Positions 1 to 50,710 of a DNA stretch of 50,710 bases are shown here, piece after piece. The notes under the pieces are model-generated. The model was not told the origin of the DNA. It ran no database searches and saw only the letters and a list, made by a program, of their open reading frames with translations. The stretch lies in the IMG/VR virus record IMGVR_UViG_3300028610_000533, positions 1 through 50,710 of that record; one strand, 5' to 3'. The position numbers and the translations under genes were made by a program. This DNA comes from a virus. Taxonomy: Duplodnaviria > Caudoviricetes. Positions within the stretch are counted from its first letter, which is position 1; the number at the start of each line of letters is the position of its first letter.

Positions 1-144
1 ACAGACAAGGCATGGAGCAGCGACAATAGGCGCGGTGCTGGGCGGGGATTCTATATTGTATATTGAGCGAGGCTCCCGTAATGTCAGGGAATTTGGGTTT
101 CAGCTTCAATTCGACAAGTATCTCAGCCCCGATCTCAGCATTTT
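1..144. repeat. Terminal direct repeat, copy 1 (circular assembly overlap)
   Basis: nt 1-144 are identical to 50567-50710, and the repeat falls mid-gene with the reading frame preserved across the junction. Confidence 0.95.
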
Positions 145-1198
145 ATCACCGGAGATAACAGATAGCGGAATCAAAGACGTGGCGTTTCAGCTAAGACCGG
201 ACCCGATTTTGTGGTGCGTGCTAAACGACGGAGAAATAGCTACGCTTACTTATCGCAGGGACCAAAGCGTAACTGCGTGGACCAAGCAGATTACAGATGG
301 TGATTTCGAGAGCGTGGCAGTTATTTCAAGTGGTGAGGATGAGGACGAGGTGTGGGTTTCTGTGGAGAGAGTGATTGACGGAACCACTTCACGGTGTATC
401 GAACAGTTCCAGCCGCAGGATTGGGGCGATCAGGAGGATGCGTGGTTTGTTGACTCAGGGGCTACGTCGGATTTGGGCGCAGCAGTAACAGTGACCGGAG
501 CAACTCAGGCGGACCCTGGCGTAATAACCGCAGTAGCGCATGGTTTCAGCAATGGCGAACAAGTGGTATTTCAGGACATAGGGGGGATGATTGAATTAAA
601 TGGCAATGTCTACTCTGTAGCCGCCTCCGCAGCGGACACATTCGCACTGAAAGACGTTACAAATACTACGGATTACGATACGACTAATTTTACAGCTTAT
701 ACTTCGGGTGGAACTGTCCAGCAGGTAGACAACACCTACACGGGATTAGAGCATCTTGAGGGTGAAACCGTGGCTGTTTTTGCAGACGGGATTGTGCAGG
801 AAAGCGAAGTTGTCTCAGGCGGGTCGGTTACGATTGATATATTTTCCAACGTCACTACCGTAGGGCTGCCGTATACTGCAAAGCTTGAAACCCTGCCTAT
901 AAGGGTTGATCCGCAAGATATGACAGTAAACAAGAAGGTACAGCGGCTATGGATAGATTTTTTCCAAACAGGTGACGCGAGTTTTGGCAACGGGGCGAAT
1001 AGTGACTTGTCTGAAGTATCGTTTTTTGAACAAGCATCCGTTACAGCTTTTCAGGAGTTCTTCACAAGCACTGTAAAGCTAAAGCAGTTCGCTTTTCCTT
1101 ACAGTGGGTCTATTAAGCAGTCTGTATATCTGGAAAGCAGTAAACCAGTACCTTTAGGCGTGAGAGCAATAGTGCCAGACATTGAGATAAGAAGATGA
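2..1198 (+). CDS. Tail tubular protein B / nozzle (T7 gp12-like), C-terminal part; the gene starts at 49215 and wraps through the origin (~849 aa)
   Basis: In frame with the 49215 ORF across the overlap. Motifs YxSPDLSILS, AFQLRPDPILWCVLNDG, TAWTKQITDG, WFVDSG and GLEHLEGETVAVFADG are typical of this family. Contains an E1-FCCH-like beta insert (TQADPGVITAVAHGFSNG...MIELNG). Confidence 0.85.
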   Translation, partial: QTRHGAATIGAVLGGDSILYIERGSRNVREFGFQLQFDKYLSPDLSILSPEITDSGIKDVAFQLRPDPILWCVLNDGEIATLTYRRDQSVTAWTKQITDGDFESVAVISSGEDEDEVWVSVERVIDGTTSRCIEQFQPQDWGDQEDAWFVDSGATSDLGAAVTVTGATQADPGVITAVAHGFSNGEQVVFQDIGGMIELNGNVYSVAASAADTFALKDVTNTTDYDTTNFTAYTSGGTVQQVDNTYTGLEHLEGETVAVFADGIVQESEVVSGGSVTIDIFSNVTTVGLPYTAKLETLPIRVDPQDMTVNKKVQRLWIDFFQTGDASFGNGANSDLSEVSFFEQASVTAFQEFFTSTVKLKQFAFPYSGSIKQSVYLESSKPVPLGVRAIVPDIEIRR

Positions 1199-1632
1199 AC
1201 ATAAGGCCAATACAAACAGGTGATCTTGAATATGTAAGGCAGAATCCTTACCAGGAATCGGTGAAGGATATGCCCAACATCCCTATGCCCATCAACGCAT
1301 TTGCTTGTGAGCATGACGATGAGGTTATCGGTATTGGTGGCATCAATATTCTGTACCCCGGCGTCGGTGAAGCGTGGTTGATGTTGACAAAACATGCGAA
1401 CAAGGAAACCATCTTCGGGTTCAGGAAGTTCTGCAAGATACGAGAAACTATGGACGCCATTATTGCGGAGAATGGTTTATGGCGGGTGGAGGCGCAAGCA
1501 AGAGTAGATTCCTTGGAATCAATTCGCCTTATTAAAGTGTTGGGTTTTGAACAAATATGCGTCAGGAAGAAATATTGCCCTGATAAGACGGACATGGTTT
1601 TATTTGAGAAACTAATAGATGAACCCGTTTGA
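1195..1632 (+). CDS. GNAT-fold internal virion-associated protein (T7 gp13-like position)
   Basis: IRPIQTGDL, GIGGI..YPGVGEAWLM and SIRLIKVLGFE are GNAT hallmarks; lies directly after tubular B as in related podoviruses. Confidence 0.7.
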   Translation: MNIRPIQTGDLEYVRQNPYQESVKDMPNIPMPINAFACEHDDEVIGIGGINILYPGVGEAWLMLTKHANKETIFGFRKFCKIRETMDAIIAENGLWRVEAQARVDSLESIRLIKVLGFEQICVRKKYCPDKTDMVLFEKLIDEPV

Positions 1633-2263
1633 TATAATATACAAGATCGAAAAGAATGGTAAGGTATTCTTGCTTCATTGGAAGTATAGATTCGATCCCT
1701 TGACATTATCCCTTGCCGCCGCTGGCGCAGGAACAGCGGTTTCTATAGCCGGCACTCTACAACAAGGCAAACAGGCGGAGGAAATCGCAAATGAACGCGC
1801 TGCTATTGACGAAAAAAATGCCGCCGCCGTGCGAGATGCCAGTGTTGAAGCGGCCACTATCAAGGGCGAGAGAGGTCGTAGATTACTGGCTGCCCAGAAG
1901 TCTCAGGCCGCCGCAGGTGGTATCAGGATAAACGTGGGCTCACCTTTGGTTATCGCCGCAGAGACTCGCGCTGCTATTGCCAAAGATATAGGATTCGGAC
2001 TTGAGCGGGGCAGGGCGGAAGAAGAAGCCTTACTGTCGAGTGCAGCCCTTGAGAGGAGAACGGGAGAGCAGATTAGAAAGCGCTCGGTATTCAATGCAAT
2101 CTCTCAGGGACTGTCGGGATTTGGGTCAATCGCATTCATGGGTACACAAGCAGGGATATTCAAGAAGACAACCGCCCCCACAAGAGCGATTGCGTCCACA
2201 AGAGCAACTTCGCCCTCTGCCGGGTTTGGGATACCCACCCGCACGGGAGGGTTCCTTACATGA
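1619..2263 (+). CDS. Small ejection / internal virion protein (gp14-like)
   Basis: DPLTLSLAAAGAGTAVSIAG hydrophobic Ala/Gly segment, coiled coil, QAAAGGIRINVGSPL motif, synteny. Confidence 0.7.
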   Translation: MNPFDIIYKIEKNGKVFLLHWKYRFDPLTLSLAAAGAGTAVSIAGTLQQGKQAEEIANERAAIDEKNAAAVRDASVEAATIKGERGRRLLAAQKSQAAAGGIRINVGSPLVIAAETRAAIAKDIGFGLERGRAEEEALLSSAALERRTGEQIRKRSVFNAISQGLSGFGSIAFMGTQAGIFKKTTAPTRAIASTRATSPSAGFGIPTRTGGFLT

Positions 2264-4293
2264 AGAAACTGATATTCATTCTACTGGCATTGACCTCTGT
2301 TGCGTCGGGGTACTTCGAGATATCGAATGATGTGCCCAGTATATTCTCTGCAAGTTCAGATCAGCAATGGCGATTGTGGTCGGGTGGTGATTTGGCGGCT
2401 GAGTTATTTAACAACTCCAGCGGCATTTTGTTTGATGAAGAATTACAGATTGTTGTTATAGGCAAATTTACGCCTGGAACAGCACAAACCTTAACTACCA
2501 CGGTAGGCTTCAATGCAGGGCTTGACCATTTAGTTGGCGGGACTACATCCCTTGGGTTTTTTGCAGGATTTATGAATGCTGGTGTCGATGCTGTTTCCGT
2601 GGGTGATAGGTCGGGCGAACATAATACTGGTGCTTCAGCAACAGGAATTGGCCCTTTTGCTTCATTTCAGAATACGGGGTTGGATTATGCCGGAATAGGG
2701 AATCTTTCCGGGCAATTTAATGATGGCAACCAGAATACCGCACTGGGTTCGCGTTCGTTTACAACATGGACAGCGGACACGGGAAGCGCAAAAGCGATAG
2801 CCAGTGTCGATGTCCCTAATCAACAGGTAACAATAACGGCGGGGGGCGGGCATGGCTTTGGTAGTGCCGGGGAATATCTTAATCTGCGAATGACTACTAC
2901 TGGAACGCTACCTGCTGGCATGAACGCCACAAGTAATATCTGGAAAGTAATAGATGCGACTACGATGGAATTGTATTCTGGGAGAATAACTTTCACGGAT
3001 ACAGGCACGGGGACACACACACTCACCCCGCAAGTCATTTATGATAATTCCACCGCAGTAGGCTTCGACGCCGAACCAACCGCCTCGAATCAGGTTGTAT
3101 TGGGTGACGCATCCGTAACATCAATATTGACCACGGGTGCATTTGAATCGCCTCTGAAAGTCACTAACTCAACCGGCACTGATGCAGTCATTACAATGGA
3201 CGGCACAAGCACCAATCCTGCTGATTTCACCTATGAGAGCGATAACAGTGCGTTCGTGATTGGTGCGTTTGACTTTATTGTTGATGCGGCAGGTGGCCCC
3301 ACGCTGGTTGTCGATGCGGTGGGGGATACTGTTAATGGGGCGGTGTTCTTTGGGGATGCTAGTGATAACGTGTCATTTGGAACCTCAACTACTTTAGGAA
3401 GCCTGACAACGGGATCAAATAATGTTGCACTGGGTGATGGAGCGCTCCAGACTTGTACTGAGGGTATCAATAATTTTGCTCTCGGCGATCTCTCGATGGG
3501 GGACTTGACAACGGGAGACAGAAATGTTGGAATTGGTATTTTAACTCTACAACGAAATCTCGTAGGGAATAACAATATAGCCATAGGTGAGGCTTCTTTA
3601 CGAAACAATAAAAACCAAAGCAATGTTGCCATAGGAAGCAATGCAATGGTGTTTCAAACAACCGGCGACCGCAATACCGGCATAGGGGGTTTCACTGGTT
3701 ATCGAAATGTGACTGGTGACGACAATGTATGTATAGGGTATAAAGCAGGGCAGGGTATTACGGGCAACTCGTTTAGTTTTAATACTTATGTAGGAAAAGA
3801 ATCAAGCACTTTAATCGAAACCGGCAGCAGTAACGTATCCCTTGGTTATCAGGCTGGCTTTAACCAAACCACATTGAGTGATCGCCTCATCATTGACAAT
3901 CAGGACAGAGGTAGTGCGGCAGCAGAAATAACCGATTGCCTGATTTATGGTATCTTCGATGCCACGCCCGCCAATCAATCCTTGCGAATCAATGCCACAG
4001 TCAAGGCTACAGGTTACATAGTTGAAACCTCAAGGGTAACATCTTCTCCTTATGCAGTCCTCGCCACAGACGACAATATATTCGTAGATACTGACGGCGG
4101 GGCGATAACGGTTAATCTGCCTGCTGGTATCGACGGCAAGCAGTACAGGATTATAAACGTCGGCACATCTGGCAATGATGTGACGCTTGCTCCGGATGGG
4201 GCAGAGTTACTTAATGGCACAAATGCAAACATTAGTATTTTCGATGGCGAAAAGCTTATCTTTGTATACGAAGATACAGAAGGGTGGTTTTGA
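2260..4293 (+). CDS. Tail fibre/adhesin-like protein with YadA-head-like repeats and an N-terminal signal peptide
   Basis: Repeated N(V/T)A(L/I)G ~14-residue motifs; C-terminal VDTDGGAITVNLPA domain common in phage fibres; begins MKKLIFILLALTSVASG. Confidence 0.7.
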   Translation: MKKLIFILLALTSVASGYFEISNDVPSIFSASSDQQWRLWSGGDLAAELFNNSSGILFDEELQIVVIGKFTPGTAQTLTTTVGFNAGLDHLVGGTTSLGFFAGFMNAGVDAVSVGDRSGEHNTGASATGIGPFASFQNTGLDYAGIGNLSGQFNDGNQNTALGSRSFTTWTADTGSAKAIASVDVPNQQVTITAGGGHGFGSAGEYLNLRMTTTGTLPAGMNATSNIWKVIDATTMELYSGRITFTDTGTGTHTLTPQVIYDNSTAVGFDAEPTASNQVVLGDASVTSILTTGAFESPLKVTNSTGTDAVITMDGTSTNPADFTYESDNSAFVIGAFDFIVDAAGGPTLVVDAVGDTVNGAVFFGDASDNVSFGTSTTLGSLTTGSNNVALGDGALQTCTEGINNFALGDLSMGDLTTGDRNVGIGILTLQRNLVGNNNIAIGEASLRNNKNQSNVAIGSNAMVFQTTGDRNTGIGGFTGYRNVTGDDNVCIGYKAGQGITGNSFSFNTYVGKESSTLIETGSSNVSLGYQAGFNQTTLSDRLIIDNQDRGSAAAEITDCLIYGIFDATPANQSLRINATVKATGYIVETSRVTSSPYAVLATDDNIFVDTDGGAITVNLPAGIDGKQYRIINVGTSGNDVTLAPDGAELLNGTNANISIFDGEKLIFVYEDTEGWF

Positions 4294-4294
4294 T

Positions 4295-5698
4295 ATGAAG
4301 TTGAAAGTATTTGTAGCAGCAGTTTTGATGAGTCTTGCCTCGCTTTGTGTTTACGACTTATTGAGGCCGGCAGAAGCTTCACTTATCCGAAATGTATTCA
4401 TCACAGACTCCTCTACAGGAGATACAGCAAGTGTAAACTCTGAAGGCCAGTTGCATGTAGTACAGGAAGGAAAGGTTGACCCGGCTAATTCTACGACCAC
4501 CGTACTTGATCCCGGTGGAGTTAATGTATTTACCGGCACTGCTGTCAATACTTTAGAATTTGCAGTTATACAAGTAAGTGTCTTTGCCAGCCATGCAAGC
4601 GCTACGGATGGCTTGTCGGTTGAGTTTTCGACAGATGGTACGAACTGGGACAATACCGATGAATATACAATTCCAGCGGCTAAAGGGAAGACCTTTTCAT
4701 TCCAACCATCCGGCATGTTTTATCGGGTGGTCTACACCAATGGCGGGACATTGCAAACGGCATTCAGACTACAATCACAGCTTAAAAAAACATACATAAA
4801 ACCATCGAGCCATAGAATACAGGATTCTATTATTGGCGACGATGACGCTGAATTGCAAAAAGCTGTACTTACAGCAAAAGACCCTGATGGAGTATTTGTC
4901 AATATCCAAGCTACGTCTTCCGAGAATCTCAGGGTGTCGGAAGCAGAGAACGGGCTTGCGATAGCGAAGGGTGATGTTATTGGAACGACATTCATTCATA
5001 AATTCGGGAATGCTCCTGACTTCGATATTGGCGATGGATTTGTAACGGTATGGGACGGAGCCAATGATGGCGTGGCTGATGCAATGCAATATACATATTC
5101 TGCGACTGCGAATATAGATAGTATTTCGAGTAGTATTAACGGCGACACGGTTGATATTGAGATACAGGGACTTGATACAAATTTCGATGAAGTTACTCAG
5201 ACCGTAACATTAACAGGGCAAACAACAGCCACGCTGGGAACTTCGCTTATTCGTGTATTCCGAATGATGAATGTGGGAGCAACTGATCTCGTCGGTACTG
5301 TTTATTGCTATATAAATGGTGCTACGGTCGTAGCGGGTGTCGCTACTGTGGCAACTGAAATCAGAGCTATAATTACAATAGGCAACAATCAGACCCTTAT
5401 GGCTATCTACACGATTCCATTGGGCAAAACTGGTTATATGCGTGATTGGTATTGTTCGGCTGCTGGGGCTAAGAAAACTGCTGTAAATGAAGTCCATGTA
5501 GAAGCAAGACCTTTTGGGCAGGTATTCCAAACTAAACATATTTCGAGCATTATTGCTGTTGGCACAAGTTACATCCAGCATAAATATGAGGAACCGGAAA
5601 TTTTTGCGGCAAAGACAGATATAGAAATACACTCTAGTACCAGCGAGGATATAGCGGCGGTATCTGCTGGATTCGATATTGTTCTGGTAGATGATTAG
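4295..5698 (+). CDS. Putative virion structural protein (beta-rich) with a signal-peptide-like N-terminus
   Basis: Start reassigned to ATG 4295, just after the upstream stop. MKLKVFVAAVLMSLASLC...AEA; motifs IHKFGNAPD, IEIQGLD, NQTLMAIYTIP as seen in phage structural proteins. Confidence 0.6.
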   Translation: MKLKVFVAAVLMSLASLCVYDLLRPAEASLIRNVFITDSSTGDTASVNSEGQLHVVQEGKVDPANSTTTVLDPGGVNVFTGTAVNTLEFAVIQVSVFASHASATDGLSVEFSTDGTNWDNTDEYTIPAAKGKTFSFQPSGMFYRVVYTNGGTLQTAFRLQSQLKKTYIKPSSHRIQDSIIGDDDAELQKAVLTAKDPDGVFVNIQATSSENLRVSEAENGLAIAKGDVIGTTFIHKFGNAPDFDIGDGFVTVWDGANDGVADAMQYTYSATANIDSISSSINGDTVDIEIQGLDTNFDEVTQTVTLTGQTTATLGTSLIRVFRMMNVGATDLVGTVYCYINGATVVAGVATVATEIRAIITIGNNQTLMAIYTIPLGKTGYMRDWYCSAAGAKKTAVNEVHVEARPFGQVFQTKHISSIIAVGTSYIQHKYEEPEIFAAKTDIEIHSSTSEDIAAVSAGFDIVLVDD

Positions 5699-5708
5699 GA
5701 GAAGCATT

Positions 5709-6113
5709 ATGAAGAAGTTATGGTCAGAAATACGTACAGAGTGGCGTGGCTTAATATTAGTAACTTGCGCCGTGGCTTGTGCTCACATCGCTTTCTATGC
5801 AATGGCTGCCGCAAAAGCTTCACCGCCCCCACCTCCCGGCGATGTGGTAATTAGCATCCCTCTTCCTGCTGCGAAGGTGGCTAAGATCAAGGCAACTTTC
5901 CTTGCGAAGATCCCGCACGAAATGATTGACGATCCGGCATGGGTGTATGATCCGAACGCACCCGATGAATACGCGCCCCAGATACAGAAGCGTACTGACA
6001 AGGGGCATATCCGTTTTTGGATGATAAAGGAATTGCGGAAAGTTTGTCGGAATGGCGAAAGTATTTTGGCAGAACAGAATGCAGTACACGACCCGAACAT
6101 GATACCAGAATAG
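5709..6113 (+). CDS. Membrane-anchored or exported hypothetical protein
   Basis: AGGAG SD before ATG 5709; hydrophobic segment followed by AKA and a poly-Pro linker. Confidence 0.55.
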   Translation: MKKLWSEIRTEWRGLILVTCAVACAHIAFYAMAAAKASPPPPPGDVVISIPLPAAKVAKIKATFLAKIPHEMIDDPAWVYDPNAPDEYAPQIQKRTDKGHIRFWMIKELRKVCRNGESILAEQNAVHDPNMIPE

Positions 6114-6120
6114 GAATAGT

Positions 6121-7749
6121 ATGGCAAAAATAAAGCTATTCGATAGAACAGAACTGCCCCCAACAAGAGTGGGCAAGGTCAAGCCGCCTCTTGCATTAGC
6201 GGAGGGTGAAGGACTGGCGCAGGTAGGCGCGGGGCTTGCTAAGTTTGCAGGTGCGATATTTGAAGACCTCAAGAATGCCAAAGCCGCAATGGAGATATCT
6301 ACATTCCACGGTGAAGTTAATACCGAAATGGAGAAATTCAGCACGTTCGTTGCAGCTAATCCGGCGGCAAGTTTCGAGGAGCTTCAAACAGAACGCGACA
6401 GTATGATGAGCCGCCTTGAAGCGTCGGGCCAGACATCAACTACCACGGCGGCAAAGAGAAATAACGCTAACTGGTTCGCCAGAAACAAGACTAACATTCA
6501 CGCCCAGACCCAGACCTCGATGGAAGGTATCAGGGCAAGACAGCAACTTGCAACCTATGGAGAACTCCAACAGAACAATATCGCCAGACTCGACAAGGGT
6601 GCTTATATTGCACTCAAAAATGATGCACTTGCGAGCAACTTGCTTGAAGCTAACCGTGCCGATGCCCAACAGGTTCAGGACTTTGCTGTGATCGACAGGG
6701 CAGAGAGTACGATAGTTGTGGACAATGCTTCCGGTCTGGGGTTTGAGGCATGGCAAGAGAGAGGCGACTTGCAAGATGCGTTCGATATTATAGATGCCCT
6801 GCCGATAACCGGAGAGGAAAAGGAGCGGGCCGAAAACTCAGTAGTCCGCAGGGTAAGGAACCGTGAAGCACAGGCTGCAACCGAATTAGAAGCGAACCGC
6901 GAAGAAACAAGAAATGAGATAGTTGACAGGTTTGTTAATAAGAACTTTGTCGAGATTGAAGAATTTATAAACAACAGTGTTCTGGATGGGGCAGAAAAAG
7001 AGTTGTGGCTGACTAAATCAGAAGCAAGGGCGGAGGCTGTTGCTAAAGGTGAGGATGATCCGTTTCTTGACACCGATTTTGCTTTCCAGGCTTCGCTTCT
7101 CAGGCGTGGAGATTATACGAAAGCCGATCTTGATGCAGCATTGGGCAAGGGCAAGAATAGAGGCTTGAGCATCGCTGTCTACAACTCTATGCTAAAGAAC
7201 ATAGCAGGAGGCCCGAGAGCAAGAGACGCAGCATACAAGCAGGGTACGCAGGTCCTTACCCAAAACTTACAGGACAACTTCTACATACCATTGCTTCGTA
7301 TAGGCGACAAAGACCCTGTGACCGGCAAAAAGGCGACAGCAGAAGATGTGGCTCTCGCTAAAGGGGATAATTCCCTTGAATGGTCAAAAGCTCAGGCCCG
7401 GTTTGATAAGTGGTATGACGATTACTTGGGGAAGTTTGGATTCACCCCGGACATTACAAAGATCAATGATTGGCTCGCGCAGGATATGTTCCCTGTTATG
7501 GTAGAAACAATAAACAGAAGTTTCATCCAGAGAAGTGCCGGTGTTCTTGGTTTATTCACAAGCCCCGGAACTGTACCGCTTGACTTAATTGCTCCAAGCA
7601 ATGCAGCCGTCCAAGCCGAGGTGGACAGAGTGAATGCGCAAATTCAAGCCTTGTCATTCGAGGACAAAGCAGCATTGGAGAAACTTGCTGGCGATGGTGT
7701 TGTAGATTTGGCAACAGCACGGAAATTCCTTGAGGAGCGGAATAAATAA
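6121..7749 (+). CDS. Ejection / internal virion protein (gp15-like)
   Basis: 542-aa helical Ala/Glu-rich protein; N-terminal GEGLAQVGAGLAKF segment; lies before the giant ejection protein. Confidence 0.6.
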   Translation: MAKIKLFDRTELPPTRVGKVKPPLALAEGEGLAQVGAGLAKFAGAIFEDLKNAKAAMEISTFHGEVNTEMEKFSTFVAANPAASFEELQTERDSMMSRLEASGQTSTTTAAKRNNANWFARNKTNIHAQTQTSMEGIRARQQLATYGELQQNNIARLDKGAYIALKNDALASNLLEANRADAQQVQDFAVIDRAESTIVVDNASGLGFEAWQERGDLQDAFDIIDALPITGEEKERAENSVVRRVRNREAQAATELEANREETRNEIVDRFVNKNFVEIEEFINNSVLDGAEKELWLTKSEARAEAVAKGEDDPFLDTDFAFQASLLRRGDYTKADLDAALGKGKNRGLSIAVYNSMLKNIAGGPRARDAAYKQGTQVLTQNLQDNFYIPLLRIGDKDPVTGKKATAEDVALAKGDNSLEWSKAQARFDKWYDDYLGKFGFTPDITKINDWLAQDMFPVMVETINRSFIQRSAGVLGLFTSPGTVPLDLIAPSNAAVQAEVDRVNAQIQALSFEDKAALEKLAGDGVVDLATARKFLEERNK

Positions 7750-10700
7750 TGGTCGTAGTCGTAGATGACAAAACCAGAACTCAGGTAAGGAGCAGGCTTC
7801 AAGAATTACAGGCACGTTCCGAAGTCGAGCAGAAGATACAGGGCGGTTCCATTATCAGTGACGCTGACCGTGAGGCTTTCCCCGACCTTGCCCAACAGCA
7901 AGATGATATCAATGAGATCAAGGGCAGGATAAAGCCAAGGGAACCGTTTGTAGTCCCTGACCTTCCCGAAAGTTTTATACCAGACCATACAGGCATAATC
8001 ACCGAAGATGTAATGAACGACCCCGATCCCTTCGGAACAAACGCTATGGGTTTTGAGCCTATCTTTGATACAGACGAATTGAAGAGAGCGTTCTGGTTCT
8101 CACAACAGTTCGGGTTCCCGCTCGAAACTACAATGCCTTTAACCGACCCGCTTGTGGAGAAATACGGTGATCCTGTCAAGATGCCGGATAACCAGCGTGG
8201 GTTTCTGGCGAATATAAAAGAGTCTGCTATCCGTGGACATGAAACAGTTGCCAGTGATGTTGCAATATACAACTCGGTTTGGCTGGGGCAAGGTGATTCA
8301 AGGGCAACACTTGATGCCCGAAGGAAACTCAATGAGGAAATCGCATTAGACCCAATTGAAGGTTCTTTGATTGCTGAGATAGTTTATGGTGGCGCTAATG
8401 TGGCGACTGGGTGGCTTACCAGTTCGGTCGAATCTCTGCCGGAAATGGCAGCGGGCGGACTCGTTGGTACGGCGGCAGGGGCAGTGGTGGGTGCGCCTGC
8501 TTTCGGTGTCGGTGCATTGCCGGGCGCAGTAATAGGCGGAAGAATAGGATTGAAGGCGGGCTATGTTGCCGGGACAGTTGATTTCTGGTACAGGCAAGGC
8601 GCAGGGGCGATGTATGCAGAAATGACCGACGAAGGTACTGACCCGGAAGTTGCACAGTGGGCAGCAAGTATCGCGGCGGTCCCCTATGCGGCGATTGAGT
8701 TGTCCCAGATATCCAGACTAACTCCCGGACTCAGAAGAACCGCACAGCAGGGCGTTAAAAAAGGCGTAATGAAGGTCATCCGTGAGGCCATTAAACAGTA
8801 CGGTAAGACGTGGAGTGCGGAGGTATTTGAAGAAGTCCAGCAGAAAATAGTCACCGAAACAGCCGGAGAAATGGCAGGGGCGATTGATGCTGTAAGAAAA
8901 CTTCTTGATACAGATGCACCCGTAGAAGTACAGGAAGAACGCCGCAGACTTGCAGAGGAAGCTATCGAGGAAACAGCCGCGTTATTCGATCCGACCGCAA
9001 TGTCGCCAGAAGACAAGGCAAGACGGGACGAGGCACTTCAAGGATACAAGGAAAGTGTTCTTGATTCTGTTGAAACCCTTACTGTAGAGGCTATTGAAGC
9101 GGCGAAGTCTCTTGCTCTTTTGCCGGTTGGTAATGTGGCGGTTGATATAACAACCGGAACAAGGGAAGTATTGGATGCTAAGAAACGTGCAGATGTCAAT
9201 GCCAAGCTGGATGCCGACAAGACGGCAGCTTTCACCGCTTCGGAGAAAACAGATATCAGTGACGCAGCCAAGGCCACAATAGAGATTATAGAGGACAAGG
9301 GACCATTAGCACCAGCCGAATCACAGAAACTGGACTTCCTGAAAGCCAACCAAAATAATCCGAACAATCTCATTCTCGGTTTCGGGATGGAACATGAACC
9401 GACTACCTCTTTGGAATTGACGGGGGACGTGCTTGAAGATACAGTTTCAGGTAAATTAGAGTCATTGGTGGCGGAATTCGTGAATGTCGAACCGGACCCC
9501 GACGGAACCCGCAGGCTTGTATTCCAGACAGCCGCAGATGCTCAGAGCGCTGCTCAATCCTTGGGCGATAGGATGGACCAGCAAGGCGAAGATATCAGTA
9601 TGCACATTAACGGGAACATCCTTGATATCACTGTATCGCCAGAGCAAGAGGCTGAGTTGACAGGAGAGCCCGTAACACCCCCGACAGAGGCCCTTGCTGT
9701 TGCGCCAGTGGCCGAACCCGTCACGGAGGCAGCAAAGGCGGTCCCGGAAGCAGAGGCCATACAGCCTCCCGTAGAGGTTCCTGAGGCAGAGTTGCTTGAG
9801 CAAGCAAGGGAAATACCGGAAGCACCGGAAGCTGTGGAGCAGGTTGAAGTTCCTGAGACGGGCGAGATTATTGAGCCAAGCGAAAAAGAACCATTTGAAA
9901 TGACACGGGCAGAATTTCAAGAAGCTGCGCCCGTGGCGGACAAACCTAATGATGTGTTTTTTGTGAAGATTGGCAATAAGGATGTTGAGGTTATCCAGAA
10001 TCCAACATCGAGCGATAGAAGGCAGTTATCGAGAGAGGTAAGAGATGAATTTCCCGATTTACAAAGGGATGAACCAACAACACGTTCAACAAGGGACATT
10101 GCAGGAAATGAATTTATATGGAAAGCTGGGGATGCTATTCATGTAACAATAGAACCATTGATAACAGAGAGAATCGGAGAATCTGTCGGACAGAACCTTG
10201 AAAGACCGACTCATCAACGGGTAGTCTTCGATGCGGTTAAAGCTGGGGAAAGTGTACCACTGAATGTTCTGCAAGAATTTGAAGGCCAAGAATTTGCAGA
10301 TGAGGCAATCGCGGAACTTCAACGCGAAGAAATCCCCACAGGAAAACGCATAATCACACAAGAGGCTTTCGATGCGGCGTTGAAGCGGTTTACCGATCAA
10401 AGCAAGGTCACGACTGGCATCGACCCACAACAGTTGAAAGATGCAGTTATTATCGGTGCGTTTCATTTCGAGTCGGGTATCCGCAGATTCGGTGCATGGT
10501 CAAAGCGAATGATTGCCGACCTCGGCGAAAGTATCCAACCCCACTTACGGGAAGTCTGGACAGACATGCGGGCGGCAATAAAAGAGGGTGAATCGCTTCG
10601 CAGGCAAGTCCGTGGCGAAAAGAAAGCTGCCGCTGTCGGATTCAAGGCTGGCGAAAGAGCATCAAGAGAAAAGGCAAAGGTCGCGGTACAGAAATTGAAG

Positions 10701-13436
10701 CAAGCCCAGAGAATTACCGAAGCCCGTAAGCAAGAAGCAGCAGAACTCGTCAAAGCCTTTGCCCCCAAAGAACAAAGGGCCGATTTCCTGAAACGTGTCG
10801 CGGCGGTTAAGACTCCGAAGAACTTAGAGAAGATTATCGAGGCTATCGAAAAGGGTATTACCCGTGCCGAGAAGCGAGAATCTATCGGCAGACTCAACAA
10901 GGCAGTCAAGGCCATTAAACCCAAGAAGATGTTGCCTGAATTCAGGGATCAGGCCCAAAGCCTTGTAGACAGTTTGCAAGCAGGTAAACTCAGACCGGAA
11001 TCTGTTGTGCGTAATGATGACCTGAAAGATATGGCCCAACAGGTACTCGATCAGACACCGGAGGGGGTGGATTCAGCGGCATCGTTCGCAGCAGAAAGAA
11101 TCCTTGCCGAACTCAGAAGCAAAAAGGCCAAGACGTTTGAAGTCAATAAGCTGTCCGTAGAAGCTATTGACCAGATTGCCGACTCATTGACTGCCCTGCG
11201 GTTCCTTAACGAACAGGATACTATTGCGGCGAAATTCCAACAAGCCAAAGAAGCTATTCGCCGACAGAAGGAAATCAAAGAATCCGTAACCACGCCACCC
11301 AAAGGCACGGAACTTGTCAGGAAAGTTAAAATAATCCACGACAATATCGAGTCGGTTTCGGATGCCATATCAGGAGCAAGGCCCGGCACATACGATTTAT
11401 GGTTGAGAACCAAACCCATTATGACTAAGTATGTCTATGATGTTCTGGATGCAGGTGTTGATGTTCAATACAGACATGCCCAAGAAGCCAAGCGGGTCAT
11501 GTTACAGATACTCGCTGATAATAATGTAAGTCCCAACGAGATTGTTTCATGGTCGGCACGCCCCAGCTTGAAGAACACTATCAAGGAAAAGCTCGGTTTC
11601 AATCCCAATATAGTTGTTCACACATTCACCTTAGAGGATTCACAAGGGAATACAACAAAGTATGATTTCACCACAAACGAACTCATGGCAATCTTCATGC
11701 ACGCCCGCAATAGTCATAACTTCGCTGTCCTGCTGAATGATGGTGTCAACAGATTTGTTGGTGGGCAGAAGCAGAAGATTCGCGGATTCACAGTTGAGAT
11801 AGTCGATGATATGATTGCGGAGTTGACTACCCAACAGAAGAGCGTAGCCCGCCAGATCGGGTCTAAGTTGTTGGATGGTTTCAATCGGGATGCGATCAAC
11901 AAGACTTCTGTTGAGTTAGAGTTTTATGAAATTGCCAGAGTAGAGAACTACTTCCCCGCCCCCAGATCGATCACAAGAACTCTCAGGGGCGAACAAATGA
12001 GGCCATACATAATGCTTCTTGAGAGTATGGGTATGCTCAAAGAGAGAACCGGCATCAATAATCCCCTCCGGCTCACGGGATTCTTTGAAACTGTGTATGG
12101 TTCTAATAAGAACGCAGCAGCTTATGTTGGGTTGGCAAAACCACTTAGAGAAGTGAAGTCTGTACTAACACAAGATGTCACTGAGGCAATGGAGGATGCA
12201 GGCAGAAAAGCAGAGTCCGACAGATTACAGGATTTACTCACGCAGTTCGAGAACACAAGCCCTATCATCCAGCCGCTCGATAGAGCATTATTCAGGGCGT
12301 TGGGGGGCTTTGCAAGGTCGAAATTATTCCTTAACCTCAAAATCGCACCACGGCAGCAGATATCATTCACTCTCGTAACTGCCTACGTTGACCCGAAATA
12401 CATGACGGCGGCCAGAGGCATAGCCACAAAAGATGTTCAATCGCAGATTGACGCTATATCACCTCAGTATGGTACGGCACGCTCAGAAGGGTTACAGTTC
12501 GACAGGGATGTAGGTGATGCGTGGGCGCAGAACGAAATGCTCAACTACCTCACAGGGCAGGCGTCGATTGTAGACAAGGCTGCTCTGCCGATGCGGTTCT
12601 TCGACACAAACGCAATCCACGACATATTCAGGGTGGCAAAGGCCGAAGTAATTGGCGAGAATCCCAACATCGATATCAATAGCCGCGAAGGGCAGGCGTT
12701 GCTGAAAGACCGTTTCGATTGGTTAGTTCGCCACACCCAACCAATATGGCATGTTAAAGACAGGTCACTTCTTGGTGGGCAGAAGACAAACGCCCTTCTC
12801 AGGGCAGCGACAATGTTCATGTCCCAGAGAGAGCAGCTTATGCGCATGCAGATTAACGCAATCTCTGAGTTCTCGCAGAGCAAGAAGACTACAGCGGACA
12901 AGCTTCGCCTCGCAAGGGTTATGGGGACAGTGGGCTTGAACATGGCAGCGTTTACGCTCTACAACTTTGCATTCGCCACATTGGTACAGAGAAAAGACAG
13001 GGATATTTTAGACCTGATTCGCAACTTCTTCTCCGACATGATATCCTTGCCGTTCTTCGGCAACTGGTTTGCACGTTTGTTTGAGGCCATGTTCAATACT
13101 ACAGCAGGCAAGCCCTCGTTTCGGGACTTAGGCGAAACGGCGATTGAGTCGATAGCCAAAGATATTCTAATTGACGGGCTGTTGAATTACTGGAAATCCG
13201 CAAACCATTTCATCGAAGGTGACGATAGATGGGAAAGAGAGTTGCTTGTCGCTATAGATTCCACAGCCGAAGGGGTTGCGGCATTAACCGGATTACCTTA
13301 TTATGGGGCGAAAGAAGCGGTTAAGATTATTGATGCACAGATCAAGAGATTAGAAGAAACACCTGCACCCAGAGGGCGGCGGCGTCCGGCTACCAGACGA
13401 AGGAGTAGGCGACCAACCAGGCGAAGGAGCAGATAA
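7749..13436 (+). CDS. Large ejection / internal virion protein (gp16-like, 1895 aa)
   Basis: Size and synteny; Gly/Ala hydrophobic segment (AAGGLVGTAAGAVVG...); Pro/Glu linker; GAFHFESGIRRFGAWSKRM segment as in large polyvalent phage proteins; Arg-rich C-terminal tail. Confidence 0.7.
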   Translation: MVVVVDDKTRTQVRSRLQELQARSEVEQKIQGGSIISDADREAFPDLAQQQDDINEIKGRIKPREPFVVPDLPESFIPDHTGIITEDVMNDPDPFGTNAMGFEPIFDTDELKRAFWFSQQFGFPLETTMPLTDPLVEKYGDPVKMPDNQRGFLANIKESAIRGHETVASDVAIYNSVWLGQGDSRATLDARRKLNEEIALDPIEGSLIAEIVYGGANVATGWLTSSVESLPEMAAGGLVGTAAGAVVGAPAFGVGALPGAVIGGRIGLKAGYVAGTVDFWYRQGAGAMYAEMTDEGTDPEVAQWAASIAAVPYAAIELSQISRLTPGLRRTAQQGVKKGVMKVIREAIKQYGKTWSAEVFEEVQQKIVTETAGEMAGAIDAVRKLLDTDAPVEVQEERRRLAEEAIEETAALFDPTAMSPEDKARRDEALQGYKESVLDSVETLTVEAIEAAKSLALLPVGNVAVDITTGTREVLDAKKRADVNAKLDADKTAAFTASEKTDISDAAKATIEIIEDKGPLAPAESQKLDFLKANQNNPNNLILGFGMEHEPTTSLELTGDVLEDTVSGKLESLVAEFVNVEPDPDGTRRLVFQTAADAQSAAQSLGDRMDQQGEDISMHINGNILDITVSPEQEAELTGEPVTPPTEALAVAPVAEPVTEAAKAVPEAEAIQPPVEVPEAELLEQAREIPEAPEAVEQVEVPETGEIIEPSEKEPFEMTRAEFQEAAPVADKPNDVFFVKIGNKDVEVIQNPTSSDRRQLSREVRDEFPDLQRDEPTTRSTRDIAGNEFIWKAGDAIHVTIEPLITERIGESVGQNLERPTHQRVVFDAVKAGESVPLNVLQEFEGQEFADEAIAELQREEIPTGKRIITQEAFDAALKRFTDQSKVTTGIDPQQLKDAVIIGAFHFESGIRRFGAWSKRMIADLGESIQPHLREVWTDMRAAIKEGESLRRQVRGEKKAAAVGFKAGERASREKAKVAVQKLKQAQRITEARKQEAAELVKAFAPKEQRADFLKRVAAVKTPKNLEKIIEAIEKGITRAEKRESIGRLNKAVKAIKPKKMLPEFRDQAQSLVDSLQAGKLRPESVVRNDDLKDMAQQVLDQTPEGVDSAASFAAERILAELRSKKAKTFEVNKLSVEAIDQIADSLTALRFLNEQDTIAAKFQQAKEAIRRQKEIKESVTTPPKGTELVRKVKIIHDNIESVSDAISGARPGTYDLWLRTKPIMTKYVYDVLDAGVDVQYRHAQEAKRVMLQILADNNVSPNEIVSWSARPSLKNTIKEKLGFNPNIVVHTFTLEDSQGNTTKYDFTTNELMAIFMHARNSHNFAVLLNDGVNRFVGGQKQKIRGFTVEIVDDMIAELTTQQKSVARQIGSKLLDGFNRDAINKTSVELEFYEIARVENYFPAPRSITRTLRGEQMRPYIMLLESMGMLKERTGINNPLRLTGFFETVYGSNKNAAAYVGLAKPLREVKSVLTQDVTEAMEDAGRKAESDRLQDLLTQFENTSPIIQPLDRALFRALGGFARSKLFLNLKIAPRQQISFTLVTAYVDPKYMTAARGIATKDVQSQIDAISPQYGTARSEGLQFDRDVGDAWAQNEMLNYLTGQASIVDKAALPMRFFDTNAIHDIFRVAKAEVIGENPNIDINSREGQALLKDRFDWLVRHTQPIWHVKDRSLLGGQKTNALLRAATMFMSQREQLMRMQINAISEFSQSKKTTADKLRLARVMGTVGLNMAAFTLYNFAFATLVQRKDRDILDLIRNFFSDMISLPFFGNWFARLFEAMFNTTAGKPSFRDLGETAIESIAKDILIDGLLNYWKSANHFIEGDDRWERELLVAIDSTAEGVAALTGLPYYGAKEAVKIIDAQIKRLEETPAPRGRRRPATRRRSRRPTRRRSR

Positions 13437-13846
13437 TGGCAAAAGAACAATGGAAAGCAATTGGAGTTATTGCAACCTTAACCAGTTTAATGATAATCAT
13501 TGTAGGCATAGCGTGGTCTGGCGGTGGTAGAGTTACAGGTGTCGAAAAAGACATTGATAGTGTTAAAGAAAATGCTGTTGAGGACAGGAAGTCCATTGGT
13601 GACGTGTCTGCGGTAGTATCTGCGATTAAAGATAAGCAGGCGTCCGATTACAAAGAACTGAAACAAGACGCCAACGATGCTAAGTTACGCGACGAGAGGC
13701 AGTCTACCCAATACACCGCAATCCTGAATCACATGCAACAGCAGACAAGTCACAACGAGAAAGCCGAAGAATCTATCTCGGAAATGAAAACAGATATAGG
13801 CAAAATGCAGGTGAAGATGGAAACCTTAACAAAGGATGAAGAATAA
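13436..13846 (+). CDS. Single-TM coiled-coil membrane protein (possible lysis accessory)
   Basis: N-terminal TM helix followed by a long heptad-like region; near the end of the late operon. Confidence 0.5.
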   Translation: MAKEQWKAIGVIATLTSLMIIIVGIAWSGGGRVTGVEKDIDSVKENAVEDRKSIGDVSAVVSAIKDKQASDYKELKQDANDAKLRDERQSTQYTAILNHMQQQTSHNEKAEESISEMKTDIGKMQVKMETLTKDEE

Positions 13847-13911
13847 TGGCAAAAGTCAAACGCAAGAAACATAAAGTAAGGCGGAAGAAAAACAAAGTCA
13901 AAAAGAAATGA
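13846..13911 (+). CDS. 21-aa highly basic peptide MAKVKRKKHKVRRKKNKVKKK
   Basis: Start is coupled to the upstream stop (TAATG) and the ORF ends before the terminator; read directly from sequence. Confidence 0.5.
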   Translation: MAKVKRKKHKVRRKKNKVKKK

Positions 13912-13933
13912 ATGTTTTCTCCCTCCTCCTACG

Positions 13934-13968
13934 GCAAGTCTCGTTGAAAAGCGGGGCTTGCTTTATTT
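13934..13968 (+). terminator. Intrinsic terminator ending the late operon at the strand convergence
   Basis: GCAAGTCTCG...CGGGGCTTGC hairpin followed by TTTATTT. Confidence 0.6.
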
Positions 13969-14241
13969 AGCCCCCGCCTCTGGCTGGATAAGCCATGCCC
14001 CGAAAGCTACAAGAGTTGACGAGCCAATCTGCATAACATCGTGATATGCTTCTTCTGGATCGTCGCTGTTCCAATCACTTATCATCTTGCACAACGAATC
14101 CTTTTCTTCGTCGGGCCACCCCTCAAAATCGGATTCGTTCAAATCCTCACATCGCTGGGACAATTCATAACCGCTCGCCTGTCCCACATAGGAGGCTATC
14201 AGCCCTCGCTGGTTGGATGTTAGGTCTTGTAGGGCTATCAT
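13963..14241 (-). CDS. Hypothetical acidic protein
   Basis: ORF with ATGA overlap to the upstream gene. Confidence 0.5.
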   Translation of the reverse strand: MIALQDLTSNQRGLIASYVGQASGYELSQRCEDLNESDFEGWPDEEKDSLCKMISDWNSDDPEEAYHDVMQIGSSTLVAFGAWLIQPEAGAK

Positions 14242-14489
14242 TCCCCCGCCCCCTCTCTCGGTACAAACTTTACATCAACAGGCTCAAGCCCCATTGGTCC
14301 GAGTCGATAGAGCGGCATATTGGATTCCTGTCCGCCCATTTTGATCTTGCCCAGCGTCGGGTTCTCGATTTCCAAGCTGTTGATTTTCTGGTCGCCGATA
14401 CGAACGTATTCCATGTCCTTTGTTTTGATACGGACACAGCCACCCAGTACGATCATTAGCACGATTGCGATAAGCGTTTTAGTTTTCAT
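14238..14489 (-). CDS. Small lipoprotein
   Basis: MKTKTLIAIVLMIVLGG-C lipobox. Confidence 0.7.
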   Translation of the reverse strand: MKTKTLIAIVLMIVLGGCVRIKTKDMEYVRIGDQKINSLEIENPTLGKIKMGGQESNMPLYRLGPMGLEPVDVKFVPREGAGE

Positions 14490-14511
14490 TTGATTCCTTC
14501 CAGATTAAGAT

Positions 14512-14991
14512 TTATTCTTTGAACGCTACCCATCCAAGAGTAGCAGGTTTGAATCCTTCCTGTAACTCAGTAATAGTCACACTGTACAGTAATATGTCAT
14601 GCTTTTGTGAATAGAACGCTAGTAATGCGTTCATTATAACACCATCCTTCTCCTTAAACACGCCGCCGACACAACCGTAACCAATTGCGTATTCAATGCC
14701 TTCTTTCCTTCCGTCCTGTTTCTTAAACCACCACTTTCCACTTGTTGCTTCAAAGGCTTCATGCAGCACATACCCCGGAAATACAGGCGTGTCCGGTTTG
14801 GGCTGGTAGTCTTCGTGGATGCGATATCGGTTAGTTGGTATTTGCCCACTATCAGCCATTACCCACGCCCCGAAACTGTCCATGTATAATTTGTATTCCG
14901 AGGGTATGGCATCATATACAGCCTGCTCTTCCTGTGTCAGTCTGTGATAGACTGCCAAATTCTTTTTCAACTTCTTAATTATGTCTTTCAT
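14512..14991 (-). CDS. Hypothetical protein
   Basis: ORF with SD in the early - strand gene train. Confidence 0.55.
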   Translation of the reverse strand: MKDIIKKLKKNLAVYHRLTQEEQAVYDAIPSEYKLYMDSFGAWVMADSGQIPTNRYRIHEDYQPKPDTPVFPGYVLHEAFEATSGKWWFKKQDGRKEGIEYAIGYGCVGGVFKEKDGVIMNALLAFYSQKHDILLYSVTITELQEGFKPATLGWVAFKE

Positions 14992-15037
14992 TTGATTCCC
15001 TTTCAGATTTACGATTCCTTTGTCATTGCAGCGGCGA

Positions 15038-15547
15038 TTAGGTAGTGGTGCATCGCGGCTGTATTATATTTAGTCTCGCAAACTCACCAAAAGCCTCCGA
15101 CGCAGCTTTATTGTATGTACCGGCGGCTCGCATCGGGCAGATATGACATCCAAGGTTAAGGTTTTTACCATCTACGGTTATTTGTGCAACGAATTTACTT
15201 TGGTTACTTTTCCATGATACACCTTTGAATCCGGTCTTGTTGGTACTTCTTGTCTTTTGATTACGAATATTCTCTTTTGTGGAACATGCTCTTAAATTGT
15301 GCCTCTGATTATCGCACCCATTACCGTTTTTGTGGTCGCCTAATTCTCCGTCTGCTAATCCCATTATGATGCGGTGCATGTGCAATATAGCCTGCTTGCC
15401 GCCTACGACGAGTCTGCGTTCAGCATAGATAGTGCCATGTTTTTCGTGCGCTGACCATTTGTGCCGAGCGAGATATGTATAATCAGCATTGTCTACGAGA
15501 GCGAAAGTGTTTGGGTGTTTAGGTGTTGATATATCGATCAGCTTCAT
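15038..15547 (-). CDS. HNH endonuclease with AP2 DNA-binding domain
   Basis: MHRIIMG...DHKNGNGCDNQRHNLR (HNH) and GFKGVSW...FVAQITVDGK..NLG...AYNKAA-like..FGEFARLN (AP2); start at ATG 15547 with GGAG SD. Confidence 0.9.
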   Translation of the reverse strand: MKLIDISTPKHPNTFALVDNADYTYLARHKWSAHEKHGTIYAERRLVVGGKQAILHMHRIIMGLADGELGDHKNGNGCDNQRHNLRACSTKENIRNQKTRSTNKTGFKGVSWKSNQSKFVAQITVDGKNLNLGCHICPMRAAGTYNKAASEAFGEFARLNIIQPRCTTT

Positions 15548-15667
15548 GTTACTATCTCCTATAATAGTTAATCCTAATAATATTGGGGCAGCAGGACAGT
15601 TAGGATGCCTGTCTTTTCGGTCGCTAAACCTATCTGCCCCGCATTGTAACACATCACATACCATCTG

Positions 15668-16138
15668 TCAATCACTTTCCCAATCAAGCAAAGCCTCTTT
15701 CATGGCGTGTTCTTCGATAAATTCCTCCAACTCCTTAATCCGCTTCCGCAATTCGGGAACATCAGTTCTGCCCTTATACACATCTTCGTAGACTTCCAAC
15801 TCCGTTATCCGCTTGTCTTTGTCTGCGATTTCCTGCTTCACGGGCTTTAATAATATCTCTACTGCATCATTGAAATTGCCCGCCAGTGCGCCTTTCAACT
15901 CTGCGATTTCCCTGTCGGCGGATTCAAGGCGAATGCCCACTTCACAAATAGCTTGGGCTATGCTCTCGTCCATGTCGTTGTCAATTAACCCGACCAAACA
16001 GTATTCTTGTTCGTCGGCCACAAACACAACCATCTGCCCGTCAACTCTCCGACAATATGGCTTTTCGCCACATCCGTTTGTTAATCCTAATACTACTTCC
16101 GCATGTGTCATTTCAACCTTTTTCGTGGCTTCACTCAT
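15668..16138 (-). CDS. Hypothetical coiled-coil protein
   Basis: ORF in the gene train; repeated KRITELE/KRIKELE. Confidence 0.55.
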   Translation of the reverse strand: MSEATKKVEMTHAEVVLGLTNGCGEKPYCRRVDGQMVVFVADEQEYCLVGLIDNDMDESIAQAICEVGIRLESADREIAELKGALAGNFNDAVEILLKPVKQEIADKDKRITELEVYEDVYKGRTDVPELRKRIKELEEFIEEHAMKEALLDWESD

Positions 16139-16529
16139 CTTTTACCTCGCTTTCGATAAGTTCGATAGACTTGAATAGGCGTAATGCGTATTTCACATTT
16201 CCAACAGCAAGACACCATGCAAGAGTAATGTCGCAATATGCGATTGTTCCAGTATGGGGAACAGTGAGGTTGGGCGAACACTTTAATGGGACACACCTCA
16301 CCTCATCCCCCGCAAACACGGCCTTCCCGTTCTTGTCGTCTGTGACATAGCGGCGGTTCCATGCGGCGATAAGTATTGCCCTTACCTCTTCATTAGTGAC
16401 TTTACCCGGAAACACCATCGTGCTTGACGCATTGCACTCAAAGCAACATACAAACCACCCATCTACCGCAATACTTCCATCTTGCATTTCCGCTTCGCCC
16501 CCGCAGTACGGGCATCTTTCAATTTCCAT
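16131..16529 (-). CDS. Lar (restriction alleviation)-like Zn ribbon fused to a YopX-like C-terminus
   Basis: CPYCGG...CFEC...AAWNRR is the Lar signature; it is followed by DKNGKAVFAGDEV (YopX-like). Confidence 0.7.
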   Translation of the reverse strand: MEIERCPYCGGEAEMQDGSIAVDGWFVCCFECNASSTMVFPGKVTNEEVRAILIAAWNRRYVTDDKNGKAVFAGDEVRCVPLKCSPNLTVPHTGTIAYCDITLAWCLAVGNVKYALRLFKSIELIESEVKDE

Positions 16530-17319
16530 GCTCTATCCTTTCAAACGAAGTTTTCCATACGAATGGATTCCCCCGCACATACCACGGCAGTCCCTTGTGC
16601 TCTCTGGTTTCAGTTCCTTCCGCCCACGGGTAGGATTCGTAATGGGTGATTACCCCTTTGCGGCGGCGGGGGCTTGGTTTTGAGTAGCAGGCGCCCCAGA
16701 GTCTCGCGTAAGCCACAAACGGCTTAGTAGTCCAGAACCCATCCCCGCACGAGTATTCGGTGAGTTCCGGGTAAACATCGCCACACCGCTGCAAAATTCC
16801 TTCTGCCTCAATATCTGCGTCACTTATATCCTGCACCCGCTCCACCCCATCCCCTGTTACTTTAAGCCATGTACGGGCATCTTTTTTGGGCATGTGGATG
16901 GAGGGGCGCCATTTAATATCTGCCGCAGTTATATCAACATCGTCTCCGTGCTCAGTGTCTTTGGCATCCCAGTGCAGCGGCATATCAGCCCTATACAGGC
17001 AATATCCCAGAGCTTCCCCGCTACAGTGATCCTGCCACGTCTCCCGACAATAAAGTAAATCTCCGACAGAGCCGAGAGGGTTTCTGATTAGCGTGCAGTG
17101 TTGTGATTTGGGTCCGCGATTATTACCCCAAAACATATCCCGCCATACCATGTTTTCTGGGGGGCAACGGAATTGCAATACGCCTGCGTCACTTAATCTG
17201 CCTTCTGTATTGGGCAGTGTGTGACAGTCAAGCTTAATCGGTCTCCGCGTCTGCGTCTTTCGGTCTTCCAGTACAGCCAGATTCATCGGGCCGTTGAAAA
17301 GTACGGGTCGCTCTTTCAT
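16519..17319 (-). CDS. ASCH/PUA-like phage protein
   Basis: MKERPVLFNGPM..AVLEDRKTQTRR, GDLLYCRETW, WRPSIHMPK, VERVQDISDAD..AEG and NPFVW family motifs. Confidence 0.8.
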   Translation of the reverse strand: MKERPVLFNGPMNLAVLEDRKTQTRRPIKLDCHTLPNTEGRLSDAGVLQFRCPPENMVWRDMFWGNNRGPKSQHCTLIRNPLGSVGDLLYCRETWQDHCSGEALGYCLYRADMPLHWDAKDTEHGDDVDITAADIKWRPSIHMPKKDARTWLKVTGDGVERVQDISDADIEAEGILQRCGDVYPELTEYSCGDGFWTTKPFVAYARLWGACYSKPSPRRRKGVITHYESYPWAEGTETREHKGLPWYVRGNPFVWKTSFERIEHGN

Positions 17320-17552
17320 ATCGTTTTCCCCAATTTCTCTATCAATGGTTTCATCTGACATCCGACATAGTGTCCTTTATCTGTTTGTTTCACTAAACTG
17401 TTGAGAATCTGTGTTGCTATAGGATTATTGCAAGCTTCATAGTTCCAGTTAGCTTGCGCCCATGCGACCGGACACGGTTCTTCACCGAGGAGACAATTAG
17501 AACACTCATCGTCGAATACCATGCCTTCGCTGCCATTACTGAAATATGCCAT
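17316..17552 (-). CDS. Conserved Cys-containing hypothetical phage protein
   Basis: MAYFSNGSEG..F...CSNC...CPV pattern. Confidence 0.55.
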   Translation of the reverse strand: MAYFSNGSEGMVFDDECSNCLLGEEPCPVAWAQANWNYEACNNPIATQILNSLVKQTDKGHYVGCQMKPLIEKLGKTI

Positions 17553-17553
17553 A

Positions 17554-17991
17554 TCAAATCCTTTCCGCCTCAATCTCGTCAACAAGCCATTTATGGTTAG
17601 GCCAGTTACCTGCATATTCTTTTCGGGCTTCCAGTGTCTGTCCCCGTAACCATTTGCCTACATTTTCCCTGTCTATGTCACGCTGCTTGTCCTGTCGCTT
17701 GCGCATTATCTCTTGCGGGTCTGTAATCGCTGCACCGAATTCCAGTGTCCAATATGAGTTATATACCCATGATTTGAAGTGTTTCCACGGGGGCACGAAA
17801 TCTGTAGCGTTCTTGCGGTGGGCTATCTGCTTCTTTATGGCTGGAACGAGCAGGGGGATGATTACCGAACGGTTGCCGTTAAATCGTTTCAGGCTCATAA
17901 AATATTCCCATTCGATAACCGGACCTCTCTTTGTGCCAGGGTAGATATATCTTGCTGCCTCGAAACGTATCTTCATATCAAGCTTGTCCAT
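17554..17991 (-). CDS. Putative replication-initiator C-terminal-like protein
   Basis: FE....YPG.K...FVPPWKHFKSWVYNSYW resembles the C-terminal domain of phage replisome organisers. Confidence 0.45.
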   Translation of the reverse strand: MDKLDMKIRFEAARYIYPGTKRGPVIEWEYFMSLKRFNGNRSVIIPLLVPAIKKQIAHRKNATDFVPPWKHFKSWVYNSYWTLEFGAAITDPQEIMRKRQDKQRDIDRENVGKWLRGQTLEARKEYAGNWPNHKWLVDEIEAERI

Positions 17992-18743
17992 TACTTCTCT
18001 CCAAATAAGGCATATTTGTCACGTTCGTCCTGTATCCGCTTCTCTGCTATCTTGCAGTAGTCGGGGCTTATCTCTATGCCTATGAAGTGACGGCCCATAC
18101 GGACAGCGGCAACACCTGTTGTGCCGGAACCACACGTAAAATCCAGAATAGTATCGCCCTCATTGGTGTATGTCTTGATTAGATATTTCATTAGGGCTAC
18201 CGGCTTTTGCGTGGGGTGCGCGGAGTTATTTTCTGATGCTATACTTATAAGGTTGAAGGGGTACTCCTCCCCGTTGTTACTTTTGCTTAAAGCCGTGTGT
18301 TTTCCGTATCCCTCAAACTCGCCGCTCCTGCTCACAAACCTCTCTCTCACCTGTTTCATCTGTGGGTTGTAGTTTGCCTGTTTACCGTAAAACACAACGA
18401 TATCTTCGGTAGTACGCAAAGGTTGTCTTTTAGCGTTCAAGAAACCAGTCTTACGGCTTTTCTCCCACACCCAACAATACGCAAACATTTTCATGTTAGA
18501 CGCTATTAGGGTTGTAGTGAATGGCTGCGAGGCCATCAAGACAATAGCACTGTCAGGTTTTGCTATGCGGCGCAACCTGTGCCACATTGGTTCAATAGGA
18601 ATCACATAATCCCATTTACATTGAGTTGTCCCATAAGGCGGGTCAGTCAGAACCAAATCCACACAGTTATCCGGCAATTGCTTCATAACCTCAAGGCAGT
18701 CCCCACAGATGACGGTATCAAGAATATCATTCACGTCAATCAT
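17991..18743 (-). CDS. DNA adenine/N4-cytosine methyltransferase (beta class)
   Basis: GDCLEVM, LTDPPY catalytic motif, HPTQKP and DFTCGSGTTG SAM-binding motif. Confidence 0.92.
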   Translation of the reverse strand: MIDVNDILDTVICGDCLEVMKQLPDNCVDLVLTDPPYGTTQCKWDYVIPIEPMWHRLRRIAKPDSAIVLMASQPFTTTLIASNMKMFAYCWVWEKSRKTGFLNAKRQPLRTTEDIVVFYGKQANYNPQMKQVRERFVSRSGEFEGYGKHTALSKSNNGEEYPFNLISIASENNSAHPTQKPVALMKYLIKTYTNEGDTILDFTCGSGTTGVAAVRMGRHFIGIEISPDYCKIAEKRIQDERDKYALFGEK

Positions 18744-18752
18744 GCTATTTCT

Positions 18753-18971
18753 CTATTCAAAATACTTCTTATAGTACCCGTTCAGTCTTGCCCATTGCTC
18801 AATAGCGTCAGGGCGGGCCTCAAGTGCCTCCCTGGTCCTATCGTCACTCGTTTGGCATATACCCTTCACGAACGCCGTAAGATGATTGTCGCCCGCCCTC
18901 TTAGCTATCTTCCAATGAGCGGTGAAGGCTGCTATTTGGAACTTGTCGCGTAATGTGGCGGGATTGCTCAC
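18753..18971 (-). CDS. Hypothetical protein
   Basis: ORF fills the gap in the gene train. Confidence 0.4.
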   Translation of the reverse strand: MSNPATLRDKFQIAAFTAHWKIAKRAGDNHLTAFVKGICQTSDDRTREALEARPDAIEQWARLNGYYKKYFE

Positions 18972-19153
18972 GTCGGTATCCTCACTTGGAAATTTCTACC
19001 TTTTGCCAATTCCAATACCTTCTCATGCAGCTTCTCCGATATCTCAGGGGTTATCAGGAATCCGCAGTCGGACACCTCAAGCCCGATGTGTGTACCGTGG
19101 TTAGTTAGCCAGAGTTTATCCTCGTCTTCGTCTGTGAAAGTGTGTGTTTTCAT
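18968..19153 (-). CDS. Hypothetical protein
   Basis: ATGA-coupled to the ninG-like gene. Confidence 0.45.
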   Translation of the reverse strand: MKTHTFTDEDEDKLWLTNHGTHIGLEVSDCGFLITPEISEKLHEKVLELAKGRNFQVRIPT

Positions 19154-19605
19154 TTCAATTGCTCCCAAATCTCTCTTAAATCAGAAATGTACAACGTCAC
19201 GGTTTTGGCATTCTCGTGTATCAGTTCGTCAATTACCCCATCACCATAGGTTTTCTGCATGAATCGGGTATAAGCAATCAGTTCTCCCCCGTGGTACATA
19301 TTGCACTGCTCACACTGGGCGTGTACGTTCCTCAGATTGAACAGGGCGCTATGTCGTCTCCCTTGGATGAAATGCCCCGCTTGCAGGTCTTTCGTGCTCC
19401 CACAGGTCACACAGGCCCCGTCGCGGCGAATTACATAGTCATGTAAAGCCTCAAGACACCATTTGAGCCATTGCTTCTTCAGATAGGCTTTCAGCGGGGT
19501 TGCCAGTACGTCAAGGTTTTTGGCAATATCGCCAACATCTTGCCCTCGCCGACTCATCTTCCCAGCCATGATCTTAATGCTACGGGTTAGTTTCTTGTTT
19601 CTCAT
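19150..19605 (-). CDS. ninG: NinG/Rap-family recombination endonuclease
   Basis: YVIRRD..CVTCG....QAGHF.....LFNLRNVHAQCEQCN...GE...Y motif; start at ATG 19605 with GGAG SD. Confidence 0.85.
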   Translation of the reverse strand: MRNKKLTRSIKIMAGKMSRRGQDVGDIAKNLDVLATPLKAYLKKQWLKWCLEALHDYVIRRDGACVTCGSTKDLQAGHFIQGRRHSALFNLRNVHAQCEQCNMYHGGELIAYTRFMQKTYGDGVIDELIHENAKTVTLYISDLREIWEQLK

Positions 19606-19963
19606 TATTCTCCTTTGGCTTGAGCATGTCGGCGGCCTGCTGCATGGCCTCAAGCTGGTCTTTGTCAAGATTACCGCTGTTCCTGAACTCGTTAAATAGT
19701 CTCTCCAACGCCTCCCGCAGCCGTGTATTGTCGTCCAATAGGTCGGGGGTGTCTTGGCGGGCGTGGGCGATGAAGGTCCTGTCATTTTCAGGGAACGCCC
19801 CACCTTCCGGCTCAGCATAAACGCTTTGTGTACGACTGGTTTTTGCGATTAAGACCCGATGGCAAAATCCTTCCGGATCATCCTTAGGGCTTGTTCCGTC
19901 CAGATACCACGGCCCTTCCGTCGCCGCCTCGCACCGCTTCCTGATGGCGTCTAAGTCAATCAT
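19580..19963 (-). CDS. Ead/Ea22-like protein
   Basis: LDAIRKRCEAATEGPW...NDRTFIAHARQDTPDLL family motif. Confidence 0.7.
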   Translation of the reverse strand: MIDLDAIRKRCEAATEGPWYLDGTSPKDDPEGFCHRVLIAKTSRTQSVYAEPEGGAFPENDRTFIAHARQDTPDLLDDNTRLREALERLFNEFRNSGNLDKDQLEAMQQAADMLKPKENNEKQETNP

Positions 19964-20219
19964 GGTTTGCCTCCAGTCCTACAATCCAATAGCTATCAAC
20001 CCAATACTCCTTGCCCGTCTGTATACTTATCAAACGCACACGCAGGTAGTCAGAAGATACGTGAGTAATTCGCCCTGTGTAAATCGGGCCACTATCCACG
20101 CGCCGATACTTGATCTCGTCTCCAACGTAAAACAGATCAGCGAACTCGGCGGACAGTTTGGCTCTTACGTTGTCCATTCTTTTCCGCAAACTCTTATACG
20201 TTCTCGTATCTTTTCTCAT
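19956..20219 (-). CDS. Hypothetical protein (SH3-like beta C-terminus)
   Basis: ORF in the gene train. Confidence 0.5.
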   Translation of the reverse strand: MRKDTRTYKSLRKRMDNVRAKLSAEFADLFYVGDEIKYRRVDSGPIYTGRITHVSSDYLRVRLISIQTGKEYWVDSYWIVGLEANHD

Positions 20220-20270
20220 TCTTTTGCATCCTTACCATCTAATCGTTCGCCTCTGTATTTGCCTATATCT

Positions 20271-20510
20271 CTATTCATTGGGGGAGTCCTTAAAGGCTTT
20301 CCTGCACTCCGGGCAATAAGATTTTCGCCCACGAAACAACCAACCTTCTCGCACGGCCTCTTCTTTGTAAGCCTTTTTTGTTTCGTGGCCTGAATCGCCG
20401 CCATGAGCCTCACTGTATTCCATGCGGCCAGAAACACTATTGAGCCATGCACATGTGCAATTCTCACTGTTGCTGTCACAATACAAATAAACTTGTGCGA
20501 CAAGACCCAT
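20271..20510 (-). CDS. Small Zn-finger protein
   Basis: CDS..C...A.REGW.....YCPEC. Confidence 0.55.
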   Translation of the reverse strand: MGLVAQVYLYCDSNSENCTCAWLNSVSGRMEYSEAHGGDSGHETKKAYKEEAVREGWLFRGRKSYCPECRKAFKDSPNE

Positions 20511-20861
20511 CTAATCCACCTCCAAAATACTCGCAACCCGATAAGCCTCAGACCCGTGCCCGTCACAAACATAAGCATCCAGAGCAAAATCCGTGTGAGG
20601 TCCGTAATCGCCGTCTGCGTCGAGCTTGTTGCCGTCCTCGTCGCGGTAGTCCAGCTTATTCAGTATCTCTTGCATTGTCTCGATGGTCTTGTACTTGCCG
20701 TCGAAGTCGAGAAAGTAGATGGCCGGGGCGGTTTGATGGGATGGAATTGGAGGAGGAACCGCCGCCGACCTTGAAGTGCGAATCATCAATGACCCTGTAA
20801 TTACCGAGCCGCATACGAACGCTATTGTTATTGCTATGAATGCCTTATAGTTATCTTTCAT
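20511..20861 (-). CDS. Membrane-anchored protein with a peptidoglycan-binding-like motif
   Basis: N-terminal TM, Pro linker and MQEILNKLDY......LDADGDYGPHT, which matches the PG_binding_1 pattern. Confidence 0.6.
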   Translation of the reverse strand: MKDNYKAFIAITIAFVCGSVITGSLMIRTSRSAAVPPPIPSHQTAPAIYFLDFDGKYKTIETMQEILNKLDYRDEDGNKLDADGDYGPHTDFALDAYVCDGHGSEAYRVASILEVD

Positions 20862-20880
20862 TTTGGTTCTCCTGCAATAA

Positions 20881-21048
20881 TTAAGCAACTTGGAAGAATT
20901 CAAAGTTGCCGTAATCATCATCATAACTGAGGTCTTCGTCTTCGATAGAATCTAAAACCTGTTGCTTTGTTGGTTCTGTGTCCCACTCGCAATGAAAGAC
21001 ATAGACTTCTTCCAATTCTCTGTGAACTTTAATGCAATATAACGCCAT
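20881..21048 (-). CDS. Small acidic protein (55 aa, not in the ORF track)
   Basis: MALYCIKVHRELEEVYVFHCEWDTEPTKQQVLDSIEDEDLSYDDDYGNFEFFQVA, with an AGGA SD. Confidence 0.5.
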   Translation of the reverse strand: MALYCIKVHRELEEVYVFHCEWDTEPTKQQVLDSIEDEDLSYDDDYGNFEFFQVA

Positions 21049-21071
21049 CTTTCAATTCCTTTCCCAAATTA

Positions 21072-21271
21072 AGCGAGAAGCGGGCAGGATTGCGAATCCC
21101 ACTTGGACATTGTTGAGACAAGTCCCACAAACACAACTCACGGATGCGTGCCGTATACTACAATGGTAGTTCCATAGCGTGCCAGTTCCACCGTCAGCCG
21201 GAGCCAACGGGCCGCGTATCGGCTATTAACCCACTTCTTTGGCGTGTCGCACCACACCGCCGCTTCTCGCT
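21072..21271 (-). ncRNA. tRNA-like structured RNA with a large internal insertion
   Basis: 12-bp closing stem (21072-83 / 21260-71); D-like arm GCGGTGTGGTGCGACACGC; T-like arm GTGGGATTCGCAATCCTGC next to the 3' strand. Confidence 0.5.
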
Positions 21272-21399
21272 ATTTACTTTTCAAATAATGCCCGCTTAAA
21301 AGCTGCTGAGCACAATTCCACGGGCTTACTAAATTGTTATCGCTCTGGATTGACGGGATTCACTCCACGTTTCGCAGACCTTCGTTGGCTTTCGCCTAT

Positions 21400-21483
21400 T
21401 GCCTCCGACCGGAATCGAACCGGCACGCTACGTCTGGGTCTTTCGACTTACTCGCTTGCTCTACCAATATGAGCTACGGAGGA
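21400..21483 (-). tRNA. tRNA-like RNA / atypical tRNA with no assignable anticodon
   Basis: Acceptor stem CCTCCG/CGGAGG, D arm GCTC-ATATTGGTA-GAGC and T arm GCCGG-TTCGATT-CCGGT. The anticodon arm is replaced by a longer segment with a GTC-GAAA-GAC hairpin. Confidence 0.6.
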
Positions 21484-21604
21484 ACCTTTGCGGCATATTC
21501 CTGTCATTACTTGCCCTCGGCTACGGTTTAACACAGGACCGGAGCAAGTGCCGCATTTCCACAGCCACGAGGTAGATACCTGCTGATGGGCTGTGTAGTC
21601 AGGA

Positions 21605-21820
21605 GGGAACGGGCACCACGCTGTTACACGGCGACGGCATAGCTACATTATCCTTACCTGCCGAGACGTTGTTCACCCGTTCCCATTATTCTATTTCTAA
21701 AGAGCAACTAATCGCCGAGCCCGATGTGGATTTGCAAAACACTATTTAGCAGGTTCATCGTATTCCTCCGCAAATTTAACAATCATTTACAGTGGTACTC
21801 GTTATGCCCGGCGATTAGTT
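21605..21820 (-). ncRNA. Two further long-stem structured elements separated by a boxA-like motif
   Basis: Inverted repeats 21605-13/21676-84 (9 bp) and 21706-17/21809-20 (12 bp); TTGCTCTTTAGAAA on the - strand at 21694-21707. Confidence 0.4.
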
Positions 21821-21821
21821 T

Positions 21822-22304
21822 TCATTTAGCCTGACGTTTCTGTGTAGCCCACATCTGACTGAGCTTGCGGATGAATTCGTTAATAGAATCGGGTTCAATG
21901 ACAATCTTTTCTATGGCATCCTTAATAACCAAGCATCCCACTCCACTCCAATAGCCTGTATATTTGCCAAGATCAAACTCCGTCACCTCTTCCTGTAATG
22001 CCTTGAGGTCGTCGAAGATGTTGCCAAGGCGATATTTAGATGGAATATGCTCATCGGCCCGTCGTTGCCCGCCTTGATCGGCATAAAATGCCTTTGGGCT
22101 ACCAACTAAAGTAGATTGTTCTGCCACCACAAACCGCTCATTGGTTTCGTCTATTCCATAATCCCCATGCCGCAGCTTCGGATTCTCGGCTTCGGCTATC
22201 TGAGCATTAATCTTCCCTAATGCCTCGTCAAACTTACTGTCAATGCCGTTCATGGCGAGTCTGTGGTCACGGACAAGCTGCTCTCTTTGTTCTTTAAGGT
22301 TCAT
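21822..22304 (-). CDS. Hypothetical protein
   Basis: AGGAG SD; N-terminal coiled coil. Confidence 0.6.
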   Translation of the reverse strand: MNLKEQREQLVRDHRLAMNGIDSKFDEALGKINAQIAEAENPKLRHGDYGIDETNERFVVAEQSTLVGSPKAFYADQGGQRRADEHIPSKYRLGNIFDDLKALQEEVTEFDLGKYTGYWSGVGCLVIKDAIEKIVIEPDSINEFIRKLSQMWATQKRQAK

Positions 22305-22312
22305 GTTATCTC

Positions 22313-22639
22313 CTATGTGTGTGAGAAATATCTAAATACAGACTGGCATCCATTCAATTCATTGTAAATGCCCCGCAACTTCTCGATAGTGATCTTATAC
22401 ACACCCTCTGCTTCAAATTTTGCAATCAGGGCCTCATTGCATTCTCCCTCGGCAAGCTTATTGCAAATAGTGGCTGGCTCTCCCTTAGCACGCAACTTGA
22501 TTAGGGCAACCTGAAACTCGCGGGCATATCTACCATTTGCCCTCGCCATAGCAGTTACCAGCGACGGTAATGTATCCCGACACTTCTTGGCATCTTCAAT
22601 CTTACGATCAATTTGCCTTGCTCTATCAATTAGTTCCAT
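22313..22639 (-). CDS. Helical hypothetical protein (possible recombination accessory)
   Basis: All-helical; follows the SSB-like gene. Confidence 0.55.
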   Translation of the reverse strand: MELIDRARQIDRKIEDAKKCRDTLPSLVTAMARANGRYAREFQVALIKLRAKGEPATICNKLAEGECNEALIAKFEAEGVYKITIEKLRGIYNELNGCQSVFRYFSHT

Positions 22640-22652
22640 TGGTCACTCCATG

Positions 22653-23282
22653 CTAAAAAGGAATATCGTCGGCGGGCGGAGCATCAGGATGGTCGCCCAC
22701 GTAATCAGGATTGTCACCGAATACTTCCTGCCCCCTCGCCATTGCTTGATGTTCTTGCGATGCAAGGATGATTTTCTTGATGCCGTCTGAAATGTCTGGC
22801 GAAATATTGCCTTGATGCTCAGTGATAGAATATTTGAGAATCTTATGCTCCGGTGATTTCTTTGGCATACCCGTCATTAGCGGCGTCACAGTTGCAACCT
22901 TCGCCTTGCCTTTTTCGTCATGGATGATTTGCAGTTGGCAATTGGCGGTAAGGATATTGAACAGGTCGAATTCAAGCAATTCCTCTTTAGTGAAATTCCG
23001 ACCCCGCCATGTAATCAGGTCTTTGTATAAGTTCGCCTTTTCATTAAGTGACAGGGTATAGAACTTAGACTGAGTTGCAGGCATGTTGATTTGCTCTCCG
23101 TCTTTGTCGTATTCCATTCGCTCATTCGGCAATTCCCATATAACGAGAACTTGACTTTGCTCGTTGCCAAATTTCTCGTTATAGTGTGTGCCCAACTGAA
23201 TCACAGCATAACATACCGCATGATGTGTTCCAGCCGGAGCAGGCTTAAAATCACCTCCTGTTTGACTTACTGGTAGTCCCAT
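22653..23282 (-). CDS. Single-stranded DNA-binding-like protein
   Basis: GGDFKPAPAGTHHAVC...LGT N-terminus and the acidic SSB-type C-terminal tail ADDIPF. Confidence 0.7.
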   Translation of the reverse strand: MGLPVSQTGGDFKPAPAGTHHAVCYAVIQLGTHYNEKFGNEQSQVLVIWELPNERMEYDKDGEQINMPATQSKFYTLSLNEKANLYKDLITWRGRNFTKEELLEFDLFNILTANCQLQIIHDEKGKAKVATVTPLMTGMPKKSPEHKILKYSITEHQGNISPDISDGIKKIILASQEHQAMARGQEVFGDNPDYVGDHPDAPPADDIPF

Positions 23283-23523
23283 TCTGTTTCCCTTTCTTAA
23301 TAGGTTCCATTGCGTCCCATGTTTCATCCGGTTTACGTTCCGAATTAGTTAAGTCTATGCCGTCTGCTTTGGCAAGTTCAATCTGTTGCATTGGTTTGCG
23401 TACCATCGGCTAATTCCCAACTGACATCATCATCTAATAAATATGGGCATCTATGTGGCGTGCTGGGGCCATTACTTTCCAACTTGCACGGGTCATCTTT
23501 GCCACATTCGTCACATATCCATT

Positions 23524-23691
23524 TCATTCGTTCACCTCTACCATCTTCTTAACCAAATCCCATACTATTTCAACCTGACAATGCTCTAAGTGGGGTAACT
23601 GCTGTTCGATATACTCCTCTTGCTCCATTCGCTCGGCGGCTATGTTATTCCTGGCACTGTCTATTATGGATTGGATTGCAGTTTTAGTCAT
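23524..23691 (-). CDS. Hypothetical protein
   Basis: Short ORF in the gene train. Confidence 0.4.
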   Translation of the reverse strand: MTKTAIQSIIDSARNNIAAERMEQEEYIEQQLPHLEHCQVEIVWDLVKKMVEVNE

Positions 23692-23844
23692 ACTGTACAC
23701 CCGCAATGCTGAATTGTATAAACATGCCTGTCTTTTGGATTCGTTGGTTTTACGGTTAGTTGTCGCTGTCGCCACGTCACAAAATACCCACAAATAGGGC
23801 ACTCGTCATAGAATATCATATACCAATGTCGTTTATGTTTCATT

Positions 23845-24159
23845 TCAACCTCTCAATCTGTCATAAAACTTCGCCAGTGCAATCGGGGACGAATTATTTA
23901 GTGCTGATTCCAGTTCATCTTCGGTACAGTCAAAACACATATCATTCGGATATAATAGTACGCTCTCTTTTCCACACCCCCCACAGTCACCGCCCATTGT
24001 CCCTGCATCGTAAATTGCTTTCATCGCATCTTTCCGCTTTAGGGCTATAGTTGGCAGGGGAGCAATAGGTACTCTGCCGTCACGCCCCGCGAGGTAATCG
24101 TCATAGGCTTCTTCGCGGTCCCTGTCTGCTTCTGTTCGGGCTGTGGTGTATTGGTACAT
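23845..24159 (-). CDS. Hypothetical protein with CxxC pairs
   Basis: CGGCG...CFDC; GGAGG SD. Confidence 0.5.
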   Translation of the reverse strand: MYQYTTARTEADRDREEAYDDYLAGRDGRVPIAPLPTIALKRKDAMKAIYDAGTMGGDCGGCGKESVLLYPNDMCFDCTEDELESALNNSSPIALAKFYDRLRG

Positions 24160-24438
24160 TTAGCCTGCCTCCGGCATTGGTATTGTTGCCAATTCATCTT
24201 CTGGTATGAACAGTGAGTCCCACCGGCCTTCCGTTCCCATACACGCATTCCATCCACGGGACATATTCTTTTTGGTATATCTCATGCTTTCGTAACCCGT
24301 AACGCCACCGTCCACTATAGAAAACCATAACCCATCAAGGCCAGGGTATGGTTTTATTTCTACAGTGATATCTACGAACGTTTCCGCCTTTGTTGTGTGG
24401 TGTCCACGGATAGCTTTAATCTGGAACTGTGTTTTCAC
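24160..24438 (-). CDS. Hypothetical protein
   Basis: GGAGGT SD, GTG start. Confidence 0.55.
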   Translation of the reverse strand: MKTQFQIKAIRGHHTTKAETFVDITVEIKPYPGLDGLWFSIVDGGVTGYESMRYTKKNMSRGWNACMGTEGRWDSLFIPEDELATIPMPEAG

Positions 24439-24845
24439 GGTTTCACCTCCGCCAAAGCAAGAGCGGCCTTGGATTCATAGCACCATTGGCATTGAGTCGG
24501 CTCGCCGTGGTTGTCGTAATAACCACCAGAACCATCACAGCAAGGGCATTTCGCAGCCTTTAGCATTTCCACCAACGCATCATGGCTGTTATGCTCAAGC
24601 ACGATCCGGGCGGCAATTTCAGGAGTGGTACAACTTGCAATTGGGCCACTATTAGCAGTACAAATATAACAAGAGGTTTCGGTAAGTAATTTCCATTTCT
24701 CAGCCGTTTGGTGTTCAAGCCCGTTGCAATTGTTTACAATATCGCAAGGGATATTATGTTCTCCACAGATGGGTTGTGCGAGTAGTTTCGCGGCGGCGTC
24801 TGTGTGCCGACATAAATTGCAACGCTTACAAATCTCACGATCCAT
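24435..24845 (-). CDS. Cys-rich hypothetical protein
   Basis: Multiple CxxC motifs; HNSHDALVEML motif typical of small phage proteins. Confidence 0.5.
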   Translation of the reverse strand: MDREICKRCNLCRHTDAAAKLLAQPICGEHNIPCDIVNNCNGLEHQTAEKWKLLTETSCYICTANSGPIASCTTPEIAARIVLEHNSHDALVEMLKAAKCPCCDGSGGYYDNHGEPTQCQWCYESKAALALAEVKP

Positions 24846-25344
24846 TATTATCCCTCCACTTCTCGATTGCCTTTTGCATAGTCTCGTCTGATATATCGTC
24901 GGGGGTAGCGTCTTTGTCGTTGATCTTAATTGTTATCTCGATCTCCGGCTTGCGGATGGGGCGGGCGTATTTGAATGCGCTCCTTATACAAATAACAGGC
25001 CATGTGCTACCCGGAGCATAACCACGGAAAATATTCTTTTTCCAATCCTGCCCGGAACTATCCCGCACTTCTATCTCCTCGCCCCACTCGAAGGCATAGC
25101 CGAGAATCATTTCGTCAACAATGGTAAACCGCTCCTTGTTGGGCAACACTGACTTGTAAGCCTCCGTGCTATAGGGCTTTAGCTCAAGTGTCCTGTCTGT
25201 TCCTTGTAATGCGAATTCCATTTCAGGAGTAAAATGGATTATCTCTACCCCGCACACAATATGGCCCGTATCATCCAGCCCATACTTCTGCTCCATCAAT
25301 CCCCACGGCTTAATTACAACCTCGTCACCTTTTTTGTATTTCAT
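24835..25344 (-). CDS. Hypothetical protein
   Basis: MKYKKGDEV start; TAATG-coupled. Confidence 0.6.
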   Translation of the reverse strand: MKYKKGDEVVIKPWGLMEQKYGLDDTGHIVCGVEIIHFTPEMEFALQGTDRTLELKPYSTEAYKSVLPNKERFTIVDEMILGYAFEWGEEIEVRDSSGQDWKKNIFRGYAPGSTWPVICIRSAFKYARPIRKPEIEITIKINDKDATPDDISDETMQKAIEKWRDNNGS

Positions 25345-25547
25345 TATTCTATCCTCACAAAATTAGCTGCGTTTTCCATTTCTTCTATCTTTGCCGTACA
25401 GCAGTCCCAATCTCTCAGATACTCCCACGCGTCGTCAGCCCGCTTCTGGCAGTCTTCCGTGCTTTGGTGGGGGTCAAGCACTGCAATTGCTCTTTCCCAC
25501 CTTATACGGGCGTCTACGGCGTCTGCTTTTAGCTGGACGTAGGTCAT
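25344..25547 (-). CDS. Hypothetical protein
   Basis: Coupled ORF. Confidence 0.45.
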   Translation of the reverse strand: MTYVQLKADAVDARIRWERAIAVLDPHQSTEDCQKRADDAWEYLRDWDCCTAKIEEMENAANFVRIE

Positions 25548-25927
25548 TTACTCACCATTATCTTACGGGCCTTTTTCATGTTACGGATTAACTCTCGGAT
25601 TGCTTGGCGGACAGGGGCGATGGGGCCGCCGTCGATTAGCCCGTGTATTGCGGTTCGTGTATTACCCCATCCTTGTTTTGAGCAGTGTGTTTCACCATGA
25701 GCCCAAATGGGACATTTACCGCACTGCGTTACCCCGTGCCTATCCCTTCCAACATGGATGCAACAAGCGCAATAATGACACCAGATATAATCTATGCTCG
25801 TCCGTTCAAATTTCGCCCGCAATGCTTTCGCGGGGGCTTTGAGCATCTGTGTATACTTCTCAATACAGTTATCCAATGCCGCCAATGGTCCCTTTTTGGC
25901 AGCCCGCTCTACTTCTGTTTTTGTCAT
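25544..25927 (-). CDS. Cys-rich hypothetical protein
   Basis: CACC...CGKCPI...C cluster. Confidence 0.5.
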   Translation of the reverse strand: MTKTEVERAAKKGPLAALDNCIEKYTQMLKAPAKALRAKFERTSIDYIWCHYCACCIHVGRDRHGVTQCGKCPIWAHGETHCSKQGWGNTRTAIHGLIDGGPIAPVRQAIRELIRNMKKARKIMVSK

Positions 25928-26175
25928 CCACTTCACAGCACACCCCCAAACAAAGCCCATAGTATCAGGCCACCTACAAAGATAGCAGAAGCACATTCCA
26001 GAATGTCTTTTGTCTTACACATGATTATCTCCAAAAATTGGCCCAGACAGGAATCGGAACCTGTGCTGGGCCGTCTCCATGAGAGGAGGTGTGATGTTTG
26101 TGTTCCGATTCATTCCGATTACTCCGATTTAATTAGCTTACAATAGACCCTAACCTATTTTTGGGCAAAGTCAAA

Positions 26176-26466
26176 TTATTTCTTCCCGCCCAATGCTTTT
26201 TTGATCTGGGGATTGGTAGCCTCGATATACTTTTTCATCTCAGCCTCAGAAGCAATAGCCATAGCCATGCGGAACTCTACTGCCCCCCTGTGCATCATTG
26301 TCTGGCGGTTCTTTGCCACTGCCGACATCATCTTAACGGCAATCTTAACCTTGTCGCTATCCGCGTCGATCTGGTCGCTCAGGGCTTGCTGGATGATATC
26401 CATAGACCTGTTCTCAATTGCGCTCATTTTGTCCGCTTTTGCTTCTGTCATCGTTAAAGTGTTCAT
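26176..26466 (-). CDS. Small helical protein immediately downstream of the pentamer array (candidate accessory gene)
   Basis: GAAAGGA SD and ATG are embedded in the last array unit; 96-aa predicted all-helical protein. Confidence 0.65.
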   Translation of the reverse strand: MNTLTMTEAKADKMSAIENRSMDIIQQALSDQIDADSDKVKIAVKMMSAVAKNRQTMMHRGAVEFRMAMAIASEAEMKKYIEATNPQIKKALGGKK

Positions 26467-27177
26467 TTCATTTCCTTTCTCATATGGTCTGTTCATTTCG
26501 CCTTGCTTTCGTCTCGAATCAAATCGTGTCCGCTTCTCTCATCTACAATCAGCTTGTTTTCGCCTCAAGTCTTGTCCATTTCACTCAACTCAACTCAAAT
26601 TGCTTTCACTTCAACTCACATCTTTTTTCATCAAGCCAACTCATCGCTATTTGTTTTCAATTCAAGTCACATTTCATCTCTTCCATTCACATTGATTCGA
26701 TTCGCGTCCCGTTGTTCTCGCTTCAAATCTAATCCTCGCCTATCAAATCACTTCTCATGGCCTCACTTTGCTTTCAAGTCAAATCTCATCGTGTCCGTTC
26801 TCGTCCCATCATTTCCGCTCCACTTGATTTCAACTCTAATCTCATCCACTCGGCTTTATTCGGATTCTCTCCGTTCTCATTGTTTTCAACTCCAATCGCT
26901 TATCCTGCCTTCGCTTCTTGTGTCCTCTGTTCAGCTTGTTTTCAGTTCACATCCAATTCTCTCGGCTCTGGTCCAATCGACTCCGATCTCGTTGCTTTCA
27001 GATCTAAACAAATCATGTCTACTCAAATCGAGTGCCATCATATCAGCTTGCTTTCGTTTCTGCTCACGTCAATTCGCCTTCCATCGTTTCCATTCGTGTC
27101 CTATCACGTCTGATCATCTTGTTTTCAAATCTTCTCCCGTTCTCTCTTTACTGATCAGTTCAAATCACTTTGCTTTC
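26463..27177 (-). repeat. Array of 13 units, each a handle GAAA(A/G)CAA plus 8-13 NNN-GA pentamers (putative guide-RNA array, VIPR-like)
   Basis: The + strand motif TTGYTTTC (two copies have one mismatch) starts at 26503, 26554, 26600, 26651, 26712, 26768, 26824, 26880, 26936, 26992, 27048, 27119 and 27170. All spacings are 6+5n nt (46-71). By hand count 105 of 127 pentamers carry TC (GA on the - strand) in register. Confidence 0.9.
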
Positions 27178-27722
27178 CATTCTTTCACAACGAACCGCCC
27201 GAATGTAGGCCCGTACACGCCCAGCCCGCAACGCATCCCTGCTACATCGTACATGGCATGAATGATATCTTCGGCTACTGAGTCGTCTGTTACCTGAACT
27301 TTGAAGCTACAGGCCCACGGGGTATTCAGAACGGGACGCTCACACGTCGCCCTGCTGTTGCTGGCATTGATGAATGACCGGATATCAATGTCATCGTGCT
27401 TTGTCCGCTTTGGCGTAAAGTACACCTTGCCGTTATCACCCATAACCCACACACACGCCTTGCAGAAATTGAGATACTTCGTGCCCTTCTTTGACTCGAC
27501 CTCGGAACCGTAAATCTTCGCCGCACCCGGACGGAACCTGTTGCCGATCAAGAGCATTCGGAGATTGTCGGTCGGGATGTAGACCCCCTTTTTGTCAATC
27601 CACATCTTTTCGGGGATGGTCTGCTTCTTCTGTTTCTTTGTATCGCCGGGCTTCTCAGGCAGGGGGAATCTGCTGAACATGATCGGAACGATACCTTCAA
27701 TCTTACATTCTACTTCATACAT
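27165..27722 (-). CDS. Stand-alone Cas7/RAMP-like RNA-binding protein (Vipr-like)
   Basis: N-terminal strand VECKIEGIVPIMF, YIPTDNLRMLL (compare IPxSSxKG in Cas7-group RAMPs), RPVLNTPWACSF and the C-terminal Gly-rich loop AGMRCGLGVYGPTFGRF; AGGAG SD before ATG 27722; no other cas genes seen. Confidence 0.75.
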   Translation of the reverse strand: MYEVECKIEGIVPIMFSRFPLPEKPGDTKKQKKQTIPEKMWIDKKGVYIPTDNLRMLLIGNRFRPGAAKIYGSEVESKKGTKYLNFCKACVWVMGDNGKVYFTPKRTKHDDIDIRSFINASNSRATCERPVLNTPWACSFKVQVTDDSVAEDIIHAMYDVAGMRCGLGVYGPTFGRFVVKEWKAK

Positions 27723-27742
27723 GACACTACTCCTATAGATAG

Positions 27743-27819
27743 AACCCTCCCCCAAACGGAGAATCTGCTAAGATACTGAGGTGTCGGGGGAAGGTTAGAA
27801 TGTTTTTTGTATCTTAGCA
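27743..27819 (-). promoter_or_regulatory. Structured 5' leader of the Cas7-like gene (interleaved helices)
   Basis: TGCTAAGATAC/GTATCTTAGCA (27766-76 / 27809-19) interleaved with AACCCTCCCCC/GGGGGAAGGTT (27743-53 / 27786-96). Confidence 0.55.
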
Positions 27820-27826
27820 TGTCTAA

Positions 27827-27854
27827 AGTATAGCACAGAATCGGCCCTTGTCAA
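27827..27854 (-). promoter_or_regulatory. Sigma70-type promoter driving the Cas7-like gene, the array and the early operon
   Basis: TTGACA (27854-49), 16-nt spacer, TGc-TATACT (27832-27). Confidence 0.75.
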
Positions 27855-27873
27855 ATTCTTTTTTTATTTTAGC

Positions 27874-27906
27874 TTGACATTCGGGAAAAATTCGCTAAAG
27901 TATAGT
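27874..27906 (+). promoter_or_regulatory. Divergent sigma70-type promoter
   Basis: TTGACA at 27874-79 and TAAAGT at 27896-901. CTAAAGTATAG occurs at both 27823-33 and 27895-905, a possible shared operator. Confidence 0.55.
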
Positions 27907-28012
27907 ATCTGATTAAGAGTAATGCTCTTTGGTATTTATTTACGGAGGTGTCTCATGTGGCCATTTGATTGGTAGATTGAGAACTTAACCCAGTATTTAG
28001 GAATGACTTTAA

Positions 28013-28089
28013 TGAACCGTGACCAAGAAAAGTACGATAACCACCCAACAGGTGTCAACTTCACGGTTCAGCCTCTGGGTGGTTTTTTT
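28013..28089 (+). terminator. Attenuator-like leader: terminator with a competing helix
   Basis: TGAACCGTGA/TCACGGTTCA (28013-22 / 28061-70) interleaved with AACCACCCA/TGGGTGGTT (28039-47 / 28076-84), followed by a T run. Confidence 0.65.
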
Positions 28090-28101
28090 GTGGAGTAAAT
28101 T

Positions 28102-28272
28102 ATGAATATTCACGATGCGTATGAAATGGAAATGGAACGAATCGACGCTTGCGACGAATGGAGCGAAGAAGAAAAGCAAGAGGAGCGGATGGCCGTTGAG
28201 GAACAGGCAAGAGAAGCAGAATACGCAAGGCAGGCAGAGCATGAGAATGTAGAACGGCGATATGGATATTAA
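28102..28272 (+). CDS. Small very acidic protein (56 aa, not in the ORF track)
   Basis: GGAG SD; MNIHDAYEMEMERIDACDEWSEEEKQEERMAVEEQAREAEYARQAEHENVERRYGY. Confidence 0.6.
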   Translation: MNIHDAYEMEMERIDACDEWSEEEKQEERMAVEEQAREAEYARQAEHENVERRYGY

Positions 28273-28320
28273 TATGCCCACCTTTGATTATACGCCTGTC
28301 GGGGCTATTGTGAGGGCGGG

Positions 28321-28509
28321 ATGACCAAAGACAATGCTAAAGGCAAGGATGTTTGTGATAACTGCGAGGGCTTTGAATACGAAGAAACAACTGCGCAAGG
28401 CTACTGCAACGACCCCCAGAGCGACCATTTCAGGCATGTATTCATGTTCTTTCACACAGCCTGCGACCGGCTGCATAAAAGAGAACCAAATAAATTTGAA
28501 CCAAAGTGA
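28321..28509 (+). CDS. Small Cys/His Zn-binding protein
   Basis: CDNC...C...H...C. Confidence 0.5.
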   Translation: MTKDNAKGKDVCDNCEGFEYEETTAQGYCNDPQSDHFRHVFMFFHTACDRLHKREPNKFEPK

Positions 28510-28517
28510 GATTTTTC

Positions 28518-28546
28518 TTGACAAAACAATAAGGTGACTGTAGGAT
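28518..28546 (+). promoter_or_regulatory. Sigma70-type promoter
   Basis: TTGACA-17 nt-TAGGAT, followed by a structured leader and a terminator-like hairpin at ~28635-28676. Confidence 0.65.
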
Positions 28547-28689
28547 AACTTCATGCATAGTGAAGATAGACAATTGAGTAGTTACAAATCCCCGCGAGGC
28601 GTTTCGTCGTCTCAACTATGCAAGCGGGCCAATATAAGGGTTTCCCGCCTTCACAGGCCGGAGCCCTTACTTTTTGCGCTGAGGTGGGG

Positions 28690-28983
28690 ATGAGCAAGAC
28701 AGGATCAGGACCATCAGGAGGACAGGCAGGGTTTTTGGGCAAGCATGGGAAGTTTGTCACTTGCGACCCCGCAGAGCACGAATCATCCACAGACACCATA
28801 ATTATAGACCTGTTGAAGCATTACCTCAAGCAACTGTCGAAATGGGAGATAACTTTTCTGTCTGATATCTACAGCAACGCCCCATTATCGAGAAAACAGC
28901 ACATAAAAGTAAATAAGATCAAAAAACGAATAGAAAAACTGAACAGTCCGCCGGTGGATGTAGCGGCAGGGTCGAGTACCTGA
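28690..28983 (+). CDS. Hypothetical protein
   Basis: GAGGTG SD before ATG 28690; LSKWEITFLSDI...LSRKQ motif common in small phage proteins. Confidence 0.55.
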   Translation: MSKTGSGPSGGQAGFLGKHGKFVTCDPAEHESSTDTIIIDLLKHYLKQLSKWEITFLSDIYSNAPLSRKQHIKVNKIKKRIEKLNSPPVDVAAGSST

Positions 28984-29238
28984 CCGGACAGGCATGATAG
29001 ACGGCCTGAGAGCGTCTTGAGTACGAATACAGGGTGTTTTATTAAGTCCTATAGCGATTCCCCCAGTTATAGGCCATTTATGCGATTGCGAACTTATATC
29101 TCGATACGGCTGACCCGGCAAAGTACGTTATAAGAGGGGCGATACTGCATACGGACTTATACCGCAGATATCGAACTCCTGAGCATTCGTGCTTAGGGGT
29201 TCTCTGCGCCGTCCTAACCCGCAGACAGGAAACGAGCA

Positions 29239-29928
29239 ATGTACAACAGAAACGGAACAAGCTACTACCGCGTAAAAACTGGTAAGTGCAAGAAAAAGAA
29301 GTGCAGGAGTAAGGCTAAGTGGTGTATTGGTAAGGATTTGTGGTGTCAAAAACACGCGAATCGATGGTTCAAGAAAAACCCCGGCCCACCAAAGGAAAAC
29401 AAGTATCTGACTGTGAAGGACAAAAGGAGAACCTGCACAAAGCGAATTATGGCCTTGCGCAAAAAAGCTACTCCTGCCGAGTTGTGTTTTAAGAAGAAAC
29501 TGAGCAAATTCGATATTAAATTCAAGTTTCAGCGTGGGTTCATCAAGGGCAACGGTTACGCTATTGTAGATTTTTACATTCCACGGTACAAGTTGTGTAT
29601 TGAGATCGACGGCGGATACCATAACACGCCGGCACAGCGAAGCAAGGATAAATGGCGAGATAATTGGTTGCGAACCATGCGGCATGTGGAAGTTGTTCGA
29701 TTTACTAATGAGCAGGCTTTCGATATAAGCAACGAAGAATTAGGCCTCTTTCTTGACGAATGCGACCGTAATCACCAGATTCGGCTAAAGGCCACTCTTT
29801 TGACCCGCAAGTCAGAGCAGGCTGAAGCTCTCATGGTGAGGCTGACGGCGGCTGAATGTCGTGCTTATCGGCGGCGCATGCGCGACTTGAAAGAGCAGGC
29901 AAGAGTGGAAAAAGCATTGTTAAGTTAA
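29239..29928 (+). CDS. DUF559 / Vsr-like endonuclease with an N-terminal Cys cluster
   Basis: LRKKATPAE...FKFQ...IVDFY...LCIEIDGGYH...D..RD.WL...VVRFTNE. Confidence 0.85.
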   Translation: MYNRNGTSYYRVKTGKCKKKKCRSKAKWCIGKDLWCQKHANRWFKKNPGPPKENKYLTVKDKRRTCTKRIMALRKKATPAELCFKKKLSKFDIKFKFQRGFIKGNGYAIVDFYIPRYKLCIEIDGGYHNTPAQRSKDKWRDNWLRTMRHVEVVRFTNEQAFDISNEELGLFLDECDRNHQIRLKATLLTRKSEQAEALMVRLTAAECRAYRRRMRDLKEQARVEKALLS

Positions 29929-29963
29929 CAGAACATAACAAAAAGGCTTTAGGGTAAAGGGAA

Positions 29964-30200
29964 ATGAAAAAACCAAACGGATGGTATGGGTTTCACTGGG
30001 AGTGCGATTTGTATGAAAATTGGGGTAGCAATATGAGCCCCGAAAGCAAACATCATTACTGCAAGCGCAAAGACAGACAGGGCAAGGACAGGCCACGTTA
30101 TGATATGCTCCGTTGCCACTGGAACGTATGCCCAAAGCTCAAACAGCACATATACCCACCATCTCCGGACTCACCTTTGGCCGCAGGGGCTTGGGGATGA
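29964..30200 (+). CDS. Hypothetical Cys-containing protein
   Basis: ORF following the DUF559 gene. Confidence 0.4.
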   Translation: MKKPNGWYGFHWECDLYENWGSNMSPESKHHYCKRKDRQGKDRPRYDMLRCHWNVCPKLKQHIYPPSPDSPLAAGAWG

Positions 30201-30242
30201 GCAAGCTAATGTGATTGCAGATAATAAGGCAGAAAGGAAAGA

Positions 30243-30473
30243 ATGGACTACTGCGCAGAACTAACCAGGGACACTTATCATTCATTGTTGGAGGTTGTGG
30301 GTGTATCACCGGAGGCAGCTTTGACAGAGTTCGAGCAGAAGCTGAAAACCTTTAACTTTGTCGAGTCCCTGAACGAAACAGCAAGAGACATGAAGTTCTG
30401 GTTTGACGTGCATTTTCCCAACAAAGATAGTGTATATGAAGGAACACCCAGTAAGACTAACTTGAGGGGTTAG
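30243..30473 (+). CDS. Hypothetical protein
   Basis: AAGGA SD. Confidence 0.45.
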   Translation: MDYCAELTRDTYHSLLEVVGVSPEAALTEFEQKLKTFNFVESLNETARDMKFWFDVHFPNKDSVYEGTPSKTNLRG

Positions 30474-30768
30474 CTTTGGCAACTGCGGCTTCAATCGCTT
30501 CTATCCACCCGTCATCGTCGCCGTGTTCGACATTATCAATAGCTCTCTTGCAAGCCTCATATAAATCAGGGGCAGCGGCGATAAGGCGGGCGTTGGCTGT
30601 AGTATTATGTTCGTCTGGTTCGCCTGTTTTACCACAAGATATACCGCCAAAATGTCCATCTACTCTGCAAATTATATGCGATCCCGAATCTTTTACATAG
30701 ATATGGCGCATGCCCTCCATGTCTAATGGGTGATCGGACACCCACGGTCCTTTTGTAAACTTACTCAT
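30457..30768 (-). CDS. Conserved small phage protein
   Basis: MSKFTKGPW...ANARLIAAAPDLYEAC family motif; AAGGAG SD. Confidence 0.75.
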   Translation of the reverse strand: MSKFTKGPWVSDHPLDMEGMRHIYVKDSGSHIICRVDGHFGGISCGKTGEPDEHNTTANARLIAAAPDLYEACKRAIDNVEHGDDDGWIEAIEAAVAKANPSS

Positions 30769-30932
30769 AATATCTCCTTCAATTCCAATAAATGTACCCG
30801 ATCATAATCATCGTCAAGCAACATTTCAGCCTTCACCGCCGATTCTGCCTCAACCTCGACAGTCATCACCGCAGATGTCTCTGAGCAGCCATAGGCGCGC
30901 GATGTGAAGGTTATCAGGTATCGGTGCATGGT

Positions 30933-31241
30933 TTACCCCTTTAGGGCAGCTTCGATAAACTGGACAACTTCTCGGACATCAACACCGGCTGCAAACATGA
31001 AGGGCTTGCCAATGGTAGCTTGTGCGATAGGGTTATTTGCCGATTCTATGCCGCCCCCGAAAGTACGGAATTTAAGCCCCACAAGGCGAACAATGTCGTC
31101 GGTGCGGTTGCCGGACATAGTTGCTTGCGTGTAACATTGAGCAGAACAATATTTGTTAAGCCACGGAGTATCACCGTAAACTCGGCAGGCTTCACTGAAA
31201 TCATACTCTTTATCGCATTGTTGACAGGTTATGTTTTCCAT
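30933..31241 (-). CDS. Hypothetical protein with a Zn-ribbon (CxxC...YCSxxC)
   Basis: GGAG SD before ATG 31241. Confidence 0.55.
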   Translation of the reverse strand: MENITCQQCDKEYDFSEACRVYGDTPWLNKYCSAQCYTQATMSGNRTDDIVRLVGLKFRTFGGGIESANNPIAQATIGKPFMFAAGVDVREVVQFIEAALKG

Positions 31242-31309
31242 AATACATCTCCATAAATAGATACCCGCCCCAATCGCCAACGCAGCGAAAAGGGCAGGCA
31301 AAGGGGTTA

Positions 31310-31642
31310 TTATTGTACCGAAAAATGCTCTGAGTCCAGAACGCTGTTACAGACATATTTTGCGTGCATATCGTCACCGGCAATCGGGTCGGTATAGTTG
31401 CGAAACAAGCCCTTTATCATATCGTCACGAACCGGCACAGCGTCATCGGGTATTGTGTCGACCTTCTCAAACATCCGATAACAGCAATGGTCGAATGGGA
31501 ACAGCAACCCATCGCGGGCTTCAACTTTGCCGTAAAAGCTAAGACCGTCCGAGCATTGGCCGAGGTGCGTAGGCTGTAACTTGACAATATCGCCCGCGTC
31601 GATTAGCTGTCCTTTTGAGTCTGTAATAATTAACTGCAACAT
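31310..31642 (-). CDS. Hypothetical protein
   Basis: GGAGGT SD before ATG 31642. Confidence 0.55.
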   Translation of the reverse strand: MLQLIITDSKGQLIDAGDIVKLQPTHLGQCSDGLSFYGKVEARDGLLFPFDHCCYRMFEKVDTIPDDAVPVRDDMIKGLFRNYTDPIAGDDMHAKYVCNSVLDSEHFSVQ

Positions 31643-31643
31643 C

Positions 31644-31937
31644 TTACACCTCCCCATTCGATACACATGCACGCTTGAGTCCGTCCGAAACCGTGAAGAT
31701 AACCGGATAGCCGTTATCTCTATTGTAGCATATCGGCGGTGTGTCTTTTGGCGATTCAATCCAGCCCGCGCTTTCCATCGCCTCGAACGTTGACTGCTCA
31801 TACTGTGAGCCGTAGCCGTATTGAAACGGTGCGACACAAACAGCTTCATCCGAGTGTCGGATAATACGGACAGAATGATAAGTGTTGCCGTTGACCTTAT
31901 CAAACCACTTTTTAACGACTGCTGTGTACTTCTTCAT
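31644..31937 (-). CDS. Conserved hypothetical phage protein
   Basis: KWFDKVNGNTYHS...PFQYGYGSQYEQ motif. Confidence 0.7.
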   Translation of the reverse strand: MKKYTAVVKKWFDKVNGNTYHSVRIIRHSDEAVCVAPFQYGYGSQYEQSTFEAMESAGWIESPKDTPPICYNRDNGYPVIFTVSDGLKRACVSNGEV

Positions 31938-32016
31938 TTCGTAACCCCTTTTTAAAAATATATTGATATTACACGCCCGTTAGTTTATAATTGGGCGTTC
32001 TTTTGTAAGTTAAGAA

Positions 32017-32223
32017 TTATTGCGGGTAACATACAGAGCGAATCAAATCTTGAACTTCGGCCAAAGTGGCTCTGCATGACGGGGCTTGTTGCAGCAAAAT
32101 ACCACAAACTTTTTTACACAATGCGCCGTCTTGTTGGGTTTGGCTGAGCATATCCCAACCTTTACCCCACTCCTTAACCGCTTCTTTCCTGAACAGCTTT
32201 GTTTGCTCTACACTCCACGCCAT
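32017..32223 (-). CDS. Hypothetical protein
   Basis: AGGGG SD. Confidence 0.5.
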   Translation of the reverse strand: MAWSVEQTKLFRKEAVKEWGKGWDMLSQTQQDGALCKKVCGILLQQAPSCRATLAEVQDLIRSVCYPQ

Positions 32224-32254
32224 AATTATACCCCTTTACAATAAAGATTAACGG

Positions 32255-32431
32255 TTAGATATAAATGCTGGTTTCGGGCATTTTGGCGCGGCCGGCGATA
32301 CGGTGCAAGTATCGGCATAGACGGATAGAGACTTCTGAGTAGTATAAGGTTTCAAAAGCTTCTTCGATGTCTTGTGTGATTCCTGATTGAACAACAGTTA
32401 TCATATAGTCTACCCATTGTTGCTTATCCAT
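32255..32431 (-). CDS. Hypothetical protein
   Basis: GAGGTG SD before ATG 32431. Confidence 0.5.
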   Translation of the reverse strand: MDKQQWVDYMITVVQSGITQDIEEAFETLYYSEVSIRLCRYLHRIAGRAKMPETSIYI

Positions 32432-32442
32432 AATACACCTCA

Positions 32443-32526
32443 TAAAGAAAAAGACCCGCCCAGAACAAGCTTGCGGGGAAGTTCCGAACGGGTCTGAGTG
32501 AAAATCGAATTTTGAAGGTTGCAAGC
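32443..32526 (-). terminator. Attenuator-like leader terminator
   Basis: AGACCCGTTCGGAAC...GTTCTGGGCGGGTCT-TTTTCTTT hairpin; upstream GCTTGC can pair with GCAAGC in the loop. Confidence 0.6.
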
Positions 32527-32642
32527 CATACTAAAACCTTGCAAATATATCAGAGAAGTCAAATGCAAAAATAACGAGACAAGGCATAAGTGCAGTAAAA
32601 ATAGACACTTATGGGCGAAAAAAAATATAATAAAGATTATAC

Positions 32643-32670
32643 TTGCTATTTCAACCAACTATGATACAAT
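32643..32670 (+). promoter_or_regulatory. Promoter of the packaging/structural operon
   Basis: TTGCTA-16 nt-TGa-TACAAT in an AT-rich divergent intergenic region. Confidence 0.55.
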
Positions 32671-32712
32671 GAGCTCGTAAAAATAACATGACAGAAATGT
32701 TCAAGAGGTTAG

Positions 32713-33972
32713 ATGCGTAAACTGTTACTGATATTCTTATTGTTCGCTTCCCCCCTATTCGCTCAGGAGCTTGTGAGGTATGGCACTTTTGAGTTGAATA
32801 CAGATTTCCCTAATTTATTGACAACTAACCCCGATTTCTCAGATTGGTCGGGTGGCGATCCTGTAGGGTATACAGTAACGGTCAATGGTGATGGTGATGT
32901 AAGCGAGGTAGGGCAGGGGCTGTTTAATGGGGGTGGGGGAACCGGGGCGGCCAATTTATTCCACTCAGCCCCCGCAAACTCAGGGCAATTCAACACAGCA
33001 AACTTCCTAGACGCCACAACTCAGTATAATATAGATATTGATTATTGGCAGAATGTCGGCTCTGATGATACTGATTTTCAATTTGCATCCGGCGGGGACA
33101 CGATAGCAACTCTGAACGCTTCGGCACATTGGGCGGTAGAGGGTACTACCGGGGCACAAGCTGAGAAGTTAGGGTGGATTCGAGCCAACCCCGGAAACAC
33201 AATGGACGCCACCTACGACAATATATTCGTCCGGGCTTTGGGTGTTACGGGATGGTTATGGGTTGATGAGTGGAACCTTACAAATGATGCAGATGCAGTA
33301 TGGGAAGCATTAGCAAATGGTACAAATAACGTTCTGAGACAGGCAATCGCCGGAAGTGCAGAGAATGACGTTTTCAGGTGCAGGTTCACGGTGTCGGGCA
33401 TAACCTTCGACGCTGATACCTTCTTAAATGTAACAATGGACCAAGCGGACGGACTACAACCGGGTGCAAGGATAATAAATGATGGCAGTTACGATATTTA
33501 CGTCAAAGCCGGGGCAAGTGGAACGGGGATCATATTTCAGGTGATAAACGGTGACACTGGCGACACAATGACACTCGAAAGCGTATCTTTAGTTGACCCG
33601 ACCATAACCACTGACCAGATAGTAACTTACGGTCCAGGAGTAGTACAAAATGGTCTTGCCAATGAGGATATAGGACCTGTAGGGGTATATAGCCGGACAG
33701 GAACACACAATAGTAAGGATTATTACAAATCAGACATAACTCACCCAGACGGAGCAGGGGGAGTGACAAACTGGTTTATATGGTGGGATAACGTGGACTC
33801 ATGGATAACAAGCACAGTTCTGGGCACGAATGGCACAAACTATTGGAAAAGAACCAACGCAGAGCCGGCAGGGGACTATACAAACCAGGGTAACGCAGCG
33901 GGGACAATAACAGCAGAGGCAGGGGATGAAGTAGCAACAAACCGCAGGAGAAGGTATAAGGGGCGTAGATAA
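32713..33972 (+). CDS. Signal-peptide-bearing beta-sandwich (CBM-like) protein, putative virion/adsorption protein
   Basis: MRKLLLIFLLFASPLFA-Q; NLLTTNPDFSDW and DNIFVR are CBM-like motifs; Arg-rich C-terminus. Confidence 0.6.
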   Translation: MRKLLLIFLLFASPLFAQELVRYGTFELNTDFPNLLTTNPDFSDWSGGDPVGYTVTVNGDGDVSEVGQGLFNGGGGTGAANLFHSAPANSGQFNTANFLDATTQYNIDIDYWQNVGSDDTDFQFASGGDTIATLNASAHWAVEGTTGAQAEKLGWIRANPGNTMDATYDNIFVRALGVTGWLWVDEWNLTNDADAVWEALANGTNNVLRQAIAGSAENDVFRCRFTVSGITFDADTFLNVTMDQADGLQPGARIINDGSYDIYVKAGASGTGIIFQVINGDTGDTMTLESVSLVDPTITTDQIVTYGPGVVQNGLANEDIGPVGVYSRTGTHNSKDYYKSDITHPDGAGGVTNWFIWWDNVDSWITSTVLGTNGTNYWKRTNAEPAGDYTNQGNAAGTITAEAGDEVATNRRRRYKGRR

Positions 33973-34325
33973 TGCCAAAGGAAGTAAAGAGGAAAGTAGG
34001 TAGGCCAAAGCGGGTATACACCGAAGATGAGATAGCAAGCGTAACACGATACGCCCGCATGGGCTGTCATACGCTTACAATAGCCAATGCAACGGGTATT
34101 CCAGAGTCTAACCTGAGACAGAATTTTAGTGAAGTAATGCTTAAACAAAGGGCTTTGCATAAAGTAGACCTGAGAAAAGAACAGGGGAAAGCCTGCAAGA
34201 ACGGTAATCCAGCCCTATTGATATTCCTCGGCAAGAACATACTTGAGCAGAAGGACAAGGTAGAGACGGACGTAAACCACCATGTAGCGGATTTGGCGAC
34301 ATTTCTGAAGGCTATGAAGACATGA
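33972..34325 (+). CDS. terS: Terminase small subunit
   Basis: VGRPKR, HTH (TIANATGIPESNL) and ALLIFLGKNILEQKDK motif; upstream of terL. Confidence 0.75.
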   Translation: MPKEVKRKVGRPKRVYTEDEIASVTRYARMGCHTLTIANATGIPESNLRQNFSEVMLKQRALHKVDLRKEQGKACKNGNPALLIFLGKNILEQKDKVETDVNHHVADLATFLKAMKT

Positions 34326-34873
34326 AGATATGCAAGAAACAGGACTGTGTGAACGTATTGACGGGCAAGGCTGTTTATTGTTCTGATCGGTGCAGGCAGC
34401 AGGCGTCACGGTTGAGGCGAAGTGTGACAAAGGCACCTGTGACAAGCAAGTGTGACAAGCAACCCGTGACAGACCATAATCCACTAACCCGTGACAACCC
34501 GCCAAATAAAGAGCCTCAGATTGACTCAGGATCGACGAACTCGGACAAGGTGGTACTACAGCACCCCCCAAATCGGGGAATCTTAAGCGTAGATGAAATA
34601 GAGCGGGCTGTTAAGAAAGTCAAGGCAGAGCGCGAAGGTTGCCCCAATGATTGGCTCGATAGAATCAACTCATTACCAGTGGGTGTGGTTCGCCCCCTGT
34701 TTGGTGTAACTGGCGAACTAAGAGACAGGACACATCAACAACTACAATCCTCGATGCCCCGAACAAGTTGGCAGTCAAGCCAGGAGTATGCCGAGGTTAT
34801 CTATCGTCTACTCTATTGGGCCGACGAACAGTTGAGGGGTGTGTTTATCCCATCATGGAGGGCAGCGGCTTAA
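34322..34873 (+). CDS. Zn-finger protein (C..C...YCSDRCRQ)
   Basis: CGNR-like finger at the N-terminus; contains five GTGACA repeats. Confidence 0.55.
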   Translation: MKICKKQDCVNVLTGKAVYCSDRCRQQASRLRRSVTKAPVTSKCDKQPVTDHNPLTRDNPPNKEPQIDSGSTNSDKVVLQHPPNRGILSVDEIERAVKKVKAEREGCPNDWLDRINSLPVGVVRPLFGVTGELRDRTHQQLQSSMPRTSWQSSQEYAEVIYRLLYWADEQLRGVFIPSWRAAA

Positions 34874-36342
34874 TGCCTAAATCAGACCAACAACTATTCC
34901 TCGACAAGTACAAGCCCGACCCGATAGGGTTCGAGTGTGAGGTGCTGGACGTCAAGCGAGAACACATCTGGCATAAGATGGTAGAGGTAGCGGAAGGTGT
35001 AAGGGACCATCAGAAGACTTGTGTATTCGCAGGGCACGGAGTATCGAAGACATTCAATCTTGCCAGAATAGCATTGTGGTTCTTATACACCCATATCCCC
35101 AGCACGGTAATAACCACAGCCCCGATATTCGACCAGGTAGAGAAGCTTCTCTGGAAGGAGATGCACACAGCCCATTCACAGGCCCGTATACCTTTGGGCG
35201 GCAAGATGACCAAAACCCAGCTTGATGTAGACCCTGAGGCTAAGTGGTTCGCCTACGGGTTCAGTACGAAGGCTGACACGGTAACAGGTGAAGCAACGAG
35301 GATGCAGGGCTATCATAATAAGTATGTGCTGATTATCTTCGATGAGGCTGCTGGTATTCCCTCTGCGATATGGAAGGCATCCGATCATCTGCTCACTAAC
35401 CCCAATTGCAAGATAGTAGCGGTTGGCAATCCTACTGCTTCACAAGGTTCTTTCGCTGAGTGTGAAGATGACCCAACATGGCACTTCATCCGGATAAGTG
35501 TTAAAGATACCCCCAATTTCAAGGAGGATAAGGAGGTCATACCGGAGGTGTCAGGCAGGTCGTATGAGGAAATGATACGCCGGAAGTACGGGGAGGAATC
35601 TATTGAGTATGGGGTTAGGGTAGATGGCAGGAAACCGGAATACACACAAGGGACGTATCTGGGTAAGTGGTTGAGTGAGATAGAGGATAAGGGACAGGTT
35701 GGTTCTATCTCCCACGAGCCGGGGGCAAAGGTTTTCACAATATGGGATTATGGCAACGTATATAATGCGATATGGTTCGTGCAGCTTATCCGAGAGCAGA
35801 TACGATTGATTGACTTCTACTTTGACGGTGAGGGATTGGGGTTGCCTAAGTATGCCCTTATCCTCAAAAATAAACCCTACATCTATGACGACAACTTTGC
35901 AGGGGCTGATATGTGGGGTTCTAACGCAAAGAGCGGTCAGACAGGACTGAACACGGTTGACGTTGCTAAAGAGCTCGGTATCAATTTCAGGATGGTCCCC
36001 GATGTGTCTGTGAGGGACCGCATCGAGGCGGCGCGTGGTATAATTCACAAGTGCTGGTTCTCCGAAGAAGCGAGGGAGGGCTTTGTGGGCTTGAAGAACT
36101 GGCGACAGCGCAAGAATGAAGCATTGAGCACACCCGACAAGCCTGTGTACTTCCAGGAGGCGGTAAAGGACTGGACCCGGCATGTAGGGGACGCTTTCAG
36201 TCATTTGGGAGTAGTGTATCGGTATATGTCTGTGTTGGGTGAGACGTTCGGGCAGACTTCAAAAGACTTACCAGTACAGCAATCACATAGCAGTTACGAC
36301 AACTGTGTTCTAACCCGTGGACTCGGAAGGAGGACGGCATGA
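34873..36342 (+). CDS. terL: Terminase large subunit
   Basis: Walker A-like AGHGVSKT, Walker B LIIFDEA, coupling motif VGNP, nuclease motifs WDYG and HVGDAF. Confidence 0.9.
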   Translation: MPKSDQQLFLDKYKPDPIGFECEVLDVKREHIWHKMVEVAEGVRDHQKTCVFAGHGVSKTFNLARIALWFLYTHIPSTVITTAPIFDQVEKLLWKEMHTAHSQARIPLGGKMTKTQLDVDPEAKWFAYGFSTKADTVTGEATRMQGYHNKYVLIIFDEAAGIPSAIWKASDHLLTNPNCKIVAVGNPTASQGSFAECEDDPTWHFIRISVKDTPNFKEDKEVIPEVSGRSYEEMIRRKYGEESIEYGVRVDGRKPEYTQGTYLGKWLSEIEDKGQVGSISHEPGAKVFTIWDYGNVYNAIWFVQLIREQIRLIDFYFDGEGLGLPKYALILKNKPYIYDDNFAGADMWGSNAKSGQTGLNTVDVAKELGINFRMVPDVSVRDRIEAARGIIHKCWFSEEAREGFVGLKNWRQRKNEALSTPDKPVYFQEAVKDWTRHVGDAFSHLGVVYRYMSVLGETFGQTSKDLPVQQSHSSYDNCVLTRGLGRRTA

Positions 36343-36506
36343 AGTGTTATATCTGTAAAAGTAAGCTTACATCTCAAAGGGCTAAGTGTGAGGGCTATAA
36401 GGGTCATGTATGCGAGAATTGTGACAAACCTGTACCTTTCAGAACATGCAGAGGATCGGGCACTTATTTAGCGGTGTATAAAAGTATGGTTATCCAGATA
36501 GCATGA
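36339..36506 (+). CDS. Small Zn-finger protein
   Basis: MKCYIC...CENC; AGGAGG SD; ATGA overlap with terL. Confidence 0.5.
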   Translation: MKCYICKSKLTSQRAKCEGYKGHVCENCDKPVPFRTCRGSGTYLAVYKSMVIQIA

Positions 36507-36516
36507 GGACAGTATA

Positions 36517-36678
36517 ATGGTAGGTGTATTTGTTGGGATATTTGGCACGATGATGGTTCTAGGTGTTTATCTCGGGCACCAGATTGACAAGCTAAGACGG
36601 AGGGTGAAACATTTAGAGAACCAGTTGTGGCAGGAGAATATGCCCGTGGAAGATGATATTAGAAGGCGGACGGCATAG
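36517..36678 (+). CDS. Small single-TM protein
   Basis: MVGVFVGIFGTMMVLGVYLG...; GAGG SD. Confidence 0.45.
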   Translation: MVGVFVGIFGTMMVLGVYLGHQIDKLRRRVKHLENQLWQENMPVEDDIRRRTA

Positions 36679-36832
36679 AATGGCGTGTACAAGATGTAGC
36701 AGGTTTATGATGTTCATGGCGAGGCACTTCGGCAAGAAGCATGTCTCCATTGATGACGGATATGAGTGCGTGACTTACTCATTCAGAGGCCAGATGTATG
36801 TATGGAAGTTCAATAAGATATAGGGAGGCCAA

Positions 36833-37102
36833 ATGGAAACGAGCGATGACCCCAATACATTGTTAGCTGGTTTATTCAGTAAAGGCGGTGGATTACTGCA
36901 AGGTGCTGGACGTGACCTGTTCGGTGGTGACGAAAGACCGCCCGTAGCCACCGCAGAGCCCGAAACACCAACAAGAACAGCCACTGCCCAGCCCCAGTTA
37001 TCAGAACAGGCAAGGAGAAACCGCAGGCGGCGCAGTGCTTCGGTATTGTCACAGAACTTTGCTCCTCCGACACTCGGTACGGGCGGACAGTTAGGGATAT
37101 AG
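36833..37102 (+). CDS. Small virion assembly protein (T7 gp7.3-like position)
   Basis: GGAGG SD; Pro linker, Arg run and C-terminal LG, directly before the portal. Confidence 0.55.
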   Translation: METSDDPNTLLAGLFSKGGGLLQGAGRDLFGGDERPPVATAEPETPTRTATAQPQLSEQARRNRRRRSASVLSQNFAPPTLGTGGQLGI

Positions 37103-37103
37103 C

Positions 37104-38879
37104 ATGAGTATAACTGCATGGCAAAACAGAAAGCTATTCGACCGGATATTTGATCGGTGGAAAGAAAAGGACCATGATTACGGCACAGCAAACCGTAACC
37201 GTGAGACAATCTCCACGTTCTTCCGAAGTGACGAGATCATTGAAACAGACGATAAAGGGCGGTTGGTGGGGCAGGAGATATTCAACGGCAGCGGTTCGTG
37301 GTTCTCCCGTATGATGGCGAACGGCTTTCAGGGTTCTCTGGTGTCGAAGAATATATCATGGATTCGTTACCAGATGGAACAGTTTGAGTTGAAGGGTGTC
37401 GATCAGCTTGACGCATGGTTGCAGCGTGTCAAGAGGTATATGGCGGATGTTTACCAGCGGTCGAACTTTTACGACATTCAGCCCCAATTCACTCACGATG
37501 GAGTAACTACAGGGAGCCCGGTCATATTCGGGGAGGAGAACATTCTTGAGCAAAGGATAATGTGGCAGCCCCAGCATTTCAAGAATGTGCGGGTTTACTA
37601 TAACAAATGGAACCTCGCCGAAGGCGTGATAGTCCGTGACAGGACGTGGACCGCAAAGCAGTTGATGGATGAATTTGTAGGTCCCGACGACGAAGCGGGT
37701 ACTAAGCGAAAAGAGATTCTAAGCCAGAACGCCAACTCGTCCATCAACGCAGGACAGCTTGACGACCTGTTTACAGTCTACAGGGCGGTGTTTAAGAGAA
37801 CCGATCCTATTTGGGACGGGCGGGGCGAGGGAGCTTTTAAGCGTCCGCAGGGGGACCATGAGTGGCTGACTGCATGGTTTGAGGATTTGGTGGACGCAGA
37901 CGCCCGAAAGAAAGACCGACCATTGAATGAGAATATGGGCGACTTCTCACAACCGTTCTCTATATGGAACTTCGACAAGAAACCGTGGGAAGCCACAAGC
38001 AGGACACCCGCATTTTACGCACTATGGGACAATCTGAGCTTACAGCAACTCGACAAGAACTACATCGAAGACATGCAAACCCAAAACAGAAGACCCGTGA
38101 TAGCAATGAAGACCATGAACGGCAGACTAAAGTTGGGGCCAGAAGGTGAAATGTTTGTGAGCGAGGCAGAATATGATCGCCCACCCAAACCCATTGACCG
38201 TATCAGCGGCCTACAGTTCAATCTTGACTGGATGGAGAATAAAGAGGAAGCTTTACGCAGGTGGTTCTTTGTGGATATGTTCCAGATGTTCTCCCAACTG
38301 GCGACGGACAACAAGCAGCCCGTAAGTGCCCAGCAGATATGGCGGATGGCGGGCGAGAAGTCCACGCAGTTAAGCCCCGCCGTAGAAACTCACAGCGCCC
38401 ATCTTGAAACAAGCGACGCCCGCATGATCGATATAGAAGCCCGTGCAGGCAGGGGTCCTTTTGCTCCCGATGAGATGGCGAACGTGACGGATATTGTGGT
38501 TAGCCAGCTTGGAAGAAATGCCCGCACAATTGGTATCCAGCCCGTATTCATAGGTCCTCTTGCCCAGGCCCAAAAAGTCAGCCAGGCACTCGAACCCATC
38601 CAGACGGGACTTGAAGCCGCCCGACCTGTTATAGAGATATTCCCAGAGGCCCGTCACGCTTACCGTCCTTACAAGATCATAGAACTGCAAAACGAGGCGA
38701 TTGACTTCCCCCAGGAAGCGGTTGTACCAGAAGAAGAGTGGCAAAAGATCGTACAATCCGAGAGACAGGCTCTCGCCCAACAGCGACAGGCGGAACTGGC
38801 TATTGAAATGGCAAAGGCTGCTCCGAGTGTAAGCGGTGAAGTGAATGAGAGCAGTATTTTAGCGAAGGTGGCGGGATGA
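37104..38879 (+). CDS. Portal / head-to-tail connector
   Basis: 591 aa; MANGFQGSLVS...W, YQRSNFY, PF....DKKPWE..SR.P, EEALRRWFFVDMF, VSAQQI..MAGEK...LSP and FIGPLAQAQK match the T7/BPP-1 portal pattern. Confidence 0.85.
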   Translation: MSITAWQNRKLFDRIFDRWKEKDHDYGTANRNRETISTFFRSDEIIETDDKGRLVGQEIFNGSGSWFSRMMANGFQGSLVSKNISWIRYQMEQFELKGVDQLDAWLQRVKRYMADVYQRSNFYDIQPQFTHDGVTTGSPVIFGEENILEQRIMWQPQHFKNVRVYYNKWNLAEGVIVRDRTWTAKQLMDEFVGPDDEAGTKRKEILSQNANSSINAGQLDDLFTVYRAVFKRTDPIWDGRGEGAFKRPQGDHEWLTAWFEDLVDADARKKDRPLNENMGDFSQPFSIWNFDKKPWEATSRTPAFYALWDNLSLQQLDKNYIEDMQTQNRRPVIAMKTMNGRLKLGPEGEMFVSEAEYDRPPKPIDRISGLQFNLDWMENKEEALRRWFFVDMFQMFSQLATDNKQPVSAQQIWRMAGEKSTQLSPAVETHSAHLETSDARMIDIEARAGRGPFAPDEMANVTDIVVSQLGRNARTIGIQPVFIGPLAQAQKVSQALEPIQTGLEAARPVIEIFPEARHAYRPYKIIELQNEAIDFPQEAVVPEEEWQKIVQSERQALAQQRQAELAIEMAKAAPSVSGEVNESSILAKVAG

Positions 38880-39007
38880 AGAAACATGACTGGCAGGCGC
38901 AAAGAGATGATAAGAATCCCGGTTATATTAAATGGGTTTGTTTGGTCTGCGGTATAGAAAAAAGAGGGATGAGTACACGAGTTGATGGTAAGTGTAAGGA
39001 GTAAATA

Positions 39008-39097
39008 ATGCCAAGGCACACAAAAGCAAAAAGAGCGGAGAACCGAAAGAACCGGAAGGCTGCAAAGAAAGCTGTGCGGAAGGCAAGGCGTAAATGA
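39008..39097 (+). CDS. 29-aa basic peptide MPRHTKAKRAENRKNRKAAKKAVRKARRK
   Basis: AAGGAG SD; ATGA-coupled to the next gene. Confidence 0.55.
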   Translation: MPRHTKAKRAENRKNRKAAKKAVRKARRK

Positions 39098-39408
39098 TCC
39101 AATCCAACTTCAAACCCAACTTCACAAGTAAGCAACTGAAACGCAGAGCCAGGGACCAGCAGAGGCAGGTTCAAGAGGTTAAGCAGATGACCATGAATGC
39201 TGTATTGTGGCAGATCATCATGGAACACGCTAAACCGGAAGATGGTGAAGAGGGTGTACTCACAGTGCCTTGTGATGAGATTAAGGGTGTACCCCTGAAT
39301 TTCAGCCTGGACGTACAGAGTGAGCCGGATTCAACTACTGTTCAAATAGTGGCTTCGACAATGAAACCAAAGAGTAGTATTGTTGGATTGGACGGGAAGG
39401 CTTTGTGA
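39094..39408 (+). CDS. Hypothetical protein
   Basis: Coupled ORF. Confidence 0.55.
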   Translation: MIQSNFKPNFTSKQLKRRARDQQRQVQEVKQMTMNAVLWQIIMEHAKPEDGEEGVLTVPCDEIKGVPLNFSLDVQSEPDSTTVQIVASTMKPKSSIVGLDGKAL

Positions 39409-39677
39409 CCAGAGGCGAACACATTACAAGGCTATACGTAGCAGGTGGGCCGAACCTTCTCGCCTACAGGCTCGGCCACATCTTTACGCGCATTGAGAAT
39501 GATGAACAGCGAGCCCTGCACAATGACGCATTGGCCGAGGTGCTGGAAATGACCAACGGCAAGGAGACAAAGCTGTTGCAGTTTATCAGCGAATCACTGG
39601 TATATCAGAAGCCCCGCCGCAAGAGGTTTCTGTTTCGGGTAGCTGAGAAGATATTGGAATTAGGACGGACGAAATGA
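39405..39677 (+). CDS. Hypothetical protein (Bbp19-like position between portal and scaffold)
   Basis: Size, helical character and synteny only. Confidence 0.45.
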   Translation: MTRGEHITRLYVAGGPNLLAYRLGHIFTRIENDEQRALHNDALAEVLEMTNGKETKLLQFISESLVYQKPRRKRFLFRVAEKILELGRTK

Positions 39678-40027
39678 CTGAGAATAATGTTATCAAATGG
39701 GCCATGTGCGATATACAGGGCTCAAGTGCGATATCATTAAATCGTGACCGACCTTATGATGGTCAATCTCATACGGAAGTCGGAGAGCGGGGCAAGCAGG
39801 AAGTTTCTGGTGTAACAATGAGAGATGTTTCAGATTGTATCGTGCGAGCATTTCTGAGTTGCGGCGGCATTGATAGAGAGTGCCCCATCCGAGACGATAT
39901 TTATACTATCGATCTAAACGAAATAGACCCCGGTGCTGTAATAAAAAATACAGTCTGCAACATTGAAAGATTAATGGGTATTTACCCGAATGTTCCTGGA
40001 TTAGACTTAGGAGAGGTAAGGCCATGA
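39674..40027 (+). CDS. Hypothetical protein
   Basis: Coupled ORF. Confidence 0.55.
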   Translation: MTENNVIKWAMCDIQGSSAISLNRDRPYDGQSHTEVGERGKQEVSGVTMRDVSDCIVRAFLSCGGIDRECPIRDDIYTIDLNEIDPGAVIKNTVCNIERLMGIYPNVPGLDLGEVRP

Positions 40028-40221
40028 ACGGTAACGGTGTAAGTAAAAAAGTAACTATTCTCATGCTGGCTATAAATTCCGTCGTAGGTTTGGCGGGAAG
40101 CGCAGAGGATAAATGGCCTTACGCAATTGTAGTAGGGGTCATGTTCATTGCATACGTGACGATAAGAGCATTTACTGAAAGGAATACAAGTGGCAAAGAA
40201 ATCGAAACCCCAGTGCGGTAA
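40024..40221 (+). CDS. Two-TM small membrane protein (holin-like)
   Basis: Two hydrophobic segments and a charged C-terminus; GAGG SD. Confidence 0.5.
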   Translation: MNGNGVSKKVTILMLAINSVVGLAGSAEDKWPYAIVVGVMFIAYVTIRAFTERNTSGKEIETPVR

Positions 40222-40402
40222 TTGCACATACTCGCGGACTGTCGTGAATCCGAGTTACAAGGCGGCGGGCGTAGAATGTCACCGTTACCCCCCACAACAG
40301 GAAGAGTCTTCGCAAAGGCCGGGACCGTGCCCCTTCCCCGTGGTAAGTCCGGAACAATGGTGTGGTGAACATAAGGAGAAGAACGATGTCAAGAAAGAGT
40401 AA
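40190..40402 (+). CDS. Small Cys-rich protein
   Basis: CGNC...CHRYPP...FPVV....WCGEH family motif. Confidence 0.65.
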   Translation: MAKKSKPQCGNCTYSRTVVNPSYKAAGVECHRYPPQQEESSQRPGPCPFPVVSPEQWCGEHKEKNDVKKE

Positions 40403-40844
40403 GCCAAAAACGCAGGACAAGCAGGAAATCCCTGCGGGGTTGTACGACCGGGCGAGAAAGAAAATCGGAATGGGTCTTGTCCAGATAAAGCAGTTCAAAA
40501 ACGCTGCGTCGCTCAAGATGTACTGCGATAGTCTTTCGCCGCAAACAAACCCGGACGCTCGACCGAAGAAGGGCAAGGTTGCCGAAGCGCCAAAGGTTGA
40601 TAACTCAATGCCCGACAGGTTTGAAATCGATTCCAAAATGGAAACGACTGTCATACGAAACCGGGCACAGTTCGACGAGGCAAACAAACAGGTAGAGCTT
40701 TGCAGGATCAGGCGGGTATATGGGAGGGTTGAGCCTGTTAGGATCATATCCGATTCGTGCATGGTCCCGGTTCATGGCAAGAATAAACTTAAACAAAATG
40801 CAAGATTGCTTGTAACACACTATACAATTATTATGAGGGAGTAG
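40386..40844 (+). CDS. Hypothetical protein
   Basis: AAGGAG SD before ATG 40386. Confidence 0.5.
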   Translation: MSRKSKPKTQDKQEIPAGLYDRARKKIGMGLVQIKQFKNAASLKMYCDSLSPQTNPDARPKKGKVAEAPKVDNSMPDRFEIDSKMETTVIRNRAQFDEANKQVELCRIRRVYGRVEPVRIISDSCMVPVHGKNKLKQNARLLVTHYTIIMRE

Positions 40845-40848
40845 ACGG

Positions 40849-41163
40849 ATGGGGCGATACCGAAAAAAACCGGTAGTTATCGAAGCATGGCAATGGTTGT
40901 TTTCTGACGAACAAGAAGAATGTCCTGAGTGGGTTAATGCCGCTGCTATTAAATGGCCAGAGCAAGGCAGTTTATGTTTTGAGCCCAACCATAGCTATGG
41001 AGCAAGAATAAGTATTTGTACACTTGAGGGAGTTATGTGTGCAGTGCCCGGAGATTTTATAATCCAAGGGGTGCAGGGAGAGATATATCCCTGTAAGCCG
41101 GATATTTTTGAACAAACTTATGAATTGGTACATGAAGGAGAAATGGTATGCCGGAATGGGTAA
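40849..41163 (+). CDS. PGDYG-like conserved phage protein (candidate nucleotide-signal sponge)
   Basis: YRKKPVVIEA.Q...TLEG....PGDFIIQGVQGEIYPCKPDIFEQTYE. Confidence 0.75.
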   Translation: MGRYRKKPVVIEAWQWLFSDEQEECPEWVNAAAIKWPEQGSLCFEPNHSYGARISICTLEGVMCAVPGDFIIQGVQGEIYPCKPDIFEQTYELVHEGEMVCRNG

Positions 41164-41942
41164 ACGAATTTGAACACTCCGCTATCACAGTGGATAACAG
41201 GGAAGCTTTCAATACGTCGATGGAGAAGTTCCAGACCGTCAATGATGCGGCTGTGGGATACATGGAACTACAGAAATCCGCAGGTAAGCCGTTCAAGATG
41301 CCGGATAGCATGGACAAACTGCCCGATGACGCTTCGCGGGCTGATTTCCGATCACAGGCACACAAACTGATGGGGACCGCGCCAATCAAGAGCATCGACG
41401 AACTGGCCGATATGAACTTCAAAGAGGGCCTCGGTGACGATGCGGTTGTCAATCAGGATTTCGTAACTCTGTTCAAAAAGTGGGGCGTTGAGTCTGGCAT
41501 GACCAAACCGGCGTTAGCCCAGATGGTCAAGTTCTACAACGGGCAACTCGCCGACTTCTCAGGCGGGGTTCAAGAGACACAGGCAAAGAAAGCCCTTGAG
41601 GACAAGCAGGCGACCATCACCGCAACCAACGAAGCAATGAAGACCCACCTGGGCGGTGCGGATAAACTTGAGGAGCAGACCGTTTTGCTCCACAGGGCCC
41701 TGCTGAATAACGTCGGAGCCACGGCGGAAGAAGCCGAAGGGTTGGCGACGTTTATGAAAGAAGGCGAAGGGGCGACTAATGCGGTTCTTCGGAGAACGCT
41801 GTTTAAGGTTCTCGCTCCTCTTGCCGCTGAAACAGGCAGTAAAAAAGCAGGTGAAGGCGGAGAACCGCCAGCACAGATAGACCCCGACGCCGGATCGCCT
41901 TCTTACATAGCTTTAGGTTGGAGTGAAAAAGCATCCGCGTAG
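41148..41942 (+). CDS. Capsid scaffolding protein
   Basis: KFQTVNDAAVGYMELQKSAGK motif; acidic and helical; lies before the major capsid gene. Confidence 0.75.
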   Translation: MPEWVNEFEHSAITVDNREAFNTSMEKFQTVNDAAVGYMELQKSAGKPFKMPDSMDKLPDDASRADFRSQAHKLMGTAPIKSIDELADMNFKEGLGDDAVVNQDFVTLFKKWGVESGMTKPALAQMVKFYNGQLADFSGGVQETQAKKALEDKQATITATNEAMKTHLGGADKLEEQTVLLHRALLNNVGATAEEAEGLATFMKEGEGATNAVLRRTLFKVLAPLAAETGSKKAGEGGEPPAQIDPDAGSPSYIALGWSEKASA

Positions 41943-42113
41943 GCGGGCAATGCTCTTAATAAAAAAAATTGAGATAACATAGTCATTGACTGTGCCTTGC
42001 GACAGCCGGAAAGACGGCGACGCACAGCAAGCGTATTGCAAGGTGGAAGCCCGGAACATCGGACAACTTCTCCCGAAATAATCGAAACAATTATTTATTT
42101 CAGGAGAACAACA

Positions 42114-43199
42114 ATGGCAACAAGAACGACTGCGACCATAGGCAACATTTTCGACTTACTGAAAGTGAAATTGCCTGATGGTTCCGCAATAGACTCAATT
42201 GTAAACGCCCTGAGTGAGCGCGATGATTTCATGCGCTTTCTTCCAGCACTCCCGGCCAACAACGGCCTGACCCATCACGGGGTAAGGACTGTTTCGCTTC
42301 CTACCGGATTCCTGGTGGATATAGGCGGAAGTTGGAAGGCGTCCAAATCCCAGAGAGAGCCTTTCGTAGAAGGTCTGGCAACAATCCGCTCCACATTTCA
42401 GGCCCCAAGGGATACGTTTACCACGGAGAAACCGGAAGTAGGAAAGACGCTTCTCCGGTCGGAAAAAATCAACCACGTTATGACCCTTAATCAGAATTTG
42501 AGCAATCTCATGCTCAATGGCAGCAGTACCACGTCGAGTCAGGTTCTTACCTCTGGTACGAATCAGAGCAGTATCGTCGGCATAGCCGAACGTGACCCAT
42601 ATCTGACCATTGATAACAAGTTCACATTCGATGTCGGCGGTTCGGGTACGAATCTGAGAAGTGCATGGCTGATGAAGCCGGGAGTTGACACACTTCACAT
42701 GCTGTTCAACCCCAACCACCCAACCCTCGGTATCGAGCAAGAGGATATGGGGCTTGTTCATATTGATGGCCTTGGCACAAGCAATGATGAGCACCGATGG
42801 GATATTGTCATCGAGTTCGCTTTACAGAAGGGTATTTTCATCCGTGACCAGCGAGCCCTCAAGAGGATTGCAAATGTGCCGGTAGGCCCGACAGATATTC
42901 CGGGTGCGGCCATGATTGAGCAGATTATCAATGCCAGTATTATCAATGCCCCCACTGGTGGGGTAATGCAGGTAGAGGCCGAAGGTCGTAAGACCGACAC
43001 GCCCGCCCCGTGGCTGCTCATGTGTGACGAGCGGTTGTTTGCGAAGCTGGTCATTGAGGCAAATAACAAACTCATGGTATTCAGGTCCCCGGAAAACATC
43101 TACCGGACAGACCTTCCGATGATCGGGCACAATATCATTATCGCCCGGTGGGATGCTCTGAATCGTGATCTTTCAGACGGCGAGGCTCCGGTATCTTAA
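42114..43199 (+). CDS. Major capsid protein (BPP-1 Bbp17-like)
   Basis: IVNALSERDDFM..LP...ANNGLTH..VRTVSLP, GGSGTNLRSAWL and IFIRDQRALKRIANV motifs; AGGAG SD. Confidence 0.85.
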   Translation: MATRTTATIGNIFDLLKVKLPDGSAIDSIVNALSERDDFMRFLPALPANNGLTHHGVRTVSLPTGFLVDIGGSWKASKSQREPFVEGLATIRSTFQAPRDTFTTEKPEVGKTLLRSEKINHVMTLNQNLSNLMLNGSSTTSSQVLTSGTNQSSIVGIAERDPYLTIDNKFTFDVGGSGTNLRSAWLMKPGVDTLHMLFNPNHPTLGIEQEDMGLVHIDGLGTSNDEHRWDIVIEFALQKGIFIRDQRALKRIANVPVGPTDIPGAAMIEQIINASIINAPTGGVMQVEAEGRKTDTPAPWLLMCDERLFAKLVIEANNKLMVFRSPENIYRTDLPMIGHNIIIARWDALNRDLSDGEAPVS

Positions 43200-43239
43200 T
43201 CGGGGTTTAACAACTTTTTAATCTAAAGGAGTAATCGAA

Positions 43240-43740
43240 ATGATTATACCAGCATTAGGAAAACTGTCGGTCGCACAGGCAATCACAGCAGCCGACGAAG
43301 ATAGTACCAATGTAATCCAGTTGCCCGCAGCGGATTATATCGGTTTTACTGATTTGTGGTGGGTTGTCGATACCGCCGTTATCGCAGCGGGCGATGGGTC
43401 GGATACGTTTGCGTTTTCCCTGGTAATGTCACAGGAAGCTGCACTGACCACGAACAAGGTCATTGCATCTGTGAGTATTACCGGCATTGCCGACTTGCGC
43501 CTTGCAACGATAGGCAGGCATATTGTCGCCCTGAACGTAGGGACGATGATCGCCAACATGCTCGACACAGACGCATCTGACTTCCCGTTCATCGGGCAGA
43601 TAAATGTTCTGTCGGCAGGTGCGACTGTCTCAATCAACAGCGTACTGTCTACCAGTTACCCCAGAACAGAGCCTCACAGAATGGTAGTGGATTCAAATGT
43701 GACTGTTCCGGAAGTAGCTTCGGCGGGATCAGGATTCTAA
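43240..43740 (+). CDS. Capsid cement/decoration protein (Bbp16-like)
   Basis: MII....LSVAQAITA...STNVIQL N-terminus; follows the major capsid gene. Confidence 0.7.
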   Translation: MIIPALGKLSVAQAITAADEDSTNVIQLPAADYIGFTDLWWVVDTAVIAAGDGSDTFAFSLVMSQEAALTTNKVIASVSITGIADLRLATIGRHIVALNVGTMIANMLDTDASDFPFIGQINVLSAGATVSINSVLSTSYPRTEPHRMVVDSNVTVPEVASAGSGF

Positions 43741-43747
43741 CAATGTT

Positions 43748-43779
43748 GAGGGTGGCCTTCACCGGCCCCCTCGTTTTTT
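43748..43779 (+). terminator. Intrinsic terminator after the capsid genes
   Basis: GAGGGTGGCC...GGCCCCCTC plus T6. Confidence 0.75.
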
Positions 43780-43791
43780 AAGGAGCACAAA

Positions 43792-46179
43792 ATGAAAAAG
43801 TGGATTATTTTACTGATAGGGATTGTATGTCTGGGCGCTGCTATTGCAGACACACTCACATACGGTCCCGATAACTATTTGAGGAACAGGCAAAGCGCAT
43901 TGTCGGGCAGCACTACCCGTGATCCGTTCTGGCTGTTCATTAACGAGGTGGACGACACGTTTGGCGGAACGGAGAGCATTGATTTGCTTCTGTTCAACTC
44001 TGCCGGCGCAGACCCTTCGGCACTGGCTACAGGTCAGTTCTGGTTTGACACGGCAGCGAACACCATGAAGTTCACCAACAACGCAGGCTCGGCAACATCG
44101 CTCGCGGCGGCTGCTGGCAACAGCCTGGATCAATCGTATGACGCGGGTATTGCTATTACGGTGGATGCGGGTGCGGTTGCGCTTACGGCCACCGATGCCG
44201 CGAACAACGTAGCTCTCGCAATTGCCCAGTCTGATACCGGAACCACCAAGGCTGTCACAATCACAAACGCCGGTACAGGTAACGGGCTCGATTTTCAGGC
44301 TGCACAAGCAGGTTTGGACGCCGAAGGAACCGACGACACTTGGAACATATCGACTATAGGCACGTTCAATGGCGAAATCGTCACGGGCAAAACCAATGGG
44401 CAGGCTATCGTATTCGATACCAACGCAGAGATTCAGTTTGGCGATGCGGGCGAAGATGTTGCTATGGTGTTCACCGCTAATACGGTGACATGGGCAACTG
44501 ATACGTCAGTTGCCCAGATGGCGTTTGGTGTGGTTGACAATCTGACCGGCATTGCTGATATTACGTTTGACAATACTGCGACATCAGCAATCAGCAAGAC
44601 ATCGACTGGCGGAGCAGAAGACCTTACTATTGAACAAGCTGGCGATGTGGATTCGAGCATTTTCATCTTGTCGTCCGGTACGGGTGCGGATGCGATTGTG
44701 CTCAATTCGACTGCCGGCGGGGTTGATATTTTATCCGGTGGTGCAAGTCTGGATATCGATATCGACGCAAGTGCGGCTTCCGTGAATATTGATAGTGGTG
44801 AGGCTGCGGCTGACGATGCTATTGTTATTGTGACGACGGGTGCAGGCAGTGGTATACAGATCACATCACTTGCCGATATCGATATTACCACGACAGGTGC
44901 AGCTACCGAGGATATCACAATAGACAATAATGGTGGCTCAATCAATATTGTCGCTGATGAAGCTCAGGCAAATAGCATTGTCATAGATGCTGAAAACGCT
45001 GGCGGCGGCATGGACATCGACGCAGGTACAGCTAGTATTGACATTGACTGCACGGGTGGCGACATTACGCTCGATAACGATGGTGCAGGCAAAGATATCA
45101 CGCTCACCTCCGACGCTGGCAGAGTCCAGTTGAAGGGTGAGGAAGCGGCGGATAACGCTATTACCTTAGTGTCCGCTGCCGGTGGCATCGATATGGATTC
45201 CGCCCTGAGTACGGTCATTACCTCATCCGAGGCGACTGGTGATGCCATTGTTATTAACACGTCCGACGCTGCTGGCGGTATCGATATCACGTCAGGTACT
45301 GGCGATTTGGCATTAGTAAGCACTGATGATATTACACTAACGGTTGCAACTGCCGCGACAGATGCTATTGTATTCACCAATACCGCAGGAACAAATATTA
45401 CCGAAGATTCTATGGCTATAGAGGTCAGGGCTACGGCTGGCGGCATAAACATTCAGTCCGATGCTTCTCTTGATGGCGATACGGTTGTCCTTCGGGTTGA
45501 TGGTGGTGCAACAGCAGATATCTTGCTTCACAATGACGCAGGGACCGGATTGGATTCTATCGAGGTGGTTTCCGATGAAGGTGGCATTCTGGTTGATGCT
45601 GGCGCCGACGATGCTATTACGCTCACTGCAGGCACTGGCGGAGTTGTGTTTACCAACGGACAAACTCGCAAGGTAATTTATATGCCCGGCGATGTAGTTC
45701 TCGACCCGTCAGAACCTCCGGGGACCACCAACATTGGAACCACAGAGCAGGCGTATTTTGAGACGCTGAACTTCGATGCAAATCCCAATGCTACTGGCGA
45801 TGACGTGGTTTTTGTTAATTGGGTTGTACCTCCGGGGTACATAACAGACTCGGCTTCTTTGAGTATCTATTGGACTCATTCCAATGCCGAAGACGCAGCG
45901 GACGAGATCGATATCGACGGGACAGTAAACGCCATTGCACCGGGCGAAGCTATTGACGCGGCGGGCACTGCTATGGTTGCTGTGACATCGGTTATCGCGG
46001 ACGCAAGTGCGAACGCGGGATTGCTGGTCAAGACATCTCTTGACATCGAAGTGGAAACGATTGAAGTCGGGGACTTGGTATGTATATTATTCTTCGTCGA
46101 TGAGTCAGCATCTTTAATGGCGGCTTCCGGTACTGCTGACGTCCACTATTTTGAAATCGAATATGAGTCGAGTGAGTAA
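43792..46179 (+). CDS. Acidic repeat-rich fibre/spike-like protein with a signal peptide
   Basis: MKKWIILLIGIVCLGAAIA-D; many DAIV/I...AGGIDI repeats (beta-helix-like). Confidence 0.65.
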   Translation: MKKWIILLIGIVCLGAAIADTLTYGPDNYLRNRQSALSGSTTRDPFWLFINEVDDTFGGTESIDLLLFNSAGADPSALATGQFWFDTAANTMKFTNNAGSATSLAAAAGNSLDQSYDAGIAITVDAGAVALTATDAANNVALAIAQSDTGTTKAVTITNAGTGNGLDFQAAQAGLDAEGTDDTWNISTIGTFNGEIVTGKTNGQAIVFDTNAEIQFGDAGEDVAMVFTANTVTWATDTSVAQMAFGVVDNLTGIADITFDNTATSAISKTSTGGAEDLTIEQAGDVDSSIFILSSGTGADAIVLNSTAGGVDILSGGASLDIDIDASAASVNIDSGEAAADDAIVIVTTGAGSGIQITSLADIDITTTGAATEDITIDNNGGSINIVADEAQANSIVIDAENAGGGMDIDAGTASIDIDCTGGDITLDNDGAGKDITLTSDAGRVQLKGEEAADNAITLVSAAGGIDMDSALSTVITSSEATGDAIVINTSDAAGGIDITSGTGDLALVSTDDITLTVATAATDAIVFTNTAGTNITEDSMAIEVRATAGGINIQSDASLDGDTVVLRVDGGATADILLHNDAGTGLDSIEVVSDEGGILVDAGADDAITLTAGTGGVVFTNGQTRKVIYMPGDVVLDPSEPPGTTNIGTTEQAYFETLNFDANPNATGDDVVFVNWVVPPGYITDSASLSIYWTHSNAEDAADEIDIDGTVNAIAPGEAIDAAGTAMVAVTSVIADASANAGLLVKTSLDIEVETIEVGDLVCILFFVDESASLMAASGTADVHYFEIEYESSE

Positions 46180-46184
46180 CGCGA

Positions 46185-46214
46185 CAGGGTGGGTTTCGGC
46201 TCACCTTGTTTTTT
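46185..46214 (+). terminator. Intrinsic terminator
   Basis: CAGGGTGGGT-TTCG-GCTCACCTTG plus T6. Confidence 0.75.
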
Positions 46215-46230
46215 CTTAAGGAGCTTTATA

Positions 46231-47112
46231 ATGAAAAAGATATTTATGTGGCTGATGGTTATCCTGTTGGCCTCAACTTCTTTCGCACAGCGAACAGGCA
46301 AGTCGCTAACGAAAGTCCGGGTCGTTGACGGTAACGTGGTCCACACTATCCAATCGGGTTGGGTGATAGCAGAAAGTGAAAATTCCGCTGATACCCAAAC
46401 TGATGCTCTTGGTGTGACAGAGCGCACAAAGAAGCGACTCGATACAGTGATTGCGGCTAATGCTAATGAAGAAGAATTCATATCCATATTCCTCATCCCG
46501 CCTGAATGGAATGTAATGAGAGGCAGGGGTGTAGGAATAACGGACGGCGACCAGTTTACGCACCAACTCTATCTCGGCACATTGGATGAGGATTTGGATT
46601 GTGAGTTTACGTATACTGCACAGTTTCTATGGACAGTAGGAACCCAATCGTCTATCTACGACCAGATTGGTTTTACTTTAGGCGGTGCAGGGAATGAGAC
46701 TGTACCGCGAGTAGGCGACAATGTAACTGGTAATACCAGCGGTGAAACAGCAACCATCGTGTCCATATCAGCTTTGTCCAGCGGCGCATGGGCGGACGGT
46801 GACGCGGCTGGGACGATTACATATAAGTCTGCATCAGGTACTTTCACAGGTTTAGAGACTGTGACTATTGCCCGTGCCGGTATAAATCTGACGACGAACG
46901 GCTTCACCCATGCCAATTCGGACCTTATTGATTTTGAAATGGCCGACACTCTCACAACAACTGCGAAGTCATGGGGGGGCACAATAACAACTACTTCGCC
47001 TGTGGGCAATACGAATGCGGAATTTGAAGTAGATGTGAAGGGTTCAAATATCGCAATTGTGGTGACTACCGCCACAACGTCCGACAGCAAATTACTTCTT
47101 ACGGGGTTCTAA
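46231..47112 (+). CDS. Putative structural protein with a signal peptide
   Basis: AAGGAG SD; MKKIFMWLMVILLASTSFA-Q; VGDNVTGNTSGETATI...SGAWADGDAAG virion-type motif. Confidence 0.65.
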   Translation: MKKIFMWLMVILLASTSFAQRTGKSLTKVRVVDGNVVHTIQSGWVIAESENSADTQTDALGVTERTKKRLDTVIAANANEEEFISIFLIPPEWNVMRGRGVGITDGDQFTHQLYLGTLDEDLDCEFTYTAQFLWTVGTQSSIYDQIGFTLGGAGNETVPRVGDNVTGNTSGETATIVSISALSSGAWADGDAAGTITYKSASGTFTGLETVTIARAGINLTTNGFTHANSDLIDFEMADTLTTTAKSWGGTITTTSPVGNTNAEFEVDVKGSNIAIVVTTATTSDSKLLLTGF

Positions 47113-47113
47113 G

Positions 47114-47878
47114 ATGCCTTCTGAAACTCAAATAGCCAATCTTGCTCTGGGAAAAGTAGGCGGCGCAGGCGAGGTTGAGGGTGGTAATGCTTTCATCACC
47201 TCTATTGACGGCACAGATAAAGTGTCGTCATGGCTGAATCTGCTTTTCCCTCGAGCGCGCAGGAAAGTGATAGTAGACCTTGCGGCTTTACAGTGTCCCT
47301 TCAGGTCAACTATTCGCTTTAAGGACTTAGGCCCAGAGCTTGCTTCGACACCGGAAATAGGGCAATACGAACATGCCTTTAATCTGCCAGCCAACTGTCT
47401 TGAAGTAGTCAGTCAGTTCGACGAAAACCAGATGGCTACCCGTGCCCGTAGAGGGACTTCGGTTGCGGAAGTGCAATGGGAAACTGTGGCTAATGCAAGT
47501 GGTACGGGTAAAATCCTGCTCACGAATTTCTTTACAAACCTCGACGGGACAAGTGCTTTCATCGAATACGTTATCGACACGCCAAATACAAAGGGATTCA
47601 CCGAAGGTATGATAGACTGCATAGCCACACTTCTCGCATCGGGAGTAGTCCCTGTTATTGCTGTGGACAGGGAATTGAGCAGGACCATGCTGGCCGAATA
47701 CATAACAATTGCGATACCTAACGCACAGGCGGAAAACCAGAGAGGCTTTAACGCCACAGTGAAGCCCATTCCTGATTTTTCAGGTGGACGTAGTTTAGGA
47801 AGTATTTTCCCTGCGGTAGCGACGGATTTGGGAACTTTTTTCACAGCAGAGGGCGATAGGCGCGCAATCTTTCCTTAG
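47114..47878 (+). CDS. Tail tubular protein A / adaptor (T7 gp11-like)
   Basis: MPSETQIANLALGKVG, YEHAFNLPANCLEV and F...MIDCIATLLAS motifs. Confidence 0.8.
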   Translation: MPSETQIANLALGKVGGAGEVEGGNAFITSIDGTDKVSSWLNLLFPRARRKVIVDLAALQCPFRSTIRFKDLGPELASTPEIGQYEHAFNLPANCLEVVSQFDENQMATRARRGTSVAEVQWETVANASGTGKILLTNFFTNLDGTSAFIEYVIDTPNTKGFTEGMIDCIATLLASGVVPVIAVDRELSRTMLAEYITIAIPNAQAENQRGFNATVKPIPDFSGGRSLGSIFPAVATDLGTFFTAEGDRRAIFP

Positions 47879-47887
47879 GAGAATATT

Positions 47888-49213
47888 ATGAAAAAGTTAA
47901 TGTTGATTGTTCTTTTGTTTGCAACACCTGTATTTGCAACCGTACCCGCAGGCGAGTCAATCAGGGAATACTTTACATTGGGCGCGGCGACGACAGAGTT
48001 TCTTTTCACTAATCCGGCCAATTCGTCGGATGATATTCTGGTCTTCAAGCGGGACGTAGAAACCGACTCCGATACAATAGGGCTTGAAACGGCACTTGTG
48101 GAGGATGTTGACTATACCATTGTAGCCACTGGCGGGGATTTCAGAAACGGTGGAACAGTCACAATCAGTCCTGCGCTGGGTGTCAATTTTGAAGTGGTTA
48201 TCGTCCGGGAGATCAAAAAGAGTCAGGAAACCGCACAGGGGGCCATAACCCCTGTTTCTATCGTAGCGGCGCTGGACAAAATTGCCCGCACACTGCAAGA
48301 CCTTGAGGACAGAAATGATCGTTCTATCCACCGACAGGAAAGTGACGCTGAATCCTTTGAAATGGAACTGCCGGGCCTTGCGGATTTGGCTGAAACATTC
48401 CTGTTCTTCAACTCCTCCGGCGAAATGACTTTCGTAGCGAACGTGATCGCCGATACGATCAATGCAAGTGCTTTCGGTACAAGCCTCGTACAGGCCGCCA
48501 ACGCCGCCGCAGGACGTGATGTATTGGAGATGGGCACAACAGACGCCGTACAGTTTGGAGCCTTCACAGCGACAACAGGGACGTTCTCCGGGGCGGTGAG
48601 TACGGCTGCGGTGACAGCCAGCGGTGATGTTACAATGGCAACGGCCAAGGTATTGACGACAGAGATTATCCGGGCCGTTGACTCTACGGGGATTCTCATA
48701 CAAAATGATACCCCCGCGACCGTGATAACAATAGGAGATGGCGGAGGTGCTACACTGGCAGACGGAGCGGTAGCAACAACTCAATCGGCAAGTGACAACA
48801 GTACCCTGATAGCAACCACAGCATATGTTGACGCCCAAGTCACCGCCGCTATCGCAGCTTCAGTATCGTTTAGTTCATATACTAATCAGGATTCAGAAAG
48901 TAATTCAATGCTGCCAACTGTGCCCGGCACGACACATGCTTATCTTGCCGCTTCCGACGGGTTCGTATCAGCAGCAACAGCAGATCTTGACGACGGCGAA
49001 GTTCTCACTGGTCATGTGGACCAGACCAACGATCCTGTTGGGGCGGGTGACTTGATCGCACAGGTGGAATCGGATGCAGCAAACAGTCTTCAGTCGATAT
49101 TTTTCGCTGTCAAGAATGGTGAATACTTTGAAGTAAGCCATACGCGAGATACCACAGTTAATATACGCTGGATGTCGAAGGGACCTTTAGCGGAACCTGT
49201 AGATCAGGATTAA
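47888..49213 (+). CDS. Tail fibre with a T7 gp17-like N-terminal attachment domain and a signal peptide
   Basis: MKKLMLIVLLFATPVFA-TV; TTEFLF...DILVF...ETALVEDVDYTI...GGTVTI...VVIVRE...AALDKIARTLQDL; later STLIATTAYV fibre motif. Confidence 0.8.
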   Translation: MKKLMLIVLLFATPVFATVPAGESIREYFTLGAATTEFLFTNPANSSDDILVFKRDVETDSDTIGLETALVEDVDYTIVATGGDFRNGGTVTISPALGVNFEVVIVREIKKSQETAQGAITPVSIVAALDKIARTLQDLEDRNDRSIHRQESDAESFEMELPGLADLAETFLFFNSSGEMTFVANVIADTINASAFGTSLVQAANAAAGRDVLEMGTTDAVQFGAFTATTGTFSGAVSTAAVTASGDVTMATAKVLTTEIIRAVDSTGILIQNDTPATVITIGDGGGATLADGAVATTQSASDNSTLIATTAYVDAQVTAAIAASVSFSSYTNQDSESNSMLPTVPGTTHAYLAASDGFVSAATADLDDGEVLTGHVDQTNDPVGAGDLIAQVESDAANSLQSIFFAVKNGEYFEVSHTRDTTVNIRWMSKGPLAEPVDQD

Positions 49214-49214
49214 C

Positions 49215-50710
49215 ATGAAAAGAGTCATACTATTTTTAATATTAATAGCTAACGCCTTTGGGTATTACGGCCCCGTGACCTCTTTTAACTCAGGGCAAGT
49301 CAGTCCCTTGCTCGAAGCCCGTGCTGATTTTGCCAAATACAATTCTTCCTGCCGAACCATTGAAAACATGCTGGTTACGGTACAGGGCCCTGCCCTTAAA
49401 AGACCGGGAACAAAGTTCATCGCAGAAGCTAAGACCGGAACAGTCCGGCTTCTGCCTTTTGAGTTCTCAACTGACGACGCCTATATCATCGAGGCCGGTG
49501 CTTTGTATATGAGGTTCTACCGGAACGGCGGCCAAATCCTTGACCCCGTAAATCCAGTGGAGATAGTAACGCCATACAGTGCAGGTGAATTGTTCACTAT
49601 TCAGCATGTCCAGACAGATAACGACTTGTACCTTGTAAACGGAACCGACCCACCTCAGATTCTAATCAGAGCAGACCATGACGACTGGACAATCGCAGAC
49701 GTGACATTTGAGACAGGCCCGTTTTTGCCGGAGAACGATACAACGACCACGATTACTCCGTCTGGTATCACTGGAGTTATCCGTCTTACCGCAAGCGCAA
49801 GCATCTTTGAGTCCACCACAGGAGCAAGTCACGTAGGTTCCCTGTGGGCTATTGAGCAAGTGAGAGGGACTTCAACTATAGAGGGCACTTTTGATGAGAA
49901 CGAAAACTCCATATCAACCCCGTTCTTTACCGGCAGTTACGGCTTTACAACCAGTAACAATTCGGACGGCACGATAACGCTCCAAAGGAGTACAAATGGA
50001 GGAACATCATGGCGTCCGGCACTAACGGCATTAACTGATACGGACTTTGATAATCCGTCGGAATTCGAGGAGGATGGTGCGATTTATCGTGCGGTGATGA
50101 GTGGCTTTGGTTCGCCCGCAATAAATCCTACATTCACTTTCACGATCACTGACAATGTAAACAAGGGCGTTGTAAGGATAACATCAGTAGCGAGTGGGGT
50201 AGAGGCTTTTGCGGAGGTCGTGACCGCCCTTGTTGACACGTCAGCCACAACTACATGGCGGGAAGGGTATTGGTCGGATTTTCGGGGTTGGCCGAAAACA
50301 GTTGCATTCCACCAACAAAGGCTCGTATACGGCGGGACCACTTCTTTTCCTCAGACAATTTGGTTTGGAAAACAGGACCCCGACGACTATGAGAATTTTC
50401 TTGAAGGGACTCTGGACACATCTGCTTTTATCTTTGCACTTGAAGGACAGAACCCTATTCGATGGTTTCTGTCTCAGGATGTACTCCTGATAGGCACAAG
50501 CGGATCATGCGGAAAGTGGGGCGAGCAGGCGAAACCAGCCACTCCTACATCTCCTAATTATCAGGAACAGACAAGGCATGGAGCAGCGACAATAGGCGCG
50601 GTGCTGGGCGGGGATTCTATATTGTATATTGAGCGAGGCTCCCGTAATGTCAGGGAATTTGGGTTTCAGCTTCAATTCGACAAGTATCTCAGCCCCGATC
50701 TCAGCATTTT
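49215..50710 (+). CDS. Tail tubular protein B / nozzle, N-terminal part (continues at 2-1198), with a signal peptide
   Basis: Missed by the ORF track because it runs off the end. Hand translation: MKRVILFLILIANAFG-YYGPVTSFNSGQVSPLLEARADFAKYNSSCRTIENMLVTVQGPALKRPGTKFI; later GWPKTVAFHQQRLVYGG. Confidence 0.85.
   Translation, partial: MKRVILFLILIANAFGYYGPVTSFNSGQVSPLLEARADFAKYNSSCRTIENMLVTVQGPALKRPGTKFIAEAKTGTVRLLPFEFSTDDAYIIEAGALYMRFYRNGGQILDPVNPVEIVTPYSAGELFTIQHVQTDNDLYLVNGTDPPQILIRADHDDWTIADVTFETGPFLPENDTTTTITPSGITGVIRLTASASIFESTTGASHVGSLWAIEQVRGTSTIEGTFDENENSISTPFFTGSYGFTTSNNSDGTITLQRSTNGGTSWRPALTALTDTDFDNPSEFEEDGAIYRAVMSGFGSPAINPTFTFTITDNVNKGVVRITSVASGVEAFAEVVTALVDTSATTTWREGYWSDFRGWPKTVAFHQQRLVYGGTTSFPQTIWFGKQDPDDYENFLEGTLDTSAFIFALEGQNPIRWFLSQDVLLIGTSGSCGKWGEQAKPATPTSPNYQEQTRHGAATIGAVLGGDSILYIERGSRNVREFGFQLQFDKYLSPDLSI
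50567..50710. repeat. Terminal direct repeat, copy 2
   Basis: Identical to 1-144. Confidence 0.95.

Follow-up and report, generated by a model that had tools for sequence, protein, structure and literature searches.

A probable phage VIPR locus with a GA/NNN repeat consensus and clade-specific changes in the G-loop of its Cas7-like protein

Introduction

To our knowledge, VIPR (Viral Interference Programmable Repeat) systems first entered the literature in 2026, and the sole code worked out for them is GGY/NN, in which a single target base is skipped. They are CRISPR-like RNA-guided DNA silencers, and their published definition, in the available text, admits "a related consensus" beside GGY/NN (YNNGG) (bioRxiv 10.64898/2026.04.26.720920). 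That work counts seven types and 667 loci. Defining traits of VIPR also include expressed and processed vrRNAs that co-purify with Vipr, and gapped recognition of double-stranded DNA. Type II VIPR is represented by the systems of Escherichia phage SUSP1 and of a prophage in Pseudomonas fulva (bioRxiv 10.64898/2026.04.26.720920, 10.64898/2026.04.26.720927). For SUSP1, the available part of the account gives the repeat register as G1-G2-Y3-N4-N5, assigns roles in G1, G2 and Y3 recognition to individual Vipr residues, and has the thumb displace one target base per protomer (bioRxiv 10.64898/2026.04.26.720927). Other repeat letters are also in print. The alternative VIPR repeats NNNGG, YNNNG and NNNNG are described together with "staggered" arrays (bioRxiv 10.64898/2026.04.26.720920), and a genomic language model found GAC/NN, CAC/NN, WGT/NN and TGH/NN arrays in 21 clusters (bioRxiv 10.64898/2026.10.21.760802).

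Here we analysed a 50,710-nt stretch of environmental viral DNA (IMG/VR record IMGVR_UViG_3300028610_000533, hereafter the window), in which a gene for a 185-aa Cas7-like protein runs into an array of punctuated pentamers. This locus is very probably a phage VIPR system made up of Vipr, a 13-unit array and a small accessory gene. As far as the available descriptions of SUSP1 type II VIPR reach, the two share a phage-borne and apparently minimal locus, a Vipr of ~190 aa homologous over its full length, 5-nt fixed/variable units arrayed right after that gene, and conserved G2-contacting residues, and both include a small accessory gene, which in the window is a candidate counterpart of the vipr-accessory genes vap1-6; the repeats per unit number 8-13 in the window and 9-16 in published type II VIPR. 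They differ in the fixed part of the repeat, which is GA (2 nt) with three variable bases here and GGY (3 nt) with two variable bases in SUSP1 VIPR, and in the G1-reading and Y3-pocket residues of SUSP1 Vipr, which are replaced in the window's clade. The 3' end of the unit carries 6-nt punctuation and semi-conserved last pentamers here, in contrast to the long structured tail/pseudoknot of the SUSP1 clade. In a further difference, the accessory protein of the window matches no family, and the guide statistics lean towards no skipped base, whereas SUSP1 VIPR skips one.

Results

A 13-unit pentamer array continuous with a Cas7-like gene

The features of the locus, in the order of transcription that the minus strand would give, are as follows.

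27827..27854, minus strand: sigma-70-like promoter (TTGACA, 16 nt, TG-TATACT), 11/12 consensus positions with TG extension
27723..27826, minus strand: 5' leader with a possible hairpin (MFE -26.6 kcal/mol, z = -1.9)
27165..27722, minus strand: vipr gene for a 185-aa Cas7-like RAMP (P0001), from homology to SUSP1 Vipr and the predicted RAMP fold
26463..27177, minus strand: candidate vrRNA array of 13 units, from the phase and punctuation parse
27177, 27126, 27055, 26999, 26943, 26887, 26831, minus strand: starts of array units 1-7 (in-register GA plus 6-nt punctuation)
26775, 26719, 26658, 26607, 26561, 26510, minus strand: starts of array units 8-13 (same definition)
9, 13, 10, 10, 10, 10, 10, 10, 11, 9, 8, 9, 8: NNNGA pentamers in units 1 to 13
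26176..26466, minus strand: 96-aa accessory gene with a KNRQT motif, candidate vap-like partner, conserved after the array

Exact GAAANCAA sites occur 12 times on the minus strand, at spacings of 51, 71, 56 (five times), 117, 51, 46 and 51 nt. The 117-nt interval contains one extra punctuation, GA followed by GAACAA, which brings the total to 13 units. GA ends 98/119 pentamers in units 1-12 and 7/8 of the first eight in unit 13, that is 105/127, with 22/127 off consensus. Position 5 of the pentamer is A in 122/127 and position 4 is G in 110/127, positions 1-3 are without strong preference, and the base that follows GA varies freely (A 33, C 20, G 35, T 39). The 6-nt punctuation reads AAGCAA six times, AAACAA five times, and AATCAA and GAACAA once each. 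Repeats within the units have a 5-nt period, none being longer than the 6-8-nt punctuation. The best-phase GA count was 77, whereas dinucleotide-preserving shuffles (n = 1000) gave 47.9 ± 2.9 and never exceeded 56 (z = 10.1). When both strands of the 50.7-kb contig were scanned, the top ten scan windows all overlapped the array region, against a contig median of 22.

These results can be set beside the original prediction, which was made from the sequence and its open reading frames, with the pentamers counted by hand. It had placed 13 minus-strand units from the last codons of the 185-aa gene onwards, with handles 6+5n nt apart throughout, the unit sizes listed above and 105/127 in-register GA; the program parse returns exactly the same units, sizes and total, and the spacing rule holds even for the 117-nt interval once this is split by the extra punctuation. 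The proposed handle, (Y)GAAA(A/G)CAA, does recur, but a 6-nt insertion after an in-register GA describes it better. The array was also correctly held not to be a CRISPR, given its 5-nt period, the lack of long direct repeats and no multi-gene cas operon being seen.

The array is continuous with the 3' end of vipr and lies downstream of one promoter-like site; terminator-like sites are absent both from the passage between the two and from the array itself. We call the promoter from its position, ~100 nt upstream of the vipr start codon, and from the quality of the match; promoter-like sites over the region show no excess (4 found, 4.2 expected). In our reading, vipr and its 13 guide units (vrRNAs) would form one transcription unit, in which gene and guides are co-transcribed. 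The 5' leader had no blastn-detectable conservation among loci L001-L095. The array RNA showed no structure beyond that of shuffles (z = -0.98), and an Rfam search of 25500..29000 matched no family, so no hammerhead lies between the units. A 252-aa ORF on the opposite strand of the array (26503..27261) is a by-product, because the complement of the array is TC-rich.

The adjoining protein is a homologue of SUSP1 Vipr

AlphaFold2 modelled the 185-aa protein with a pLDDT of 93.3 and a pTM of 0.86. Foldseek searches with this model gave 87 PDB matches at E ≤ 0.001, with Cmr4, Csm3, type VII Cas7 and Cas7-11 at the top, and the best three viral structure matches were phage RAMP-like proteins of ~200 aa (TM 0.67-0.71). 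The predicted structure and the Foldseek results thus agree on the RAMP/Cas7 fold that had been expected for this protein. By sequence, its sole match in the PDB was the "SUSP1 Vipr protein", with an E of 7e-4 for the single sequence, 8.6e-8 for the clade profile and 2.1e-28 for the superfamily profile, the last over the full length (residues 1-188 of 202). This homology gives backing to the link with VIPR that the original prediction had drawn.

With the class 1 CRISPR backbone proteins (Csm3, Cmr4, type VII Cas7, Cas7-11) the window protein has in common an RRM core, a thumb and a glycine-rich loop. Cas7 proteins are established to polymerise along their guide RNA in steps of constant length, and the window protein would by analogy do the same. 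The step is 6 nt in class 1 CRISPR and would be 5 nt here, and the guides here are not contiguous. Unlike in class 1 CRISPR-Cas, the PHROG search of 58 ORFs and the Rfam search of 25500..29000 showed no sign of a CRISPR array or of further cas genes.

Arrays accompany the gene across the family

The clade profile recovered 1347 cluster representatives at E ≤ 0.001 (12 at E ≤ 1e-30), which therefore form a large superfamily, and 119 metagenome stretches encode a relative of the 185-aa protein. Homologues had been expected to carry adjacent 5-nt arrays. We found an NNNGA array on the gene's strand in 91/92 related loci with downstream room, namely in 15/15 loci of viral and genome collections and in 76/77 metagenome loci that extend 49 nt or more past the gene, the one exception having its array upstream. 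The opposite strand is near-empty of arrays, with one chain each in L009, L044, L045 and L069.

The grammar of these arrays is consistent over the family. Units of at least 7 pentamers (n = 498) have a mode of 9-11 pentamers, and 4686/5089 pentamers (92%) end in GA. The 6-nt junctions carry C at position 4 and A at position 6, each in 355/356, and the punctuation consensus is R-M-D-C-M-A. Within-locus triplet identity, computed for 47 loci, falls from 0.71 at pentamer -1, the last before the hexamer, through 0.58 at pentamer -2 to 0.40 at pentamer -3, and is 0.27-0.31 after the hexamer. This climb in conservation towards the 3' end of the unit has the polarity of published vrRNAs and may be the counterpart of their invariable 3' tails; in the window itself the 3'-end conservation is weak (0.28-0.43). 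The 6-nt punctuation moves the GA phase by +1, which most likely marks where one filament or guide would end and the next would begin. From these loci we collected 449 unique guides, and a search for guide pairs at least 75% identical returned none from the window.

Relation to published repeat types

The window does not carry the canonical GGY/NN (YNNGG) motif, its repeat being NNNGA with G in 110/127 and A in 122/127. This is a failure of the canonical motif, not of VIPR family membership. Judged by the available descriptions of the alternative-repeat VIPR types, the window shares with them, as the YNNNG type shows, a pentamer in which two bases are fixed and three vary, and head-to-tail units without ribozymes or long tails; it differs in the base after G, which is A (122/127) and not a pyrimidine. 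The "1 nt overlapping positions" described for staggered arrays may equal the +1 phase shift of the window. With the language-model arrays it has in common a Vipr-like neighbour, a 5-nt period, ~10 repeats and non-GGY letters that include a GA-initial motif. That study, in its available text, modelled three fixed and two free positions, whereas the base after GA is free in the window. The GA/NNN consensus, set apart from the published alternative-repeat types by their descriptions, and the phase-breaking 6-nt punctuation both appear to be new here. The locus had been called a distinct variant; this stands for the specific GA/NNN motif and does not extend further, because other non-canonical VIPR repeat consensuses are already in print.

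Residues that contact G1 and Y3 in SUSP1 are changed in the clade

Placed on the published register, the NNNGA pentamer would read N-G-A-N-N. The residues predicted to hold G2 are retained, R129 corresponding to SUSP1 R138 and Y170 to SUSP1 W178; the R138 column is R in 78/85 other Vipr-like proteins and in 9/9 clade members. In contrast, the residue that would read G1 appears to be lost, SUSP1 D177 being replaced by V or A in the clade (D in 48/85 other Vipr-like proteins, 0/9 clade members). The SUSP1 R179 column is R in 82/85 other Vipr-like proteins and G in 7/9 clade members, and G also fills this column in 36/36 sequences of the family alignment. Since R179 sits in the pyrimidine-only Y3 pocket, its replacement by G171 could admit adenine. 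Residues invariant in the family alignment include R129 and P130, together with G162, C165, G166, G171, P172, F174, G175 and R176 of the G-loop. The differences at the G1- and Y3-contacting G-loop positions are clade-specific and new here. We also considered a shortened alpha-bundle and rejected it, the gap being too small: its insert measures 36 aa in the window protein and 30-46 aa over the nine clade members, and other Vipr-like proteins have a median of 43 aa.

Guide statistics and the reading rule

We lean, by a narrow preference, towards a rule in which all three variable bases (n1, n2 and n3) pair and the target is read as contiguous triplets. Such a rule would keep the published gearing, in which five bases of guide go with three of target, but no target base would be skipped. 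Guide statistics weakly favour contiguous triplets over the published 1-nt skip. Across GA, from n3 to the next n1, TA is depleted to 0.78, compared with 0.988 ± 0.037 in triplet-order shuffles, 0/2000 of which reach the observed value. The reference value is 0.73 for genomic bases at distance 1 and rises to 0.91 for those at distance 2, so that the guides show the level of adjacent bases and not that of bases one apart. Junction 3-mers likewise track the genomic 3-mer bias (0/500 shuffles reach the observed value). The composite likelihood gain was +2.2 with no skip, -11.5 with one, -19.5 with two and -32.2 with three, and no skip was best in 254/300 bootstraps; in simulated perfect copies of phage DNA the true rule gains ~+70, against the +2.2 observed for the guides.

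Under the published rule, n1 and n2 (= N4 and N5) would pair, one target base would be skipped, and n3, in the G1 slot, would be flipped out and unread. In the available part of the SUSP1 account, each protomer pushes one target base out with its thumb and alpha-bundle (bioRxiv 10.64898/2026.04.26.720927), and this displacement argues for at least one skipped base. One skip was best in 42/300 bootstraps, and the pairwise likelihood of the junction pair is higher at distance 2 (+12.6) than at distance 1 (+7.4), in a measure that fails to separate truly adjacent pairs too. However, besides the TA level and the composite likelihood, two properties of n3 speak against its being unread. It is no freer than n1 and n2, differences between related guides being spread evenly (38 at n1, 43 at n2, 40 at n3), and it depends on n1n2 as in natural DNA, the guide triplets TAA (30 vs 46.9 expected), TAG (28 vs 47) and CTA (8 vs 31) being rarer than expected. 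On balance we regard the published rule as rather unlikely for this locus. We rejected a wobble bias at n3, as the related-guide differences are not concentrated there.

One guide pair encodes FTDPPY(T/A)VDYYKI in frame. A wobble-tolerant scan of IMG/VR with the FTDPPY guide hit nothing but the motif IV stretch of phage genes for ParB-N6 DNA methyltransferases (5/5 matches, each in the coding frame and sense), with agreement at 20-23/28 of n1n2 and 1-7/14 of n3; this guide fits wobble skipping under the published rule equally well. With n3 agreement of 1-7/14, the methyltransferase genes were rejected as the actual target, being homologues of a target only.

Target searches

None of the guides gave a natural target under the rules tested. 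Ten pairing rules applied to the window and L001-L015 gave no target, and the 449 guides performed the same as reversed-guide controls both with 10 rules over 0.5 Mb and with 4 rules over 0.85 Mb, the latter including ten whole relative phage genomes. In the window's own genome the best site matched at 20/27 positions, which is not significant after 13 tests. On this genome and the 0.85 Mb with the relative genomes, the possibility that guides are directed at close kin of the carrier phage was not borne out. Peptide-level searches with guides translated in six frames were at chance or negative. Among the pattern scans of IMG/VR with guides, three were without any match, and one gave 59 chance-level matches whose n3 agreement centred on 1-3 of 8. 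An 18-mer IMG/VR match to poly(A) polymerase genes (PF19244) was rejected as a target, agreement being 5-8/27 outside the seed; because there is no agreement beyond the seed, the match is probably due to chance. The contigs with this match probably have hosts other than bacteria.

A conserved accessory gene and the genomic context

The Cas7-like gene had been described as lone, which is not so, since the conserved 96-aa gene (26466..26176) sits after the array. By tblastn this gene was found in 62/95 related loci, on the same strand and 147-1304 nt past the vipr end; seven other neighbouring genes tested were not conserved across related loci. The 96-aa protein had no match in Pfam, PHROGs, NCBIfam, PDB profiles or the ESM Atlas. 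It may act in trans as a small-subunit-like partner, in which case the clade would resemble a Cas7-plus-Cas11 stage. The contig is that of a phage, with terminase, portal/adaptor, major head and tail genes present, and VIPR systems are for the most part carried by phages or proviruses. The PHROG search of 58 ORFs reported no family related to Cas, and megablast against deposited phage records gave no match.

Discussion

Reasoning from SUSP1 Vipr, we propose that protomers would polymerise along each unit, one per five nucleotides, clamping the fixed G and A and displaying the variable bases for pairing. The paired target would be the double-stranded DNA of a competing genetic element, which would thereby be silenced. 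By analogy with the published SUSP1 structures, the units may be processed at the punctuation. A further, tentative proposal, to which we give somewhat less than an even chance, is that the whole clade uses a different code, in which G and A are held and the target is read as contiguous triplets after loss of the G1 aspartate and the Y3 arginine, with the 96-aa partner possibly acting in trans.

An abundant clade with changed G1 and Y3 readers and with two fixed and three variable bases is a natural experiment on how the code is set. Contiguous triplet reading, if true, would give 50% more guide information per protomer, and programmable silencers built from a 185-aa protein would gain a simpler design rule. 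If instead the published rule holds, the locus is another VIPR member with a different fixed dinucleotide. The accessory gene and the phase-breaking punctuation offer handles on guide processing and on the control of filament length.

Two other explanations would deny the array a role as working guides. It could be what is left of a decaying or orphaned system, or a 3' untranslated tract with a regulatory or decoy role that only soaks up the protein. The 22/127 off-consensus pentamers and the empty target searches would fit this, as would one relative, G009 (which holds L013), whose vipr gene is broken by a TAA and whose array is kept; decoy and solo vrRNAs are also described in the available text of a published account (bioRxiv 10.64898/2026.10.15.759431). 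Yet the vipr ORF of the window is intact and belongs to a conserved family, and the 5-nt phase and the punctuation are kept over 13 units and over ~90 loci with 92% GA. Moreover, the guides are hypervariable in content but conserved in their fixed letters, the signature of selection on a code. We therefore judge a remnant or decoy quite improbable. Less probable still, to the point of being barely credible, is that the periodic tract acts as DNA, as protein-binding sites or a recombination or packaging signal, with the RAMP gene unrelated. Nothing specific speaks in its favour, while the strand polarity of the tract is tied to the RAMP gene in 91/92 testable loci, the tract runs on from the 3' end of the gene behind one promoter-like site and without an intervening terminator-like site, and the adjoining protein has as a homologue an RNA-binding filament protein whose structure was solved with 5-nt repeat RNA of exactly this kind.

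The 185-aa protein is a Cas7/RAMP-group homologue of SUSP1 Vipr

The 185-aa product of the vipr ORF (27722..27165, minus strand; read over 27900 to 26200) matched nothing in Pfam or NCBIfam and an unnamed family in PHROGs. Searching PDB sequences yielded a sole meaningful match, the 'SUSP1 Vipr protein' (36pp), with an E value of 7e-4 for the single-sequence query, 8.6e-8 for a 36-member clade profile, and 2.1e-28 over residues 1-188 of 202 for a 94-member profile, which takes in intermediates from an exhaustive search (1347 representatives at E <= 0.001). The AlphaFold2 model is confident (pLDDT 93.3, pTM 0.86), and its best solved structural neighbours are Cmr4, Csm3, type VII Cas7 and Cas7-11. 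At E <= 0.001 the model matched 87 solved structures, no Vipr entry being among them in a structure library ending 8 April 2026; the best viral model matches were three phage RAMP-like proteins. The fold bears out the assignment to the Cas7/RAMP group in the original prediction, and the homology to SUSP1 Vipr substantiates the VIPR link that it had drawn.

The array consists of NNNGA pentamers punctuated by 6-nt insertions

The array lies on the minus strand, like vipr, whose terminal codons overlap its first short conserved element. We located GAAANCAA at 12 exact sites with spacings of 51, 71, 56 (five times), 117, 51, 46 and 51 nt, and an extra element, GA+GAACAA, sits within the 117-nt spacing. 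The most fitting description of the array element is a GA in register with a 6-nt insertion directly after it, the insertion being AAGCAA six times, AAACAA five times, and AATCAA and GAACAA once each. The 13 units hold 9, 13, 10, 10, 10, 10, 10, 10, 11, 9, 8, 9 and 8 pentamers, and this parse reproduced the earlier count of in-register GA, with 105/127 pentamers of the form NNNGA. The most conserved letter is A at position 5 (122/127), next comes G at position 4 (110/127), and composition over these pentamers is flat at all three N positions. The phase signal stands 10 SD over dinucleotide-preserving shuffles, and the ten top-scoring windows in a both-strand scan of the 50.7-kb contig all overlap the array region. 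The array RNA showed no excess of structure over shuffles, and an Rfam search at the locus matched 0 families. One ORF lies opposite the array:

26503..27261, plus strand: 252-aa ORF, low complexity, serine- and leucine-rich

We rejected this ORF as a gene, judging it an artefact of the TC-rich complement of the array; it is at risk of mis-annotation.

Related loci share the array grammar

Relatives at 42-90% identity comprise 13 viral, 2 genome-collection and 80 metagenome loci (L numbers below). As anticipated, periodic arrays accompany the homologues: NNNGA chains lie just 3' of the gene on the same strand in 15/15 viral and genome-collection loci, in some of them upstream too, and downstream in 76/77 metagenome loci (80 minus three that end <=2 nt from the gene), the exception being L089, with chains upstream only. 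Chains on the strand opposite the gene are nearly absent. Family-wide, 4686/5089 pentamers end in GA, units are mostly 9-11 pentamers long, and of 356 junctions bearing the 6-nt punctuation, 355 have C at position 4 and 355 have A at position 6. Within a locus, triplet identity is about 0.28 after the punctuation and rises towards the 3' end of the unit (0.40, 0.58 and 0.71 over the last three pentamers), the same polarity as in published vrRNAs, the VIPR guide RNAs, where a variable tract is followed by a tail.

Some relatives also carry NNNGA units 5' of vipr (L004, 2077..2228; L008, 2852..2997; L011, 2743..2975; and L017, L021, L045, L046 and L089), as does SUSP1, whereas the window has none upstream. 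The 15-pentamer unit of L007 (3691..3765) contains the entire 10-pentamer L006 unit plus five extra pentamers at the 5' end, perhaps because loss of a punctuation fused two units. In G009, the whole record holding L013, an in-frame TAA splits vipr (67..530), yet the array is well phased (7/9, 13/15, 12/14); either orphaning of the array or a faulty assembly could explain this.

The locus is a VIPR system with a GA/NNN code

The text of bioRxiv 10.64898/2026.04.26.720920 describes VIPR as a phage-borne minimal RAMP with an accessory gene and guide RNAs built of 5-nt repeats, silencing competing elements via RNA-guided dsDNA binding. Our locus fits that text in its phage-borne minimal RAMP, 5-nt repeats and accessory gene, and its identity as a real VIPR system is well supported. 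The same text reports NNNGG, YNNNG and NNNNG as alternative repeats, as well as 'staggered' arrays, and that of bioRxiv 10.64898/2026.10.21.760802 gives the non-canonical repeats GAC/NN, CAC/NN, WGT/NN and TGH/NN. Neither NNNGA nor GA/NNN appears in the text consulted from these two preprints, and the string 'nnnga' has 0 occurrences in the text of the former. New at this locus within the known VIPR family are the GA/NNN code, a remodelled G-loop, the hexamer punctuation and a novel accessory gene.

According to the text of bioRxiv 10.64898/2026.04.26.720927, SUSP1 Vipr reads G1 through H17 and D177, holds G2 with R138 and W178, and places Y3 in a purine-excluding pocket with R179. R138 aligns with the invariant R129 of the window protein's clade, and W178 with Y170. 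Clade members have V, A, S or N in the D177 column, against D in 48/85 other Vipr-like proteins; the R179 column is G171 here and R in 82/85. Because R129/Y170 match R138/W178 while D177 and R179 are replaced, the pentamer register would be N(G1 slot)-G-A-N-N, with the G2 contacts presumably retained in the clade, G1 reading lost, and the Y3 pocket opened so as to admit adenine. The 6-nt insertion moves the GA phase by one, so that a filament needing GA every 5 nt should halt there and the guides would thereby be delimited.

Targets and the reading rule

The window's genome, related loci and genomes, IMG/VR pattern scans and a six-frame peptide search yielded no natural target, whichever pairing rule was applied. 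The guide statistics, which bear on the rule indirectly, rest on 449 unique guides, family-wide. The bases flanking GA behave like natural-DNA neighbours, the TA odds being 0.78 versus 0.988 +/- 0.037 in shuffles (reached by 0/2000 shuffles), and 3-mers across the GA junction match genomic bias. Composite likelihood prefers zero skipped target bases, best in 254/300 bootstraps. The contiguity signal is far below that of simulated perfect phage-DNA copies, and one simpler contiguity test, a pairwise likelihood, is ambiguous. On balance we lean towards contiguous triplet reading with no skipped base; the published SUSP1 rule, which skips one target base per repeat, seems rather unlikely here, and what is left falls to other reading rules. 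Differences between related guides number 38 at n1, 43 at n2 and 40 at n3, the first to third variable bases, so n3 is no more variable. The triplets TAA, TAG and CTA are depleted. AGA (52 vs 86 expected) and GGA (40 vs 63.5 expected) are depleted too, as expected if selection acts against out-of-register GA beside the fixed GA.

L008 (3668..3737) and L013 (686..755) share one 14-pentamer guide, whose triplets, translated in frame, spell FTDPPY(T/A)VDYYKI(N/D); this is the stretch around catalytic motif IV in N6 DNA methyltransferases. The L008 and L013 copies disagree at four third and two first positions; with wobble positions masked, the pair matches only the FTDPPY-VDY motif of phage ParB-methyltransferase genes. 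This guide is compatible with a 3-nt target period and fits zero or one skipped base alike. Six IMG/VR contigs (L101-L106), belonging to two sequence families, have genes for the poly(A)-polymerase catalytic subunit that contain an exact, in-frame copy of an 18-nt string formed by six consecutive L006/L007 guide triplets; we judged this a chance match.

Accessory gene, promoter and phage context

In 62/95 related loci the array is followed by a gene for a 96-aa product bearing a KNRQT motif; this product matched no known family in Pfam, PHROGs, NCBIfam, PDB profiles or the ESM Atlas. Seven other neighbours of the window's vipr are conserved in none of the 95. A strong sigma-70-like promoter is predicted about 100 nt 5' of vipr, and no terminator-like site was found between vipr and the array. 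The leader showed no blastn conservation among L001-L095. Judged from its sequence, the contig is a phage genome, with genes for terminase, portal/adaptor, head, tail and internal virion proteins; methyltransferase, HNH endonuclease, Lar-like and NinG-like genes are present too.

27723..27826, minus strand: leader, promoter-like site to vipr start; possible long hairpin (MFE -26.6 kcal/mol, z = -1.9)
7749..13436, plus strand: 1895-aa protein; matches: DarB-like antirestriction (weak) and a large function-unknown family
15038..19818, minus strand: cluster of HNH endonuclease, Lar-like restriction-alleviation protein, DNA methyltransferase (LTDPPYG motif) and NinG/Rap-like gene

The 1895-aa protein is probably an injected anti-defence protein.

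Follow-up and report, generated by a model that had tools for sequence, protein, structure and literature searches.

A phage-borne array of short repeats raises the question of whether a palindrome that appears in one of its units only when the fixed bases are deleted is a trace of what that unit recognises or a coincidence and, underlying this, what kind of array carries it. The array lies in a 50.7-kb virus record, hereafter the window, by which we mean the whole stretch of DNA analysed; the record encodes a terminase, a portal-like adaptor, and capsid and tail proteins. We consider it probable that the region is a phage-borne VIPR guide-RNA array and that the 8-nt palindrome in its unit 9 is most likely coincidental. 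The VIPR reading is based on protein homology and fold, the anatomy of the array, the conservation of a three-part module and the hypervariability of the guides. In the available text of the preprints describing them (10.64898/2026.04.26.720920, 10.64898/2026.04.26.720927), VIPR systems, which are related to CRISPR and silence DNA under RNA guidance, combine Vipr, vrRNA and vap, with Escherichia phage SUSP1 as the type II exemplar, and their phage-borne Cas7-like protein polymerises on an RNA of 5-nt repeats. A VIPR locus with a GA/NNN repeat would thus be a further member of the family published in 2026 in these preprints.

The Vipr homolog, its array and the conserved module

The module and the promoter-like site ahead of it comprise the following features:

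27827..27854, minus strand: promoter-like site about 100 nt ahead of the start of vipr, with TTGACA and TATACT 16 nt apart and a TG
27165..27722, minus strand: vipr gene, encoding a 185-aa single-RRM RAMP (Cas7-like) protein, assigned by homology and an AF2 model
26497..27185, minus strand: vrRNA-type array in which 12 complete units follow a leader of 2 pentamers and precede a last segment that is unterminated
26176..26496, minus strand: gene for a 106-aa protein modelled as all-helical, a candidate vap-like vipr accessory, conserved after the array

The vipr product, which is also 185 aa long in its protein-database form, matched SUSP1 Vipr (36pp_D) in a phmmer search against PDB sequences (E 8.3e-4), and a profile of 40 homologs matched the same protein at E 6.3e-7, with an alignment that spans the thumb Arg and the G-loop. 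Its AF2 model (pLDDT 89.9) has a Cas7 fold, and the best Foldseek matches of that model are type III Cas7 subunits (E 1.4e-6). Pfam assigned the protein to no family and PHROG to one of unknown function. The G-loop reads GLGVYGPTFGRF. D177, W178 and R179 of SUSP1, named in the available text of the VIPR cryo-EM preprint as the readers of G1, G2 and Y3 of GGY, align to V, Y and G in the HMMER alignment; all 40 homologs keep the G-loop Gly and nearly all keep the Tyr, and SUSP1 thumb R138 aligns to an Arg that is invariant in the homologs. The replacement of the GGY-reader residues is consistent with a changed fixed motif. The promoter-like site upstream of vipr agrees with the consensus at 11 of 12 positions; the region holds no more such sites than shuffled sequence, and the site is a lead only.

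The array begins within the gene, its first hexamer falling inside the last codons of vipr, and its last segment, which is unterminated, extends into the ribosome-binding site of the next gene. Each complete unit consists of 8–13 NNNGA pentamers closed by a hexamer AARCAA, which is AAGCAA or AAACAA in the window apart from one AATCAA and one GAACAA. This hexamer is the sole separator between units and moves the pentamer register by one base. GA ends 98 of the 119 window pentamers, and the variable positions carry 0.04–0.06 bit. Tandem Repeats Finder did not detect the array because the fixed bases are only two in five. A search of the whole window with Rfam at gathering thresholds returned no CRISPR repeat family, its sole match being an unrelated int-alpA RNA motif (RF02996, 15572-15640, minus strand, 46.1 bits, E 1.8e-6) that lies within or at the start of a 208-aa ORF (15038..15664). 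The 21 pentamers of the window that lack GA include three in unit 5 (26886-26935) that end in CA or TA; from this loss of GA, some window guides may be decaying.

Relatives of the locus were recovered by an alignment-based scan of viral contigs; a single-protein scan with Vipr recovered none. The resulting comparison set contains 92 related loci, a few of which are one contig present in two collections. Their arrays were parsed with a dynamic-programming parser, and 408 distinct complete units were kept after leaders, last unterminated segments, units containing irregular tokens and those shorter than 6 pentamers had been left out. Of the related loci, 83 include the whole end of vipr together with 150 nt or more of downstream sequence. 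An NNNGA array starts within 80 nt of vipr in 80 of these; in the other three the best array lies upstream (two loci) or starts about 110 nt downstream (one locus). The best-scoring NNNGA array is directly upstream of vipr in loci L018 (906-1201) and L078 (567-817).

Across the 408 family units the fixed positions are G in 93.6% and A in 96.2% of pentamers, and the three variable positions carry 0.09, 0.01 and 0.03 bit. The base after GA is A in 40%, T in 23%, G in 22% and C in 16% of cases, with no pyrimidine restriction. The final 2–3 pentamers of the units are partly conserved, and the hexamer differs by clade (AAGCAA, ACGCAA, ACTCAA, GCACAA and others). No unit of the window recurs among the units of the related loci, the best identity at variable bases being 57%, and the turnover of guides is complete even where Vipr is 84–90% identical. 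In 25 near-identical unit pairs we counted 29, 32 and 23 substitutions at the successive variable positions, as against 9 and 2 at the G and the A; the first variable base is therefore no freer than the other two. The initial annotation had described the region as an information array punctuated by GA. The fixed GA is borne out, and by analogy with published VIPR systems the variable bases are very likely guide information.

The third part of the module is the 106-aa gene, for which the ATG at residue 11 is the probable true start. A tblastn search found its product in 57 of the 92 related loci, and the gene directly follows the array in 50 of the 65 loci that have room for it. It is the only other conserved neighbour: ten other flanking ORFs occur in none of the 92 loci. 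The AF2 model is helical and of low confidence (pLDDT 67.8); Pfam, PHROG and PADLOC gave no family for the protein, and it has no recognisable DNA-binding or nuclease domain. Downstream of this gene, a Tandem Repeats Finder row (26104-26129) corresponds to three direct copies of ATCGGA on the minus strand, spaced by 9–10 nt. An inverted fourth copy forms the loop of a 12–13 bp GC-rich hairpin (26040-26072), which is followed on the minus strand by AATTTTT; the hairpin region (26040-26135) may be an operon terminator with a protein-binding motif.

In its wider setting the window had no megablast match to cultured phages over positions 20000-32000, and a scan with a 419-aa ORF recovered no relatives. 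The early region of the phage encodes an N6/N4 DNA methylase (17991-18743, minus strand; PF01555, E 2e-36) and a NinG-like protein (19150-19818, minus strand; PF05766, E 4.4e-15).

For the window system we infer transcription, processing, DNA targeting and a reading rule along the following lines. A minus-strand operon of vipr, the array and the 106-aa gene would be transcribed, and the array would yield about 12 short guides, either by being cut or in the way it is read. Each pentamer would be bound by one Vipr protomer, which would grip its fixed GA and expose its variable bases for gapped pairing with the dsDNA of competing mobile elements, leading to the silencing of those elements.

The decoded palindrome of unit 9 against chance

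The palindrome belongs to one unit of the array:

26657..26711, minus strand: unit 9, the palindrome-bearing guide unit of 11 pentamers

On the plus strand this unit reads as 11 copies of TCNNN and on the minus strand, where the flanking genes also lie, as NNNGA; two of the 11 pentamers end in AA rather than GA, and the final two, CTTGA and ATTGA, belong to the unit's 3' end, which is partly conserved. When GA is removed and the 11 triplets are joined, the longest perfect inverted repeat of the resulting 33-mer has 8-nt arms, at decoded positions 5–12 and 18–25 of the minus strand, and a 5-nt spacer, whereas no inverted repeat in the raw 55-mer exceeds 5 nt. The initial annotation, which had reported an 8-bp inverted repeat with a 5-nt spacer in the decoded unit that is missing from the raw DNA, was therefore exact on this point, and its count of 13 units agrees with our parse of 12 complete units and one unterminated last segment. 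RNA folding of unit 9 gave a z of +1.10, with 175 of 200 shuffles folding as well or better.

The symmetry of the palindrome is such that first positions pair with first positions and second with third, the former accounting for three of its eight pairs. If the first variable base is ignored, five pairs are left, a number that unit 2 of the window also has and that 604 of 2000 shuffles reach.

Shuffling the 12 complete units of the window under three schemes, with 2000 trials each, produced an arm of at least 8 nt in some unit in 1.8% of trials when triplets were shuffled, in 1.65% when triplets were pooled and in 1.25% when bases were shuffled. Within the window alone the palindrome is thus nominally unusual (P about 0.013–0.018), close to the chance of a few percent that had been estimated from the sequence, and this is before allowing for other patterns that might have been noticed. 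In the family set of 408 distinct complete units, arms of at least 8 nt numbered 2 against 0.89 expected (a count reached by 40 of 200 shuffles), arms of at least 7 nt numbered 7 against 4.09 (25 of 200) and arms of at least 6 nt numbered 24 against 19.3 (30 of 200). The counts lie slightly over expectation at every threshold and are significant at none. Since they are near expectation, the decoded guides of the family are not enriched in palindromes, and about one 8-nt case is expected per 400 or so units.

The palindrome of unit 9 is a real pattern that is best explained by chance, and it is most likely not a signature of the target of its guide. It lends no support to a repressor operator, being within chance across the family and ceasing to be a signal if the first variable base is not read.

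Target searches, neighbouring bases and alternative explanations

We searched for targets with 407 guides under nine decoding rules, namely contiguous triplets, each choice of two variable bases out of three at period 3, and periods 2, 4 and 5. The DNA scanned amounted to about 0.8 Mb: 382 kb of related loci and the window with arrays masked, 88 kb around relatives of the terminase, and 371 kb of eight whole virus records, one of which is a complete relative without vipr. No targets were found for the 407 guides under the nine rules in this DNA, in which real guides score like shuffled ones. The best single hit, 18 of 21 at period 4, belongs to a T-rich guide of 7 pentamers and was judged to be chance. 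The decoded unit 9 matched at best 21 of 33 bases contiguously in the roughly 0.8 Mb scanned, and its arm-spacer-arm core at best 16 of 21. The suggestion that all three variable positions are informative and together spell a natural DNA sequence accordingly fared unevenly: the three positions are indeed equally low in compositional information, and no natural sequence in the DNA searched matched unit 9 beyond 21 of 33.

Among the related records, G005 (record of L098; L100-L102) is a complete virus record of 45 kb that carries direct terminal repeats and lacks a vipr homolog. Its terminase is 77% identical to that of the window, and it holds no guide matches above shuffles. It offers a natural comparison for what the vipr module adds, or may be a competitor.

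Neighbouring bases offer a further view of how the triplets are read. In 399 guides of at least 8 pentamers, base pairs across the deleted GA scored 32 nats (z 5.3) under natural adjacent-base statistics, as against 13 nats at distances 2 and 3. The across-GA score is positive at every distance from 1 to 7; among next-nearest pairs distance 2 fits better than distance 3, and there is no fit whatever for pairs whose predicted separation is 3. The combination of T before GA and A after it shows a strong deficit (two clade groups give z -3.1 and -5.7); TA and AT are equally depleted across GA, and TT is enriched (z 2.9 and 4.5), in every clade. The signal looks like local A/T clustering rather than an adjacent-base bias specific to TA, and its lean toward a contiguous reading is confounded. 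In a test that began from 407 guides, the joined triplets also gave strong frame-specific stop-codon and coding-likelihood signals; the stop-codon deficits arise from the same T|A deficit. That the guides target coding DNA, as these signals might suggest, was rejected because TGA is not depleted, and avoidance of hexamer mimics was rejected because the T|A deficit is equal in clades whose hexamer does not start with AA. We treat the T|A deficit across GA as a neighbour bias that neither hexamer mimicry nor a clean coding signal accounts for.

These results bear differently on the explanations that compete with coincidence. Were the palindrome real information, the three variable bases would be read or copied together and unit 9 would be aimed at a palindromic site that a competing element carries, be it an operator, a terminator or a REP-like element; we regard this reading as unlikely. 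The nominal within-window P value favours it, as does the pairing of first with first and second with third bases, which is the one register compatible with a period-3 target. It also accords with the unrestricted first variable base, with the alignment of the pyrimidine-clamping Arg of SUSP1 to an invariant Gly, with the spread of substitutions over all three variable positions in near-identical units and with the higher score of pairs across GA. Moreover, vrRNAs aimed at palindromic REP elements are described in the available text of the VIPR preprints, and a palindromic target is therefore not absurd. Set against this are the want of any family-wide excess of inverted repeats, the failure of decoded unit 9 to find a match in the DNA scanned, hits under the contiguous rule that are no commoner than in shuffles, and the nature of the across-GA signal, which amounts to TA and AT depletion with TT enrichment and extends over distances 1–7. 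Slightly less likely still is the specific version in which a GA/NNN VIPR holds two bases per step, the other three pair contiguously, and unit 9 is directed at a regulatory palindrome in a rival element; if true, such contiguous three-base reading would give a single protein family two recognition codes.

A very improbable account, in our judgement, is that the inverted repeat is a by-product of local duplication or slippage of pentamers, repeated triplets finding complementary partners more easily. Unit 9 does contain two adjacent pentamers with the same triplet, on which one arm is built; adjacent duplicates are common, as with GTTGA GTTGA in unit 11 of the window and several cases in loci L002 and L003, and like bases are enriched across GA, as the TT values show. 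However, no such duplicated pair of pentamers, in the same register, makes up the second arm, and triplet shuffles, which keep duplicate triplets, yield such arms in only 1.8% of trials. Least credible of all is an array without targeting by its variable bases, whether as DNA bound by protein, in the manner of iterons or a centromere, or as an RNA that acts as a sponge for some GA-binding protein. In its favour, no target was found in the DNA scanned, and a period of 5 nt, repeated about 11 times in each unit, is reminiscent of the sites bound by TRAP in Bacillus. Yet the array is strictly linked to a Vipr homolog (the 80 of 83 loci above), its fixed GA is strand-specific and lies on the gene strand, its variable bases turn over wholly between loci with Vipr of 84–90% identity, which a binding array or sponge would not predict, and neither a TRAP-like nor a partition protein turned up next to it. 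A VIPR guide array with a coincidental palindrome remains our preferred explanation.

Comparison with known systems

The closest structural matches of the window protein are the Cas7 filaments of type III systems (Csm3/Cmr4; Foldseek E 1e-6 to 1e-4). The proposed arrangement also resembles the Cas7 backbone of class 1 systems in having one protomer per fixed guide step and a thumb that interrupts pairing, but differs in its 5-nt step, compared with 6, and in a sequence identity of 9–16%. The locus further differs from class 1 CRISPR in having no repeat-spacer array, no Cas6, Cas5, Cas10 or Cas11 and no cas1-cas2; in place of the repeats of 23–50 nt and the multi-subunit effector by which class 1 CRISPR-Cas is recognised, its only constant element between units is the 6-nt hexamer. 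TRAP sites consist of about 11 (G/U)AG triplets spaced by 2–3 nt and go with a TRAP protein, whereas the window has a fixed dinucleotide GA, a free preceding base and a Cas7-like neighbour. Readings as TRAP-like sites, a CsrA sponge, box C/D or TIGR arrays, or a partition site were dropped on the strength of the Vipr homology.

The likeness to SUSP1-type VIPR is more extensive. Both have a small phage-borne single-RRM RAMP protein, that of the window being a homolog of SUSP1 Vipr, and an adjoining non-coding tract built in 5-nt steps of fixed and hypervariable bases, with 8–13 steps per guide in the window compared with 9–16 in the published systems. Both have one small conserved partner gene and no nearby CRISPR repeats or adaptation genes, and in both the guide bases change between close relatives and the fixed bases stay. 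The window system is borne by a virus, and VIPR systems are mostly carried by viruses or proviruses. The differences lie in the repeat, which is NNNGA (GA and three free bases) in the window and canonically YNNGG (GGY and NN) in VIPR; in the G-loop, where V, Y and G stand in place of the D, W and R that read GGY in SUSP1; in the 3' region, the window having a 6-nt RNNCAA hexamer as separator and no long structured tail or pseudoknot; and in the partner, which in the window is helical, 106 aa long and assigned to no known family. In the available text of the VIPR cryo-EM preprint, R179 of SUSP1 clamps the pyrimidine; the corresponding residue of the window family is an invariant Gly.

An NNNGA repeat still allows membership in VIPR, since the papers accept other consensus repeats. 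Beyond GGY/NN, the published text available lists NNNGG, YNNNG, NNNNG and 'staggered' arrays (10.64898/2026.04.26.720920) as well as GAC/NN, CAC/NN, WGT/NN and TGH/NN (10.64898/2026.10.21.760802). The window repeat is like NNNGG in its two fixed and three variable bases and like GAC/NN in placing GA first, and differs from the latter in that the third base of the window family is free and not C. Its abutting units with a one-base register shift fit the description of staggered arrays in the corresponding legend. A full-text search of three VIPR preprints and a language-model preprint found no mention of NNNGA; the clade may be in the supplementary tables, which, according to the available text of the VIPR preprints, cover 667 systems and 21 non-canonical clusters.

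As far as the available text of the VIPR preprints goes, Vipr sequesters GGY and presents NN to dsDNA, every third target base being skipped, and this gapped code, with two bases read and one skipped, has been worked out for GGY/NN repeats only. Together with about 90 related loci from metagenomes, the window phage makes up a well-populated GA/NNN clade. Owing to its GA motif, its free third base and the replacement of its GGY-clamp residues, this clade constitutes a natural test of how the G-loop sets the code, and equally of whether the code can shift from two-of-three to three-of-three. The palindrome itself adds little to this, and the interest of the locus lies mainly in the natural variant it provides for testing how the code is set.

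Follow-up and report, generated by a model that had tools for sequence, protein, structure and literature searches.

Predicted Sec-type leaders on the nozzle and other distal tail proteins in a clade of uncultured podophages

Late genes and leader-bearing proteins of the window

The window, that is the whole stretch of 50,710 nucleotides analysed here, represents the full 50.7-kb genome of a podophage whose capsid is of the BPP-1 type and whose nozzle is of the Carin-1/epsilon15 type. Bases 1-144 are identical to the last 144 bases of the record, and because of this 144-bp terminal repeat the nozzle ORF crosses the record end. Seven ORFs begin with short n-h-c leaders, and three of them encode nozzle, docking fibre and a tailspike-like protein. 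All seven leaders listed in the initial annotation were found at the coordinates given there and were flagged (7/7) by a home-made heuristic (not SignalP), whose calls were set against a negative control only.

All features described lie on the + strand, and a slash marks the predicted cleavage site. The first gene of the rightward late block encodes a 419-aa protein (32713..33972) for which no family was found in Pfam or PHROG; its 17-aa leader, MRKLLLIFLLFASPLFA/Q, is much like that of the fibre. The major capsid protein (BPP-1 GP7-type; PF20911, E 1.1e-18) and a Bbp16-like cement protein (PF21190, E 2.8e-4, under the Pfam cut-off) are encoded at 42114..43740 and are both leaderless. Between cement and adaptor, at a conserved position, lies the gene of a 795-aa fibre-like protein (43792..46179) with a 19-aa leader (43792-43848; MKKWIILLIGIVCLGAAIA/D). 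Its homologues in related leader-bearing loci (7/7) show the leader followed by a conserved LTYG..YY motif; the protein has no Pfam or PHROG family, and its atlas neighbours are viral hypothetical proteins with scores <0.9. A 293-aa protein (46231..47112) with a 19-aa leader (46231-46287; MKKIFMWLMVILLASTSFA/Q) is encoded at a conserved position just upstream of the adaptor, with AAGGAG 6 nt before its start. Both of its homologues carry a leader (2/2), a small leader-bearing ORF takes the same position in 10/14 leader-bearing loci, and its AF2 model (pLDDT 56) gave no PDB fold match. The head-tail adaptor (tubular A; 47114..47878; phrog_394, E 7.8e-12) is leaderless and forms the boundary between leaderless and leader-bearing virion proteins.

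The tail fibre (47888..49213; 441 aa) begins with a 17-aa leader (47888-47938; MKKLMLIVLLFATPVFA/TVP), behind which come a conserved docking domain at the N-terminus and a C-terminal part that varies; in longer homologues this part ends in a beta-helix of PF12708 or PF13229. The label of a T7-type fibre given in the initial annotation found no backing in sequence, where neither Pfam, PHROG nor PDB gave a match and PF03906 was not matched even at E<=1, and it drew support only from fold and from transitive matches below threshold. The top PDB fold match of the fibre model, itself of moderate quality (pLDDT mean 60.9, 66-87 in the N-domain), was 8ck1_B, the N-part of the Carin-1 tail fibre (E 4.6e-5, TMt 0.53; 28% identity over 128 columns of the N-domain), and leaderless fibre homologues matched PF03906 at E 0.002 and 0.1, both sub-threshold (18.2 bits against a cut-off of 25.2 for homologue L085). 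The fibre has no cysteine and the 293-aa protein has one, so that a cysteine-pair rationale for export is not evident in the window.

The nozzle (tubular B; P0001) has 849 aa in all. Its N-terminal 498 aa are encoded at 49215..50710 (phrog_376, E 5.9e-101), including a 16-aa leader (49215-49262; MKRVILFLILIANAFG/YYGPVTSFN), and the gene continues at 145-1198; the C-terminal part, open from 2..1198, also matches phrog_376 (E 3.9e-76) and holds an E1_FCCH-like insert (PF16190). The protein matches PDB 8ck1_A, 'Tail Nozzle', at E 8.6e-89. Further on are the genes of a 677-aa tailspike-like protein (2260..4293; phrog_4636 tail spike, E 9.5e-21) with a 17-aa leader, MKKLIFILLALTSVASG/Y, and of a 467-aa protein (4295..5698; phrog_8198, E 1e-36) with a hydrophobic N-terminus, MKLKVFVAAVLMSLASLC.., in which the cleavage site is ambiguous. 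This last N-terminus, the least classical of the seven, may be either a signal peptide or a membrane anchor. A homologue of the 677-aa protein in L060 and its positional counterparts in L061, L062 and L064 have leaders followed by a conserved (Y/N)(F/V)EI(S/V).D motif.

The leaders share a common anatomy. In 7/7 the n-region has 1-3 K/R after Met (MKK, MKR, MRK or MKLK); the h-region is an uncharged hydrophobic core of about 9-15 residues, shorter than a membrane span; and in the c-region small residues occupy -3/-1, while Pro is absent from +1 (AIA/D, SFA/Q, VFA/T, AFG/Y, ASG/Y and LFA/Q). Lengths of the h-region in our table are bounded by construction, since the heuristic searches for 8-16 residues only. 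No RR, as in a Tat signal, occurs in the n-region of any of the seven. Signals for lipoproteins (signal peptidase II) were considered and rejected: the two Cys-containing leaders (GIVC, ASLC) have V or L at -1 and are therefore no lipoboxes. Under a loosened pattern, candidate lipoboxes occur in 5/120 nozzle homologues.

Conservation and phyletic distribution of the leaders

AAGGAG, TAGGAG, GGGAGG, AAGAGG or AGGA lies 5-10 nt upstream of 6/7 leader starts, the start at 4295 having only GAAGGGTGG as a Shine-Dalgarno candidate, and in-frame stops are located 1-62 codons upstream of the seven starts. The Shine-Dalgarno motifs indicate that the leader starts are real. Among the 120 best nozzle homologues a leader was flagged in 92, and a leader is also kept in the 29/120 that are without the N-terminal motif. 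Counted as far as the motif, the uncharged stretch of nozzle homologues has a median length of 20 residues, which takes in the polar c-region and the start of the mature protein. Nozzle leaders average 33% pairwise identity against 57% in the next 60 residues, and fibre leaders 41% against 60%; the reading frame and the n-h-c character persist in homologues as distant as 43% identity. By eye, all 22 fibre homologues inspected have a leader ending ..A/TV..GESIR.YF, with a basic n-region (MK., MR. or equivalent) and A or G at -1 in 22/22, and Pro at about -4 in most.

The predicted cleavage sites fall where homologues normally start, as proposed in the initial annotation. The phrog_376 match begins at nozzle residue 22, corresponding to profile position 9; a median of 24 residues precedes the motif in leader-bearing forms versus 10 in leaderless forms, which begin MP..ITSFN, prophage ones included. 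In leaderless fibre homologues, the first residue aligns to residues 14-24 of the window fibre. K or R occurs within the six residues before the nozzle motif in 5/83 leader-bearing versus 18/45 leaderless forms, counts that ignore kinship, and Sec substrates show depletion of basic residues in this region.

That starts were mis-called, or that the N-termini are hydrophobic by chance, could be argued from the database homologues without a leader, including the 28/120 unflagged nozzles. Inspected by eye, however, 8 of these 28 have an evident leader that the heuristic missed, 2 start within the leader and 9 within the conserved mature region (cut or mis-called), 1 is unclear, and only 8 start just before the motif. 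Together with the Shine-Dalgarno motifs before the leader Met, the n-h-c character kept at such low identity and the low background given below, this leaves an artefact very improbable and, as far as sequence can tell, largely refuted. The predicted leaders are translated, conserved N-terminal additions.

The background was estimated from a negative control of 48 related loci whose nozzle is leaderless, where the heuristic flagged 6/425 (1.4%) unlabelled ORFs of at least 150 aa and 0/130 labelled ORFs; fibre homologues (0/5) and adaptors (0/13) in these loci had no leader. At this rate, seven matches among the 19 reference late proteins correspond to p ~5e-9. The leader-bearing group comprises the loci of 14 relatives and is defined by a leader on the nozzle (14/14). 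Here leaders were also found on the fibre (5/5), on proteins of the 795-aa (7/7), 293-aa (2/2) and 677-aa (1/1) types and on 19/61 unlabelled ORFs, but on none of 68 other virion or packaging proteins: capsid 0/8, cement 0/4, portal 0/8, scaffold 0/8, adaptor 0/11, TerL 0/3, internal proteins 0/13 and ejection proteins 0/13. The same holds in the window, where the heuristic flagged no portal, scaffold, capsid, cement, adaptor, internal or ejection protein, and the statement of the initial annotation that portal, scaffold, capsid, cement, tubular A and ejection proteins lack leaders is borne out. The gene order adaptor, (fibre), nozzle, internal virion proteins is also shared by the window and the 14 related loci. 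This survey of relatives, which the initial annotation had called for, characterises the predicted leaders as a lineage trait of a large clade of uncultured short-tailed phages, limited to tail parts beyond the adaptor. All 83 leader-bearing nozzles (83/83) lie on one side of one branch in a 135-row tree, and with a branch support of 34 (low) a single origin of the putative nozzle leaders is weakly supported.

The hosts could have an unusual envelope or internal membranes, the Sec leader delivering tail parts to the compartment in which virions are completed. Leader-bearing relatives in MAG contigs labelled Phycisphaerae, Pirellulales and 'Planctomycetota' speak in favour of such a host-specific cell plan. 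Other MAG labels, however, are Omnitrophota, Desulfobacterales, Neomarinimicrobiota and Anaerolineales; the labels disagree, the contigs are binned and mostly phage-sized, and all of the host evidence derives from binning. A nozzle match (E<=1e-60) was present in only 3/401 sampled genomes of the phylum of G001 and 2/301 of that of G002, and we consider this explanation quite improbable.

Function of the leaders and a possible route of assembly

The nozzle gene is split at three distinct loci (L022, L064 and L073, the last duplicated by L074), and a leader of its own is present on the N-piece, on the C-piece and on an additional protein whose N-domain is nozzle-like (9/9). In one matched split locus (L064) the motif-less form of the nozzle is the C-piece. 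That each piece has its own leader argues for a targeting signal which every polypeptide needs, rather than for a structural element, and adds to the arguments of the initial annotation.

The split nozzles also bear on the possibility that the leaders are uncleaved and persist in the virion or in an intermediate of its assembly. Retained N-termini could bundle at the adaptor-nozzle shoulder, tether the proteins to the membrane as signal anchors or insert into the host envelope at infection. According to PMC13730344, the N-terminus of the podophage nozzle lies in the platform domain beside the adaptor, and the model of the fibre N-domain resembles the docked Carin-1 fibre stub; all N-termini would therefore cluster together. 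Nevertheless, small residues at -3/-1 and a Pro of the c-region are conserved, for which a structural helix has no need, the cores are short even when the whole uncharged run is counted, and the C-pieces, which start about 100 residues into the protein, have leaders as well. At least five unrelated protein families carry a leader, and by the positive-inside rule the mature domains would end up outside the cytoplasm either way. Retention is accordingly judged unlikely.

A further reading of low probability gives each protein a dual fate: a fraction is exported, for example to block or destroy receptors on the infected cell or on debris, and virion assembly in the cytoplasm draws on molecules that avoid export or start at an internal codon. 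Exported receptor-blocking phage proteins such as T5 Llp offer a precedent, and an in-frame GTG at nozzle codon 21 could give a leaderless isoform, MTSFNSGQ.., resembling the leaderless homologues P0088, P0093 and P0105. This GTG, however, is not preceded by a Shine-Dalgarno motif, and relatives mostly have Ile there. The next start codons of the fibre and the 795-aa protein, 31 and 30, are inside conserved sequence, none being near the cleavage site. Moreover, the nozzle is a core, non-receptor-binding part without obvious use as a decoy, and very hydrophobic leaders would favour co-translational targeting, leaving little cytoplasmic pool.

On balance, we consider it somewhat probable that the leaders are real Sec/signal-peptidase-I signals, and that maturation of the distal tail takes place in the periplasm, with late joining to heads capped by the adaptor. 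Pre-proteins would comprise every tail part distal to the adaptor: the nozzle, the docking fibre, the tailspike-like protein and the two conserved proteins of the cement-adaptor interval. Their very hydrophobic leaders would direct each nascent chain to SecYEG, the chain would cross into the periplasm, and host signal peptidase would cut off the leader, uncovering the conserved tail-docking N-termini (YYGPVTSFN.. and TVPAGESIR..). The distal tail would then fold, and perhaps pre-assemble, outside the cytoplasm, and would meet DNA-filled, adaptor-capped heads only when lysis opens the inner membrane. That chains are translocated and leaders cleaved, and where and when heads and tails join, we infer from the sequences, and the route put forward in the initial annotation is partly supported. 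The ORFs scanned included none recognisable as a holin, endolysin, spanin lipoprotein or phage signal peptidase.

With a leaderless adaptor, the joint between adaptor and nozzle would have to bridge two compartments, and we know of no route for such joining in tailed phages. When the nozzle is missing, filled podophage heads are as a rule unstable, as in T7 and P22, which counts against late joining. Only tentatively do we propose a two-compartment clade, in which heads, adaptor and ejection proteins would be cytoplasmic, nozzle, fibres and spikes would be Sec-secreted and would pre-assemble in the periplasm after processing by host signal peptidase, and virions would be finished after the inner membrane is breached. 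If so, one may speculate that the tail proteins escape notice by sensors in the cytoplasm and that their folding takes place in the envelope surroundings where they are later active.

In textbook morphogenesis, tailed phages are assembled wholly in the cytoplasm, and a large natural clade with an export signal on its core nozzle would depart from this. Its existence would mean either that heads and tails can be joined later, at the inner membrane or across it, or that virion assembly involves a hitherto unknown role of Sec-type leaders. This bears on the closure of filled heads, on the coupling of lysis and assembly and on the avoidance of cytoplasmic immune sensors by tail proteins. For the annotation of viromes, leader-bearing structural proteins are easily taken for host-derived secreted proteins.

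Comparison with known systems

Taken together, the Sec-type leaders are best explained as a hallmark of a deep clade of uncultured podophages with a Carin-1/epsilon15-type nozzle. The window nozzle has full-length homology to those of the Carin-1 (PDB 8CK1 chain A), epsilon15, phiV10 and BPP-1 type (phrog_376), and its gene, as in those phages, lies between the adaptor gene and the genes of the internal virion proteins. It differs from these nozzles in the leader of about 16 aa ahead of the conserved N-terminal motif. Of 151 deposited phage records with a match, the best 25 align from window nozzle residue 10, 22 or 23 onwards, and from residue 10 only where the alignment runs into the upstream gene. 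Likewise, the fibre may share the fold of its N-domain, as the match of its model to 8ck1_B suggests, with T7-like fibre docking domains (Carin-1 8CK1 chain B; PF03906 Phage_T7_tail), and like these it combines a conserved N-domain with a variable or beta-helix C-terminus, but unlike its leaderless homologues it has a predicted signal peptide of 17 aa.

No description of export leaders on tail proteins of tailed phages was found in the literature searched. In Cellulophaga phage phi46:3 (KC821622; Pachyviridae), gp082, annotated as 'structural protein' by similarity, and its neighbour gp083 start with MKHTFNIVLFFILSLGLNA/Q and MKYLFILLFPLFLNS/Q, respectively. The Cellulophaga phages are an unrelated lineage with a Bacteroidota host, in which leaders occur only on appendage-like proteins and no leader-bearing nozzle was found. 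With Sec/signal-peptidase-I peptides of diderm bacteria, the window leaders share the n-h-c layout, a length of 16-19 aa, small residues at -3/-1 and a drifting sequence with kept character. Tailed-phage particles are completed in the cytoplasm, and the coat proteins pVIII and pIII of filamentous phages carry Sec-type signal peptides. In the window, by contrast, it is core components of a tailed, icosahedral phage that bear the leaders.

Late genes and leader sequences in the window

The first and last 144 bases of the 50,710-base window are identical, which indicates that the podophage genome is complete and closes into a circle of about 50.6 kb. Read rightward, the late genes, all on the plus strand, begin with the large terminase (34768-36342), the portal (37104-38879) and the scaffold (41148-41942), followed by a capsid protein of the BPP-1 GP7 type (PF20911, E 1.1e-18) and a Bbp16-like cement protein, the Pfam match of which is under the cut-off. 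A 795-aa and then a 293-aa protein (starts at 43792 and 46231) lie between the cement protein and the adaptor (tubular A, 47114-47878; phrog_394). The adaptor is followed by a fibre of 441 aa (start at 47888) and the nozzle (tubular B, start at 49215; phrog_376, E 5.9e-101), which spans the record end and measures 849 aa as a whole protein. Two internal virion proteins, a tailspike-like protein of 677 aa (start at 2260; phrog_4636), a 467-aa protein (start at 4295) and ejection proteins of 542 and 1895 aa complete the order. The larger ejection protein (7749-13436) has a weak DarB-like antirestriction match over residues 391-945 (phrog_10089, E 5.4e-12). Nozzle residues about 596-691, encoded within 145-1198, form a ubiquitin-E1 FCCH-like inserted domain (PF16190, E 6.7e-11) that the ~850-aa homologues share and the ~760-aa ones lack. 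The early region (14512-31903), for the most part on the minus strand, encodes an HNH endonuclease (15038-15664), a Lar-like restriction-alleviation protein (16131-16529), an N6/N4 DNA methylase (17991-18743), a NinG-like protein (19150-19818) and, on the plus strand, a DUF559/PvuRts1I-like endonuclease (29239-29928); neither a polymerase nor an integrase was recognised.

Seven proteins start with a predicted Sec-type signal peptide of n-h-c design, here called the leader: the 795-aa and 293-aa proteins, the fibre, the nozzle, the 677-aa and 467-aa proteins and a 419-aa protein starting at 32713. The N-termini quoted for them in the initial annotation were all found in the sequence at these positions. 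Concerning the true starts, six of the seven ATGs stand directly behind a Shine-Dalgarno motif, 5-10 nt away, and in-frame stops occur 1-62 codons upstream. Upstream of the ATG at 4295 there is only GAAGGGTGG; among the seven, this leader departs furthest from the classical layout and may instead be a membrane anchor. Immediately ahead of the conserved TSFN motif, codon 21 of the nozzle (49275-49277) is an in-frame GTG that could yield a leaderless isoform; it has no Shine-Dalgarno motif upstream, and relatives mostly have Ile at that residue.

Leaders were scored with a strict home-made heuristic. The n-region had to contain one or more K/R and be free of acidic residues; the core had to be uncharged, 8-16 residues long and of mean Kyte-Doolittle hydropathy 2.2 or above; and the core had to be followed by small residues at -3/-1 and then by a stretch that is not hydrophobic. 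The h-lengths that the heuristic reports cannot fall outside its 8-16 search range, and it was calibrated on negatives alone. All seven leader ORFs of the window are flagged, and none of the portal, scaffold, capsid, cement, adaptor, internal and ejection proteins. The background, taken from 48 loci with a leaderless nozzle, is 6 of 425 unlabelled ORFs of at least 150 aa and 0 of 130 ORFs labelled by BLAST from the window's proteins. The presence of the leaders in the window is confirmed, far beyond chance. None of them has a twin arginine or a proper lipobox, and their anatomy is, as read from sequence, that of signal-peptidase-I signal peptides. Paralogy among the seven proteins was rejected, as they share only weak, repeat-like similarities, apart from the alike leaders of the 32713 protein and the fibre. 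Searches for function gave no PDB match at E<=0.001 for the 293-aa protein (AF2 model pLDDT 56) and only unnamed viral clusters, with scores <0.9, as atlas neighbours of the 795-aa protein.

Distribution of leaders among homologues and related loci

Among the 120 best nozzle homologues (identity down to 43%), 92 are flagged by the heuristic. By eye, the 28 unflagged rows comprise 8 with an evident leader that the heuristic missed, 2 beginning within a leader, 9 beginning within the conserved mature region (cut or mis-called), 8 beginning just ahead of the conserved motif and 1 that is unclear. Matches to the first 165 residues of the fibre, the window's own counted in, give 22 proteins, all starting with a leader that ends ..(A/G)↓(T/S/I)V..GE(S/T)(I/V)R. 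Mean pairwise identity is 33% in the leader vs 57% in the next 60 residues for the nozzle, and 41% vs 60% for the fibre; leader character is kept while leader sequence drifts.

The leader is an N-terminal addition in the alignments: ahead of the nozzle motif, leader-bearing rows have a median of 24 residues and leaderless rows 10. Predicted cleavage was also correctly placed by the initial annotation where homologues normally start: the match to the PHROG nozzle profile starts at residue 22 of the window's nozzle, which is profile position 9. The alignment with the solved Carin-1 nozzle (8ck1_A) begins at its residue 15, and the first residues of five leaderless fibre homologues align to residues 14-24 of the window's fibre. 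Sec substrates are known to have few basic residues near the start of the mature protein, and K/R within six residues before the nozzle motif is found in 5/83 leader-bearing vs 18/45 leaderless nozzles (Fisher p 4e-6, kinship ignored). The N-termini of five nozzle homologues (P0011, P0045, P0054, P0063 and P0107) fit a loosened lipobox pattern (e.g. ..YITG↓CQSQ), a hint from sequence that some orthologues may be lipoproteins.

Among 83 related loci run through one script, 62 could be classified by their nozzle as leader-bearing (14) or leaderless (48), and the nozzle counts of 14/14 and 0/48 therefore define the groups; in the other 21 the nozzle ORFs were cut, split or otherwise unassignable. 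Leaders were found on the fibre in 5/5 leader-bearing vs 0/5 leaderless loci, and on proteins of the 795-aa (7/7), 293-aa (2/2) and 677-aa (1/1) types in leader-bearing loci, these three types being labelled in none of the leaderless loci. For unlabelled ORFs of at least 150 aa the counts were 19/61 vs 6/425. The survey of related genomes otherwise returned zero for every head, adaptor and ejection type, in leader-bearing and leaderless loci respectively: capsid 0/8 and 0/5, portal 0/8 and 0/23, adaptor 0/11 and 0/13, terminase 0/3 and 0/15, internal proteins 0/13 and 0/19, ejection proteins 0/13 and 0/2, with cement (0/4) and scaffold (0/8) labelled in leader-bearing loci only. Synteny is conserved: left of the adaptor come capsid, cement, a leader protein of about 800 aa and a leader protein of 170-300 aa, and right of it the fibre and nozzle with their leaders, an internal protein, spikes with leaders and the ejection proteins. 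Together with the leader distribution, this order makes the adaptor a sharp boundary between leaderless and leader-bearing proteins. One locus (L130), whose leaderless nozzle groups with leader-bearing ones, has no large ORF with a leader, which fits a coordinated leader state across the locus. One convincing leader-bearing large protein was seen upstream of a leaderless nozzle in each of three loci (L105:8600-9331, L115:5814-9275, L134:7501-9336), so that leaders on single appendage proteins occur outside this clade too.

In a FastTree of 135 nozzles, with leaders trimmed beforehand, a single branch has every one of the 83 leader-bearing rows on one side. Ten leaderless rows share that side, roughly half of them apparently through mis-called starts, and the remaining 42 leaderless rows lie on the opposite side. 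The leader state needs a minimum of 9 changes, and the tree suggests an apparent single origin on this dividing branch, the support of which is only 34. Secondary loss of the leader seems to have occurred in P0088, P0093, P0105, P0117 and L130.

The nozzle gene is split in L022:6426-11013, L064:7332-12339 and L073:10001-13835 (L074 duplicates L073). The N-piece (105-126 aa) covers nozzle residues 1 to about 105 and the C-piece (672-861 aa) about 100 to about 845; they are preceded by an extra protein of 486-865 aa with a nozzle-like N-domain that reuses the first ~100 residues of the nozzle. Every N-piece, C-piece and extra protein has its own leader (9/9). Likewise, 29 of the 120 nozzle homologues are without the N-terminal motif and still have a leader, and at L064, the split locus matchable to one of them, the motif-less form corresponds to the C-piece. 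If the leader were a structural N-terminal helix of the nozzle, it would serve no need ahead of residue 100; its presence on each separately translated piece suggests instead a compartment-targeting signal needed by every polypeptide. Of the arguments for a targeting function, we give the split nozzles the most weight. A search for split N-pieces in a large protein collection gave 8 short matches, mostly on contigs <3 kb, an uninformative count.

Export as an interpretation of the leaders

That the leaders are functional Sec export signals is well supported by the comparative data, and the extracytoplasmic assembly route for the distal tail proposed in the initial annotation is a plausible hypothesis. 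In each family, the N-terminus that the predicted cleavage would expose is the conserved docking end. The podophage nozzle N-terminus belongs to the platform domain, adjoining the adaptor (PMC13730344), so that a retained hydrophobic extension of 16 residues would sit in a protein interface. In the proposed route, the distal tail proteins would be translocated out of the cytoplasm, trimmed by host peptidase and folded in the periplasm, and would meet adaptor-capped heads only once the inner membrane opens.

Several points stand against this reading. The adaptor-nozzle joint would have to span two compartments, and filled heads without a nozzle are usually unstable, as established for T7 and P22. 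Moreover, no holin, endolysin, spanin lipoprotein or phage signal peptidase was recognised among the scanned ORFs of the window. A disulfide rationale for export was discarded, since cysteine counts in the window do not support it. The 136-aa product of 13436-13846, which has a single membrane span at its N-terminus and a tail that is highly charged and coiled-coil-like, resembles an i-spanin; no lipobox ORF that could be its o-spanin partner was found nearby.

Host, fibre identity and comparison with known phages

MAG contigs with leader-bearing relatives are labelled Phycisphaerae, Pirellulales, Planctomycetota, Omnitrophota, Desulfobacterales, Neomarinimicrobiota and Anaerolineales; most are phage-sized. 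Nozzle matches showed no enrichment in sampled genomes of the phyla of two genomes with relatives (3/401 for G001, 2/301 for G002). Host inference from these labels was rejected, given their conflict and the lack of enrichment. Shine-Dalgarno use is pervasive in the window, which, on established knowledge, argues against a Bacteroidota host.

For the fibre, termed T7-type in the initial annotation, that name is supported at the level of fold only; by sequence it matched nothing in Pfam, PHROG, the phage records or the PDB. A sequence link to T7 gp17 was rejected, with neither the single protein nor a 21-row profile matching the PDB and no phage record matched. An AF2 model from 21 sequences (mean pLDDT 60.9, N-domain 66-87) has as its top PDB fold match the N-terminal part of the Carin-1 fibre (8ck1_B; E 4.6e-5, TMt 0.53, 28% identity), followed by two more portal-tail complexes. 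Leaderless fibre homologues have sub-threshold Phage_T7_tail matches (E 0.002 and 0.1), and longer homologues carry C-terminal pectate-lyase-like beta-helices. Taken together, the model and these matches support a role as docking fibre, or spike, on a T7-like tail. Both the matched fibre stub and the nearest solved nozzle belong to one PDB entry, the Carin-1 'tail, connector and tail fibers assembly' (8CK1).

The nozzle leader is carried by none of the best 25 of 151 matching deposited phage records; there the match begins at query residue 10, 22 or 23, with residue 10 only where the alignment enters the upstream gene. Full-text literature searches yielded no description of Sec leaders on the nozzle or the docking fibre of a tailed phage. 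Cellulophaga phage phi46:3, which is in culture, has two proteins, gp082 (annotated by similarity as 'structural protein') and gp083, that each start with a leader followed by Q. In the Pseudomonas podophage A1002, the fibre protein gp41 lacks density for the first ~30 residues, and the authors suggest proteolytic removal (PMC13730344); this missing stretch might be a signal peptide.
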